From NCBI GenBank assembly GCA_965655095.1, contig OZ296649.1, positions 83,576,001-83,640,000 of the forward strand: a stretch of 64,000 nt of DNA, in the 5' to 3' direction. The translations under genes and the position numbers were made by a program. Source of the DNA: Haplodiscus bocki (Eukaryota). How positions within the stretch are numbered: position 1 is the first letter of the stretch; the number at the start of each line of letters is the position of its first letter. The notes beneath the pieces were generated by a model that saw only the letters and a list, made by a program, of their open reading frames with translations, was not told where the DNA came from and searched no databases. Shown here one piece after another: positions 1-64,000 of this stretch.

Positions 1-3000
1 ACATCCAATTACACATCCGTAAAAATGCACAACCTAAACAACAAACAGTTCTTGACCGTAACGCACTCTTGGAGGTAAACAAGTAGTGAAAAAGTGTCTG
101 ACGTGGGCGTTGTGTGTGTTCTTTAAAAACACACGTGAGACGACAACCAGATTTTTTTTGTTTCAATTCGTCTTTGGAACGGATATTTCCATTCTTATGG
201 TGGCTGTCTTTTTTTTGCTATGTCTACCGAAGAGATTGGAAACTCAACTAACAGTCGATTTTGGGTGGCAACAGTAGCAGGTATTCTTTTCGTGAAGTCC
301 GATTGATGTTTCACTCTTGACAAATCATAACGACAAATACAAGGATTTCAGACTTTCGACTTCCAACAAAAAAACGATGAGTCTATCAAGTTGAGAGCGA
401 ACCTCAAAGGTGTTGGTGAGCCAAAGCCAGTTTCATTGTGGTAACGTATCAAACTTTAGCTTGATTTTATCAACTTCCATTTGTTCAAATGCGTTGGTTC
501 GTTTTGGAACAACACTGCCTCCTCGTTTTTGATTTCAGTATCCAATTCAACAATTTGTGGAATGTTTCAGTCCGCAGCGTCGTTTTGCTAGCGTTTGTTT
601 TCTGCAAGAACCTGACTTTCAAATAAATTTGACGAAGCTACACAGTTTGAAGCGCAACTTTTACCTTGCAGTTTTTGTTTTCTGGTTTGACTGGAAGGCA
701 GAGTCGTTGTCATCTTGACTATTCTCGCTAATTGTTAGTCTTTCTTTGCTGTTTACATCGATAACAACAAAAAGAGTTCAAGAACTTTCCAGCAAGCCAA
801 CTTTATCTTTTCATAGTGCTTTTTTCCCAAACTAACAAAAGTGGTTTGAGAACTAATCTTTTTCCGAAAACGTGGAATTTTTTCAATCCTGCTTCAGTTT
901 TTACTGCTTTTTCTCAACAGTTCAACTTACTGCTCGTTTGAATAACCTCTCATATTTAAAAATTTTCAATTTAACGTTTCACAAGGGTTCAACTTAACCG
1001 ACACTCAGTTATCAATCAGGCTGAAGAAACGAGAATTTCTGTGAAGTTGAGTACTTACTTAGGTGTATTTGGCATTACTTCAGTTCCGGTGAAGCAACAA
1101 TTCAGTTTATAGTTTTTAACTCGTCGAGATTGGTTCCTACAAGCTTGAAAGATTCAGCATATGGCAACCTGTCAAGGCCCAATACTTTTGGTGACAGCCC
1201 TTTGTTACAGTTTTTTCAGTTTGCAGTTACAGGAAGTGATGTCTCAAAATCAGAACTTTGATTCAAACACAGATAATCCACAAGTATTTTTATTGATTTT
1301 GGAAACAAAAGCAAAGAAAGCATCTACAAAAATTGTATTCCAGCTGTTGCTCCAATTGACGCATATGCAGCCAATACGGCAGTTGATCAAGTTTGCTTCG
1401 AGCAGAAGAACAAAGCGTCGCGCAGTTGTTATACGATCCACTCAAGTAGCAATGTAAGATCAAAGTTCGCGTCATTTCATTTAATTTTTGCCTTTCTGGC
1501 TCTTTGCAGCACAAGACTCATGTCCTTTTTCACTAAATCAGGTCGCCATTCACAAATTCCGTAAACAAAATGACACAACGACTGATGCGTTTCGTAGGAT
1601 CAGCCCATCAGTAACAGACACATTGGTTACGGATTTGACAAAACTGAGTTCTAGTCAAGAAACCTTTGACAAAAAGTTAAATGAGATATCCAAAGAGCAT
1701 TGGAAGAACGCAGACGCACCAAGACGAATCAATCAAACATTTTTCGAAGAAACAATCACAGCAGCACTGAGTCTTGTTTTTTCCAAAAACAATTGAAAAC
1801 GAAACATGTATCTGCTTTAAAAAACTGTGGTGACAATCGAGACCGCTTCCACTTTAACAAGGTAGGATCCAAATCACCTAAAATCACTTTTACAACTGGC
1901 CAAAGAACAACCGAGAGAACTATTCGTCACCACAGCAGTCGCATCAAAACAACTATCAACCGTAGAACTCTTATTGCTTCTTCGAACAAAAAAGTCCATT
2001 TTCCGAGGCCAAATGAAACATTTAAAAAAAGTTTGACTACTTCAGCCGGAAATTCAAACTGTCACTTGAGCTTGATTTGAAGTGCATATGCCTGACTGAC
2101 TTCACAGCGAATAAGCAACAGCTCAGGAAAGCTTCGCATAGGCTTCGTTAGGCTAATCAGCATTTTACACACCACAAAGAAACCCTCCATGGTGTGGATT
2201 ACAATATTAATTTGACCGGAAATGAAAAAATGAATATTCAGCACGAGACTCGGAAGTGTTCTCTTGTAGGAGAAGTGAAGTGAAAAACCAGAAATTTTTA
2301 TTAAAAAACCCCAAATTAAACAATCAGACGTCTATGCGCTTCTTCTGTTAGAAAGGGCCAATCTTTTTTATGCACTCCTTAATTTTTTTGAACGACGAAA
2401 CCTCTTTGATGCATAACCTTGTGGTAGTGCTTTACTTGAGCCTCTATGTTTTAAATTTAAGCTGGTTAACAAATTCCGATTGAAGTTCAAGGAAAACTAA
2501 CTTTTTAGATCCGATCTCGTTTTCTCCCAGATAGTTTTTCTTTCAATACATTCAATGCTGTTATTCGCACCACTCTAGTAACACAAAAATTTATTATTAA
2601 CTTCGATCCGAAGCCATTTTTTTACAGTCGCCAGACCATGTCGTTCCATAAAACAACGTTTACCTTAACAAATACCACGCGGAAAAAAACGAAAACAGTT
2701 TTTTTCGGACGAAAATTTAGGATTTGCCCCGGCCACGAGATTTTTAGTTTGTCAATTGACGAACCAGTCTGATCAATTTGAACCCGAGCAAGAGCAGTGT
2801 TTGCTTAATGGACAAATGTATTACTAACAAATTTGGTAACGAGAAAGTTTTTTTGTGCTTTAAACAATCTAGAAAAGCCGCTGACGTTGAATAAACAAAC
2901 AGATTTAGCCTACTTTGGAAAACCGAACGGAACACGAAATGATGAACCGACTAAAAAAGACCCCAAGATTGTTTCATCAACGAATTTGTCTGACAGGATT

Positions 3001-6000
3001 GGTTTCGAAGTCGAAATGAATAAGCTATTTCACATCTTCACAACTGAGCTGACAATTAAAATTGGCAATTTCAACGCCCAGTAAAAACAAAGAGTCAACG
3101 GAAACGTTTTGAATCCAAAAAAACTTTCAGACGTTTCGTAGGACACTTGTTTCTTCATTGGTGACCAACAAACTACTTGTGGAAAACGTGGTTGAATGCA
3201 TTGATGTGGCTACGATACATTGCTTTGATGTGGCTAGTTGGGCGCCGCTCATGATTAAGCTAAAACCAGGAGAGCCGCTTCTGATGTTTGTTCAACCTCC
3301 ACCACTTCCAAATCAGCTACGGGACGAAATCTTGTTTGTTTCGACTTTATTGCAATACTTCAACAACTTAACAGTCTTGTCACTTTCCATTTACAGAAAT
3401 CATACTATTTCAACGCCAGTCATCTGGCAAACAGTAAATACTTTTTGACCCACGCCGAGTTAAACAAATCTTCAGCCATGATTAGATGAATCGCACTTTT
3501 CCAGCTAAAATATGACAGATGACAAAAGTCAATTCGCCTGCAGCAAAAGGTTTTGTAAAAGACGCTATCCGCTAACAAATAATTTCTTTCAATTGGCCAA
3601 CAACCTTTCAACCAGACTCATGGCAATCAACTTTGCATTTGTTACTTTCGCCTACAATTGCTTAGCTCAAAACTAAGGCAAATCTGCCGGGGGCTCTAGT
3701 TCTTCTGTAAGGCTTCACGTTCTTTAGCTTGCTTAGCAGCGAATTTTCCTATGAAATCCATAATTGAAAATGCTGCCTGAGTTGCTACTTCTAATGCAAA
3801 AGTACTTGCGCTCAGGGAGAACTAAGAGCCAGTACCATTTTCTTTTTTGTTATGAAAGCCAACAATTCCAAGAAGTAACAACCATCTTGAATTCCTGACC
3901 ATAAGGAGTTCAGACCTTTCGCGCGTTAGGATCTCAAAGTTAAATTTAGCGAAACCAGACCTTGAGTAAGTTCTCAACCTTGGTTCTCAATTCCATAGCC
4001 CTGGATTTTTTCGAAATCGAAGACTGTCTAGTCGAACAAGTTGACAAACAGGTAAAATTTGAAGGACCGTGTCTTTCGGTTCGCGACCTTTCATTGTTTT
4101 TTAATCAAAAATTTGCGTGCATTAGAAAACAATTTCATCATCAGATTTGAACTTATGTCACATCTCCCAAACCATACGTGGAGCAACGGAGATTGTCTAT
4201 GTATCAACTGATATTGGTTGCTCATTGAATTTTTACGCAAAGAGTAATCATCGGTTTTTCTTGAACTACGTGCACCAAGTCTTGCCATTTGACACTCTGT
4301 TGGCCCACATTGCTGACAGAGCAGTAGGAGCTTCAGGTTTTTGCTCAGGAGTGACAGCGGATCCTAGAATTTGCTCTTCTTTGAAGCCCACGGATCAGTT
4401 CCTTATGCAGGATATCGAAGTTGGAGCTAAAGCTAGGGCACCAAAAACCTCCCAGCTAAATTTTGCGAGGGTTGAAAACTTCTACGACGAATTACTTGCC
4501 ATTGCTGCAGAACAACTTTCGGTCACTTAGAAACACACGGTCTAAAGGACCACTATTGCGCCAAAAACTGTACCAACGAATCGATAGAATTTTCTTTAAA
4601 CCAATTTCTCAAGTCATTTTGAAAGGGACGTGGATTTTGCAGAAAATTTTGATGACTTACCAGATCGGTGCCAGCTTTCAAAATTAAATTCAGAACTGAA
4701 AAATGAAGGAGCCATTCGTGAGGCATTTTCGTAGATATACAACGGGAGCTCCTAAGTTAATCGTCTGATCCGCCTATTGACCTACCAAAACATGCTAGAT
4801 ATTAGCTCAACCAATTCCCAGTCAAGGATATCGTTTCGCATCCTCCATTTCACAAAAATGGTGTCTATGCAAACGTTTACCTGTTTTGATAAAAATGTTG
4901 ACGCGAAATTCTCTCCTGTCTTCGCATATCTTAAACAAATGCAAATCTTGTCACTGCTAAAACAAATGAAGAACTTCTCAAGGCTTTCAATTCCAAAAAT
5001 TTTGCCTGAATTTTTGTGTCCATGAAAAAAAAATTTTTCTTTTCTTTGGATGTCAAGCGATCTTTCTGAAAACAAGAAAGTCAAACACAACAAGCGGTCG
5101 CCATAAGGCTAAATCCAGGGCAGGCCGCTCCCAAGCAAACTGGGTGGCGTGCAAGAACATTCATTTCACGCTTTGTTTTGAAAACTCAGTACAACCTTAA
5201 AACTAGTTTGTTTATTGTCTTGTCAAGATATGTCAGCGAGCAGACATCAGAAAGCGTGAACAAACTTCAATCTTTTTTTTGGCAATTAGCTAGAAAAATA
5301 AACCCCATCTGCACTGGACTTTATTTTGCAGCCAAACTTGTGTTCAACTAAACAGAAATACTTGAAATCCGGTTGCGAAAGCTGAATTGAAACATGAACA
5401 AAGATGAGCGTGCTTGAAAGATCTCAAAACGAATTTGCATGTAATCCGGAATCGATTACCAAAGAAATGTGGAATGATTGATACAACGAGGTTCAATTGG
5501 TGACTCTTCAACACTTTTGGCTCTACCATTCAACCGTTATCTGCAAACTTACGGTGTTTCTTCAAAGGACACGAGCCAATCAAGCTATTAGGTTTACCCT
5601 CAAGGAGACTTTCATCGAGAAGAAACATCCCACCAGTGAAAAAAGGATTGCTCTGCAGAACGGTTCCAAAAACAATTTTACAGAAACGAAACTTTGATTG
5701 ACCGAACTGTGAAACAAATTTCGTGCCTAATATGATCGCAAAAATGAATGCCAATGCTTCACTTTTCTCCTTACAGATTTTTACTAAGGCCGCAAGAATC
5801 AACTAAAACTTTTTTTCACAAAAGAAGCAAAACCAAAGTTCATCGTCTTCTTTCACGGTCAGTCACTACGCAAAGCGACCACCTCTGAAACTGTCATCAA
5901 AGTTTGACCCGATCCTTCGACAGCCCAGTTTTCCTGCGCGGAACTGCTGTTTGATGAAAAAAAAGTTAGTTGTTTGGAAAGCCCACCCTAGTTGTTGCAA

Positions 6001-9000
6001 TACCAAATGCGACCGAAGGTACCCAGCAGTGACTCTCAGTCTTTGCTTTCCGATCACTCTGACCCCTATCTTGTATGGCAAAGATGACAGGACAGACATG
6101 CGATTGTGCCAAAAACATTGGCAATCAAGCTTGTCCCATTGAAACATCTTATCTCGAAAGTCTTTTTTCCAGCCGTCCCCAATGAAGGTCATTGTCTTTT
6201 GAAATACAAAATCCCTGTTTGCTTCCTAAAACCGATCCGTTTGACAGCAACGGACGTTACGGTATACCGATAACTTTTTTCACAAGCCTGGATGCAAACA
6301 ATTGTCACAAAAAAGCAAACGATTGTTTTTTATTTACTTTTCATTTTGAGCGCTGTAGCAATCAATTTTTCTCCGACAATTTCGAAACTGCTTCTATGAA
6401 CTCTGAAATCGGACGACAGGCAGCACTGGAAACCTCGCCGTCCAAAATAGCAAAAGAAGAACAGAATTGAGGAAAACTTGATTTCCTTTTATTTCAATTA
6501 ATCAAGGTTGCCTAATTACTGTTTCTTTTGGGAAGTTTCCTCTGGAAATTCTCAGCGAGCACGAACTCTTGAAAAAAGATAATCAAAAGAATTCCAAAAA
6601 ACAATACGTAGACACTCAAACTTTTATTTCTGCAAAGTTTAACAGAAGCCCTGTTGAAATGGCGTCTGAACAAACATAAGAACTCGCATTATTTCCTGTT
6701 GAAGTTTGAGATTTTACTGGATTGGATTTCGCATAAAGGTTTTGAAAAACTGCGTGACTTCAAACTGATAGTGTGTTGATTCTCATTTTCTCGTATCTAG
6801 CAGTTACTTTTGCCTTATTCGAACAAATTTGGTTTCTAACAATAACGTCTCCACCAAAAAGGAAAACTAAACGGAAAACTTGATCTTGTTCACGATGTCG
6901 GTGAAAAATTGGAGAACAAAAAGTTTGTCCCTGAGGACATCCTAAAAAGGCTTTCAACTAACGATTTTTGAAAAAAAGTGAAAATCAAAAATATGATTCA
7001 CCGCCTTTTGTCCCTTTTTTCTCAACCCAGCTAGCAACCAGTACTTTTGGAGTAAATGTACTCTGGATGTTAAACCAAAACGACCAAAAATTTCGGATAA
7101 CAGGAAACAACAAAATACCGTCAGTGGAGGACCACTTGTGTTCCTTTTGCCAAACCAACGTAAAAAACAAATCACCGAAGACGCTTTTTGAATGTTTTCG
7201 AGTCCAACTTTGATGCTTTCCACGTTATTTAATGAAGAAGAGGAGACTCTCCGTCGGTGCATCAGATGATTAGTTTCTGCAGAGTATTCTCGGAAAGTAT
7301 AAAAACCAATCCAACGCAAACGCTGAAAAAATCATCACAGTCGGTGTTATCCAGATACTACAAAAGAGTATATCACTGCACGTATAACAAAATCGTAAAA
7401 AACGTTCCTCATCTGAAAGTGAATTGCGGTTTTAGGTGACACTTGAACCAGAACACCTGAGACCCACGACAATGGATGTCTTTATCAAAAAAATGTGTTT
7501 TCGAGAGAAATTTTTGTTTTCTCTGCTACTAAAGCCAAATATTTTTTGCGAGTCACCACTTTACTTGAATTATACAAAACTTTTTCCGTAGTAGCAAGTA
7601 ATCGTGCCAGCGTGAAAAACCAGTGGTCTGCTCTGTTTATTTTTCGTGTAGAAGATGGAAAGTCAATCAACTTTTCCCTACAAGGAACTCTGCCGTTGTC
7701 GCTTCTTCTGAAGGAAACGGTGCTCTTGGTAACAGGTAGCGCCAGTTAACGTTAAAACAGCTAATGATCACCCTTTCTAACTTTTCCAAGCCGTCCTTTT
7801 CCCTACAACACTTCTTGTTTAATGGGCGACGCCTTAGCGGTAACAGGAGGGTTGCAAACGACCCATAACACACCCCTTGCTCCACGGCGAAATTTTTTAG
7901 GCTTTTAGAAACAAAAGTTTTGAATAGACGCCTATAATTCTTACGGTTAACTTTCAGTCATTTCCTACATGGAAAATTGAGGGTCTATATTTACCTCTCT
8001 ATGGGAAAATGTTGTGTAGTAAGTTTTTCCCGCAGAATAGTTCGAGCATTGTTTCAGTTCCTTAAGGTACAGAATTTGCTTTAGGTTTTTCCAAATTAGA
8101 ATAAACTTCTTTCTACTATTGTTACATACTTTTCGTCATACACTTTGATGCACTAGTTGCCTGTGATTTTTCGTTTAGGAGACTACCTACTTTTAAATGA
8201 GCGCTGATCATAGGTTTTGGCATTCGGCTTTTTGCGTCCGCATCAGCTGATTCCAAAAACAGCCACTAATATTCCATATCATCATCAATTTCTTCAGAAT
8301 CTTTTTCAGATTGTTATCTTCGTAACATCATTTTGTCACGTAGCGTGCGAACCCACAAAGATATCGAAAGCACGAAATCCGACCTAACGTTTTGATCACA
8401 AAAACCCGCAAATAAACTGCAGTTGTATTGGCTGGATCCACTTGAATCATTTATCATGCATGTGCGCTCAATATATGACCTGCCATTGAAAACCTCGAAA
8501 ATGGAAACAAGCGTGCTTTTAAAAAGAAAAAAAGTTTTTTTTAAAAGAAATAAGAAAAAAACTGTTGGGTGGTCCGAACGTCCACCTAGTCAATTCCTGG
8601 TGGAGAGAGACAGGACATGAATTTCTTGAAGACTTCCTTTGAGGATTGAATACAAACAGAAAGTTCGTTTCAAGGCACGAGTTGTATTCTATGTTGTTGT
8701 TTTCGCTGTTCCCACATTGCTACAACCCATTTTCCTGTTTGCCTACAATCGTGTTTAATTGTGCATCAAAAGTTTCTGCATACATTGAGTAATTACACAA
8801 AAAAATCAGGCGCCAAACAAGTGCATCAGTTGTCTGCACAGTTTAACAAATATTTCAACGCTGTAAAGGAAAATTAATCAAAATAATTACAACATGCAGC
8901 GCTTCAACGGCCACCCCTCACAAGATCCTTTCTCATTGGCTATACAGCATCACCATTTCAAATTTCAGATTCAAAACCTTAAGTCCTGGAGACAACCCAA

Positions 9001-10800
9001 CCCAAATTGGGCTGTGACTGTCATTCGTTTTAACTCACGAACGTCATTGTTTCACTCAAAACACAAAGAAAAAATTGTGATGTGGTGCCAACAATGGAAG
9101 TGATGAAGAGGCTGCTTTTTGTTCGCATTCCACTTTCTTGGAACATTCCAAACTGTTTCCAGGCCGTGACTGAGTGGACATCTCTCTCTTTTAACCTTTA
9201 ATGGAAATGATTGAATTAGAACCAAGATCAATTTACCATTTTTTCTCTGTCTCTCGTAGGGAAATTTATTGCAAAAGTCTGGCTGAAGAAAAGCACATCA
9301 TTTTATGACGGGCACAAGTAGTTTTTAACAAAAACCATCCAGTTGACATCTCTGGGCACATGGACAATTGTGGTGGCTGTCTTTGTCTTCAACCTTTTCT
9401 TTTTGTTCCTCCCGGTTTTTGTCCACTTAACAGGAAAAAAGTTTTCTTTAATTTTGACACTTTGGAACACTTCAACTTGGGTATTCCAATGTTTTAAATT
9501 GTACACGAACATTGGACACCTCGAACCAGATTTTCGTCTTTTTCAACGGGCCGGATACGTTTGAACGGAGATGATGCGTTGTACTGAAACGAAATGCCTG
9601 ATTTCATTAAAGCCATAGTTTTGGATGATGACATTGGAACAATTCTACTATTTCATCCATTACGTTCAATAAAATTCTTGAATACGTAGAACATTAGATC
9701 AGGATCTCAGAAAAAAGTCAATTGATCAAACGCAACTCTACACAAAGAAAATTCAAAACAAGTCAATTTCCAGTTGGAATTTTGGGGTTTGGTGTGTTTA
9801 AGGCATTGAATCATATTTCTGCGCGTATAAGGAGTCTGCCGTGGATTAGGCGCCAAATGATATGAAAATGTTGGTTCGTTTTTTCCTAAGTTTGGGAGAC
9901 ATTCCAGGAAAGTCTCAATTCTTAAAGGTTGATAAACCTAGGAAAGTTGGTTCTTTTTCAGATAATGCAGTGTACACAATCTCAAACTTTTCAAACGGTT
10001 CGAAACGAAATATTTTTGCAAAAGGACTAGCTTACGTTACAAAACTGGGAGTCCGACCGGGAAGAACAATGGGGCTTTTGTTATTCAGTACTGCTATGAT
10101 TAGTTTCATTCGATCGATGAACATACTTCCCTTCCAAAGTTTGGGGAATATGCAACGTGTATCTTTGGCCAACATTACAGTTCTGTTGGTTGTTTGGAAC
10201 AAAAGTATCGGGCAACTTCCAGCGGGGCTCAGATCAAGATATTTTTCAATATCTCAGCGACTCACAGTTAGTTTTGGAAAACTCAGTTCCTCCCAATGTT
10301 TTTGGAAACACCCGGCGCCAGCAAATTTGACCTTCAGGGGTAAGAGTTTACAAAAATTGTTTTTTGAGGAACATGTTTAATGAAATGTGAGAAGAAGGAC
10401 CCAGAAGCTGTTTGTGTTCAAAGATGTCAAAAGTTTAGGATAGAATTGCAACGATTGGTTTTACGTGTAGAGTGGTTCAACGTGGTCCCGGATTGTTTTC
10501 TTGCAATATCGTTTAGGAAGAGCGAAAGCCGCACATATACCGAAAACTGGCCTTCAACAGAGATGAATGGAAGAAACAATTCAAAATGTCCGCTTTGGAC
10601 TTTCTCCAGTAGTCATTGATGTCCCGACCAATGACTCTTTTCAAAGGTAAGGAGCAGATCAAATCACTTCTCGTCTGGCATTCTCCGGGAACGTACTTAT
10701 AATGGCTTGGCGAAATTGCGCCAATGTTCTCCACTCTTCATGCTGAAAACGAGAGCTGTAATTGACAAAAAGCAGCAGAAAACATTATTTTATATGCTAC
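1..10800. other. Decayed ORF-dense island of unknown origin (possible endogenous DNA virus or large transposon relic)
   Basis: Closely packed protein-like ORF fragments broken by stops and frameshifts, e.g. a near-continuous + strand run ~2640-6470 and - strand runs ~6700-7885 and ~9500-10734. No recognisable exon structure, and no hallmark domain recognised. Confidence 0.3.
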
Positions 10801-11672
10801 CTGGCGGAAAGATAGGGATATAGAGGGACCTCGAACAGGTATAAAATCCCAATAAGAAATGCCCACGAAAAAAAAATACAATAATGCGTTTAGAAATGAG
10901 TCTTAGTAGAGATACTTCATATGTACGACAACACATCTGAACATACGAATAAAAACTTAGAGCTCTCTCACAACCAGACTAGAGATTTTTTTGGCAGGAA
11001 TCGATTCCGCAGCAGTTTATTCAACACTTGAGCGCCACCTTCCCTCAGACGTATTAATCATTGAACTTTCGTGATTGAGGGTTTTAGGTTCACCGACGTC
11101 GATGCTCTATGTTCGAAGTTGAGAAGGATATCGCGGAGTGAATAAACCGTTGCAGTACTAAAAACAATGTGTTCTTTTCAGCAACTTGATAGTGATCATG
11201 ATAAATTTATGTGTAAAAAGATCAAAAAACGAAAAGAAATTGTTTTACGCGAAATTTGTTTTCGATGTGAAAAATATATGTCTGAGAAACAAGTCTACTT
11301 TTTTCCGGAAAAAACAATAAAAGTTTTATTCATTTGGTGATGATGGTTGCGATGTATAAAGAAATGGTTTTCTCAGTTTTTTCACATTGTCGTTTTTTCT
11401 CAGTCCTATTTTATGTCGGGTTATGAATTCAGCTATTTTATCAATTTTTTTCCGTTGTTTGTTTAACTAATTAACAACAAGAGAGTGTGACTGAAAATCC
11501 AGAATACTTGTCCACTCGCCAAAGTATCGTTTTCCGAATAAAATCAGTCAAGACATCAAGTATAGATAAATGAGAGTGTCAGCTGAAAACTGAATTACAT
11601 ATCAATATTCGTATTTACCAGAAGTGCAAGTAAGTGCTTCTCCAATTTTTTAATGCACCGCCCTTTCTTTGA

Positions 11673-11990
11673 CCTCCCAGTCTGAATATTCGGCCGAATT
11701 TTTTTCTACGATAACGGCAGATTGGCGGGAAAAAACAGGGAAACCGCCGGTTTTCAAAGAAAAAGAACGGCGGTTAGCAGCGTTTCTTAGAAACTTAGCA
11801 GCGGTCACCGGCGTTTCTTGAAAAAAATAACAATGACTACAACCGTAGCTTAGAAAATCTCCACCAAAAAATACGGCCCATGATTTAGAAAAAAACGGCG
11901 GACTTCGAATCTCCTCAAACCTGAAAAACTTTCGCCGATAATTCCATCACCGCTGTCGTTCAGCATTAGCAGTCTTCAGTTTTGGACCAC
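11673..11990 (+). repeat. Dispersed repeat with degenerate internal AGAAAAATAACGGCGG-like units (copy 1)
   Basis: Repeated aacggcgg/cttagaaaa units; shares tttctacga... and the unit with the copy at 18960-19093. Confidence 0.45.
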
Positions 11991-12779
11991 CTTCCTTAAT
12001 TATTTAAACATGGATAAAAAACTTTTGTTGTTTAAAATATTTCATTAAAGTTTTTGTTTAAGAATCTTCACTTCCACAAACACAGTAGGAGCTGACGGAA
12101 ATATATTTCTGTTTTTCATCTATCAACTTCGCTTTTGCCACTACTTTCATGAGAAAACCGACAAAGTTGGTGGTTCTTTTGTGAAAAATTTGCAAAAAAA
12201 TGACTGCATCGAGAAAAATTTGAAAAATCCCTCCATTTTTTTAAGCACTAATTCAGTGTTTTTGATGTTTCGTTTCTTTCCTCTAAACTTAGACAAGAAT
12301 TCGAAAATCCGGGAAGGAAAGTACAGCAAAGAAACACTGAAGAAACGAAAACAAGAGATTTTTGAAAACGTGTCCACTTTTTGAAAAAAAAACGAACCAA
12401 TATCAAGAAAGCCACTGGGAGAACGATACAAAAAACCTCAAAATGACAGTTTCTCTTGACCTAGTTGCGACATCTTGACACACAATGTTGCAAAAAGTCC
12501 AAGAAAAGATCAACAATGGCTAAGCCAACATAAAGCTGAGGTTAAAGCCAAGGGCGTTGAGACATCTTTTGGTAACTATTCAAATTAGGAGTTTTGAGGA
12601 AAAGAAAACAGAACGGAAAACATGGATTGGCTCAATTAATTTGATATAGGACAGACAGCCATACTCTTTTACCGCGCATTACGACACAAACGAAAAATAT
12701 TTTGTGATATAAGCTTTTTTTAGAACCGTTTGGATAGTGAAGTCAATAGGTTTATCACGGGAGACAGGAATAAAGTGTG

Positions 12780-12804
12780 ATAATAATAATAATAATAATA
12801 TAAT
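12780..12804. repeat. (TAA)n microsatellite = (ATT)n 3' tail of the minus-strand LINE
   Basis: ataataataataataataata just beyond the Cys-rich ORF2 C-terminus (DSCIWRLLSGCANCR) on the - strand. Confidence 0.8.
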
Positions 12805-12899
12805 ACTATAACTGCTGAGAGACTTCAGAATTGAAGTTTCACCAGAGGTTATTTCCTCTGCACAGATTAGTCAACAGGTTGAAAAATTAAAGAGTGAGT

Positions 12900-15682
12900 T
12901 TTTTGACGTTCCTACAGTTAGCACATCCAGAGAGCAGACGCCATATACACGAATCTCTTTGGGTGATTTTAGGTTTGAAGTAAGTTTGGAACAGCTCGAG
13001 TAGTATTATCTTTTTATTGGTGTTCGAAAAAGATTTCCATTTTGAAATACTTTTTGCACATGTTCGACAATCAAGTTGCTAGTGATTTGATTTCTATTTG
13101 TACCAATCTCTGTGCTTTTTGCGGAGCTTTTCAAGTTAGTGTCCACTTTTCCGTTCATAATCTTTGCCAATAGCAAAATAACCTGGAGTTTTTGTTGTAG
13201 AGAGAGTGTCGGAATGCCAGTTTTCTGAACAAGTCCTTGTAGCTGATGAGTTTATGTTGAAGATCCACATTCCAGCCTTTATCTGAATAATTTCAAGCAC
13301 AAGAATAGTGGACTTGTTGGGTTTCCAAAGCGATGACTCGTACCTTAAGATGAGAACTACGTAGACAGCTGATGTAAGCGTTTCTATAATGAACGGAGTG
13401 GTGGCTGAGAGACTTTGCTTCAGAGAAAGCAAGGCATTGTGATGTCTACTAGCTCATTGTTTGGTATGGGCGCTCCATCAAAAGTCGTTAGGGACTATTT
13501 TACCAAAATCTTTGATACCCGTCGAAATTCCAAAAGTGAAATCAATCATTACCTATATAACACAACCTCAATATACTTTATTTTCGGTTAGGTTCATTGA
13601 CATTGGTTTTTCTGTACACCATTTTCAGTGTCTTTTAACGTCTATACCAAGAATAACTGGGTTGCTGCCAACATTTTTTGAAGTCATCTGCGTACCGGAT
13701 ACTCTTCTACATAACACGATCGCACAAATCATTTAGAAAAAAGTAAGAAGATAAGAGGCCCCAGTAAAGATCCTTGGGGTGCTCCACAGTGGACTTGTAG
13801 ACAACTGGACGTGGTATTCACAATTTTAACCGTTTGATATCTGCCCAAGAGGCAGTTTTCCAGCAGCTTTAGACTTAATTTTTGCACTTCTGGAAAACAA
13901 GGTGACTGACCTTGTCAAACGCTTTCTAGAAATCCACTTCTAATGATACCGAGTATTTACAACCGGGAGAGTCAAGACAAGTGAACACCCCGTGTTGATA
14001 CTCAACGAAGTTACTCCTTGCGGACTGTTGTCTTCGGAAGCCATGTTTAATCGGTGACAGGAGTCGGGACAGTGATGTATACAGTTTGTTGAGTTTTAGG
14101 TTTTCAAAAACTTTCAACAATTTGGAGAGAAGACTGATTGGTCGTGAGTTACAGATCAGTTGCCTATCTCCCTCTCTGATGATTGGCATTACCTCTGGTT
14201 TTTTTCAATTTTCAGCCAAATAGCAAATATCAGCATTTCTGTTGAAAATCAGGTCCAAATAAAACAATCAGAGACTCTGCTATGTTGCGTGGCAGCGCAT
14301 TGTCATTGCGGTTAGGACCTTTTGCTTTGTCGATGTCAAGGCTCAACAATCATCTCGTACTACAGATTGAGAGAAATGAATATTGTTTGTAAAAGTTTCG
14401 TTTTGGGTTCCGCAATCGGCTTGTTAGTCTGGACAGCTAGAGACGATCTGAAGAAGTTGGTTGAACAGCTCAACGTTTTCGCGTTTGCTTTCAGGTCTTC
14501 TTTCGTCAAGATTCTTTTCGCTGGGAATGGTGTCATTTTTCGGGATGCTGGTCAGAAACTTCTTCAGAGCTGGAAATCTCTCCTTGTTGCAAGAGTTCAG
14601 TTTCAAACTTTTGTTGGTGCTTTGATAGGGCAAATGATAGCTCCACTTGAGCGCATTCGATTTTCGCGAGGAACGAGGTCTTGGGATTTCTGCCATCTCT
14701 GGGCTAAAGGGCGCTCAACATCATGATTTGATGCGCGAATGAGGAAAAAACATGAAGCAGGTTCCAGACGGTGTTTGCTTTTCATGGGAACAAAATATTG
14801 CAATATTTCAAAGACCCAAGATTACCAAATATCAACAAACATCTATGTTGCTCACGCGGTAGGGTTTGAAAGGGTGTGCAATGATTAGCTTGTTTATCTC
14901 CGACCAATCCGGTTTTTGGAAGCAGAGTCTGGATAAGTCCTGGCGCTTCTCCGCATTTGCTGCTCTTTTGTCGACAGGGGTGATTTGTAGGCTCTTTTTA
15001 ACACTGTAAATCCATAAATCAGATGTGTGTGAACACTAAATCGGATTGTTAATGGAAACTGCAGCGGCTATTTGTGGCTAGTGGGACAGGATGATGTCAA
15101 GAGACCTCCCTGTTTCAGTTCTGATTTAATGTTCAAGATTCAGTGAAGCAAGTCCCTCAACGGAAACTTGCTCCTCGTGGCAACATGATGTTAAATTGTG
15201 CCACTCAGTGGAGACAAAATGATTTCCCCCGTCACCAATTTGACTTTAAATTTGAATTTGGCTTGTATCTTTTCCAAAAAAGAGACTTGACCGACCAGTT
15301 AGGTAACGGTACAACAAAAGGGGCTATTGCGCAGTGCGCTGCACATACCGCTTACAATGACAGGGTTTTTGGTTTAGATGCGAAAGAGAACACAGTCTAT
15401 AAAGTCGGATGCATTTTTTCAGGCGGGAATGATTTGGGTCACGGCAATTAGAGAACCGCCATGTTTTGTGTTTCCATTTTCGGTAGATCTATCTTTTCGA
15501 TAAATAGATCAGTTAGGCAGGAACAGGGCGGGGTTACTGATGTGCTCTATCAGCCACGCCTCTGTCAGACAAATGATTGCAAGATGCTTAGTTAAGACTT
15601 TATTGGAGAAGTTCAGTCTCGTTCGCTTTTCCAGTGGGCTTTCGATAATACGAACAAGGAAGTGGATTTTTATAGGTAGTCT
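12900..15682 (-). pseudogene. LINE-A ORF2 (apurinic endonuclease + reverse transcriptase), disrupted
   Basis: ORF fragments 15509-15721, 14424-14696 and 13926-14189 carry APE/RT motifs; many stops and frameshifts. Confidence 0.85.
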
Positions 15683-16553
15683 TTCGTCTTGGTCCTCGTG
15701 GGTTGCTTCCTCTGTCTTCACGGGGGACCATTTGTTCTAATTTTGGATTAGGAAGGCACAGGCACTCGAATGTTTTTTGTTTCCACTCCTTGACTGATTA
15801 ATTGCCATCTTCGAATGAGGGCTTTGTTTTTAAATTCAGGTTTTAAAATTGAAATCGCTCGGTTTTTAAACACACGTTGGCTGAAAGTCTTCAATTTGGT
15901 TGCGGACGATAGGAAAAGTCGTCGTTGCCACGAGGTTAGTTTTTTTGAGAACAATAGTGGCTGTTTTCTTGTCGTCATAATGTCTGAGTCTCACAATGAC
16001 AGTGAACGAAGTATCTACTTCAAGACGAACCAGCGCCTCTTTCGCTTCACAAACATCGTGTTTTTGAAGTTTTCTAATGCTTCTTTCTTTTGACGCAGGT
16101 TTTCCACGTTTTCTGACTCCGTTTATTTTTTCAGTCAGAGCATTTTGTTTTGCTCCTCGTGCTTCACAAGTGGTTTTACGGACGGTGCTGGGAGTTTTCT
16201 TGATAACAAGTTTTAGACTTAAATTGCTTTTACGGATCATTTTCTTCATATCAGTCACTTCCGTTTCGAAACTCTTCGTCGGCTTGCGTTCCTTTCCGCT
16301 TTCAGCTAAAATGTTAAGACTCTGATGGTGCATTTTTCTCACGCAGTCACTGCAGAGAAGTGCATTTTGGCCAAACACTTGAAAACCCATAAAAAAGCAA
16401 CTCAGGCAGACAAGTACAGTATTCTGAGAGCTGCACTGAGCAGATACAGGCAACACACTTGAAAGTGTTTTCTTGTTTCTTTAGTTTTCCGAGGCATGTT
16501 TTGCAACAATCGCCAATCAGCTTGATGCTGGACCTTCTGCCATGACTTTCCAT
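15683..16553 (-). pseudogene. LINE-A ORF1 with N-terminal PHD-type zinc finger, frameshifted
   Basis: CCKTC...FKCVAC...EYCTCL...ALLCSDC aligns with LINE-B ORF1 CKTC...FCCVGC...HLTTEC...MLMCNTC. Confidence 0.75.
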
Positions 16554-16741
16554 TTTTAATAAAAGAATCTGAGCCTGGGACTAAACGAACACTCTCTAGC
16601 AAAGGACAGAGAAAAGAAAGACAATTTGAAGGGCAAACGGAAGAGGCATCCGATCCAGAGACTCAAGAGACTCACCCAACTGTTTTGAGGATTTCGTTTC
16701 TCGGATTCACGGCATTTTGGATGCGTACTCCAACAAGTGCC

Positions 16742-17272
16742 TCAGGTTTTGAATAATCGCTGGATATCAGAGTGGTAGTGCAAAATTACACCCAAAGATC
16801 TTTTCTCTTAATCGTGTGACTGGTGAAGTTCGCGATACTTTTCCTAGATCGTTTCGTCCAAAGATTCCGTTTTACCAAAGATAATCGCCGTGACATCGAT
16901 GACACAAACTTTGAGCGATCGGAGTTCTTGAAATATACTTGGGGTACCTTCATGTTCACAATAGACAATGCAGAATATTTTCACATGGCTGCCAACTATA
17001 TGGAGCAGGCGATCGCTTGTTAAGGGTTTATTACCTGATCGTTCGGTGAGGAGTAATCGTGTTGTTAATCAGATCATGGCACAAGGTGATGTTGGATTTT
17101 TGCAGGGAGTTGGACTTCAGATGGCCAGTAACAATTTGTTTTTGACAACTGAAATGGGACTTAGACTGAGACCGGGCTCGGAGTCGACAGTTTCGAGAAG
17201 AGCTTCTCAAAGTACTGACGGAAGGGTATTAAGAGACTGGTGGAGCGAGCATGCTCTGACAATTTTCAACAT
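16742..17272 (-). pseudogene. LINE-A ORF0 (SGNH/esterase-like), disrupted
   Basis: Manual translation MLKIVRACSLHQ...EPGLSL...CHDLINNTI...IVYCEHEGTPSIF...KYRELHQ aligns motif by motif with LINE-B ORF0. Confidence 0.7.
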
Positions 17273-17489
17273 AAAAAGAGTGGAAGAAAAAGATAACTCT
17301 GAAGGTAAGTTAGAATAGACTTATCTGCGATTTCTAGTGTTGATGATGCTCGGGAAATGATCCGGTCCACACGCCCTTCCTTTGGTGAATGGGAGTGTCG
17401 GAGGACTGCTGTGACAACAGGGTTTGATAGTCTAGTGCCAGAGCAATGGGGACCATCACGGCTGCCCCAGATATTCATTATTTAACTGC

Positions 17490-18600
17490 AACTATTTGAT
17501 AATGTAAAAAGATCTAATCGACACGTTGGAAAATTATCTAATGGGTTAAGATCTAATGGAAATCATTTCAAATATGAGTTCTAATGGAATTAAATCTAAA
17601 GGAAAATGATCTATTTTATCAAAAGTTCCACAATCGGACATCCCAAAAGTCGAAAAAATATGAGAGCTCAGAATAAACGAGTTCTCGAATTTGTTCTTTA
17701 TCATTGATTTTATATAAATGCCCTGACCACGAAAATATCAAGATGTTACAAAAATTGACCAAGTGAAGCAAGTTTTAAAAAATGATCTAGCGCACCATCA
17801 AGAATAAAGCCCTGAACGGCTCAAAAATGACGTACGAATTCGTGTAAATCAACCGTTTGGCGTTTGGAAATTTCGACATACACTCAATTGTCGGTTATTT
17901 TTGTCTGTACACTTGGTTGAAATCATATTTGCGAATGGTTGGACAAGGTGGGTAATAGGGCTCTCATCCAGCCTGAGCACAAATGGTAATCATCGTCTTC
18001 CTCACAAAGTAGACAGTATGATCATGTTTATCTTCATAATCGAAATCAATGGGAGCAATATTCTCTTCTTTTCCGGCCTCCAACATTTCCATCATTTTGA
18101 AAGACCTTTCGGTGGCCGCATCGACGCAAATGAGTGATCCTGCGGTATTTATTCGTTCTGAGAGCTGTGCAAACTGTACCTGCAGTGTTTTTCATATCAC
18201 TCTCAACTTTTCAAGACTTTGGACAATACTGGTTCATATTGGTAATTAATTTTTAAATATAAGTGAATGTGTTGGATGAAAGCTGTGCCTTTGAAGCCAT
18301 TTCGCCATCGATGCCTTTTTGGTGTGGTGAAGGAATCGGCGGTGCTTTTTCATAAGGAAAGGTTTCAAGGGAAAAACTGACAACCTTAAGGTTTTGAACT
18401 CTTTTCTAAAGTTTGGCATTGTCACCAGGAAAACTCACAAAAAAATCACACAAATTGATTTTTCTGGATAACTTGTTATTCAACTGTAGATCTTATTCCT
18501 TTTGAGATCTTTTTCACTTAGATCTCATTCTAATTTAGATCTTATTCCACAGCTCAGCGTCTCAAATTTTTACATCTCGTTCAATTGTATCCTATTCTTC
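17490..18600 (-). mobile_element. Mutator (MULE)-like DNA transposon relic
   Basis: Inverted subterminal arrays (agatctaatgga-type at 17510-17615; ttcc..agatct-type at 18485-18550). A frameshifted - strand segment near 18240-18360 (HTKKGIDG.RNGFK...H..LY.KLI) resembles the MULE RTNNxxEGWHNxF motif. Confidence 0.4.
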
Positions 18601-18959
18601 AGATTTTCTTCACCCTCATGTTCATCACAACAATAAAGACTTTATAAAGTTGAGCCGGTTTTTTTCACCTTCACCACATGAACATGTCGATTCCCAAGTT
18701 GAACGAATTTTTACTGAAAGGTTTCCACCTGTTCGATGGACCATCGTTGAACCATCCCTGGCCAGAGATGAGCGCCATGGGATCGCCATGGCCATTAAGG
18801 GGCCTCCTGGGAATGTTATGACCATGGGTGAACTGCACTGGAGTCTCAGTACGGGTACGCCTTTTTTTGCAACAGTAACACAATTTATACCGGCTTTTTT
18901 TGTAAGATATCGGCGTGGATAGTGGCTTTTTGTTGGAACTAGAGGGGGACAACCTCAAT

Positions 18960-19093
18960 TTTCAGGAGAATTTCTACGACAAGGGCGCATCGGTGGCTCT
19001 TAGAAGACTGGCGGCGGTATCAGCGGAATAACCGGCGATCTTAGAAAAATAACGGCGAATCTCAAAAAGTTTCGACCTGGGCTGAAGACGGGA
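18960..19093 (+). repeat. Dispersed repeat, same family as 11673-11990 (copy 2)
   Basis: aatttctacgac... and cttagaaaaataacggcg units. Confidence 0.4.
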
Positions 19094-19263
19094 GACAAAA
19101 ATATTATGAACAATGAAAACACACCCAGGAATCTTTTCTTAAAAGTAGGAAAAGACACTTGTTTCCGAGTGCTTAAAGCTTTTTGGGGTATCGTAGTTAG
19201 AACAGTGGTACTAAGTTGAGTATCTTTCCTGTATCCTAGCTACAAAAGGTCAATAGTTTGAGA

Positions 19264-21206
19264 CAGGGTTGGGCTGTTTTAAAACAATGTTTTAAAACAG
19301 TGCGATAAAAAACGTTTTAAAACAGCCATAAAAAACATTTGTTTTTTATTTGTTTTTTATATAAAAAACATTGAGGAACATATATACTCCTGACACATTT
19401 TTCAGATGCAATGGGAAGGAACAAGCACGAGATTTGGGCATTTTTCTCCGAAAAAACAAATGACGACGGAAGTCCACGAGCCGAATGCGACCAGTGCGGG
19501 CACAACATGGTACCACTGGTGGCAAGAATGAAGGTTCATCATCAACACTGCTCAAGAGCGCACTCGACGCCCACCCTGAGCCAATCAACTGAGACGTACT
19601 CAACTCCTGACACTACGGAGCCTCCTGCTAAGGCGCTAAGACAGGGAACGTTGGGCTTTGGATCAACAAGCTCAAGCATGCAACATCAGTTGGACTTACA
19701 ATTTACCCGATACATCATATCTTCCAACACGCCATTCCTGCAGGCAGAAAACAGACAATTGGGAAAACTGTTCGATATGCTGCGTCCAGGATCAAAGGTG
19801 CCTTCCCGCAAACGGGTTGCTGGTCAGCTGCTAGAAGAGGTGTATGCTGAAGAGAAGCAGAAGGTAGTGAAGCTACTGAAGGACGCGAATGTTACCCTTG
19901 CTTTGGATGGATGGTCCACCCTTCAAAATGAGCCAATTATTGGAGTGTCCATAAGTGTAAATGGATCGTGCTACTTGGTGAACACCATTGACACAAGCGG
20001 AAAATCCCATGACTCGGATTACCTAACGGAGCTTTTGAAAGAAGAAAAATTGAAAGTTGAAAAAGAGTTTGAGGTTCATGTAACATCGATTGTGACGGAC
20101 AATGCAGCCAACATGGCATCAATGCGTCGGCAAATCACAAGTGAGGAAAGTGTCATTCTCCATTGCTACGGGTGTAACGCGCATATTGGTAATTTACTTG
20201 CCAAAGATATCATTTCTGCTGCGGAGTATAAAGCCCCAATTGGAAAAATTGTACAGGTGTTGAAACATTTTCGTAATCGTCACCAAGAATCTGGCCAATT
20301 GAAGGAAAAGAACGTTCCACGACCACCATTGCCTATTGAGACACGATGGAATTCAGTTTGTGAGTCTCTAGAGTATTTCATAACTCATTGGTCCGATTTA
20401 GCTTGCATTGTTAATTCGAATCTGAAGCCCTCGGAAAACGTTTACAAGTATATGGAGGACATTCTACTGAAGAGAGCGGCAACTGACATGGTGGAAGTTT
20501 TGAAGCCCATCAAAAACGCAATAAACAATTTCCAAAGAGAAGATTGCAATCTTGCTGAATGCTTTGAGATATGGAATGACATGAGAGGACAATTTCCAAC
20601 CCAGTTTCAATCTCATCTAACTAAAAGAGCTGATTTGGCAGTGCAGGATTGTATGCTTGCGGCAAATGTATTGGATCACAGATTTGGGGGAAAGAATCTA
20701 ATGCCTATTGAGCTAACAAGGGCCAAGGCTTTTATTAAAGGTCTTGATGCTTCGGTTACCGCAGAGCTAACCCAATATCTTGCGAAGGAACCACCTTATT
20801 GCGAAGATTTGTTTGACGAGACTCAGCAAGACGTGCGGCCAGCTGCTTGGTGGAAGTGTGGACAACGACTTGGATTTGATTCGAAACTTATTGCGGTTTC
20901 CTTGCCACTGGTCACAGCCACAGGGGCATCTGCTGGAATTGAGCGTCAGTTTTCCACCCTTGGAATGACATACGGCAAGCTGAGAAATCAGCTGGGACAT
21001 GAAAAAGCAGCTAAACTTGCCTTTATGTATCGCCAGTTAAACAAAAAATAGATTTTCTTCAATTTTAATTGAAGTTTTTTGAAACAAATGTATTTTCACG
21101 CCAGAAAATAATAAAAAACAATAAAAAACATAAAAAACATGTTTTTTTGCATAAAAAACTGTTTGTTTGTTTTTTTCGATAAAAAACAGTCAATCGACCA
21201 ACCCTG
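19264..21206 (+). mobile_element. Autonomous hAT DNA transposon
   Basis: 9-bp TIRs CAGGGTTGG (19264) / CCAACCCTG (ends 21206); perfect 8-bp TSD GTTTGAGA (19256-19263 and 21207-21214); AAAACA/TGTTTT subterminal repeats; intact transposase. Confidence 0.97.
19411..21051 (+). CDS. hAT-family transposase, 546 aa, intact
   Basis: BED-type zinc finger (W..F..C-x2-C..H..C); catalytic D (LALDGWS), D (IVTDNAANM), CxxH (CNAH), RW (TRWNS), WW and E (IERQFS) in the C-terminal dimerisation region. Confidence 0.95.
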   Translation: MGRNKHEIWAFFSEKTNDDGSPRAECDQCGHNMVPLVARMKVHHQHCSRAHSTPTLSQSTETYSTPDTTEPPAKALRQGTLGFGSTSSSMQHQLDLQFTRYIISSNTPFLQAENRQLGKLFDMLRPGSKVPSRKRVAGQLLEEVYAEEKQKVVKLLKDANVTLALDGWSTLQNEPIIGVSISVNGSCYLVNTIDTSGKSHDSDYLTELLKEEKLKVEKEFEVHVTSIVTDNAANMASMRRQITSEESVILHCYGCNAHIGNLLAKDIISAAEYKAPIGKIVQVLKHFRNRHQESGQLKEKNVPRPPLPIETRWNSVCESLEYFITHWSDLACIVNSNLKPSENVYKYMEDILLKRAATDMVEVLKPIKNAINNFQREDCNLAECFEIWNDMRGQFPTQFQSHLTKRADLAVQDCMLAANVLDHRFGGKNLMPIELTRAKAFIKGLDASVTAELTQYLAKEPPYCEDLFDETQQDVRPAAWWKCGQRLGFDSKLIAVSLPLVTATGASAGIERQFSTLGMTYGKLRNQLGHEKAAKLAFMYRQLNKK

Positions 21207-22556
21207 GTTTGAGAACGAAATCGGTACACATCAAAAACTTCTCAAAATAAGTACTACTTAATAAGTTTATCAGAAATAAAATGTTAGCTTAAATGCTGTA
21301 AACAGGACAGTTCTTGGGAGATGATTTTATGAACGAAGCCACAAACATCTTTGAGTGGAAGCCGGCTTTCAGCGTTCTCGACTGCACCACCAACTTCTCA
21401 TAGAAGTCTTACTTAATATCCATGAAACAAGAGCATGTTTTATCAACAGCGGAAAATATTTCATTTGTATCTTGCTGGTAAAAACTTACCAACGATGTGT
21501 GTATGGTGGCCTTAGAAGACAATTGCTAGAGATTACTAGTCAGTGTAGACTTTAAGGACAAACTCGCCAACTTTTAATTGTTGATTTGTTCATTATCGAC
21601 ATGATCAAAAATCATCTTCTAGAAAAGTCATCAAAACAACCAGAAGGTGCTTTTTCTACACACAACTCCATTTTCAGAAACAAACTGAATCACAACCTCC
21701 TCAAACGTTTTGTGGCTACTGTGAACGTTAACGTGTTAGAGCCCACAAAAGAAACTGGCACGTCTAATAGGAAGCAAACGACATTCCATTAGAAGGAACA
21801 CATCCAAGTTAGTATGGTAATTCTTTTTCAATGTGAAACTCGACCGGTTGTTAAGGACAAAATGAAGACTACGATGACTGTGTTTGATGACGACGTCCCT
21901 GTCCCTTTGTTGAAACTTCATCTTTTCGTCTTTATCCAGTATTTCCATCAATCGGAGTGACGTTAAGGTTCTTTTCTCTTTGGAAAGTGTTTCGCATTAC
22001 ACCTGTTCAGAAGGACGGTCTGAAAAACAATAATGAGAACTATCGTCCCATCAGCCTTTTACCTAAAGTTTCTATAGTTGAACGTATTCCTTTTGATTAC
22101 ATTGTTTCAAACGCCAAATACAGACTGAATCCTAAACAATTTGTTTATCAAACTAAGCGTGGGGCTTTGCTGCAACTTTTCGACTGCCTTGAAACTATAC
22201 ACCTTCAACAATACGGTGTCCTGTTCGATTCATTGTTGTGTACCTCGACATTGCTAACGCTTTTTATAAAGTGCTTCACAATGTTTTAATCAAGAAGCTC
22301 TTTTCCTTTGTTTTTGACAATTTCTCCTTTTTAAAGACCTCCCATTTAAATGGTAGTTCAAAGCAAGTTTCAAGTCGTAAACAACTTCAACTCCACTGGA
22401 CGTCCTGAGTGGTGTGCCACAAGGCCCAGCTACTGGTAATCTTCTCATTCTAATATTTTTTAATTGCGTTCCTTCGATCTTCCTTGATGCTACTGCATGG
22501 CTGTTTGCTGATGATTCTAAGCTTCTCTTCTATACAGTCAACTTTCAAGATGATCT

Positions 22557-22656
22557 TGTTGAACTTGTACCTCATGTAAATACTGTATTATTTCAGATAT
22601 AGTGTTTGTCGGTGGGGTTTCACAATATACATCTTAACATTACCAGTGTTTTTACA
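22557..22656 (+). repeat. Copia 5' LTR (100 bp)
   Basis: tgttgaacttgtacc...gtttttaca; 2 substitutions relative to the 3' LTR. Confidence 0.95.
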
Positions 22657-22669
22657 TGGTAGCAGGAGC
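22657..22669 (+). promoter_or_regulatory. Primer-binding site (initiator tRNA-Met type)
   Basis: TGGTAGCAGGAGC directly after the 5' LTR, close to the GalEa-type PBS TGGTAGCAGAGC. Confidence 0.8.
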
Positions 22670-22674
22670 AGCAG

Positions 22675-23460
22675 ATGGCCCACAGCAGTTACAAAACCCC
22701 ACCGGCATGGGGACGGAAGACGGAAGTGGAAATGTGGGATGCCGTTACTGATTTGGCAAAAGAAAAAAAGGCTCCCGCTGTAGCTTTATCATTAACCGGT
22801 GCTAAGCGCGAGGCCGCTAGAGCTATCCCTTTAGCAGATTTGAAAGCCGAGACAGGCTTAAAGACGTTATTGGATAAATTAAAGTCTTTATTTGGACGAG
22901 ACCTTGTCGATGAAATGTTTCATGATTTTGAAATGTTTGAAAAACTTCGTCGTGGAAACAAGCCAATTACTGAGTATATCACTTTATTTGATTCTTTGTA
23001 CCAGAAATTAGTTAAACACAAGTTAGTGCTTCCTCCTGCAGTTTTGGCCTGCAAGTTGCTTTCTTGTTCTGATTTGGATGAGCGGGACAAGAAATTGGCT
23101 TTATCTGCTACTCCACAGTTGACTTATGAAGAAATGAAATCTAGGTTACGCAGGATTTTCTCTTCTTCCGTTGCGAGTGTGTCTGTTCCAAGTGACGCTA
23201 CTCAGATCATAAAGGAGGAGCCAGTGTTTGCATCCGCGCAGGGTGGGAGTTATACTTATCAACGTCCCAATACCAAATTCAGTGGTAAAAAAGGAAGTCG
23301 ACCAACTGGAACAAATCCTCTGAACAAGGATGGTCGAGTTTCTACATGTGCAGTTTGTGGTTCACGTTTCCATTAGGCTAACGCGTGTCCTGATAAAGAG
23401 AAATCGGCGCTTGTTTCTCAGGAGGCCGATGCAGAATCGAAGCAAGTTCGTGAAACTGAT
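22675..23460 (+). pseudogene. Copia gag, with a nonsense codon inside the zinc knuckle
   Basis: 233-aa ORF ending TNPLNKDGRVSTCAVCGSRFH*ANACP; a TAG (likely from TGG) splits C-x2-C-x4-H-x4-C. Confidence 0.88.
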
Positions 23461-23739
23461 GTTCGTGATGGCACAGCTTATATTAATTTGGCTTTCAACC
23501 GAATGTGAGTATCGGGAAAACACTGAAATTTGTTTCACGTGTACCAGACTTTGATGGCAGACGGATATCTGCCGTTGTAAAGAGCAGAGGTGGAAAAGCC
23601 ACTGTAAAGTATTCTGGTTGGTGGAACGTGATTTTTCAGTCTCCTCAAGAATTGGCTGGTCAGACTGATTGTGTCGATGTCTCCGCTTTAGATCAACTGG
23701 AATGTTGTTCAACTTATGCGGATAACAGCTTCATCACTA

Positions 23740-25114
23740 CTGTGGATGAATACAAAGATGCCAAACTGGACGAGCGAGCTAATTGGAAATCCAAAGCGGT
23801 TTATGAAGAAGTTGATGTTGGACAACCATTCGTGACGTGTCGTTGGGTTCTGACCAAAAAAACCGGATCGAAAGAAAGCGGGTTTGGTAGTCAGGGGCTT
23901 TGAAGACCCTAATTTAGACCAAGTCGTTAAAGATTCACCCACTTGCGCAAAAGACTCGTTGCGAGTTGTTATTTGGTTTTGTTCCTATATGCAGTGGATG
24001 TGTAACACTATGGACATACGTACGGCTTTCTTACAAGGTTGTGACTTCCGGAGAGATGTTTTTACCAAGCCTCCAACTGGTATTGCTCCTGTCAGTGTTC
24101 TTTGGAAACTGAAGAAGTGTATTTACGGTTTTGTTGACGCAGCGCGTCACTGGTATGACCGAGTTAAAAGTGAATTATTGAATGTCGGGTGTATCGTGTC
24201 AATGTATGATCCTTGTTTGTTTTACAAGAAAGATTCTCGGGGCAACGTGTACGGCTTGATAGCTACTCATGTGGATGATTTCTTATGGGCTGGAAATGCC
24301 TCGTTTAAGTGCGAGGTGATTGATAAGCTGAATGAAGTTTTTGATGTTCGCTCTAGTCAGAAAACTCCTTTTACCTATTTGGGGTTTGAGATTTCTCAAA
24401 CAGACAATTGTATCCGACTTGATTTGTCCGCCTATTTGTCGGATGTAGAAGAAGTCTCAGTCGATTTCCTTTCTGCCGACAAATTTCACATGCGTGATTT
24501 ACGTGCTGTACTTGGCAAACTTCAATGGATTGCCTGTCAAGTTCGACCTGATATTGCGTTTGCTGTTTCATCGTTATTATCATTTGCCGGTCAATGGCAA
24601 AGATGTCATTTCTTAGCTGCAAACAAAATCGTATGAAAGCTAAAGTTTTCATCGGGTTCTTCCTTGTGGGGGTACTCAAGCTGGTTATCTGGTATTCATT
24701 AATCAGCCTGGATGTAAACCTGCTTTACTCAGTTGGAGATCTCAGAAGCTCAGATGAGTCGTTCCCAGTACTTTATTTGCAGAAACTGTTGCCTGTTGTA
24801 ATGGAATCGAGGCAGCACTTGTTTGCCATGAATTGGTTCTCGAATTAACAACGCAAATGCTTAAGGTTAACGCTTATAGTGACAGTCGTTCTTTAGTGGA
24901 GAACATATATTCAACCAAAATACAAAAAGACAAAGGGTTGAGAGTCGAGATACCTTGTCTTCGGTCTCCTATTGATGTTGGGTCTGTTAATCGACTTTAT
25001 TGGGTACCGTCTGACAAAGAGGTTGCCGATTGTTTAACAAAGCTTTCAGCTCGTGCGTCTGACAATTTGATCAAGTTTCTTACTATTCCTTATGTTCCTG
25101 TTACTCTTGAATAA
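23740..25114 (+). pseudogene. Copia reverse transcriptase and RNase H remnant
   Basis: CRWVLTKK, VVRGFED, WKLKKCIYG..DAARHWY, HVDDFLWAG, GKLQWIACQVRPDIAF; YSDSRSL...EVADCLTK. Frameshifts and a deletion. Confidence 0.9.
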
Positions 25115-25307
25115 AGTATCTTATTGTTTTCGTTCGATATTCATTTCCTTGTTGCAACGTTTTGTTATACATTCTGGTTTGCGTGTTACTGGGTATTTGA
25201 TTATATACTTTGTATTACTGGATATCCCTTCTCCCGGGTTATTGTATCTCTGGAAACAAAGATGATGGCAACAAAAGATGAACAACAAAAACGGAAAATT
25301 AGCAGTA

Positions 25308-25407
25308 TGTTGTACTTGTACCTCATGTAAATACTGTATTATTTCAGATATAGTGATTGTCGGTGGGGTTTCACAATATACATCTTAACATTACCAGTGT
25401 TTTTACA
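25308..25407 (+). repeat. Copia 3' LTR (100 bp)
   Basis: tgttgtacttgtacc...gtttttaca followed by TSD gatct. Confidence 0.95.
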
Positions 25408-26188
25408 GATCTCAGCAGACGACAGAACTGGAACATATCTTACGGGATGTTGGCTATTGTTTCAAAAACACGAACGATGAATCTCAGGTCTGGCCTGGAA
25501 GTATTGAATAACACAACATTGGAGAGCGGCTCGAAGCGCAAGGATCTGGTTGTGACAATCTCTTCTAACCTAAATTGGGAAAATCATGTTGATGTACGAT
25601 TTAATCCTCCTCAAGAGCTTTAGACCTTGGAATACACCATCTAGAACGAAGTACAAATTGTTCGAATGTGTTATCTTTTTTGTGGTCAGCTATGATTGTG
25701 CTTTTTACACTCCGAGTCTAGTTGCATTCAAGACAAAGAATTTCTTCCGGAAATTTTGTTTCGAATATGTTTTCACAAATAGAGGAAGTTGCGAGGTTGT
25801 TCTGAAAAACAACGTCCTTGTTGTCTATCCTTTTGAACCTGAATTTTTAACCCTAGTTTTGATTCTGTTGCTTGGAAACTGTGAATAGAATACTGATAAA
25901 ATTGTGTCCCTTGATTTGAGGCCTAGTCCTAAAAGACCATGCGCTTAGATAGAATCCACTACAATTATCATCAATTCCTGAAGCTTCCTCCAGCAGAGAT
26001 GCTATATCATATAATTGTTTGCTTGGACTTTCTGTAATCGATGAGCCCAACCCATCTTGTCTTGTAAAATTGAAAAAATCCTGTTATCAAAAACGTTCGA
26101 CTATTTTTATCCTTTTACATTCTTCATTTGTTGTTGCTGCCATAAGTGCTTTTCTGAGAAGTTTAAATCTGGAAGCTAGTTTAAAGAG

Positions 26189-26194
26189 TCTGTC

Positions 26195-26238
<44 letters not shown>
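26189..26238. repeat. (TC)n/(TCTG)n microsatellite, probable 3' tail of LINE-C
   Basis: tctgtctctgtctgtctgtctctctctc... Confidence 0.8.
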
Positions 26239-26239
<1 letters not shown>

Positions 26240-28008
26240 TTTAATTTGATCTCCGTCGAAGATTATTGAACCAAAAGGAAGAAAAATATAGTTTGCTCAC
26301 GCGACTCGCTTTTAAGGGGGTCTCTGTTGAACAATACTGCTAGAACTTCTGTGGCTTCTGATGCAAAGAATCCACAAAAAATCCATAGTATCGAAAAAGT
26401 GCTTGACTTTTCCCTCAGAAACAAACGATTTGTGCTGAGTTGGTGCAAAAGTAGGTGGGCGAGCCCGGAAAGTTTCAGTTACTCTAATTCAAGCTGGAAT
26501 GCACTACTTTCTTAAAGCACGGTCAATTTTGTAGCCGAAGGAAGAACTTTTAATTACACGAGCTCTATCTAAAATTAAAGATCTCGAAACTGAAGGGACG
26601 GTTCTGAAAAGAGGTTTTGATATCATTGAACTCGGTACACCAGAAAAAAATGAATATCGAAAAGTTGAGATTCTAGGTTTGTGGATTGGTTTTTCAATTG
26701 CATTGACAAGAAACGATTGTTTGTATCTATTAAGAGTTTTTAATCCTGCTCAATTCAAAAACAAATTCCTTGCAACCAATCCATCTCAAGAAGTGGCTAT
26801 GTACTTCGTTTCTCCAAAGCATAGTTGATTTAAAAAAGTTTGGGAAGTTGTTCAATGGACAATTTTTTTCAATAGACAATCTCCATGCAATTCTGTCCCG
26901 GGCAAATTGGGCTGGGAGTAGTTGCATTTTTCTCGAGAAAGACTGCGATACAGTTGTGGTACAGCACCATCTCAGCCGTATTGCGTTCGATAAGATATCT
27001 TTTTGACATTGCATAAATCCTAGCATTACCGGTTTACCATTTGAAGGATATGTATGATCACTTGGGTGCTCATTTAAAAGGTGAAAAATCAGCTTCTGGA
27101 GGGTCCCCCAGATGAACTGTTGGTTTAATTCGAATGTAATTTTGTGTACCACATCTGAGAAAATGCATCTTTCTTTCTGTCTTGTAATGTCACTGATTTT
27201 AGATTGTGGATCTGGTAGCCTTGGTGGCATTGTTTGCCATTTAAAACCAGTCCCAACTAAAAACGGTTTGAAGTGACTGAGGCAGAACTGACTAGAGTCA
27301 ATGGACGATGTCTGGTTGCTCATCCATAGAGCTTTACACAAAAAACTTGGTTGCTTCAATGTTCCCGACGACAATAGGATTAACTTTTCTGTAGAGTAGA
27401 CTCGACAACATCGGAATCTCTCCAATTCTTACTTCAAAGTGGTCTTTTTAGAGTTTTACATAGACCAACCCAAAAAAAATGGGCAAAACACATGAGCTGG
27501 TTTCAAATTTTTTTCCTCAGAAAAAACTTGTGGAGCTTTCGGATCATTTCCTTAGATCCCTGGTTTTTGAAGTCGTTAAACCACATCATCTTAGTAAAAA
27601 ATTGAAACATTGTCTACTTTTCGTGAATCTAGGTAATGTTGCTTTTTTGAAGGATTTTTTGTCTCATTTATTCTCTTTCTTTAAAACTGATGCCTGTTTT
27701 TTTAATGGCTGGAAAGTTTCGAGAAGCCCAATATACGGTCCATTTTTGGAAACTGTATAAACAGCACATTGCTATCACCAGATAAAACCAGATTCAGTGT
27801 CCTGTATTTCAGATAATGAGAAAAAAATCGGCTCGGATTGATTCGATTCCACTAGATACCATACAACTGTTGTTTTTTATGGGTTGCAGTGAAATTAACT
27901 GGAGTTTGAATAACGGTCACAAACCTTTGAAGTTCATAACGTTCACAAACCCTTATTAAATAGTTTTTCAGTTTACTGCATGTCAGAGGCAGCAGTTGTG
28001 GCCTCTTA

Positions 28009-28580
28009 ATGGTTTATATTCTCGGAGGAAGCTGTCTTCATCACGCGATCGAAGCCTGGAAACGGTGTAAACGACGACATCTATTCGATTCGAACATTAT
28101 TGCAATCCCTGGACTGCATTTAAATCGACAGAGCAGAGCCCAGCACAAACTCGTCCAGGTAATCCAAAACGAAGTCTCAGCAGACGAAGGTTTTATTTTG
28201 TGGCACGACGCCATAAATAACTCCATCGGGAAGCACCCAGTCGACCCACGTCCCCCCTGTCCCCTGAAGAACTGGGATCAGAACTCAAAAACCTTAAAGG
28301 TCTGTGCGGCATCGTCTACTGTCAGCGGTCGGGTACCGAAAATATCTACAGCTACCTGGAAGTAACCGGTATCCCAGTCCTCAATCTTCTGAAAGATCTC
28401 CTTTCGAAGCGGAAGCAGAAAGACCAGAAGCTACTCGCGAAATACCAGGAACTCCATCAAGACTACAGACTTGAAATAAAATCCCTTACGTTCCTGAGAA
28501 GTTACGGTGGTGATATCCGTCTGATCAGAAGCAAGAGACAGCGACTCTCCAAAACCAGAAGAGACAAAGGACTCAAGTGA
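28009..28580 (+). pseudogene. LINE-B ORF0, SGNH-hydrolase/esterase-like (~190 aa, one frameshift near 28260)
   Basis: YILGGS / AIPGL / WHDAINNSI; after the shift GIVYCQRSGT...KYQELHQ...GLK*. Order of S, G, N, H blocks resembles SGNH proteins (inference). Confidence 0.65.
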
Positions 28581-28676
28581 GGCTAAGGTAAATAGTTTCC
28601 TTCCTTGTTTCTCCCAGCCTTTTTTTACTGGTGTCTAGGATTAATTTCCCGGGCTGAGGTAAAAGAAACTACAATC

Positions 28677-29588
28677 ATGGTGAGAAAATGCAAGACGTGT
28701 AAAAACAACATTGCTGCCTCGGATAAAACCTTTTGTTGCGTGGGCTGCAACCAGCACATGCATCTTACCACCGAATGCACAGCTTTCTCAAACGTTGCCA
28801 TCAACGGAATCAAGGAACTCGGTAACAATTGCATGCTCATGTGCAACACTTGTCTTGACAATGGAGAACGAGACGTGTTTATTAGATGCAGAGCACAAAC
28901 GAAGGTCGAGTCCGTAATCTCAGACTTGAAAATCGATGAAAAGCTCTCCAATCTGGAAAACAAGTTCTCCGAACTTGTCGACTCGAAACTTGCAAATCTA
29001 ATTTCGAAGTCATGTGACAAAATTGAACAAAACTATGCTAAAGTGACAGCCAAAACGCTCGAGAAAGCTGCCTCCGTGGTAACTTTCTCAAACTCCAAAA
29101 CAAAAGTGAAATCTGAAGATCTCAACATCTCAGCAAGCTTCAGAATACAAGGGATCGCTGAAGATCCCGAGAAAACTGTCCATGAGAATCTTGTCCCAAC
29201 CACCGAAAAAGTCAAAAATATCCTACAATCCTTCAATGTCAATACCGAAATCACTTCAATGAAGCGACTTGGAAAATTTGACAAAACAAGAATCAAACCA
29301 AGGACCCTTCTTGTTACGGTCCGGAATGAGTACGATAAGAAGCTAATCATGGCGAAGAGCGTGGAAAACCGCGAAGTCTTGACGGAGGAGTCCATCTACT
29401 TCCTTCCTGCATTATCAAAGGCTGACGTCATCAAAGAGAATCAAGTGCTGAAAAAGAAAAGAGAACTTCTCGATGAAGGCGTTCCTCGTGAGAAACTAAA
29501 AATTCGCAACTTTGAATTATTCAATGATGGTAAAAAGGTAGCGATGGATGCAACCGAGCTCCCCCCCAAGGAGCAAAGTTCATTTTGA
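28677..29588 (+). CDS. LINE-B ORF1 protein (PHD finger, coiled coil, RRM-like C-terminal region)
   Basis: MVRKCKTC...CCVGCNQHMHLTTEC...LMCNTC; RIQGIAE, KRLGK, KPRTLLVT motifs typical of CR1/L2/Jockey-group ORF1. Open throughout; ATG at 28677. Confidence 0.88.
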   Translation: MVRKCKTCKNNIAASDKTFCCVGCNQHMHLTTECTAFSNVAINGIKELGNNCMLMCNTCLDNGERDVFIRCRAQTKVESVISDLKIDEKLSNLENKFSELVDSKLANLISKSCDKIEQNYAKVTAKTLEKAASVVTFSNSKTKVKSEDLNISASFRIQGIAEDPEKTVHENLVPTTEKVKNILQSFNVNTEITSMKRLGKFDKTRIKPRTLLVTVRNEYDKKLIMAKSVENREVLTEESIYFLPALSKADVIKENQVLKKKRELLDEGVPREKLKIRNFELFNDGKKVAMDATELPPKEQSSF

Positions 29589-32440
29589 CTAGACAATGTA
29601 AGTGTACTACTTTTAAACGCTCGAAGTCTCCTAAACTACGAACGTAGACTCAAACTCAGAAACGCCATTCTTGTTCAAAAGTATAACAATCTGTATCGCT
29701 GAAAGCTGGCTCACTTCAGACATTAACTCGGCGGAGCTCGTCATGAGTGACTTCACCATCTATCGGGCAGACAGACCCTCTACATCCGGCAAACCCTCCC
29801 TCATGGTGGTGTGCTCATCGCCATCAGGAACACTTACTTTTGTGAAGTCACTTTTGCCAATCTCCCCGAATGTTGCCTTCAATGCACAATAAGGATTTCA
29901 GGAGAAGACATTGTGATAAGGGTCTTCTACTCGCCCCCACATGGTAGCCCATACAGATACTCCATAGACGATTTCGTAAATCTGATCAGGGGAACCCCAA
30001 AAGGGAAACCAGTCATAATCTGTGGTGACATCAATTTCCCCGACACAAACTGGGAAACTCGAACCAGCACCGACTCATTCGAACAAGCTGTGATTGACTT
30101 ACTCGATGACCTAATGTATGATCAGTCGATTAATTTTCCCACCTGTGGCTCGCGAACTCTTGATATTGCCTTTTTCTCCAACTGCACCGTAACAGCTGCG
30201 GTAGACGAGAACTTCAATCTTTACAACTGCTCAGATCACCTTGCCATCAGACTGACAATTGAGAGACTGACTTGTTCTGAGAAGATCTTCATAGAAAACT
30301 TCAGAAGCTTCGGGTCAGCCGACTTCAGCAGCCTGCGTGACCACCTCTGCCGGAACCCATTTTCCCCCACTTGTTTTTCCAACATCGACAACACGTGCCT
30401 TGAACTATACCAACATTTTGATCGAGCCATTGACATGTTCGTCCCAACCCGGACGAGACATCGCCAGAGTTTGCCCCCCTGGATAACCTCCGAATCTTCT
30501 CATCTGTTGAAGAAAATGCAAACCCAGAAAAGGTTACTAGCAGCTAAACCTACCAGCTACAGGCGGAACAAAATAGTCGAACTAAAGAACCTAGTTTCCA
30601 AGTCATGTGAAGAAGACAGAGTTCATTACCAGGAGAAACTGTTCAACACGCGCGACACTGGTAGAATTTTCAAGCATTCAAAGTGTCTCAAAAAGACAGC
30701 CAGTCTTCCGTTATCAATGCAATTCAGAAATGAAAGTACTCAAAGTGCCTTCAGAAAAGCGGAAATGTTCAACGATTACTTCCATTCAGTCTTCGCTCCA
30801 AAGGTGGACTACAACTTGAACAACATCCCAGTGAGCAATGTTTCCCTAACAATTTTTAGCATCTCAAAAGCCAAATTACGGAGCATTATCTCTGATCTTG
30901 ACGTAAACAAAACGCGAGGCCCAAATGGCTATCCGCCTTCCTTCTTTGTTAATTCTGGTGAAGGTATGATTCATGCTCTTCATCTCTTGCTCAAAAATAT
31001 AAAAAGATTGCGAAAGATTCCCAAATGCTGGAAGCGCGCTGTTGTTTCGCCCATTCATAAGAAGGGCGAAAATTTCCTCCTGGAAAACTATAGACCAATA
31101 TCACTGCTAGATATTGACAGCAAAATTCTAGAAAAATGCATGTATTCGCCTCTACGAGCACTTTGTTACCTCCCTGAGCTCACGCCAACATGGTTTCGTT
31201 CGCCAGAAATCGACAATAACGAACATGCTCGCTTTCCTCCAAGCTGTCTACAAAGCCCTCGATAAGGATCAACACAGTGATGTCGTAGCTTTTTACACAG
31301 ATTTCAGTAAGGCTTTCGACAAAGTATCCCATTACCTTCTGTTGTGCAAAGTAGCAAGTCTAGGCGTAAATGGTTGTTTGCTCGAACTTCTCCATGATTA
31401 TCTTTCCGACCGAAAGCAATTGTGCGCGTTGACAACGTCAGCTCTCGGCCAAAGGACGTAACTAGCGGTGTCCCCCAAGGGTCCCTCTTGGGACCACTTC
31501 TGTTCTGTATTTTTATAAATGACCTCCCAGAAGCCCTAGCTTTCAGCTACTCATACCTTTTTGCAGATGACCTCAAATTTCTTTCCGTAAACCTAACAGA
31601 ACTCCAAGTGCAAACCGATCTTCAATCACTTGAAAAATGGGTAAATAAGAATCGAATGGCCCTAGCAACAGACAAATGTGCTAAACTGACATTCCGAGGG
31701 AAGGACACAATTTTCAAACTCTTCGGAGAACCCCTGAAAACCGTAGCCAACGTAAGAGATTTAGGCATTACGTTGACCAGCGATCTCACGTGGAACATGC
31801 ACATATCAAAAAAAGTAGCGAAAGCAAACGGTGTTCTCTACTTACTAAGAAGAAATGTCTCAATCTGTAGGTGCTCGAATCAAACTCCTCGGACTCTATA
31901 AATCCCTAGTCTTACCCATTCTTCTCTATGGTATCCAGTGCATTCACCTGTCAAAAGCGTCAATGATCATTCTGGAAAAACTCCAGAAAAGAGCCGTTAA
32001 GTGGATATGCGGAACAGGAAAATATGGACAACAACTTCGCTTTCTGAACATTCTGCCGTTGCCTATGCACATCCAAATTTTGAACCTGCTTACCTTGTCA
32101 AACTTTCGTACCAATTTTTGTACCAGCAACCCCTAAACTGTGACTCTTTTACAGAGTCAAACTGCGCCCTCAAGAAGCAAAGAAGTCTTTTAGCTTCCCA
32201 AAACTAGAACTGAAAAAGGGAGGAACGAATTCGTGTTCAGAACTTCCCGTCTGGCAAACAGAGTAAATCAACACGCAAACTTCGAGGAACCTGTTGGACT
32301 GAAAAGACGTCTGATCAAGCTATTTTGGAGGGTCGTGGAAGCTACCTACGACGAACTCAACTCCTGCACCTGGCTGATTGCGTGCGATTGCCAGAACTGC
32401 AGGGGAAAGTGGACAATTTTCTACACTCAACTCGGGATCA
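29589..32440 (+). pseudogene. LINE-B ORF2 (APE endonuclease + RT), several frameshifts
   Basis: LLLNARS, ICIAESWL, CGDINFP, SDHLAI, NYRPISLL, YTDFSKAFDKV, SGVPQGSLLGPLLF, FADDLK, C-terminal CTWLIACDCQNCR. Confidence 0.93.
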
Positions 32441-34521
32441 AACTCCCCTCAGTTTACTGTAAAGCCTCAACAACAACAACAATAAAGGGTTCAGCAATAC
32501 CTTTTGCAGTTGAAATGAGCACACTCGGAACAATGAGAGGAAAATTCCAGATTGACACAGCTTGTACCGACTTCGTTGGCGAGCAATTCCTGCCAATTTG
32601 AAAAACAGTGGATATTTTCCAACGTGTACGTCCGATTTAGATATTGAAGATGTGGGAGTTTTGGCGTCACGAAGTTTTTGATCTGGACCTGTCCAGATAC
32701 CCGGATATCTCCTTCCTGCAGACTCAAGTAAATTAGTTGTGAACCTCTTGTACTTATTGCGCCTTTTTCTCTCAACCACTTGCTTTCCTTACAGTTGGAA
32801 GCAGATGTATACCGAACCACTACGCAAATAGATAAGCTGGATACTGAAAGCTATTGACCACCTGTGACAAGCTCTTCTAAACATCTCTCAGCTTCGGAAG
32901 TCTAAGTTTCTAGAAATTCGAGCCGATTTCAAAGTCACATGAATCAACATGGTACCTTAAAAAACCATCCATTTCAGTACTACTCCTGGTTTTAATGAGG
33001 CTCCTACAGGCTGAGTTTGAAAGCATAGAAGGGATGTACCAATTTCATGTTGACTTCCCAAAGTCTTTTGACGTAGCGTCATATCATCTGTCGGGAAAAT
33101 GACGAAAATTTTGTATTTGGAGTTCCTTGCTAGAGCCAATAAGCGCTTACCTACGCGCTAGATAACAAATGGTAGTATTCATTGGAATTCCTTCTGATTT
33201 TAATCTTACCAAGTGCAATGCCAGAGAGGTCGATTTTATGTCCACTCCTGTTTTTGATTGTTAATAACCTATTTGACAGTTTTCTGTACAAATTCTGAAG
33301 TTCTCTTCCTTGCTGATTGTAAAATCATCTTGTAAAATGGTGTGTTGATTCTTCATGATTTAGATAAAACTGCAATCTTTATTGAAAATCAATATGTTTC
33401 TGGTTTTTTTCGATAAGTCCGGGTGTAAAAGATCAGAAAATCAACCAATAATCGTATTCGGAGATGAGGATATTCATCTTCTTTTCGAGCCTTTGAAAGA
33501 CATTGGCGTATTTTTTTGTCTCAACGATGTCATCATCATGAACTTTTTTGATTCAGAAACTCTTTCAAGAGGTATATAGTCTTTTGAACGTGAAGAAAAA
33601 TTTAGCAGTTTTTTTTGTCTCCGAGACAGAAATCCATATTGTGAAACGTAGGTCCGTCGCGTCCTATTGTGGCGATTGCAGAAAAGCTTTTCCAACAAAA
33701 CAAATATTGAAAGGCTTGAAATTTTACAAAGTTGGGCGACAAAATTTATTTCGTACAAAAATGAGTAGAAAGAAGGCCTGTATTCTGCATTGTTATTTTC
33801 CGCCGTAATATATTACGAAAGGATTATCAACTCAAAATGTAGACTTTTTCTCCAGTGATTTGCCAATCTGGTTGTGTCAACTGTGAAACTTTCCAAAAGA
33901 ATTTTCCGCTATAAATGTTCCCCTGGACACGACACGTAGAATGTAATTTTGAGATTACCAGTTTTTGTCTAAAACTTTACTTACTGAGCTAAGAGCGAGC
34001 CTCATCACACCGTAGGCTGTCTAGTTTGTCCGGAAATTTTCATTTTTGAGCATTTTCTGACCCACCGTCGATGGAAAATATCGCAACTCAACTGCGCCTC
34101 TTGTCACCCATTTCTCAGCTCACCCATTTTTCAGCTCTATGATGTGCTTTTCCTGTACTTCATTCTGAATTTCAACATTGTGTTGAAAGTCAGATTTGTT
34201 TAGTGTCGATGGAAACCATTCGAAAGAACACGACATTCGTCTATCATCAATATCTTTCACAGAATCCAATAAATCGACTCCAAACGACCGAAATCTTTTC
34301 CTTCTCAAGAGTCATAAAATGGGGAATTATGTGAATCTCAATAGCGATATCGATTTCACACGAGAAAAGCCTTCGACCACGATTCGAAGTTTTTATGGGA
34401 ATATTTTTGAAATTTCTGCAATCGAGATACTATTTTTTCTTGAAAATAAATGTCACATTTCAATGATTCATTTCAAATCCTTGTCGGTTTGTGTGTAAGG
34501 TTTGTTCCAGAACAAAATGAA

Positions 34522-34796
34522 ATGGAAGTGACAAACGACGTGAATGAGCTTCAAGTGCTTCTTCGGGAAAAAGATGCAGAATTGTATGCACTGACACAGC
34601 TTTTGAAAAATCGGGAACTTGAGATCGAACAATTAAGAAGTAAACTTCACCAATATCAATCTATTATCCAGCTTTCGAGCCAACCATTTTCAAAGGGTCG
34701 AGCTTATGGAATTTCGGCAGAAAGCTGTAAAGCGGGTACTAATGACGTATACAGCCTGAAACAGCTTGAGTTGGCGAAATTCTTTAAATCTGACAG
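34522..34796 (+). CDS. PRKG1: cGMP-dependent protein kinase I, alpha-like first coding exon (copy 1)
   Basis: EIEQLRSKLHQYQSII / RAYGISAES / AKFFKSDR match vertebrate PKG I-alpha EIQELKRKLHKCQSVL / RAQGISAEP / RKFTKSER (recalled). Phase-2 donor AG|GTTAAC at 34797; upstream acceptor-like tttgttccag (34510); alternative in-frame ATG at 34450. Confidence 0.85.
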
Positions 34797-36526
34797 GTTA
34801 ACTTGAAAAAAAATATATCTTCGATTTGGTTTAAGATTCGATGATTGTACTGCCGTCAAGTAAATTCCAACCCAATTGCCGGTTCCATCGATAGATAAAG
34901 CTGTGCGCAAATCTTCGCAGCCGTGTTTAATTTGCTATAGAAGCATTGGAGCAACTAGTTAGGATATGAGACGCATTATAAGTACACTCGAAAAAGTTCT
35001 GCACACGCAAATGTTTAATGTTTGTGAAATTGTTTCTAAATTGGTAGGTGCTCAACAGTTTTCAGTTGCTCAACAATAAACATCTCGAAGTTATTTCACA
35101 CAAATGTTTCGAAAAGCAACCAAAACTTCTTTCATCGCACAAAGTTTACACATCATCATAAGAATTGATGAACAGTACGGCGAAGAACTCAACAAGCAAA
35201 CTATTGGAAAATTTTACTGTGACTAATTTGTGAAATGTTTCGACTTCCGAAACAAATGCTCCTTGAAAATTGCGGAAACTGCAACAATTGGAAAAAGATA
35301 TGTACAAACCTTATGAACTACACGGACCGAGTACGAGTTCTAACTCATACGCAAATTTCTACTTCTATTTCTACTAAATAATCTTGCTCCGCAACTTTTC
35401 TCAATATGAACGCGGACCAACAAAGTTTGGAGCCGAGCAGGGGGCAAGAACCATTACTCGTATTCGGAGATGAGGATATTTATCTTCTTTTCGAGCCTTT
35501 GAAAGACATTGGCGTATTTTTTTGTCTCAACGATGTCATCATCATGAACTTTTTTGATTCAGAAACTCTTTCAAGAGGTATATAGTCTTTTGAACGTGAA
35601 GAAAAATTTAGCAGTTTTTTTGTCTCCGAGACAGAAATCCATATTGTGAAACGTAGGTCCGTCGCGTCCTATTGTGGCGATTGCAGAAAAGCTTTTCCAA
35701 CAAAACAAATATTGAAAGGCTTGAAATTTTACAAAGTTGGGCGACAAAATTTATTTCGTACAAAAATGAGTAGAAAGAAGGCCTGTATTCTGCATTGTTA
35801 TTTTCCGCCGTAATATATTACGAAAGGATTATCAACTCAAAATGTAGACTTTTTCTCCAGTGATTTGCCAATCTGGTTGTGTCAACTGTGAAACTTTCCA
35901 AAAGAATTTTCCGCTATAAATGTTCCCCTGGACACGACACGTAGAATGTAATTTTGAGATTACCAGTTTTTGTCTAAAACTTTACTTACTGAGCTAAGAG
36001 CGAGCCTCATCACACCGTAGGCTGTCTAGTTTGTCCGGAAATTTTCATTTTTGAGCATTTTCTGACCCACCGTCGATGGAAAATATCGCAACTCAACTGC
36101 GCCTCTTGTCACCCATTTCTCAGCTCACCCATTTTTCAGCTCTATGATGTGCTTTTCCTGTACTTCATTCTGAATTTCAACATTGTGTTGAAAGTCAGAT
36201 TTGTTTAGTGTCGATGGAAACCATTCGAAAGAACACGACATTCGTCTATCATCAATATCTTTCACAGAATCCAATAAATCGACTCCAAACGACCGAAATC
36301 TTTTCCTTCTCAAGAGTCATAAAATGGGGAATTATGTGAATCTCAACAGCGATATCGATTTCACACGAGAAAAGCCTTCGACCACGATTCGAAGTTTTTA
36401 TGGGAATATTTTTGAAATTTCTGCAATCGAGATACTATTTTTTCTTGAAAATAAATGTCACATTTCAATGATTCATTTCAAATCCTTGTCGGTTTGTGTG
36501 TAAGGTTTGTTCCAGAACAAAATGAA

Positions 36527-36801
36527 ATGGAAGTGACAAACGACGTGAATGAGCTTCAAGTGCTTCTTCGGGAAAAAGATGCAGAATTGTATGCACTGAC
36601 ACAGCTTTTGAAAAATCGGGAACTTGAGATCGAACAATTAAGAAGTAAACTTCACCAATATCAATCTATTATCCAGCTTTCGAGCCAACCATTTTCAAAG
36701 GGTCGAGCTTATGGAATTTCGGCAGAAAGCTGTAAAGCGGGTACTAATGACGTATACAGCCTGAAACAACTTGAGTTGGCGAAATTCTTTAAATCTGACA
36801 G
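36527..36801 (+). CDS. PRKG1: cGMP-dependent protein kinase I, alpha-like first coding exon (copy 2)
   Basis: Same peptide as copy 1 (one synonymous CAG>CAA change); same donor at 36802. Confidence 0.82.
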
Positions 36802-38159
36802 GTTAACTTGAAAAAAAATATATCTTCGATTTGGTTTAAGATTCAATGATTGTACTGCCGTCAAGTAAATTCCAACCCAATTGCCGGTTCCATCGATAGA
36901 TAAAGCTGTGCGCAAATCTTCGCAGCCGTGTTTAATTTGCTATAGAAGCATTGGAGCAACTAGTTAGGATATGAGACGCATTATAAGTACACTCGAAAAA
37001 GTTCTGCACACGCAAATGTTTAATGTTTGTGAAATTGTTTCTAAATTGGTAGGTGCTCAACAGTTTTCAGTTGCTCAACAATAAACATCTCGAAGTTATT
37101 TCACACAAATGTTTCGAAAAGCAACCAAAACTTCTTTCATCGCACAAAGTTTACACATCATCATAAGAATTGATGAACAGTACGGCGAAGAACTCAACAA
37201 GCAAACTATTGGAAAATTTTACTGTGACTAATTTGTGAAATGTTTCGACTTCCGAAACAAATGCTCCTTGAAAATTGCGGAAACTGCAACAATTGGAAAA
37301 AGATATGTACAAACCTTATGAACTACACGGACCGAGTACGAGATCTAACTCATACGCAAATTTCTACTTCTATTTCTACTAAATAATCTTGCTCAGCAAC
37401 TTTTCTCAATATGAACGCGGACCAACAAAGTTTGGAGCCGAGCAGGGGGCAAGAACAAGCATGTGCAATTCATGGAATTATTTCTTGTTGTGAAATTTTC
37501 GAAACACTTGTACTTTTTAATATTGAAGGTGGAGATAATATTGGAACGAGGTCATGTCATTTTTCCGAGGCCTGCGAATGTGAATATGATGTAAATCAGC
37601 AACAGTTTGAACGCCATAGGTGTGGTCTTGAGTGGCCAATTATCTTACTTATTGAGTTGTGCGGCCAATCATTTCATCCAAGATCGCTTACGGTATGCAT
37701 TCCGTGTGTCAATCGTTTTCCTCGTTTAGGCCCCCAGAGGACTACGCGGAAGATGTCGAATTTTTAACTATCACAAGAATTCCTTCTTTTGTTTATCGCT
37801 CCTTTGAAGTTATTCGAGTTTTTCGTTCGAATATAATACTACCCTCAGAGCTTCTTCCTCAAATTTTTTTCGAGTTCTATTCACTTTCCAGAAAAAAAGC
37901 CACCGCTTGCCGACTTTGTTGAGTTTTCGAAACTGGCTCTGGGGATGTCATATGGGCAAGAAAATATTTTTGCTTCACTGCTCCTTCAGCTGTGAGGCTG
38001 AAGAAAAAAACACGCCACTATCTATGAGTTGGGCATTTTACTTCATAGAATGAAGACACTAAATACATTGAATTTACAAAAGATTTTTCCGGTACCGTGA
38101 CATCCCCCTCTTGCATAAAGTTCTTCGATACCAGAAACACCCAAAAGCCTCCCCCCTCG

Positions 38160-38380
38160 CGAATGGAATGTCTTTGTGAGACAAAAAGTTATCGATATCT
38201 TTTTAATGATACCCCGCTCTATGGTTTACCGAAATTTTCATGCCCCATAAATGCACAGCACCACTAATTTTCAGAAATACCTTAAGGGCCCCCTCACCAA
38301 TTTTTTCGTTACTGTGAGACAAAGTTTTCGATATTCTTTTTTGATACCGCCCTCTATGGTTTACCGAAATTTTTGCGCTC
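38160..38380 (+). repeat. Degenerate tandem repeat (tgtgagacaaa...ctctatggtttaccgaaatttt, two units)
   Basis: Two ~70-bp near-identical blocks ~140 bp apart; related sequence near 42440-42580. Confidence 0.6.
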
Positions 38381-41300
38381 GACAGATCGGCACCGCAGAC
38401 TAACTACAAATGCACCATGTAGTATAAAAAGGCATTTGCTACTGTTACAATTCCACTTTTCAACAACTGTTTCAAGCTTCAGTCTCGTTATAGATTGTTT
38501 TTTGAATCAAAACTGGGCCTCCTCCCGCCCTGAGGCGCCATGCTTTCATTTGGTAGCCCCAGAATGCGGTTTGTAGCTTTGTGCTTCACTTTTTTAGCTC
38601 CGTCAGGGGCCTATTTTGACAACAAAATTTTCCGCTTTAAGTATTCCTCTGGACACGCAGAATGCAGTTGACAACACCAAATGTTTTGGGAGAAACCTAG
38701 TTATGATTCTAATAATTGAACTTTTCCCCGGCTTTTTCGTTTCGGTTTTTCGTTCTGATTCATAAGAAACCAAGAATAAAAAACTATCTTTGGATCTGAT
38801 TTTGCTGGAACTTCTCGATTATTGATCCCTGCATGCTAAAAGAACCAAAAGTAATTAATTTGCTAGAAGTTGAAACTCACTTTTCTCCAAAACTACTTTC
38901 AAATTTTTCATCAGGGTGTCACTCGACAGCCTCTTTCTCGAAGAGGACATTTCGAAAGAAAAACCTCGAATTTGTTTTTCGCGTCCGCATATTGGCCAGC
39001 ATGAATCGCCAGAAATGAAATTGTTAGTTAATATCGATTTTCAATCCCCTTTGTCAAAAACTTCAAGCTCAAATTTTGCATCATAGGTTCAATCGACATT
39101 AATTTACCTAAGGAGGCCTGTTTAGTAGAAAAATAATTGGTTTTGTTCCTTCCGTCGATATCCTGAAAGTGCAAAACTTGAATAAAGTGTCATTAGTTTT
39201 GAGATATATCGGCATTCATTCATTTCTATCAATAACTTTTGGCTTGACTTTTTTCATCAAAGACTGAATTAGTAGCTTTAATTCTGGAGGAAAATTACAG
39301 ATTGTTTTCCTTCTGTCAAAGTGTCAAAATGCTTTTGATATTGACATATCTTGGCATTCAAGTTCGTACTTCTTCGACACCAACTACTTCACTCATAAGA
39401 AAAAGGCTCTCAACAATTTTTCTCTTGGAGGTAAAATTTTCAAAAAAGACCATCAATTTCTTCTCTGTGTCTGCATCCTGACTGCCGAAAATGCCAAATA
39501 TGATACATATAAAGATCTCGGCTCCCAAAATCAAATTCTTCCACAACTGTCAGTTTGAGTTCCTGCATCCTAAAAGGGACCGTCAACGCTGTTCCTGAGT
39601 AGGACGGTTCAATAAAAAAAACCGGTCGGCTAGCACCGTCAGTTTTTCGCCCATTTACCAAAATTTCAACTGTTGCAAACAGTTCAGAAAACGAGTCTAG
39701 TTTTTGAAAGGTTTTCCACTATCAATTCCACGACTGATTTTCACAATTTCTGGCATTATCGACTTTCTGAAGCAAAGTACTAAGCCTAAGGTCTTTTATC
39801 TTTTGAGAATTTCAAACTATCTTGTGAGATCTTCTTAGTGGAAATCCAGCCAGCACTTCTGGAGAAAATGAGTTTGACTATAAGGAAAAGCCACTAGAAC
39901 TCGCACTTTTCTTTTCAAGCTAAAAGTCTGCTAAGAAAGGGAGCTTTTTTCGGAATTTGTCGAATAATCTTTTGCCAAATGAAAAATGTCCACTGATGAC
40001 TTGCTGGAAGATGTCCCGTCGGTAGTTTAGAGAGATGAGTTGAATCTCGAAAAGAACATCATGCATATGCAAGTTTTGGAATTCTCAGCCAACCATGTTT
40101 CTGGCTGAAATCAAAACGCAAGGTTCACATTTCAAAACAGTTCGACTTTTAAAACTTGCCTTGATGAATAAGTGCAGCCGGTAGCTGTGGGAAAAAATTG
40201 ATTTTAATACAAAGAGTTTGTAAATTTTGGCAATTTAGGCCTATCAAATTATCGAAGAAGGGATAGCAACAAAAGATATGGATTTTGAATATTCTTGTGG
40301 GAAAACACAAATAATGAGTTGGACAGCTGCTTTAAAGGAAACCGAGTTTGAATATCAAGACGAATCCTACCAATAATCAATTTTTGACTAGTTTCGCCCA
40401 TCAGGTCTCCGTTGCATGGAAACAAATGCATTCTTTGACAGTCAAGAAAGTTTTTAGGACTAAAAAAGTCGATTGATACACTACTGGACGAAATGCAGCC
40501 AGTAGTCCGGAGAACAAGAAGTTTGATTCTCAGGAAGAATCAAAAAGTTTTGTATTTCTAATTTTTTTCGGGCCTTAAAGTTTCCGATGCAAGAAGTGTT
40601 TCCCAAAATATTGCGACTGAATGATGCTCTACGTTTGCAAAGTTGGTAATTAGTTCGTCGATGTGAGTAATTCAGTGGATCGTTTTGAAAAGCTCGATTT
40701 TGAAAATCTAGATATTTTATATGGCTATGCAATTATTGGCGCTTTCCGCCTATCAAGCTTGTGTCGCCTGTAACCAAGAGCAAGAAGCTACTTTCCTGTA
40801 TGTTTTTACAACTGATAAAAAAGTCGACTGAAACCTTGATGATTAAAAGGCAGCGAGTTGTTTTCGGGAAAGGCAGTTTTGTTTTTCAGGAAAAATCGGA
40901 CTGATTCCAATTTTAGGCTATATTTGTACATGAAGTTTGAGATTCAATGATTCGTTATCATTGAATGGTGTTCTGCAGATAGAAATGTGGTTTTTGAGAC
41001 CGCAATAAAGTTCTTCTGTTGGCCGGAATCGAGAGAGCTGTTTTGGAAATGAGCCTGTTTATCAAGACAGTTCATACAAAAATGCACTTCTTGACATTTT
41101 TCCGATAGAGTTCACGTTTCGAAGAACCAAGCATACTTTTTGCCGCTCGAGTAGCGTTTCACAGGTACAAAACGTCGACTGACAATGATTGAAGAAACGT
41201 AGCCCGTAATTTTGGCGAAATTTAGGTTTGATTTGCGAGAAATCAATCCTGTGTGCGTTTTCCGGCTAATTCCATCCATAAAGATTCTCATGGACGAAAC

Positions 41301-42825
41301 GGTATCGAAGATTTTGTTGCTGAAAGCTGTTTCGCGAAATAGACACTGTCGGTTGAGACATTGATAGAACTGTTATAGCCAGTTGTATCGAAGAAAACTG
41401 AGTTTGATTACCAAGGTTGATCTTTCGTAAACGCAGTCCTTTCTAATTTCGGTTGCAGCGGTTTCCATTGGAAAAATCAAATAGCAAAAAATTCATGATT
41501 GAACGCCATTTTACAAGGTGACAATAGTCGAGCAGGACGCTGATGGATGAAAATCAGCAGGATGTTTCTGAAATTCAGGTTTGAATTTGGATAACAAAAA
41601 TACTTTTCCGATATTTTTAGCGGAATTGATCCTTGTCTCAAAAGCCAACTTTTAAAACCGAAGTTTTCGATAACGGAGGATCTTATACAGGTGAAAATTG
41701 TCGTTTCGGTCGTTTTGGAAGAAAACGATTTTGAGTTTCGAGAACAATAGTTACCGTTTTTCTTAACCTGGTTTTACTAAGGATTTTACTACCCACATAA
41801 CGTCGTAATCCATCAGAAATGGTCACGAATTGCTTTTTTGGTGTTTCAGGTCGAGATACAAAAACATTATACTGGTACTCGAGGATTCTTTTCAAGGAAA
41901 TCATTCAAATTTCGAACATGGAATTCAATTTATGAAATGAAGATAAAAATTTCGGATAGTTGAAAATTATTGAAAGGTCTGATTTTTGCCAACGTTTCTG
42001 GAATCCAGAGCGTTTAGTTGATTCCTTTATGTGAAAAAGGAATGTCTGCGGAAAACAGAAAAACCCTGAATTATTGCGAAAAACTTGTGTAGGAAAAGAA
42101 TCGAAAATGTACAAAGTTTCAGCAAACATAAAACCAGCTCGTGAGAGAATTGGTGAGTTCTCTGTTGGGGATACCTATTTACGGTGGCGCCGCATGTTTT
42201 TTTGTACCAGAGGCTATTGAATCTGCAACACGAAGTCTTTGACGTTTGCAATTTCTGGAAAAAGTAACGAAAAAACTCCACCAGTCGACGCTGTTCATCT
42301 TTTTTTGCGGATGCTTCGATAAACAATAGGAGGCTATCACAAGAGGTTTCGAGAACTTTCTATCTGCCTTTAAAATTTCAAAGGAGGCGCTTCTGTTCGT
42401 TGTAAGAATTTCTGGTTCAAAAAACTGGGGTATCACGTTTTTCTATAAATTTTTAATGCTGACATGGAAGTTTTTTCTGAGAGAACCATTGAGTATTTCT
42501 GAAAGTTTCTTGCTTCGGAAAACTTCCTGTGTAAAAAAAAGGGGTGTACCACGATTTTTCCTCTCGAGATTTTTCTCACAGTAGCGAATTATTTTGACTG
42601 TTCTTGTAACTGGGGAAAGCACTGAGGATGAAAAGTAGGAAATTCGTTGTGATCTTGAAAACAGTAATAAATGTAATGATGGAAAAATAGTACCTACAAA
42701 ACTCAGCTTTTGATTTCGTGAAGGATTGACTAAAATCGGCGGAAATTCTTAATTTTAATGGGAGTTGAAAAAAACGATCCTGGTGTTTCGGAATTTTATT
42801 TATAAAGTTGAATTTTTTTGTAAAT

Positions 42826-42993
42826 GCTGGGTTTCGAACACGTACATAGCCCATTAGAACCCTTTTGTCCTACCCGCTGAGCCGTGGGAACCATTGGAAG
42901 ATCTGAAAAATATCGGTGGAATCAAAAAATTATGACACGACTGAGATTCGAACCTGGACCTACTGCTTAAGAATCTTTTGTCCCAACACCACT
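42826..42993 (-). repeat. Two adjacent tRNA-derived (SINE-like) segments
   Basis: - strand: AGTGG...GGTTCGAATCTCAG (A/B-box-like) and GGCTCAGCGG...GTTCGAAACCCAG; no complete cloverleaf. Confidence 0.45.
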
Positions 42994-44399
42994 TCTGAGA
43001 CTTATAACTGAAAAAGAGTTGGCAAAAGCCGATCGAAAAGAAGAGAAACGATTGTACGGAACGAATAACTTTTCTGACATTTATGACATTTAGGTGGTGA
43101 GAACTAATAATCGATTTTTCCTTTTTGTCGGTATCCTGATTGTGCTAAAAGCGCCATTTTTTTCGACTTATTTTAATATTCAAATTGAACTTTGGCAAAA
43201 AGTAGTTGCTCCAATTCCATCAAGGTTTCAATCATCAGCGTTTTGCCGGTGGGGGACTATGACAATAAAGATTTCAATGCTTTTGTTCTTTCGGGAGCCT
43301 AGTTCACAGAAAAATGCCAAAAAGCTGCTGATAATAGACTTATCTTGACGTTCAATTTCATATTTCTTCAACGCCAACTGCTTCACTTCCCAAGCGAAAG
43401 CTAGCAACAGCTTTTGTCAGGAAGAAAACTTTTCAAAAGAAGAAGCATATTTTTTTTCTCTGTTGTCGTATCCTGACATGTCAAAACTGTTATTTATGGT
43501 TATAGACCTCGGTTGCCAGAATCATATTTTTCCACAACCAGCACTTCGAATTCTTCCCTCAACAGCTCAATCGTCAGCTCTATGCATGAGGACAGCTTTT
43601 GAATGCATTAATCATGGGCTCTAATCCTTGCATCGAAAATGCGAAAAGTCCTAATTTGATTTCAATTTTGATTTTTCCAGATGTTCAATTTTCTCCATAA
43701 CTATCGGATTGACTTCTTCCGTCCAGGTGTTCATTGATAGCGTTTTATTAGTAGAAAGCTCTTTCATTTGGATTTCTTTGATTTTTTTTACAAGCAGCAG
43801 GTTTTTCATGATCGACGAAAAGTTCAATTGTCATTGTTTTTTGTCGACTTTCAACTCATAGTTTTCTAAAGCTCTCGGTTTGATTTCTTCCAAGAATGTC
43901 GCAATGGACTGTTGCCTATTTAATCGAACAGATTTTCAGAAGTTTTTGCTGTTTGTTTGATCAATCCTTTCTACAACCCTTGACTTAAAATACTGCAGTG
44001 CAACTGCGCCTATTGTATAAATAGTGTTTTTAAAAGGAAATCGCCCTCCTTTGCATTTTCACATTTTAGTTTGCGAGTATTAAACTCTAATTTGTTCTTC
44101 AGTCAGATTTTTTTACTCAATATTTGGCCAGTTTCAACTTTTTCCCGACTTTTCCATATTTTATATTCTTATGAGATTTTATTTGACAATCATTTCAGAG
44201 ATTTTATTTGACAATCATTTCAAAAAAATCAGCCCTTTGATATATTGTGATTTTAAAAAATTTGATGCAAAATCGAGGAAATTTGAATAGTGTCTATCCT
44301 GAAAGTCTCGTCTAATACGTGTAATTTGTAATTCGAAAGGTATTGAAAAGCAAAACAATATCGTCTTAGGCGAGCGGAAGGATGCCTTTTTGCACAAGG

Positions 44400-47300
44400 A
44401 TACGTCAAAATGATTTCGTTTTTTTTCCGTCCGTGACATCCCTCTGCGTTTCATCTTTAAATCTATTTTTCTCGGCAACTATTGGCCAGAATCATCGGAT
44501 TTTTGCGTAAACACTACGGCAGGTTCACGATCTATCATTTTCCGAACTTTCGGCCGCCGAGATTTTTTGTGAGTTATTAGTGATAAATATTTCATTTTTC
44601 GTATTTTTTAGAGGTCAAACGGTTTTTTTTTGAGTCCTGTCTGTACAGTAAGCTTCGAAATGCTAATATTTTAGCCGTAATCGATCGAACACTTTTATTT
44701 CAAGCTGTGTGTTGTTCTAGTTTTTGCCAAAAATTTTTTTCCGGCCAGTTTTCGTCAAAAAAGCTCAATATTTAGAATTCGAAACTGTTTCGACATTCCT
44801 CATTGCCCACTGCGGTCCTCAAATTTGACGCTTTCTTTACAAACGTATTTGGAGGATCCGTTTGCTAATTGCTTAGCTGCATTAGCAACGTCGTACTTGA
44901 CCGGGGCTGGGTTTTTCGCCAGCCAAAAATCCTTCGTCGGCCAGTTTTTGGCGAAAATAATTGAAAACCCAGATTTTTTCACGGGGCAAGTATTACTTTT
45001 TCAGATATCTGTGCCCTAATATGCCGTGTATGGTATCCCAATACTGGTTAGGCGATGGAATATAGAGCTTTAAATGGATGCAGTCTTTATCCGATTACTT
45101 CTTGATTTTTCAGAATTTTTTGAACGAAAATTTTGACTTTTCAAATAAATTTTTGCCTCGAAGTTTAGCGCGTTTAGCATGCCTTTAAGTGATACATATC
45201 ATTTGATATGAGGAACAGTTTGAGCAATGTGTATTTTCAATGAGTTTTTTTGCAAGTTTTGACTGTGAGCGTTTTTTTCTGATGTATTTATTGCCAAAAT
45301 TTGTCAAGAACTGGGTTTCCTCAACCATTGTCGACTCTTCCAAAAACTTTTTATCCATTTTCACAAACAATCAAAGTAGGCCGGGCTTCATGATGTTCAC
45401 TGGTTTGCCTGGAAAAGCAGGTGAGAGCAGTTCAGGTTACGCTCGGTCGTAGATAGGTGATCTGGCCAATGTTGTCTTTGTGTGTAGAACAATTTTTTTC
45501 AATTGTTTTTGCCCTCTGCGATAACTTATTACGACTCTCATCCCCTGGAACTTTGCCTCATGTGTGGTGTGCGTCTACTATTATCCTTCAGCTTCTCCTG
45601 ACTGCCCATGTGAACTCGGGGTTGCGCCAAAAAATCTTTTGGTCGAGTTTTCTGAGAATATTTATCGAGAAAACACGAATTTTTGGGAAGATTTTTGTCT
45701 CCGGTTCGTTGTTTTTTACTTTAATGAACAGTTGTCAACTTTCGGAACCTCGCTGCTCTGAGACAGCATTTTCTAAACAGCGGCTGTCTTCCGCTGACTT
45801 TTGAGCTGACAAAATTTTCTTGCTCAGCTAATTTTCGTTTGAAGTTAGGATAGTTACCTTGAACCTCCGCTGTTATCTCATGGATGTTTTCTGCCTAATC
45901 TCCCCAGATTTCGCTACATGCCCTTTGACATTGCATAGGCATCTGGTCATCGTTGTAGGCAAGAGGTTGAGTACCATCGCGAGCATTTCGCTAAGCACCT
46001 TAGCGCCTGTGTTTTGTTTTTTGTTTTTCAAATATGAAATTTTCAGGTGCTGTTTTAGGTTCGAGGGATTCTGTTTGAGTGAATGATATGGACAATTTTT
46101 CCGTAAACATACAAAAATTTGACAAAATTATGTTAAATATTGTGAAAATTCATTTCAAAAATTGGATTGTAGCGTATTCCAATTCTGATTGAAAAGAAGA
46201 ACGTGTTTTGCAAACTGGCTTTTCTTTTTTTTTTTAGTTTTATCCATAACTTGCTTTTTGTGACATCAGAAACTCTGGCGGTGTATTGGAAAGGAGCAAA
46301 AGCAACCTTTGGCATGTGCCAGGTACATTGTTTGTGCGTTGTAGAAGGTGCTACTCTGGTAAATATTTGGTCTGGAAAAAATCAACAGCGTCCCAAAAAT
46401 CATGTTTCACATAACATTGTTTTGTCAATACTTTTAATGTCTTGTATGTGAAAAACTGTTTGTGTTATGTTGCTCGTCTCCGCGTACTTGACTGTGCAGA
46501 TAATGAACTTTAGGCTGCGAAATAGCAAAAGCTGATGAGACATTATTGACGGATAGAAATTAGTTTTTTTAGGCTTTTGACAGGTACTTGTCTCAAATCA
46601 ATTTTTGAACAAACCTAATGACAGCCTGTGTTTTAATTCCCAAAATGTCAACGAAATCTTCCAGCATGTTTTCTGAAAAGTCTCTCAGGACCTTTGATCT
46701 GTAGTGGCAAGTCAATGTGTTGCGAAGTTCCGCTTCGTTTCTGTCAAATAACTCACAAAAATAAAAACTTGTACACTAGATGGAATTCTGAAAGACTTTG
46801 TTCTCTGTCTGAACTTTTTCGAAATATTTGGCCCGTTGGATTAAACGTATTTGTGAAATTGCTAAGAAGGGTGATTCCTCTTTCATACTACGGTTTTTGC
46901 AAGAACCTGAAAATCACAAGTTATCGTCGAGACAATGATTTTTCAAATTTGCGGCTGTTTTTGTCCTACTTTGTGCTTTTCTCTGATACTGTCAAGATGC
47001 CTGTAGTGTACTAAATAGACTCCCAAATTGGCAACTCCGCAGTGTTTACACTTCCAAACAACACGGTTTGTTTTTAGTAATGACAACCTTCACATTGTAA
47101 TAACGTTGAGAATGATATTCATTCTCAGATATTGTTTATGTTTCTTGAAAGAGTAAAAACTGGGGGGGGGGGGGTGAATAAACGTTCGATTCTCTTCTCG
47201 CAATATTAATTCCAACAAATAAAACATCAACCGAAACACTGAAAATGAACAAAGTTTCCAAGAATTGATAGTTTACTGAAAAAGAAACAAGATGTCCAGC

Positions 47301-49090
47301 TAACACTGCCTTTCAGATAAGAGAATAAACTTTGAGAAGCAGTAATATCCACGAAAATATGTACAAACCCTTATCGAAACTCTTTGATTTTTCTGATTTT
47401 TTTTGCAAAACTTACAAGTTCTGGCAGAAATCTTACACTGGGAAAAAGACTTCCTTATCGGATGATTTCTGCGAAAACTTTCCAAAAATGACGAATTAAA
47501 ATTTTCTAGCGTAAACTGTTGCTTTATCATGCAATTGGAAAATTTGATGTTGAAACAAACCAGAATGCTGATCATTTGTTTTGTTTTCTATAGATGAAAT
47601 GAGAGCGAAAAATAAATAATGAATATAGGTGCATTTTATAGCGATGTCACAAAATCTGCGAAAAAGATGCATCGAAAACATAGGCACCAAGGTGCTCAGC
47701 GAAACGCTTGCGATGGTACTCTAGAGATTAGGCACCGAAGATAAAAAACAATCGAGCTGGAAAAACTTTTAGTTCAAAACTCATTGAAAACCAGTTGCCG
47801 TTTGGCAATTGTATTTTCAGAGCAGCAGGGTGCCAAAAATGACAATCGGGGTTTTAGGTAACATACGAATCAGGGAGAAAAAAATGTCCCAAAAACCGGT
47901 GTTTTTCCGTTAATTTTTCTCAATTTTTCAAACTGAAAGTCGTATTAACACTGAAAGGACACTGAAAAATTTTAAGGGACTACACCTGAGGCTTTGTTAT
48001 CCATATGATGAGAGAGGTACTCAATTATAGCGAAAGGCTGAAGCGATTGGAAAAAAATGCTCTGTATCTAAAGAGTACCTTGGGCAGGCCCCTTGCTACG
48101 AGGAAACACAGCCTCGAAAGCTCTCGAATGATTCTCCAGGCATATCAGTAAGATTTATGGAGCCCAGCTCACTTCTGTTATTTGTACAACGAGATAAAAC
48201 GTCTTTAGAAAAGACTCAAGTCTTAAACTTATTTTTTTTTGACATTTTTCGGCAATAACTTGTTGACAAAAGATCGTTCGGAGTCTAAACTTCGTCAAAA
48301 TGCCACTAATGTACACCTCGTTTATTCTTTTCCTCAACGCATGTGATATGCATCATAATTAGGCACGTTGAATGCGGAAGATACGCCGCCAAAATGTTGT
48401 GAAAAAAATTCGACTAATTACTCTGCAAGTAACGCTTCACTTTCCATCGCTCTGCAGCATTGAGATGGCATGCATGGAATGCTGGGCCACAAAATTGCGG
48501 TAAAATAGGAATTGCCTTCTCAAAAAACATAGCTTTTCAGTTGTTCTCGCTGAGAACTCGCACACAGCTGTCGAAACTTCCGGTCCGGTTTGTTAACGAC
48601 CTTGCAAATGCAACTAAGCAAGAAACGAACGGATCCTACTAATGAATTTGGAGAAATTTCGGCGTCAAAGTTATCAATACACAGTATATCAAAAATCTAT
48701 TTCAAAAATTTCGCGAATTTATTCTCTTTTATCGGCAAAAGCTGGCCTAAAAACTTTTCCTCAATTTATCGAAACCTGCCGCTCAACGGAAAGGTTTTCC
48801 CTCGATTTGTGCATAAATTTTAGTTAGTTAGCTAGTCAAGGTTAATATGAAGGCAGGACTAGAAAGTATAGGCGTTGCCCTCTGAAAAATCCGAAATTTG
48901 ATTTTTTTTCGCTAAGACGTCGCCGAATAAAAATTCGGTTGCCGGAAATTTGGGATATGATGGATCGTGAACCCGTCGTAGTGTTTATCCAAAAGTCAGA
49001 TGAATTCCAGCAAGAAGTGCTGAGAAATGAAGATATAAAGAGATGAAACGCAGAGGGATGTCATAGACGAAAAAAAATCATTTTGACGTT
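44400..49090. mobile_element. Foldback/long-TIR non-autonomous element or two inverted copies of one repeat
   Basis: 44400-44570 is an imperfect inverted copy of 48925-49090 (tgacatccctctgcgtttcatc, taaacactacg..ggttcacgatc); inner inverted pair 45969-46008 / 47682-47721. Confidence 0.6.
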
Positions 49091-50282
49091 TCCTCTTGCG
49101 ATTAGGTTTCGCTGCGCTGGCTCAAAAACATGAAAACGAAGTGCTTTTGGGCTGGGTTGAAATAAATCAGAAAACACGCTGAAGATTGCTGCACGTGATG
49201 AAGGCTTCAGAGCAAGTGTAGCTGATTCCTTGCTAGAACACTTGGTGAAAAGTTACATTTAAAGCCCCTTAAATATTTTTTACGAGCTCCACGAAGTTTT
49301 CGGACCGCTTTTCTGAAAGAGAATTAACCCTTGCACTTTCCATTTTTTCAATAGCCGTCAAGTAACAAAAATTCCCGATGAAATTAGTATGAAGACCGAC
49401 TTTGACGATCTTGCTCTGAAAAACTCCCGAAAAAGGCTGTGATAATTTCCTGACCTGTGATATTCTCTATTAGTGTCGCGAAAGTTAACCATTGTGTGAA
49501 AAAACCAATCAAGCTTTTTCCAGGTTTGAACAGTGGGAAAAAGTGAAAGAAACACGGGTTTTTTGGCTGTTTAGCAAATTTTTCCGCCAAAACTGCACCG
49601 AAAAACTTCCAATAGTTTTTCAATGTAATGGGGCATCAAGAAGGGTTGTTTTCGCAGCGATTCGACTAACATAGGCACCCATTGCATGCGCATGGTACTG
49701 ATGTTAGTCAGTTGCGACGATTTGCCCGATTTTTTTTGGCGTTTTACTTTATTTTCGTTAATAAGTTCTCGGCGAAAAGTTTTCGGAGGCCGAGTTTTTG
49801 AGAAATGGTCAGTTTCAAACTTGCCGTACCCCTGTTCAAGAAACTAGAAAGCTCCAAAAAATTCGCTCTAAGATTTAATTCTTTAATGTCAAGAAACGCG
49901 GAGGGATGTCATTAGAAGTGAGCAAATTGGCAAAATGTGTCGGAAAAAACGACACGAGCCCTTGAATTTTCCTTTCCATATATAAAATATGGAGGCGGAA
50001 AGTAACAATAAGTTGTGGGAATTAAGAAGTGGAACTTGTACCTCTGTAGAGCTCGATGATGAACGCATAATTAATAACGGCGGGAAAGACATTATAAGAG
50101 CGTGGTCGTGTCCTCATTTTTCAAACTTGACAATCTGGGATATGATCGGAAAATCCATTGATGTGGTGTTAAACATTACGCCTACGGGCAAGTCTTGCTC
50201 ACACGCTAGAAAACCTGTATGCACACAAACGGTGCTGTAAGTCCAGAAATCACCCACCGCCGCTGCATGTTAAATACATTTG

Positions 50283-50736
50283 CAACAAGACGTCCGGCTA
50301 CCATGGGCGTATTTTCCGCCTTCCCATTTTTGTAAAGAAGGCGTTTGAGAAGATAAACGTTTTTTTCCGAAAAAACACTCCATCGTATTTTCTAATTTTT
50401 CAAACTTTGAAAGGTTTTCTGATTTTTTGCCAAAAAACCTCATAATTACAGCGGAAAACATTTCAAAAAAATAATACCATTTGATATGCTTTCTACAGCA
50501 AATTTGCCACCTTTAGCGATTTTGAAAAAATTCAAGTTTTCGATAAAACGCATCTATTTTTTCAAAAAACCCCAAATTTTGAACGTTTTGAGAAATTTTA
50601 CTAATTGAGTCGCATTCAACGGCAAATGTGCTACAATTTGGTTAAAAACGAACTTAATTGGCAAACTGGGGTTAAAAAACGTTCTCGTAGAGTGGATGAT
50701 TTTCCTGCCATATCATAAATATGGTGGAAAATAATA
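50283..50736 (+). repeat. ~450-bp MITE-like dispersed repeat (copy 1)
   Basis: aagacg.ccg..tacca start, cattctac.gcaaatttgc cores, gagtggatgattt..., near-terminal inverted tattttccgcc / gg.ggaaaata. Confidence 0.7.
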
Positions 50737-53672
50737 CGAGTTTTTTATATCTGTTCTTTAATAATTGATTTTTGAGAGAATTTATATGATTTGCGTTCAC
50801 TTGAAGTTTTTCTTATTTCCTCAATCAAAAATTAAAACGTTTCAAAATTGTCATGAAGCGAGATATTTGTAGGCTTTGTTTTATACTTAGACACTTCTTT
50901 GAATAGCTATTCGTCTAATTTTGTATGTCAATTTCTTGATTAAAAGGCTAAGTTTGTTTGGAAACGAGCTAGTGGAAGTTCAATCTTGACTTTTGACCAA
51001 ATGTTTTGCGGAAACGGTATAGTAGAACAAATTCCTGCGTTCCATCTTCAATTGTGAAGAACGACGTGTTTATCAATGCTGCGAAAACAGTATTTGAGGA
51101 CTTTGTTCGGAAACTTTCTATTACGTTGAGTCGAGAGAATTTAATTTTGAACATTTCTCTTTTATAGAATGATAGTTGACTAAGTTCGTCGATAATTAAG
51201 TTCCAAGGGGGCCTGTTTCAAACAAAAACATTAGTAAAAGAGCTGGAGCGAACAATAAAACTATTGAAACATTTGCGGCAGAGTTGGAGACATTGTTTCA
51301 GCTTGTCAGGAAATCGAAAGATTTCAAAATACCAACGTTCCCTGACCTTCACGACATAGAAGGTGGCAAGATTAGAAGTTCAGAGCCGGATCGAAAGGCG
51401 GGCTGAACCATCTTATATAAAAATTGTTTTCATATATAAAACTACTGGTTTCGATACTGGGCTAGCAGTGTTCTAAATGTTGATTCCTTCACTTCTCTAT
51501 AACGCCGAAAATGCATATAGAAGTGAATTCAAATTTTTTTTTAATCTTGAGTCAAAATGACATTATGAAATTAGAATAAGTGTCGGTCGATTCTTTCCTT
51601 TCTTCACTATGCCTTGTATTTAATTTCGATCGGATTTTGACGTCAATATCCTACAACTACGGATGAGGAAAATAGTTGACACGAATTGACAACTGTGGTT
51701 CTCGCAGTAGCGGAAGCTAGCGAAGCGACTCCAGAAAAGCCCACAGCAGAACGTTGTAGAAATAATTTGTTTCCAATCATCTCAAAATGTCATTATTAGC
51801 ATCTGAAAACGACATGGTAAGTTTGATCTTGCCTTAACACAGTGCGGAAGCAGCCTTTATTAATATGGAAGGCGAAGGTGAAGGTGAAGATAGCATTCAA
51901 AACAAAATCGTGTTCGTTTTTCTTGTCAAAATGGCCGCACTATCTAAGGAATGGAAGTTGACTGGCAGAAACTTAATAAAAATTCTACATTATTGATAAT
52001 ATATATTGATTCATGCACCTCGATCAACCGATATAGTAATATATTTTTCTTTGAAGATTTTGACGGCTGCGCAATTGGCTGTAGGGTCAACTGCTTGCTC
52101 CAAATTTTGAAATGAATCGAACTTTTTTATCACATTAAAGAACCATGCAATCCTCGCCAAGTGTGCAGGCGAAAAAAGTTTAAATATTTTTGTAAAAGAT
52201 TTTACGAAGGATTTGTCATTGAAATTGTATGTCGTCTATGTGTTAGACGTCGGAAATGCAGAAACGATAATTTCAATTTAATTCAATTTTTGTGTTCCTG
52301 AAAAGGGTTTTTTTTCGTTTTAGAATGCCTCGATTAACGGTAACAATCTTACATAATAGCATGTTTTCTTGTTTCTACAATCTAGCCTTGCTTTGTTTCT
52401 GATGCGTTTATTAAACTTTCTATTGACAAAAACTCTGGTGAACCGAATTAAAGGGGGGGTCCAATAAAAAATTCTTGGACAATAATAGGCGGGGTCTAAA
52501 AATAGACATTATGGCAGCGCCTAAATGCACCTCGAACTATGTCTACACGTTTTAAATATAGACGTTTCAATGAAGCTTCTGCATAACGAATTTTGCATTT
52601 ACTGAAACGGAAGATGACCGCTTCGCAAAAAATAGGCCATTTCTTCACACCCGTCCGTTCTTGAAGATGCCGAATTTTTAATACTGGGTTATTATTGGAG
52701 GGCGGTGTTACCGATTTCAATTCGTGGGACCTATATGGCACCCTCCCGTTTATTAGGTACACCAGAGCATTATAAGTAACTGATGTTTGGGGTTATGCTT
52801 GCTGCATGTTTGTTTATTTCGTAATATCCGGAACATGAAACAGTTATAGACTTCATGCTTGCTTTTGATCAAATTCCTTTTCGTGGAGCAACAACTGATT
52901 TGAATGAAAGCTCAAAACTATTGAAAGGTGACGCAAACTATCTAGTTTTGGAAAATCTTGACGCCGAGATGTTCCACATGTACTCTGCTAACCATAATTG
53001 GAAGTTGGTTTATATCGAAGGGTGGTCTGAAATTCGAACAATATTGTTCTGCACTATATGACACTTCGAAGTTCAAACCATAATCAACAATAGTGAAGCA
53101 GACTTTGCCTATCAAAATTGACAGAAGTTGAGTTCCTTTTGGATGTAAAGTAAAGTATTTTGCGAGGTGGTGGTTATTCAGGTTCCTTGTTTTTACCTCT
53201 CAGAAATAACGCGGGCGGTAACCTCCAGTTATTTGAAGCACCAAGTTTCGCAACTTGATTTTTAATGTCAGTGTTTCGAGCCAATGGTGACTATCGTTCA
53301 TCAACCAAGAATGAGGAGATGGGATAATAAATATGTTGCATGTTGTGTACGAAGTACAGGTATAGTCACAGTTGGGAGAGGAAAAATTATTATATAGCTT
53401 TATGATGATGCTGGTGAACAGACAGAAAAAGCAGAGCGGATATTAATCCACATTCTAAATGCAATTTTGTGAGCCAAATTTTTTGCTTGGCGTCCGTTTC
53501 CGTGTGAATCTCATTACTGCTGATATATTGCACACCACTGTGACGCCGTGTACTCCAGCACTGCCTTCCGTTTACTAAATCGAAATGAAAATAAAATTTC
53601 AAAGAAAAATGCAAATCACAGCTAGGGAATGAAGCTTCATTTAAAACCGTGCCTTCATTTTTCTATCGTTCT

Positions 53673-54146
53673 GACCAATCAGCAATTGTCCTTTGCATCT
53701 GCATCAAAATGTTTATCTGCAAGTTCCAACATCAAATTTAAGAAATTCGGTAATGCTTATTAAACTGCTTTCATTGGTAGACCAGAATAATTTCTGTTAA
53801 TATCCGGTGGCAAAATCACCATTTGATACTAATTGTTATGCGTTCATCAGTATAAGTTACATACTGCCGAAATGTTGAACAAACTTACACATTGGAGCCA
53901 TTCCGATAGGGTTTGTGTGCACCAGAAGCAGAAAGGAAAGGAACAAAAAATGGCCATTATTGAAGACAAACCCCGAGTAATAAAAGAATGTAGTTACATT
54001 GTTACATCATGTAAGTACGAAAATAATTGGCTTAGAAGCGATGAAAATTTGAAGTTCATCTTCTTCATAGACGCGGTACTGTCATTTTAACGTCGTGGTA
54101 TTACAAGTGGGCAATATTTTCTCGCTTCCATTAATTCTCTGATTGG
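53673..54146. promoter_or_regulatory. Candidate CCAAT boxes upstream of the PKG I-beta-like exon
   Basis: gaccaatcag (53673) and ctgattgg (54139) match the NF-Y CCAATCAG consensus, in non-repetitive sequence upstream of the exon. Confidence 0.3.
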
Positions 54147-54283
54147 TAGATAACTTGAGGGGAGCTACACGGCTGTTAATTTATTTTTATTCAGAAATGT
54201 TTGCAGGAGTTTTCTTCAGCTTCACTCTAAAATGCAATGGCTGTGCTCTTTTTTAGCGTAAGAAAACATCCGTACCTTACCAA

Positions 54284-54654
54284 ATGCCCCGGCAATTTGC
54301 GCGGAATGATAAAATGTCTTTCTGCTTCTCGTGTCTACAGCATAAAAACGGACATGAGAATTTTGAAGAAAAGCTTAATGCCAAAGAAGATGAGATCCGC
54401 GAGTTGCAGATTTTACTGCGACAGAAGGACGCCGTTATTGCGAATCTTACTAATGAAATTCGTTATCTCAAAGACAATCACCTGCCCACTAAAGCTAATT
54501 GTAACATTGCAGTCAGTCATGCACCCCCACCTCATTTAAATATGGGCTCTATGTCGCTATCCAAAGTTAAACGTGTCGCCGTTTCTGGAGAGCCATCTGG
54601 CGAAAAAATGAGCGACCAAAAGAGCTGTCTGAAGTCGTACGAGAAGTATAAACA
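54284..54654 (+). CDS. PRKG1: cGMP-dependent protein kinase I, beta-like alternative first coding exon
   Basis: IRELQILLRQKDAVIANLTNEIRY / KVKRVAVSGEP / LKSYEKYKQ match PKG I-beta [25 protein letters not shown] / RTKRQAISAEP / LPFYPKSPQ (recalled). Perfect phase-2 donor CA|GTAAGT at 54655; start may be ATG 54314 (MSFCFSC). Confidence 0.85.
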
Positions 54655-54792
54655 GTAAGTTACCCTTCTAATCAATAAACAGTGACTGTTAGTGATAAAG
54701 CCATTGCTACTTTGCATCTAAGGGAAGGATGTGGCGCATTGCTTTAAACGCTGTTCAATTTGAAGCAACTTTTTGGTTAGTTTTATTTTCAG

Positions 54793-54810
54793 GAAAGGCA
54801 TGTCTGTAGA
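54793..54810 (+). CDS. Candidate 18-nt symmetric (phase 2-2) micro-exon of PKG
   Basis: ttttattttcAG|GAAAGGCATGTCTGTAGA|GTGAGT; in frame, no stop (Q-KGMSV-E/D). Confidence 0.4.
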
Positions 54811-56361
54811 GTGAGTTTTGACCAAAAAAATGGTAATATGAATGCAAAATATTGCAAAACTCTAGGTTGGCATCTGAGGTGCCCACAAAAATTCTGAATT
54901 GATGGAACTCCAAAGTTGCAACGTATTTGATTACTTCAGTTTTATTTTCAAGGTAAAGTTTCGTTCATTTCCTTGTCGAAGATGGAAGAGTCAGCGCAAA
55001 AATCAAACATTTTGAGCGTAAACCGGACTTCAGCGTTCAGTGTTTTCGAAAAAAGGAATCAATGCGAATTTATCATATCTTAATTGTATTGTTTGGAGTT
55101 CATGTACACAGTTACTGAAACTAAGTTTGGAACTTAAAGCCGCCTAAAAACGTAGCTGCATGTTTTGCATCGTTCTCTCAAATGTGGTGAGGGTTTATTC
55201 TCGCCGAGACATTGAGTTCCTGCTAAACAGTAAACTTGGAAACAAGTATTGGAGTGTTGACTTTTTTTGTTAAACTTAGTTCTTTCTTGGAGGGAATTTA
55301 GAGCAGCAAAAAGGTTGCCAATGTTGTAAAAAGATATTTGAAAGAACACTCAAATATAGTAAGTTCAATACTGCAGTTTTTTTACAAAACATCAACAATT
55401 GTGCTGGTAAAATTGCAACATTTTGTATTGTATATAAAAATGAGTCCTGAGTCTACTCAAAACACTATGCTCACTTTCGGTAACTGTCAAAGTGAGAAGA
55501 CTAAATTTTACAATATTAAAATCTAATCAGCCAGGACGGCACAGGGGTAACAACTGGTTGGTATTAATGTGCTAATAATAACTACTAGTAACTGCGATAT
55601 TTTATTGTGTCATTTTGCTCAGGTCAGGATGTTGGCAAATCTATTTTTCTGTAGAAAAAATTGGTTTTCCAGCGAATCGAAAAACATGACTCTTACCAAT
55701 CGATGTACATAAAAGCTTTTTGGAAATTTCTATACTGCATGAATTACAAACAAGACGCCCAGCAAACTCCTAAATATTTTCTGCCTTACAATTAGGAAAC
55801 AAATGTTAAAAAATTGTATTTCAAAACAAAAAATCTGAAAGAATCATTCAAAATTTGCCTTAAAAGAAATATACTTCTTGATTTTTGAAAACAAAAACCC
55901 TAAATTCTTAGAGAAAAACAACTTTGGCGGAGAAATTGGTTTACAAATGACATTCTACGGCAAATTTGGAACAAACTAATAAAATAAAATGAGAAAAGTG
56001 CCTGAAAACTTGAAGATTTTTCCGAAAAAGCCTAATTTATTTCTGGAAAGTAATGGACTCCTCTTGCGAAGACTATTATGTTATCAACAGTTTTTTTGTG
56101 GGTGATAGTTATGAACACGAAGTGAACAAATTCTCATTAGAAGTGAAAATTTTATATTGAAAGTGATTGAATTTTAAACTGGCATACCGTTAAAAAACGC
56201 CACTAGCCATTCAAAAAAAAATTTAATGTAGAATATGGAGGCGGAAAATTCCAATTCAATGTAAATCAATTTGACGTTGTCAAACAAAGTTCATCAACAA
56301 AACATAAAATCAATCATCTAATGAATCAACCATAAAAAGTTAAATTTTTGATTCGCTAACT

Positions 56362-57295
56362 AACAAGACGACCGAGTACCACTGGCATACTTTCCGCCCA
56401 CCAATTTTGTTAAAAGTCTTTTAAAAGTTTTGAAGTGTTTCTGTCGAAAAATTCAAGTTTTCTATTTTTTCCAAATTTAAAAATTTTCTGATTTTCTGGT
56501 AAAAAAACTTACAATCAAGGGAAAAGAAACACTTTCGATGAATAATATTTGTTACGCAGTCTACAGCAACTTTGCCACTTTTACTTTGTTTCAAGAAATC
56601 TTAACTTTTGTATTTAATTGAGAAATTTTACTGTTTCGGTCGCATTCTACGGCAAATTTGCTACAATTTGTTAAACGAAAAATTTCAAATTCTGAATCGG
56701 CATTCTGCCTGGACAATTGGCAAGTCGACGTACAAAAACGTTCGATTTGAGTGGATGATTTCTTTTCCATAGTGTAAATATGGGGGAAAGTAATAATGCA
56801 GTCAAGACTAGGTAATCACAAAATTATAGTAACCATTTTTTGGAAATAGCTAGAAGACGGCCGACTACCACGTATTTCTGACGTTTTCTCTTTTTGGTAA
56901 AAATATTTTTTACAGCGATGAAAGCCTTTTTTTGAAAAATACCCTCTTTCTTTGTTGTATTTTCTAATTTTTCCAAAATTTTTGTTTTGTCAGTAAAAAA
57001 CCTCACAGTTAAGGTGGAAAAGGACTTCTGAACAATAATATAATTTGATACGCATTCTACAGCAAAATTGCCACCTTTGCGATTGTGAAAAGAATTCATG
57101 TGTTTTTTGGAAAAAAACCAAAATTTATACGTACTTGAGAAATCTTACTATTTCAGTCGTATTCCACGTCAAGTTTGGTGATAAAAGTTTTCAAATTCAG
57201 CATCTGGGCATTCTGCGCGGACAATTGGCAAGTCAGCATAAAAAATGTTCGCTTTGAGTGGATACTTTTCCTCCCATTCTATAAATGACGGAAAT
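56362..57295 (+). repeat. Two tandem copies of the ~450-bp MITE-like repeat (56362-56796, 56851-57295)
   Basis: Same motif order as 50283-50736; further partial copies near 49920-50000 and 55900-56250. Confidence 0.7.
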
Positions 57296-58399
57296 TGAAA
57301 ATTGATTACGATTAGTGAAGGTTGCTTCTAATGCTGAAAAAATCAAGTGTCTTTTCAAAGGAACGCCGCGTTGATGGGGCTAGCCAACCTAATCACAGTT
57401 TCTGTTTTGACATAGTTGTTCTCTAAGTTCTCTACAATCCAAATTACAATTAAAAGGGACCAATCCGGGAACAATATTCGCATTTTCCCCATTTCATGTA
57501 ATTGGATTCCAAAAATTTACGCTAAATGGGGGGGGGGGAGGGGCTATTGTTCTCAGATTTGTTATTTTAATTTTATGCAACGTTTGAGAACCATGTTTAA
57601 ACTCACGAAATGCTATCTCACATTTTCTGTCTGAACTTCTTGATTGTGTCTGACTATTAGACTGACCTTTTAGGCATTGCAGAGAGCTTAATGCATATTG
57701 CTTTCATTTTTATTATCGAAGCTGAAAGTGATGATTTTGATAAATCGAGGCGTGTGTTTTTTCCAGACTTGATGTAAGTGGATATGTGAAATCCACTGAG
57801 GTGTAGACTGCCACAAGTCAACTCAAAACGTTCAGGCCACTGCTCTGTTTACAAGCTTAGCACTCTTTTTAGGACGCCAGAGGGCTACGTGAAAAGTTTT
57901 CGATTTTTCGTAATATTTTGAATGAGTAGCTATTGAAGTTTTTTTTCAAGTTTTATAATTCAATGGCTACTCGCAGAGCTGTTGCGCTTTTTCTCGATTT
58001 CCTTTTTCCTTGAAAAGTTCCAGAAGAATGGTCTGGAACATTTAGTTATCATATTCGTCTACTTTGATTTTTCTCAGTGGCTGCCAATCCGAATGTGTTC
58101 ATCATGTGCCTTATCAAATTCTAAATCTATTCTTCAAGATTTTGTGGACTGATTTCAGCCTTCCGTTTAATTTTCTGAAAATAAACAGGACGTAAATTAA
58201 ACAGGACGTAAATTCCGAAAAAGCTAATAATGTTGCCTTCGGTTGATATTTTCAAATTGCTTTTCCTTGACCGTGTTCAAATTCACCTTTCGAGGGCTGA
58301 TTAAAAAGACAATTTATGATTTTTGGAAGGATCTTGCCGTACAGGTTTTAGCGTCCCTTTTTCATCATCGAAAAAACATAAGATAATTTTACCGTGATT

Positions 58400-59070
58400 C
58401 ATTAAGATTTTGACTTCGATCGGTATGCAAATTTGCTATTCTCATTGACCACGAATTCACCTCTTCAAGCGCTCAAACGGAAACCAAATAAGGAGAAAGG
58501 ATCTCAAGGAACAGACTCGATAATGTCCTTACCTTTTTAAAGAAAATAGTTCAGGAAGACGAAAAAGTAGTTGTTGTCGACTTCGATCGAAGTGCAAACT
58601 TGTTTTTAATGACTATCGCTTCAATTTGGTGAATTAGCATTCACTCAGCCAAATCAGTTCAGGGAGGATGTCGTGATACATATTCCAGCTTTCGATTTTC
58701 CTTCCTGAAAAAATCCAAAAAACGCTAAAGCTGTTGACTTCGATCATATGCAAACTTTTTTCCACTGTCTACTTTTTCATTTTTTCATTAGGCGCGTAAT
58801 CAAATGTTAATTATGTCGAAATATCTCTGGAACGAATTTGGTCCTCTCATTCTCGAAATAAAACAATAATTGTTGACTTCAATCGCTATTCAAACTTGTT
58901 TTTCTGAATGACTAATTGAATTTTGTCCATTGAGCGCCTAATCAAAAGCTAAGAACTTAAGGGAAAAATTTTGGAGAACAATTGGACCTTCTTTCCTTCC
59001 GGCAAAAATGGTAAATAGAACCAGAAACGGCGATTGTGGTTGACTACGATCGGTATTGTATTTTGTTCTG
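58400..59070 (+). repeat. Degenerate ~140-170-bp tandem array
   Basis: ttgacttcgatcg...tgcaaa core recurs at ~58411, 58577, 58735, 58873 and 59040. Confidence 0.65.
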
Positions 59071-59159
59071 TGACATCAAGCCGATCTTTTTCACCTAAAT
59101 CTGAAAAGGCAGCTTCCTTTAAAAACAGTTTAGCGGAACAATTGGTTGTGTTTCCGAGT

Positions 59160-59669
59160 CAGGGTTGGTGTTTTAAACACTTTTAACGGAATTAAAACAT
59201 GTTTTAATTGAAAAAAAAAACATGTTTTTATTGTTTTTTATGTTTTTTATTTTCTAAGTCAACCCCCCACCATGATATAGGGTCCACCTCAAGGTACGAT
59301 CCCTCAAACAACGATGCAGAATATGGTGGTTCTTTGGCGATAAATTTAACAGTCTCTTGTATTAAATCATCACCTAGACTTTCAATATAGGCATTGGCTT
59401 CAGCTGTTTCAAGTGGAGAAAGATTTTCCACAAAATAATGTTCAAACAATGGACGTTCATTAACTAGGGGAACACAAACAGCACACAGCTGTTGTCCAAG
59501 GGTTTTATTGACATAGCAATCATTCGCACGAGAAGCGTATTTCAAGGCTGGCAAGGCAGTGAATTCTCTATACACTGTTGTTTAAAAAAAACACATGTTT
59601 TTTAAAATTGTTTTAAACATGTTTTTATCGATGTGTTTAAATCGTCTTGTTTTAAACATACCAACCCAG
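59160..59669 (-). mobile_element. Non-autonomous, internally deleted hAT element (510 bp)
   Basis: CAGGGTTGG / CCAACCCAG termini; 8-bp TSD TTCCGAGT (59152-59159 and 59670-59677); remnant NLSPLETAEANAYI...IAKEPPYSASLF...PISWW homologous to the transposase at 19411. Confidence 0.92.
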
Positions 59670-61999
59670 TTCCGAGTCCTCCCTGATTAAAGATTGCCGT
59701 AAAAATGGCAGAGAACGTAATCTTTTTGTGTTTGGTGGATTTTCAAAATAAATATTCTCATTACCTGAGTAAACAGAATTTAGCTAATTGTGCGTTAAAA
59801 AATTGGAACAAGTGTTTTGGAGTTCCATTAGCTTCAGAAAAAATGCCAGAAAATATTTCGTGCGGATTGAATGAAGTTTTTAAATGCTTCGATGGTCGAG
59901 CATCGAAGGGGGCTGTTTTTTTACTTGAGTCACACGAGCGTAACACGAGAAGGCTGGCAAAGAGACAAAATGAATTCGGGAAGAAGAAAATGAGACCTGG
60001 TGCTTATTTTTGGACCTGCTAGATTTTAATATCATTCGGTTCGACTAATTTTGTATTCAATTTACGTCTATCTACTTTTTCTTCCACCGATTTTGTGTGA
60101 ATGATTAATGATGAAACCTACTTTCGAATGACAGCAAAGTAATCCAATTCCTTTTTGTATGGCTGCTGAGTGCTTCATATTTTGTGCGAATGAAATTTGT
60201 CGGTTTTTTAGAGTGATGTTTCCCGCTTTCGGGCAGAATTATGAGTTAGTTTACGTGAAATTACCTTCCTTCTTTTTGTGACCACGCTAATTTCTTAGCG
60301 CTTAATGCCTAGCATACTTCATGCCTACTTTTTCCAAGATTACAAACCTTTCAAATCAATCCATTTGTTACAGAAGTGCCACATCTGTTTTACACTTGCA
60401 CGAAATGCTTTCTGACCTATAGAGAACTTTTTATGCCAATCCTACTACCATGTGCAGTATTTTTGATGAAGCTTGATTCCGCACTCGGATTAACCTTAGC
60501 GTTTGAAGGTTTTCATCATAAAAAGAACAGGATTTAACCAGCAATTTTTTTTGGATGGAAACGCGTGATAGGCCTAATGACTCAATTTAACATGATGGAT
60601 GGCACCGGCTCTGCTGTACAGCCTATATTACTTGGCTCAAACTAAAATTTGTGTTAAAACTTGCATTTTCTCAAACATAAACTTCTTTCGACTCGACGAC
60701 TATTCGGACCAAAGACAAATTCGGGCCGAAAACAGACAGGGACCAAAGACAAATTCGGACCCAATTTTGAAATTCGGCCCAAACTATTTCGCTAATTAGC
60801 CTAATTACCGAATTAGCAAATAAGCTTCACCCAATTTTTTTCTGAAAGTATACCAGATTTGCAAACAGTTGTGACATAAATTAAACAGTTGGCATTAACT
60901 TTCTTCTTTTGAGACGGCAGATATTCCAGTCAAAATGCCAAAAACTAAAACTGCAGAATAACCTTTGAAGCAACAAACTGAGAACGACCAATGTCGGCAC
61001 TGCCCGTAAGTCTCAAAACCTTCATCGAGTTTCGAATTTGCAAATGGCGATGTTGAGGATTAGTAATTTCCACCCAAAATTCATCTCACCATATGCATTT
61101 TAGCGCAAACTTCTCATCTGTACGATTTTGGCAATTTTTTTCTGTGAGGCAAAGTAATGAAAAAACTTGTGCGGAATTAATTTTTTTTTCTAAAAAACCT
61201 TTCTAAGTTAGAAAGAAGAAATATCCCCAGGTTATCCCAGTGTCATGCCCCACATTAGGTTAATACGGAGTTATCTACATCTCCCTTGAATTACGTCTAT
61301 GTTCTATATGTATGAAGCTGCTATACTAAAAAAAAATCTTAATGCAGGTTCTGTAGCCGATGAATGGATAAAGGTATAAATGCAACTGGCATTTTACTTT
61401 CCCTCTCCTCCAGGTATGAAAGCGACTATATATTATTTAACACTTTATGTAGTATGTAAAACCAAGTACTGCTGAGCATTTTATAAAGTAGTTGTTACAT
61501 CACACAAACACCAGTAATGCAGAAGTTATTCGAAATACAAACCCAACTGGCGCTACATTCTCTTTGAACCTCAAAAGTGGAAACACATTTTAAGAGACTA
61601 AAAGACACCAGTAAGCTTCAGCCGGAAACCCGGCAATAATTAAATATGCCCTCTGTAATGCAGTAAATCAACTAAACTGACTGTGAACTGTATCCACGCT
61701 GTATCGAAAAACATCCATCCCGATCTTTTCACTCCACAGTCCTTTCTCCAGTAGGCCGACTCGAAAACTCTCAACAGGAGAGAATTGACCAAAGATTAGC
61801 AGTAGATAAAACACGAGCAGAATGTATTTGGGAAAGACTTAAGATTTACATCGTTTTCCATCCGATGGAAAACGATAATCACTGCAGCTGGATTACCGAC
61901 AGAAACCGATGGTTTAAAGATGCATTAGCTTAAACAGAACAGGACACATCGGTTTCCATTGGAAGAGAAGACCAGTTCAAACTAGATCTCAGACTTTTT

Positions 62000-63000
62000 T
62001 CGATGTCTGAGAGTGATTAATGACTCGTCTTACTTCCATGGTGCAGATTATATTAGATACATGTAAATAGACATTTCCGATGTCTGAACAGCAAACAACC
62101 GGATGTATCAACTGTTGGACTTTTTCCGACGCCCCAGATGGACAATAACAGTAGACCTAACAGCACATAACCGAACTAGCTGATACATCGGGATACATAT
62201 TTTCCGATGTCTGCATTAATTTAATCACCTCGTAGATTTAGCACACGGACATTTTCTTATGTAAATCGTAAAGTGTCCCAGGCATTCTCGCTTGAGCATT
62301 TTGACTTGAATGTCTTTTTAATGTCAAATTCCAAGCCTATTTTTAACTATCGGCCAGACATTGACGCCATATTTAGTTTACTTAAGCTAACGAGGCAGCA
62401 AGAGCTCATCGATGGTAAGAAGTGCGTCTGACCATCAGTGAGGTGACTGAGTAAGTCCAGACGCGAGGAGTCAAAACCCCAACAGTTTACTAACGTGAGT
62501 TAACCAGAGCTAGTTACAACTCATGCAGAGCCTGACCGTACTCGCCTAAATTTACTGCAGTGTATTCTGGAAGGACTGTAATCCTTTGTGCATTCTAAAT
62601 GTGATATTTCTTGATACATCGCTTCAGATCCATCCTTTTTAACCTTTCTACTTTTAAACTAGATTGAATCAAATATTTAATGAAAAATATTGGTCCAAAT
62701 ACTTAATTTAACCTTTCGTCAATTGTATGAGCTTTTCCGTTGAGCCTAGAACCCTTAGAAGTGGCATGTCTTACAAACTGAAAACTTGTCTAAGAACGTC
62801 CGCACACAAAGACAAACCAACTGAAGCATTTAAAGTATACACAGCAGAACGGACTGACGAAGGCAGCGCGGAATTCTGTCCTAACCTGATAGAAGTGAGA
62901 ATCAAAGCTAATCTGGAACCCCTCCACGCCCAGATTTCTACGCTGACGCAAATGATGAATAAGTTATCCAGGACAACTAGGTCTCCGCCATCGTAGATAT
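62000..63000 (+). mobile_element. Possible LTR retrotransposon (Gypsy-like) LTR and gag-start remnant
   Basis: LTR-like composition followed by tggtcc (~62692) and an ORF with RTLRSG...IKANLEPLHAQISTLTQMM, a gag-N-terminus-like coiled coil. No partner LTR or pol seen. Confidence 0.3.
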
Positions 63001-64000
63001 TCGCCCGAATCTCCTCATACAGACGTATCCGGAACTTAATCTTCTTGGCACTTTGCTTCCGTCAATCGCCATTTTGATGCTCAGTAAGTATTACAATCTT
63101 GAGAATTTCACCCATTTTGGAGAGTTTTGGTCCATTTTCCGAATCAATTAGAAAGACCATAACTAACGCCTATGTCCAATGCTTCTCAAAAGCGTCGCTT
63201 TACATCTTTTTTTGTCGGAAGTGATGATGAATAAATTTGCATTTGACTTTGACATTGATTTGATCAGGGAAATTATATAAAGCAAAGACACTCAGCATAG
63301 TCCATTCGGTTAATGTTGCAATTTCGGTTAATGTGTACCAAAATGGAACAGACATTGAACTTCAAAATTACTATCATCGTTTTTTTTTGCTACGGTTAGT
63401 CAGACGCTAGATAACGTGTATTAAAAATCAAATTTTGTTGGAAGTGGTCTGTTTAAAGGAATGTCTAAACGCCTTTAAAAAGGATTCATTTTTTAGAGCG
63501 AAAATTGTTCTGACATTCACAGTGAAATAACTTTTACGTCTGTAAATTTGTGTCATTCTTCGTCATCAAGATATCTGATGTTTTCCGAGTTTTCAATGAA
63601 TAACTTCCAAACTTTTCTCCACACTCTATAACCTGGTCACTGATTAGTTTCAAATATGTCTCAAACAACTGATATTGTTATTCTGGGTAGTACGAAGTAT
63701 AAATATCAGTAGTTTTTTTCTACCATTCTCTACATCAAAGTTCAAACTTCAACGCTTGCTTCCGTCCTCTCTTTTATGTCTTTGCTGCTGCGGCTAACGA
63801 TTTTAATGAATTGGGCATTTTTTGAAATGGGCTTTACTGTGTGATACCGAATGAAATTTTCGACGATACTTTCTCAGAATTTTTCGGAAAACCTTCGTTT
63901 CAAAGTGTTTCTCCAGACTTAAAGGATTGCTTTTTGACAATTCAAAAGCTCTTGTTGTTCATGATTGGTTTTTGTACGACATTTTTTGATCAATGAACTT

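Follow-up and report, generated by a model that had tools for sequence, protein, structure and literature searches.

A conserved in-frame UGA-CUAG junction points to stop codon readthrough as the probable route to ORF2 in a lineage of CR1/L2-like LINEs

How ORF2 is translated from the bicistronic RNA of LINEs is a long-standing question. Stop codons lying in frame between the two ORFs may have been described for some plant L1-like LINEs. Among retroviruses, MuLV reads through a UAG that has a pseudoknot downstream of it, with Pol then freed by a protease. Reviews of LINE ORF2 expression name reinitiation, IRES, stop-start coupling, frameshifting, and 2A as modes, and readthrough is not among them (including PMC5972666, PMC5009743, PMC3894237). 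Our full-text literature searches likewise yielded no report of readthrough, or of an ORF1-ORF2 fusion protein, in any LINE. In human genes, UGA_CUAG sites show 1.5-17% readthrough, which is cut by more than half when CUAG is changed to CUAC (PMC9841425).

The window, that is, the whole stretch of 64,000 nucleotides analyzed here, carries a LINE copy in which the same seven nucleotides join ORF1 to ORF2. We took the host of the window to be a coral and the hosts of the related elements to be cnidarian-type, and the host genome and the LINE clade were labelled on this assumption. The features of the window are as follows.

27953..32482, forward strand: LINE copy of 4.53 kb, full-length yet decayed, from a young family and with (CAA)n as its 3' tail; the ends are the positions at which similarity to L031, another copy of the family, stops.
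28677..29585, forward strand: ORF1, 303 codons, starting with the ATG at 28677; its translation shows a zinc-finger-like Cys/His region at the N-terminus and, after it, a long C-terminal part.
29561..29567, forward strand: C7 homopolymer within ORF1, 18 nt upstream of the stop, a hotspot of length variation.
29586..29588, forward strand: TGA stop codon of ORF1, the proposed leaky stop.
29589..29592, forward strand: CTAG, lying directly 3' of the stop and made up of the Leu codon CTA and the first base, G, of the codon after it.
29589..32425, forward strand: ORF2 (APE endonuclease and reverse transcriptase), broken in the window copy and 947 codons long in intact copies.
15440..15736, reverse strand: what is left of the junction in 'LINE-A', an older and diverged LINE, where AGA CTA stands in the place expected for TGA CTA; the APE N-terminus was located by tblastn at 15634-15440.

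According to the original prediction, ORF1 ends at the TGA at 29586-29588 and the APE endonuclease starts in the same frame, and the translation of the window bore this out. After the TGA, the frame continues with CTA GAC AAT GTA AGT GTA CTA CTT TTA AAC GCT CGA AGT CTC, which reads LDNVSVLLLNARSL and encodes the first residues of the APE endonuclease. The window copy itself is a decayed pseudogene: 2 nt are missing after 29687 and 1 nt after 29798, the RT region has additional breaks, and the stop of ORF2 is gone. Across 4542 bases, the copy is 98% identical to L031 (blastn). TGACTAG occurs eight times in the window, compared with 4.5 expected occurrences, and an APE motif follows it at the junction only. 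The seven other sites were rejected as junctions, being chance matches without the APE motif. Judged from the sequences, the in-frame TGA-CTAG junction is more than a chance occurrence, because it is the sole window site with an APE motif and because four diverged lineages have the motif TGACTAG where their ORF1 and ORF2 meet.

Most copies of the family are broken, and L033 and L038 are 5'-truncated. In L031, an ORF1 of 303 aa, the TGA, and 947 open ORF2 codons all lie in one frame. Across 30 family copies with 95-98% identity, the TGA was kept in 29 and the CTAG in 27. The C7 tract was 7 nt long in 22 of these copies and ranged from 5 to 17 nt in the other eight, shifting the ORF1 frame. The expectation that no in-frame ATG would precede the conserved Asn proved correct for this family: counting from the stop, Met first occurs at residue 53, beyond both Asn10 and Glu39 (ITESW motif), which are conserved, and the first 20 post-stop codons contain neither AUG nor a near-cognate start codon. 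Pfam searches of intact ORF2, with residues counted from the stop, detected PF03372 (Exo_endo_phos) and PF14529 at residues 10-222 and PF00078 (RVT_1) at residues 491-721. In CR1/L2-like LINEs, ORF1 carries a PHD-type zinc finger and, in some members, an esterase. ORF1 of the family gave no Pfam match, though a Cys/His pattern is visible at its N-terminus; ORF1 of the sister lineage L065 matched PHD at 7e-9. An upstream ORF0 had no Pfam match. A metagenome scan with the APE domain returned just two copies, both of this family. The element is a CR1/L2-like APE-type LINE of a young family, a name based on its architecture and on neighbors that resemble published 2A-bearing CR1 elements (PMC3894237). 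It has the traits of a LINE, with an N-terminal APE and a central RT in ORF2, a (CAA)n short tandem-repeat tail, and 5'-truncated copies.

An in-frame TGA CTA G was also present in L051, L052, L060, and L053, whose ORF2 proteins share 54%, 46%, 45%, and 33% identity, respectively, with that of the window family. In all four, an ORF1 homologue sharing 28-60% identity lies ahead of the junction. The junction DNA of these relatives was absent from the window genome or just 76-79% alike beginning at the TGA, indicating that they come from other hosts. Stop and CTAG were read at the DNA level in all five lineages, of which L051 and L060 are mutually close at the APE N-terminus. When the lineages were aligned on the stop, the TGACTAG columns were identical in 5/5 and the flanking columns in 2-4/5. 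TGACTAG is thereby the sole invariant block amid flanks that are no longer alignable, the ORF2 proteins being 30-54% identical. CTA makes up only 18% of the Leu codons in these ORFs, yet it is invariant after the stop, and the residue following this Leu varies (D, G, D, E, and G). The original prediction thus stood on three points: ORF2 keeps the frame of ORF1 in intact copies and in the diverged families, CTAG is constant behind the stop, and no ATG is conserved before the Asn motif. The first ATG after the stop is codon 9 in three of the five lineages, codon 30 in another, and codon 53 in the window family, and its position relative to the Asn differs. Of the eight codons between the UGA and the first AUG, four differ between L051 and L060, all synonymously. 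Since the differences are synonymous only, codons 1-8 after the stop are evidently translated in these two lineages.

Many LINE families coexist in the window genome. We surveyed this genome with P0010, a natural junction-spanning fusion protein from a copy with TGG at the stop position, and obtained 79 diverged junction-spanning matches at 40-53% identity. TGA was present in 76 of them, one had no stop, and two had TAA only. In many of the 79 matches, a frame of 1252, 1254, 1257, 1261, or 1282 codons is open apart from a single TGA, and a family at 45% identity includes many copies with fully open 1252-codon frames. When an L060-like junction was searched for as a back-translated pattern, no match was obtained. 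The original prediction had further pointed to AGA-CTA at the equivalent position of LINE-A. These codons are indeed present at 15682-15677 (reverse strand), in frame with the APE remnant, and the AGA would fit a mutated TGA. As a single old copy with a translation full of stops, LINE-A proves nothing alone, though its relatives in the window genome agree, most of their junction-spanning matches holding one TGA.

In the phylogeny, the TGA-CTAG lineages form one clade (SH-aLRT 100) with long branches. Neighboring lineages have other junctions: a -1/+2 overlap in L056-L059, a 320-nt spacer with an ATG in L065, and a 2A motif before the APE domain in P0012, P0015, P0021, P0028, and P0033. An NPGP or D(V/I)ExNPGP 2A motif before the APE domain is absent from the five TGA-CTAG lineages. 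Two further relatives carry no junction information, P0017 on a contig that begins inside the APE and P0007 as a 5'-truncated copy.

Programmed readthrough at UGA-CUAG, the reading originally put forward, is the one that comparative sequence evidence supports best, and we consider it the probable explanation for the expression of ORF2. The junction combines a UGA stop, a 3' CUAG, coding from the first post-stop codon, and conservation over time. Folding of 103 nt from the stop in the five lineages gave neither a consistent downstream RNA structure nor an unusually stable one (z = +0.98, -2.47, +0.10, -1.03, and +1.11). According to this model, most ribosomes on ORF1 would stop at the UGA and release ORF1p. 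UGA-CUAG being a weak termination signal, a minority would decode the UGA by a near-cognate tRNA and enter the endonuclease/reverse transcriptase, yielding an ORF1-ORF2 fusion in the style of gammaretroviral Gag-Pol. The leakiness of the stop would then set the ORF1p:ORF2p ratio. We infer that ribosomes cross the stop by readthrough, without other recoding or initiation, and that it is the fusion which is active. A broader proposal, toward which we lean only slightly, is that the CR1-like LINEs of corals and other marine hosts include an entire ancient clade that makes APE/RT solely as a readthrough ORF1-ORF2 fusion, and that the same junction has switched in evolution among readthrough, 2A skipping, frame overlap, and a spacer with an AUG.

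Alternatively, a ribosome that has terminated might start again at the following codon or close to it, by reinitiation or by AUG-independent initiation right after the ORF1 stop, in which case two proteins, ORF1p and ORF2p, would be made in place of a fusion. Human L1 ORF2 is reported to be translated in an AUG-independent, termination-linked manner and SART1 to use stop-start coupling (PMC5972666, PMC5009743, PMC3894237), and the AUG located exactly 24 nt past the stop in three of the five lineages could serve such ribosomes. Initiation at the codon next to the stop would likewise account for the protein-level constraint on codons 1-8. However, this mechanism leaves the invariant UGA and CUA-G amid diverged surroundings unexplained, and the window family offers neither an AUG nor a near-cognate codon ahead of the catalytic Asn and Glu. 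Upstream of the stop, the anchored alignment contained no conserved block within 36 nt, and a TURBS-like UGGGA motif occurs in the upstream 120 nt of just one of the five lineages. Reinitiation past an ORF of the length of ORF1 has, moreover, been deemed improbable (review PMC3894237). We regard separate initiation as unlikely, albeit as the least unlikely of the alternatives. Considerably less probable is that ORF2 is never translated from its own RNA and that the TGA copies are ORF1-only passengers moved in trans by other LINEs. The many broken copies and the coexistence of many LINE families in the genome would suit such passengers. ORF2 is nevertheless open, with APE and RT Pfam domains that are conserved although the lineages share 30-54% identity, and the stop ahead of it is the same in every case. 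Such conservation requires that selection act on ORF2 made from elements with the TGA, and purifying selection is indeed visible between lineages; the many open 1252-codon frames of the 45%-identity family also speak against passengers.

We give equally little credence to a removal or redefinition of the UGA, whether by A-to-I editing to UGG, selenocysteine, splicing across the stop, or use of UGA as a sense codon in the host. The TGG of genomic copy P0010 does make a Trp at the stop position compatible with an open frame, but each of these routes meets contrary evidence. ORF2 ends in TAA in three of the five lineages and in TAG and TGA in the others, the TGA belonging to L052, and no second in-frame TGA occurs in ORF1 or ORF2 (~1250 codons) of any lineage. 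UGA thus functions as a stop in these hosts, which argues against a sense codon. For selenocysteine, neither a SECIS nor any other Rfam match was obtained at E <= 1 on four elements (L031, L051, L052, and L053). As to editing, a G stands on the 5' side of the A in UGA-C and no duplex is predicted there, and a 5' G without a duplex makes a poor ADAR site. Splicing with ...CTAG as the acceptor was rejected, as no pyrimidine tract precedes CTAG in L052, L053, and L060. Finally, no variant was listed at the seven junction bases in the DNA-like contigs of four sequencing runs; searches for runs that contain the element yielded none recorded as RNA. Programmed readthrough at UGA-CUAG accordingly remains our preferred reading of the junction.

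If readthrough is confirmed, these elements would be the first LINEs known to make an ORF1-ORF2 fusion, the UGA-CUAG signal would extend to cnidarians, and the annotation of ATG-less LINE ORF2 genes in invertebrate genomes should change. As the comparative evidence points to one defined signal of seven nucleotides, the question can be put to a simple reporter test. If the clade-wide reading is true, non-LTR retrotransposons would employ a Gag-Pol strategy, and the junction would represent a natural experiment on setting the ORF1p:ORF2p ratio.

The proposed arrangement resembles Gag-Pol of gammaretroviruses (MuLV type) and of some LTR retrotransposons in that a structural or RNA-binding protein and a polymerase are encoded in one frame with a single leaky stop between them, and a minority fusion would set the stoichiometry. 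Unlike MuLV, the LINE is a non-LTR retrotransposon with a UGA, a linear CUAG, no consistent structure, and no encoded protease. The UGA-CUA(G) signals of cellular genes and alphaviruses (OPRL1, AQP4, and others) share the identical UGA_CUAG; its G at +7 is conserved in the LINE lineages and functionally important in reporters (PMC9841425). Those signals lead, however, to short C-terminal extensions or to a viral polymerase, whereas the LINE junction precedes the endonuclease/reverse transcriptase of a mobile element, 947 residues long, in hosts we take to be cnidarian-type. Mammalian L1 is similar in its bicistronic RNA, in the dependence of ORF2 on ribosomes that translate ORF1, and in an ORF2 that can be expressed without its AUG (PMC5009743, PMC5972666). 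It differs by a 63-nt spacer and an ORF2 AUG (PMC5972666), compared with the 0-nt spacer, the shared frame, the invariant stop context, and the lack of an early AUG seen here. SART1, which relies on UAAUG coupling, also has ORF1 and ORF2 that abut without an intergenic region (PMC3894237), but stop and start overlap in different frames with a downstream structure, whereas the frames are identical in our element and no AUG is found at the stop. In the 2A/StopGo APE-type LINEs (CR1, Ingi/L1Tc, and others), recoding at the N-terminus of APE/RT tunes ORF2p, as readthrough would here (PMC3708506, PMC3894237), and 2A-bearing lineages are close phylogenetic neighbors of the TGA-CTAG clade. In those elements, 2A produces separate proteins from one ORF, whereas readthrough would produce a fusion.

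The window contains a decayed copy of a young CR1/L2-like, APE-type LINE, referred to here as the own family, with the following features:

27953-32482, + strand: LINE element, ending in a (CAA)n tail
ATG 28677 to TGA 29586-29588, + strand: ORF1, 303 codons
28009-28365 (in the intact own-family copy L031: 4612-5217, minus strand): ORF0, about 190-200 codons, upstream of ORF1 in another frame

Directly 3′ of the ORF1 TGA, the same frame continues with CTA GAC AAT GTA AGT GTA CTA CTT TTA AAC GCT CGA AGT CTC, translated as LDNVSVLLLNARSL, which confirms on the window sequence that the endonuclease start follows the stop in frame. Two deletions, one of 2 nt after 29687 and one of 1 nt after 29798, disrupt the endonuclease frame, the RT region contains additional breaks, and the ORF2 stop is missing. 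The window copy is a pseudogene. Owing to the frame breaks and the lost stop, its ORF2 is only a remnant; of the ORF2 originally assigned to this site, the in-frame APE start stands. ORF0 gave no Pfam match at E ≤ 0.05. A C7 homopolymer in ORF1 (window 29561-29567), 18 nt 5′ of the stop, is a length hotspot: in 8 of 30 copies its length deviates from 7 (5, 6, 9, 9, 11, 11, 14, and 17 nt), in each case frameshifting ORF1.

A 601-base junction probe run against the whole 1.5-Gb genome detected at least 40 own-family copies with 95-98% identity. TGA was retained in 29 and CTAG in 27 of the 30 copies fetched. In L031 a single frame runs throughout, consisting of ORF1 (303 codons), TGA, 947 open codons, and a terminal TAA; in its ORF2, counted from the stop, Pfam assigned Exo_endo_phos from residue 10 onward and RVT_1 to residues 491-721. 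The earliest methionine after the own-family stop is residue 53, past Asn10 (LLLNARS) and Glu39 (ITESW), in agreement with the original observation that no in-frame ATG precedes the conserved Asn, and neither AUG nor a near-cognate codon occurs within the first 20 codons. We equate Asn10 and Glu39 with the catalytic residues N14 and E43 in the endonuclease of L1. As both precede Met53, a protein initiated there would lack two catalytic residues. In P0010 (10 member sequences), a natural own-family copy, the junction TGA has become TGG, and for this reason it is called as a single ORF1-APE fusion protein of 604 residues. Four own-family copies lie ~3836 bp apart in a tandem array (G000:C3:24303458-24315568), and four copies of a 45%-identity family lie ~15.6 kb apart (G000:C2:147391217-147438660); both arrays look more like tandem or segmental duplications than separate insertions.

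A search with the ORF2 protein returned relatives whose identities ranged between 95% and about 23%, and DNA was fetched for twelve. In four of them, ORF1, TGA, CTA G, and the APE domain share one frame.

Relatives with the in-frame junction (DNA locus, ORF2 protein, ORF2 identity to the own family)
L051, P0004, 54%
L052, P0005, 46%
L060, P0009, 45%
L053, P0011, 33%

Their ORF1s are homologous to that of the own family (28-60% identity). The junction DNA of L051, L052, and L053 had no match in the Haplodiscus bocki genome, and that of L060 matched at 76-79% only, beginning at the TGA; thus, all four come from other hosts. When they and the own family were aligned without gaps, with the stop as the anchor, the TGACTAG columns were identical in 5/5 lineages, whereas the flanking columns (36 upstream, 38 downstream) reached only 2-4/5. 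The in-frame TGA-CTAG first noticed in the window is therefore conserved. Among the Leu codons of these ORFs, CTA makes up only 18%. The residue following this Leu varies across lineages (D, G, D, E, G), but in every case G is the first base of its codon. None of the five lineages has a second in-frame TGA in either ORF, their ORF2 stops being TAA (three), TAG, and TGA. Roughly estimated for three independent extra lineages with probabilities of 1/3, 0.18, and about 0.27, chance identity of the signal is ~10^-6. Searches for sequencing runs yielded none recorded as RNA; the contigs of four runs that were mapped to the element are DNA-like, and no variant is listed at the seven junction bases.

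The linear UGA-CUAG signal is known to work without a stimulatory structure, and folding of the five lineages revealed none evident at the junction. A hairpin predicted in three of the five begins 18-19 nt after the first stop base, with energies no better than those of shuffles:

L031:3506-3608, minus strand: predicted RNA fold
L052:1303-1405: predicted RNA fold
L053:1009-1111: predicted RNA fold

UGA_CUAG was rightly recognized at the outset as a readthrough context: this extended stop signal is documented as prone to readthrough, at levels of 1.5-17% in human genes, and changing its final G to C cuts readthrough by more than half (PMC9841425). The comparative evidence supports the original prediction that ORF2 is expressed by programmed readthrough at UGA-CUAG, which we consider probable. 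Ribosomes would read through the ORF1 UGA and thereby produce an ORF1-ORF2 fusion protein.

It is also possible that ORF2 is made by termination-reinitiation or AUG-independent initiation, as for L1, where termination-linked, AUG-independent ORF2 translation has been proposed (PMC5009743, PMC5972666). An AUG located 24 nt after the stop in three lineages would suit reinitiation, which, however, leaves the invariance of both UGA and CUAG unexplained; moreover, the anchored five-lineage alignment contains no conserved block in the 36 nt upstream of the stop, and a UGGGA motif lies within 120 nt upstream in only one lineage of five. In both L051 and L060, the ATG is codon 9. Four of the eight codons between UGA and ATG (five bases) differ between the two, all synonymously, leaving LGFLNILQ in both, while synonymous and non-synonymous differences are mixed further 3′. 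The purely synonymous differences in codons 1-8 show that protein-level selection acts on the stretch from the stop to the first ATG, which speaks against initiation at the codon-9 ATG. Bypass of the UGA by selenocysteine insertion, editing, splicing, or code reassignment is unlikely: no SECIS match was found in L031, L051, L052, or L053 at E ≤ 1, no duplex is predicted around the stop, a pyrimidine tract is absent before CTAG in three lineages, and these ORFs contain no other in-frame UGA, with UGA terminating ORF2 of L052. Purely trans mobilisation of TGA-bearing copies is at odds with the fact that ORF2 has been conserved 3′ of the stop over long times.

With P0010 residues 215-400, which span the junction, as the query, we obtained 79 junction-crossing matches in the same genome (40-53% identity to this segment), of which 76 contained TGA, two only TAA, and one no stop. 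In many, the total open frame was 1252, 1254, 1257, 1261, or 1282 codons long and included a single TGA. The same measure gives 1301 for L031 (353 + 1 + 947) and thus reads through the stop. Judged by frame and TGA, not CTAG, these matches indicate that at least five further families keep ORF1, TGA, and ORF2 in a single frame; a sense codon replacing the stop was never seen in their intact copies. In LINE-A, an older diverged remnant on the minus strand of the window, the AGA CTA described originally is present at 15682-15677 (minus strand), in frame with the APE remnant. The copy is old and full of stops. Most of its relatives in the genome carry one TGA within the junction-spanning match, which fits a former TGA at the AGA but is no proof of where in the match that TGA lies.

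A quick maximum-likelihood tree built from 34 ORF2 proteins, used for the TGA-CTAG clade node only, united the five TGA-CTAG lineages with P0006 and P0007, whose junctions were not readable, in one clade (SH-aLRT 100, long internal branches). Among the neighbours, ORF2 overlaps ORF1 in a different frame (L056, L057/L058, L059), follows a 320-nt spacer containing an ATG (L065), or carries an N-terminal leader with a terminal NPGP 2A motif just before the APE domain (P0012, P0015, P0021, P0028, P0033). The single clade and the differing neighbour junctions argue that the in-frame, putatively leaky stop is a derived, long-retained character. In L063, an ORF of 570 residues (L063:255-1967) encodes a 2OG-Fe(II) oxygenase domain (PF13532) and is followed, after 278 nt, by the 2A-LINE ORF. 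ORF1 of the sister lineage L065 (L065:430-1488) encodes a clear PHD finger and, C-terminally, 'Baculovirus FP protein domain 2' (PF25298, E = 3e-17).

Readthrough does not figure among the modes of ORF2 expression given in reviews that cover the biogenesis of LINE proteins, reinitiation, and recoding. We found no report of LINE stop-codon readthrough in the full-text literature searched, which covers few subscription journals, and an earlier description is possible. The mechanism proposed for the LINE junction is the same as in Gag-Pol readthrough of retroviruses, and its signal is shared with the cellular UGA-CUAG readthrough genes; the setting here is a LINE.

What the first reader, a model, noticed from the sequence alone, without database searches (positions are those of the whole stretch)
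34522..54660. Vertebrate-style PKG I-alpha / I-beta alternative first exons in an apparently invertebrate genome
Seen: two different leucine-zipper + autoinhibitory exons ~18-20 kb apart, both ending in phase 2 (AG|gt completing Arg; CA|gt completing Gln), so each can splice to one shared exon starting with a purine. Established: mammalian PRKG1 uses I-alpha (ends KSER) then I-beta (ends KSPQ) first exons. The order, the pseudosubstrates (RAYGISAE vs KRVAVSGE) and the terminal residues correspond. Inference: the alpha/beta architecture may be much older than vertebrates.
Basis: partly seen in the sequence, partly recalled or inferred. Interest (0 to 1): 0.75.

Follow-up and report, generated by a model that had tools for sequence, protein, structure and literature searches.

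The report
Alternative first exons of worm PKG

Summary
Exon A (34522-34797) and exon B (54314-54655) each encode a leucine zipper and a pseudosubstrate, and each ends at a phase-2 GT donor.

I found the predicted shared exon 1.6 kb past the window end, on a contig 100% identical to window 44314-64000. Its acceptor is ttttttag|A. That A completes Arg for exon A and Gln for exon B. The exon matches human PKG I (82 bits) far better than PKG II (50 bits).

A distant relative has the same order: A, then B, then exon 2. Only these exons and a CCAAT-rich block upstream of B are conserved in DNA. No acceptor within 210 nt upstream of B's ATG allows productive A-to-B splicing.

A profile of A-type exons hits the human I-alpha zipper (E=1.9e-10) much better than I-beta (E=2e-3). 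The B type matches no PKG chain. It resembles I-beta only in its pseudosubstrate pattern (K-x-K-R-x-A-[IV]-S) and its position. So I-alpha ancestry is supported and I-beta orthology is unresolved.

No RNA data exist, and the kinase body beyond exon 2 was not reached.

Exon A is present twice, in a recent 2-kb tandem duplication. The scan had already noted this duplication on this same window (s1-366753).

Alternative PKG N-termini are already known in flies. I rate this a new member of a known kind, of moderate interest.

The parts
34522..34797 (+). Exon 1A, copy 1. I-alpha-type first coding exon with a leucine zipper of about 6-7 heptads, the pseudosubstrate RAYGIS, and the end ...FFKSD + AG. 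Donor AG|GTTAAC at 34798, phase 2.
   Evidence: heptads. A profile of seven A-type exons hits the PKG I-alpha zipper 1zxa at E=1.9e-10, against E=2e-3 for I-beta 3nmd. It shows 8 differences in 276 bp against the 92%-identical version L001, where flanks show about 7 per 100 bp. It is 60% identical in the distant relative.
36527..36802 (+). Exon 1A, copy 2. Same protein as copy 1, with one synonymous difference and the same donor.
33443..37453 (+). Tandem duplication of a 2006-bp unit (33443-35448 and 35449-37453, 99.55% identical). Each unit carries exon 1A with about 1.08 kb upstream and 0.65 kb downstream.
   Evidence: The region is single-copy in the 92%-identical version L001. A read-derived contig of run X1 lies on 35422-35621 with no difference. 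It carries the end of the unit followed by the start of the unit with the copy-2 letters.
54314..54655 (+). Exon 1B. Second first coding exon with a conserved start M[SA]FCFSC, a zipper of about 5 heptads (EDEIRELQILLRQKDAVIANLTNEIRYL), a variable linker, the pseudosubstrate KVKRVAVSGEP, and the end ...SYEKYK + CA. Donor CA|GTAAGT at 54656, phase 2.
   Evidence: It is 73-75% identical in the distant relative, with the same donor position and phase. It shows 8 differences in 342 bp (4 synonymous) against the 92%-identical version L014. The reading frame upstream of the ATG is not conserved.
53433..54153 (+). Colinear series of short conserved blocks upstream of exon 1B, likely its promoter or regulatory region. 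It includes AGAGCGGATATTAATCCAC (53433), ATGAAGCTTCATTT (53629) and four CCAAT-type motifs: ACCAATCAG (53674), CATTGG (53890), ATAATTGGCT (54023) and CTGATTGGTAGATAA (54139).
   Evidence: The blocks occur in the same order in the window, in the 92%-identical version and in the distant relative, while the sequence around them no longer aligns. No such blocks were found upstream of exon 1A.

Best explanation
The window holds the 5' part of the PKG type I (PRKG1/foraging-type) gene of a marine invertebrate. The gene has alternative first coding exons. Exon 1A is present twice because of a recent tandem duplication. Exon 1B lies 18-20 kb further on.

Each exon supplies a complete N-terminal module: a leucine zipper for dimerisation and partner binding, plus an autoinhibitory pseudosubstrate. 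Each ends two bases into a codon. Either donor is spliced to the acceptor of one shared exon 2, at window-equivalent 65617, 1.6 kb past the window end. That exon starts the first cGMP-binding domain.

The result is two kinase isoforms with the same cGMP-binding and catalytic body. They differ in zipper and in pseudosubstrate: R-A-x-G-I-S in 1A and K-x-K-R-x-A-V-S in 1B. By analogy with mammalian I-alpha and I-beta, they should therefore differ in partners and in cGMP activation threshold.

Exon 1A is the orthologue of the vertebrate I-alpha exon. Exon 1B is an old paralogue of 1A with its own conserved CCAAT-box promoter region. Whether it descends from the same ancestor as vertebrate I-beta is open.

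Shown: the exons, their phases, the shared acceptor, the conservation and the I-alpha affinity. Inferred: actual use of both junctions, mutual exclusivity in RNA, the separate promoter and the functional differences.
For: Exons and donors:
- Both exons and their phase-2 donors can be read directly from the sequence.

Exon 2 in the window's own contig:
- L010 is 100% identical to window 44314-64000.
- Exon 2 lies at L011:7378-7544 on the minus strand, with acceptor gcttcttgttttttag|A.
- The first base A gives AGA (Arg) after exon 1A and CAA (Gln) after exon 1B.
- Exon 2 matches human PKG I at E=1e-22 (82 bits), against 50 bits for PKG II. It starts at the first residue common to I-alpha and I-beta (PMC10299703; PMC9417419).

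Same architecture in a distant relative:
- The order is A, 7.1 kb, B, 9.1 kb, exon 2, with the same donor phases and an acceptor ending ag|A.
- Between the two genomes only the exons and blocks upstream of B align.

Other points:
- The A-type profile hits the I-alpha zipper at E=1.9e-10, against E=2e-3 for I-beta.
- Other genomes hold A-type exons that all end KSxR at the same point.
- Every AG acceptor candidate within 210 nt upstream of B's ATG gives a stop when entered from exon A.
- Both exons show a reduced substitution density against the 92%-identical version.
Against: - No RNA run exists for this organism in the tools, so neither junction has been seen in a transcript.
- Exon 3 and the kinase domain were not found within 17 kb (this genome) or 10 kb (the relative) after exon 2. 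The full kinase body is therefore inferred from exon 2 alone.
- The exon 1A donor GTTAAC is a poor match to the usual consensus. It is conserved as GTTAGG in the relative, and GTT donors are reported as common in this genome (note s1-366661).
- dN/dS between the close versions is not low: 5 nonsynonymous to 3 synonymous changes in A, and 4 to 4 in B.
- Pfam PKcGMP_CC matches to the single exons are below threshold.
Confidence: 0.8

Rival explanations
1. Exon 1B is the true orthologue of the vertebrate I-beta exon. On this reading the two-first-exon I-alpha/I-beta architecture was already present in the common ancestor of acoels and vertebrates.
For: - The order is the same: the I-alpha-like exon upstream and the second exon downstream.
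- The junction with exon 2 is the same.
- The B pseudosubstrate K(P-5)-V-K(P-3)-R(P-2)-V-A(P0)-V-S has basic residues at the positions described as I-beta-specific (R73, K75, R76) and Ala at P0, as in KRQAIS (PMC9417419).
- Exon A has R-A-x-G-I-S, as in I-alpha RAQGIS.
- The Smith-Waterman score of B is slightly higher to the I-beta zipper than to the I-alpha zipper (55 vs 49, and 54 vs 52 in the relative).
- The close version ends ...EKSKQ, near the vertebrate KSPQ that I recall from memory.
Against: - HMMER finds no PKG chain with B, as a single sequence, as a profile or with its C-terminal part, even at E up to 10.
- The I-beta zipper scores as well with exon A as with exon B (54 vs 55).
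- Exon A also has the LRxKDA and KSx motifs.
- From memory, PKG II and the PKA regulatory subunits also have LRxKDA-like zippers or basic-basic-x-Ala/Ser pseudosubstrates, so convergence on the kinase's substrate consensus is plausible.
- The terminal Gln is Lys in the relative.
- No B-type exon was found outside these related contigs. That search reaches only close relatives.
Confidence: 0.3
2. Exon 1B is a lineage-specific duplicate of an A-type exon that arose within the acoel lineage. It later converged on a canonical basic pseudosubstrate. Its likeness to I-beta is analogy, not shared descent.
For: - A and B are as similar to each other as either is to a vertebrate exon (SW 64-78; BLASTP E=4e-6; hhalign aligns ELQxLLRxKDxxIxxL).
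- Exon duplication is active at this locus. There is a recent 2-kb duplication of exon 1A and a tripled heptad block in the relative's exon 1A.
- No B-type exon was detected elsewhere.
Against: - B is old enough to be shared by two lineages whose introns are saturated.
- B is better conserved than A between them (73-75% vs 60%).
- The match of its pseudosubstrate to the I-beta pattern, the same exon order and the same junction would all have to be coincidence or convergence.
Confidence: 0.4
3. The B isoform does not come from its own promoter. It is made by spliced-leader trans-splicing, or by use of an upstream non-coding exon, onto an acceptor just upstream of the exon 1B ATG, from a transcript that starts further upstream.
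For: - Another agent's note says this worm trans-splices a published spliced leader (s1-376373).
- A strong acceptor-like site, gctcttttttag|C, lies about 57 nt upstream of the B ATG.
- A similar site, ggtttgttccag|A, lies 11 nt upstream of the A ATG.
Against: - The 720-bp block upstream of B, with four conserved CCAAT-type motifs, looks like a promoter.
- The acceptor-like site upstream of B is not conserved in the distant relative's alignment.
- There is no RNA evidence either way.
Confidence: 0.15
4. One of the exons is an unused relic, or the two belong to separate genes.
For: No transcript evidence is available.
Against: - Both exons are intact, with conserved starts, donors and phases, in four genome versions. 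The DNA around them has diverged beyond alignment.
- No other coding body lies between A and B or between B and exon 2.
- The only compatible acceptor found is that of exon 2.
Confidence: 0.05

Closest known systems
Mammalian PRKG1 I-alpha / I-beta alternative first exons
   Same: - There are two mutually exclusive first coding exons.
- Each encodes a leucine zipper, a linker and an autoinhibitory pseudosubstrate.
- Each joins a common exon that begins [ST]KDLI[KR].AILDNDF, at the same residue.
- The upstream exon is I-alpha-like: RAxGIS, ending KSxR, with a zipper profile hit to 1zxa.
- The downstream exon has a KR-x-A-[IV]-S pseudosubstrate like I-beta's KRQAIS.
   Different: - The second exon has no detectable specific sequence similarity to I-beta.
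- It has a shorter zipper and a Cys-rich start, M[SA]FCFSC.
- The I-alpha-type exon is tandemly duplicated here.
- Introns are 11-31 kb rather than hundreds of kb (the vertebrate figure is from memory).
- Use in RNA is untested.
Drosophila foraging (dg2), the PKG I orthologue with four promoters and several N-terminal isoforms (PMC10299703)
   Same: It is an invertebrate PKG I gene that makes isoforms differing only at the N-terminus, through alternative promoters and 5' exons.
   Different: In the fly only one exon (exon 4; isoforms P1, P1-alpha, P3) is reported to carry the zipper and the autoinhibitory sequence. The other isoforms are described with different N-termini. Here both alternative exons carry a complete zipper-plus-pseudosubstrate module, as in vertebrates.
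A-type first-exon ORFs in other genomes (P0002-P0004, P0006, P0007)
   Same: They share the same layout: M..LQEL zipper, [RK]xRAxGISAE, ending KSxR, followed by intron read-through.
   Different: Their organisms are unknown to me. No second first exon was seen within 8-10 kb downstream in the two loci long enough to look (L005, L009).

Membership tests
PKG type I (PRKG1 / foraging orthologue) | N-terminal leucine/isoleucine zipper | tested here: met
   The A-type profile hits PKG I-alpha zipper chains 1zxa, 4r4l and 4r4m at E=1.9e-10 to 5e-8. The heptad pattern covers 6-7 heptads in A and about 5 in B. B alone is only weakly recognised (Pfam E=0.011, Atlas 0.92).
PKG type I (PRKG1 / foraging orthologue) | Autoinhibitory pseudosubstrate with Gly or Ala at P0, between the zipper and the first cGMP-binding domain | tested here: met
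   A has GRAYGISAE, and the motif R..GISAE is invariant in seven A-type exons. B has KVKRVAVSGEP, invariant between the window and the relative. Compare RAQGIS and KRQAIS in PMC9417419.
PKG type I (PRKG1 / foraging orthologue) | Start of cGMP-binding domain A of type I rather than type II | tested here: met
   Exon 2 (55 aa) scores 82 bits (E=1e-22, 71% identity) against human PKG I and 50 bits against PKG II.
PKG type I (PRKG1 / foraging orthologue) | Two complete cGMP-binding domains and a C-terminal AGC kinase domain in the same gene | tested here: inconclusive
   No further exon was recognised within 17 kb (this genome) or 10 kb (the relative) downstream of exon 2.
Vertebrate-type I-alpha/I-beta first-exon architecture | Two alternative first coding exons with compatible phase, joining one common exon at the isoform boundary | tested here: met
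   Both donors are phase 2. There is one acceptor, ag|A. The boundary aligns with the first residue shared by I-alpha and I-beta (89 and 104 aa in PMC10299703). The same holds in the relative. This is DNA evidence only.
Vertebrate-type I-alpha/I-beta first-exon architecture | Mutually exclusive use of both junctions in transcripts | not testable with these tools
   No RNA run is on record for this organism. Indirect support: no productive A-to-B acceptor exists.
Vertebrate-type I-alpha/I-beta first-exon architecture | Upstream exon orthologous to I-alpha | tested here: met
   The profile scores 44 bits to the I-alpha zipper against 21 bits to I-beta. Smith-Waterman scores are 68-79 against 49-54. 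The RAxGIS and KSxR motifs are shared.
Vertebrate-type I-alpha/I-beta first-exon architecture | Downstream exon orthologous to I-beta | tested here: inconclusive
   No HMMER hit to any PKG chain. Smith-Waterman scores are 55 to I-beta and 49 to I-alpha, and exon A scores 54 to I-beta. Only the pseudosubstrate pattern and the position agree.

The most novel reading that the evidence does not exclude
The PKG I gene already had two alternative zipper-plus-pseudosubstrate first exons in the last common ancestor of acoels and vertebrates. One was I-alpha-type (RAxGIS) and one I-beta-type (KRxA[IV]S), in that order, joined to the same exon 2. On this reading the I-alpha/I-beta regulatory split is a bilaterian-level invention that was kept for over half a billion years. 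The acoel B exon is a fast-evolving I-beta that may have gained a Cys-rich, possibly acylated, N-terminus.
Probability: 0.27. Interest if true: 0.6.

Novelty: new member of a known kind. Interest (0 to 1): 0.4.

Why it matters
In mammals, I-alpha and I-beta differ in binding partners and in cGMP sensitivity, and the split is usually treated as a vertebrate feature of PRKG1.

This locus shows that the I-alpha-type exon and the exact exon 1/exon 2 junction are much older than vertebrates. It also shows that an invertebrate keeps a second complete regulatory first exon in the I-beta position, with what looks like its own conserved promoter.

That gives a concrete, testable case for asking whether dual-isoform regulation of PKG I is ancestral or arose more than once. 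It also gives a natural pair of N-termini with which to test how the pseudosubstrate type sets the activation threshold.

It does not change the known mechanism. Alternative PKG N-termini in invertebrates are already documented in Drosophila.

Tried and rejected
1. Exon 2 inside the window. Motif scans of all six frames of 54660-64000 found none. It lies just outside the window.

2. RNA evidence. Two run searches found only four runs of unknown kind that also hold the flanks, so they are probably DNA. I used the single read-laying run on the duplication instead.

3. Full-length relatives.
- The word-based search sees only proteins of similar length. It returned first-exon ORFs from the same or close genomes.
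- The exhaustive representative search with exon A returned six first-exon ORFs and one spurious repeat protein, and no full-length PKG.
- So I could not build a phylogeny of N-terminal exons across named taxa.

4. I-beta affinity of B.
- The single sequence, the two-sequence profile and the C-terminal 35 aa were each searched against solved structures. None gave a PKG hit.
- Profile-profile comparison of A-type and B-type aligns only 19 columns.

5. A second first exon downstream of A-type exons in two other genomes (L005, L009). None was found within the 8-10 kb available, which says little.

6. Exon 3 and the kinase body. Walking the contigs found none within reach. A conserved block in intron 2 proved non-coding.

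7. Literature. Four searches found no paper claiming I-alpha/I-beta-type first exons outside vertebrates. Head et al. 2025 (J Exp Biol) is not held.

8. Organism identity. I could not establish it with these tools and rely on other agents' notes.


Full report
**1. What is in the window**

On the + strand there are two stop-free stretches, each starting at an ATG and ending at a GT.

- Exon 1A, 34522-34797, reads MEVTNDVNELQVLLREKDAELYALTQLLKNRELEIEQLRSKLHQYQSIIQ...SKGRAYGISAES...FFKSD. It ends with AG before GTTAAC.
- Exon 1B, 54314-54655, reads MSFCFSCLQHKNGHENFEEKLNAKEDEIRELQILLRQKDAVIANLTNEIRYLKD...MSLSKVKRVAVSGEPSGEKMSDQKSCLKSYEKYK. It ends with CA before GTAAGT.
- Both have a heptad pattern with Leu/Ile/Val at position a. 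It covers 6-7 heptads in A and about 5 in B.
- The two peptides are 30% identical over 70 residues (E=4e-6).

The rest of the window upstream is transposon sequence:
- a hAT transposase at 19411-21051;
- a copia-type RT at 23884-24636;
- a LINE at about 27960-32480.

**2. Are they PKG exons?**

Taken alone, each exon is only weakly recognised:
- Pfam PKcGMP_CC gives E=0.026 for A and E=0.011 for B, both below threshold.
- Exon A hits the PKG I-alpha zipper 1zxa at E=0.02.
- Exon B hits nothing in the PDB.
- The language-model search puts PKcGMP_CC-bearing clusters first for both exons, at 0.95 and 0.92.

The exhaustive search with exon A found first-exon ORFs in other genomes.
- All carry [RK]xRAxGISAE and end KSxR before reading through into an intron.
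- One exception, P0006, continues KSGG.
- A profile of these seven sequences (A1) hits the human I-alpha zipper at E=1.9e-10 (44 bits) and the I-beta zipper at E=2e-3 (21 bits).

Exon 1A is therefore an I-alpha-type PKG I first exon.

**3. The shared exon**

Exon 2 is not in the window.

The protein of exon 1B is on record on an ENA metagenome-assembly contig, ERZ26859043 ctg87008 (255 kb).
- The fetched part of that contig is 100% identical to window 44314-64000.
- It is therefore the same sequence continued past the window end.

Walking downstream along that contig gave exon 2.
- It lies at L011:7378-7544 on the minus strand, which is window-equivalent 65617-65783.
- The acceptor is gcttcttgttttttag|A, followed by ACC AAA GAT TTA ATC AGA GAC GCG ATA CTG GAT AAT GAC TTT.
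- This encodes [32 protein letters not shown]...
- The first base A completes AGA (Arg) after exon 1A and CAA (Gln) after exon 1B.
- The 55-residue peptide matches human PKG I at 82 bits (E=1e-22, 39 of 55 identical), against 50 bits for PKG II.

The first full codon aligns with the Ser that is the first residue common to I-alpha and I-beta:
- it aligns with chain residue 36 of 7lv3, which is PKG I-beta 71-686 (PMC9417419);
- the isoform-specific parts are 89 and 104 residues long (PMC10299703).

The junction is thus at the same place as in mammals. The intron from 1B to exon 2 is 10,961 nt. From the two copies of 1A it is 30.8 and 28.8 kb.

**4. Conservation**

Four genome versions are available.

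- W is the window.
- W' comes from the same ENA sample and is 87-93% identical in DNA (L001 for exon A, L014 for exon B). It is a second haplotype or a sibling lineage. Its letters also appear in run X1 (place 34636).
- R and R' come from another ENA sample (ERZ25074608).

In R:
- Exon 1A (L002 10001-10390, 60% identical) ends AG|GTTAGG.
- Exon 1B (17521-17874, 73-75% identical) ends AA|GTAAGT.
- Exon 2 (L004 19470-19627, 94% identical) follows tgttgattag|A.

The order and phases are the same, with introns of 7.1 and 9.1 kb.

Between W and R nothing else aligns except a set of short colinear blocks upstream of exon 1B. So both exons are under selection.

Against W', exon A has 8 differences in 276 bp and exon B has 8 in 342 bp. 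Flanks show roughly 5-7 per 100 bp.

Within exon B the zipper and the pseudosubstrate region are invariant between W and R, while the linker varies.

The reading frame upstream of M[SA]FCFSC differs in all versions. That Met is therefore the start.

**5. Mutually exclusive first exons**

- Each exon has its own complete zipper and pseudosubstrate.
- Every AG within 210 nt upstream of the exon 1B ATG, when entered from the phase-2 end of exon 1A, is out of frame or meets a stop.
- Upstream of exon 1B, at 53433-54153, a series of conserved blocks stands in the same order in W, W' and R. It includes ACCAATCAG, CATTGG, ATAATTGGCT and CTGATTGGTAGATAA.
- From general knowledge, these four are CCAAT-box motifs in both orientations. 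I read the block as the promoter of exon 1B.
- No such blocks were found upstream of exon 1A.
- Exon 1A is preceded by an acceptor-like ggtttgttccag 11 nt before the ATG, so it may have an upstream non-coding exon or take a spliced leader.
- Other agents' notes on this genome report an acoel flatworm with spliced-leader trans-splicing and many GTT donors. I did not test these. The GTT donor of exon 1A, in both W and R, fits the last point.

**6. Is exon 1B I-beta?**

Points in favour:
- its position downstream of the I-alpha-type exon;
- the shared junction with exon 2;
- its pseudosubstrate. K-V-K-R-V-A-V-S has basic residues at P-5, P-3 and P-2 and Ala at P0. That is the pattern described for I-beta (R73, K75, R76, KRQAIS; PMC9417419). 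Exon 1A has R-A-Y-G-I-S like I-alpha's RAQGIS.

Points against:
- No HMMER search with B hits any PKG chain at E up to 10. I tried the single sequence, the two-sequence profile and the C-terminal 35 residues.
- Smith-Waterman scores of B are 55 to the I-beta zipper and 49 to the I-alpha zipper. Exon A scores 54 to I-beta, so I-beta does not prefer B.
- A and B share ELQxLLRxKDA and KSx with each other.
- The terminal Gln is Lys in R.
- From memory, a basic-basic-x-Ala pseudosubstrate is also the PKA RI type, so convergence is possible.

I conclude that I-beta orthology is unresolved. My estimates are about 0.3 for orthology and about 0.4 for a lineage-specific duplicate.

**7. Tandem duplication of exon 1A**

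- Units 33443-35448 and 35449-37453 are 99.55% identical, with 8 substitutions and 1 indel.
- Both copies of the exon encode the same protein and keep the donor.
- W' has one copy.
- A read-derived contig of run X1 matches 35422-35621 exactly. It joins the end of the unit to the start of the unit with the copy-2 letters. Only 27 letters lie left of the joint, under the tool's 31-letter rule.
- The runs may be the source of the assembly, so this shows the joint is in reads, not that it is independent.

**8. What is known, and verdict**

- Alternative I-alpha/I-beta first exons are textbook for mammalian PRKG1 (PMC9417419, PMC10299703).
- Drosophila foraging makes several N-terminal isoforms from four promoters. 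Only one exon is reported to carry the zipper and the autoinhibitory sequence (PMC10299703).
- I found no paper in the held library that describes I-alpha/I-beta-type paired first exons in an invertebrate. That library is incomplete.

The evolutionary claim is only half supported: I-alpha yes, I-beta open.

Limits of this work:
- there are no transcripts;
- the kinase body was not reached;
- the organisms behind the comparison sequences are unknown to me.

I rate it a new member of a known kind, interest 0.4.

Noticed in passing
window 33443-37453: A recent 2006-bp tandem duplication (99.55% identical) carries exon 1A with its flanks. It is single-copy in the 92%-identical version L001. The joint is present in a read-derived contig of run X1.
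   Followed up: yes
window 27932-32484: The LINE (endonuclease and RT ORFs at 29811-31265 and 31422-31901) is absent from the 92%-identical version L001, whose alignment jumps from 27931 to 32485. It is therefore a polymorphic or recent insertion.
   Followed up: partly
window 33732-34163 and 35748-36179: This stretch inside each duplicated unit has about 600-2500-fold contig depth in all four runs, so it is a high-copy repeat lying about 400-800 bp upstream of exon 1A.
   Followed up: no
L012:13957-14109 (-), window-equivalent about 68878-69030; in the relative about L013:3341-3493 (-): A conserved non-coding element lies in PKG intron 2. GGGAAATGGATTAATGTGTTTTTAATT (27 nt) and GGATGCCCCTTGAAG are identical between the two distant genomes, with stops in all frames. 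It may be an enhancer.
   Followed up: partly
window 54314-54334; L002 17521-17541: Exon 1B starts with a conserved Cys-rich motif M[SA]FCFSC in all four versions. It could be an S-acylation (membrane-anchoring) signal, functionally like the myristoylated start of PKG II. This is pure inference.
   Followed up: no
L002 10001-10200: In the distant relative, exon 1A is 38 residues longer at the N-terminus because the block ELQxLLRxKDAEL is repeated three times. This is an internal heptad-block duplication.
   Followed up: no
L001, L014 versus window: The same ENA metagenome assembly (ERZ26859043) holds two versions of this locus that differ by about 7-13% in DNA, at similar coverage (32-43x). 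They are either very divergent haplotypes or two sibling lineages in one sample.
   Followed up: partly
window 19411-21051 and 23884-24636: An intact-looking hAT transposase ORF (DUF659 plus hAT dimerisation domain, 546 aa) and a copia-type reverse-transcriptase fragment lie upstream of the PKG exons.
   Followed up: partly
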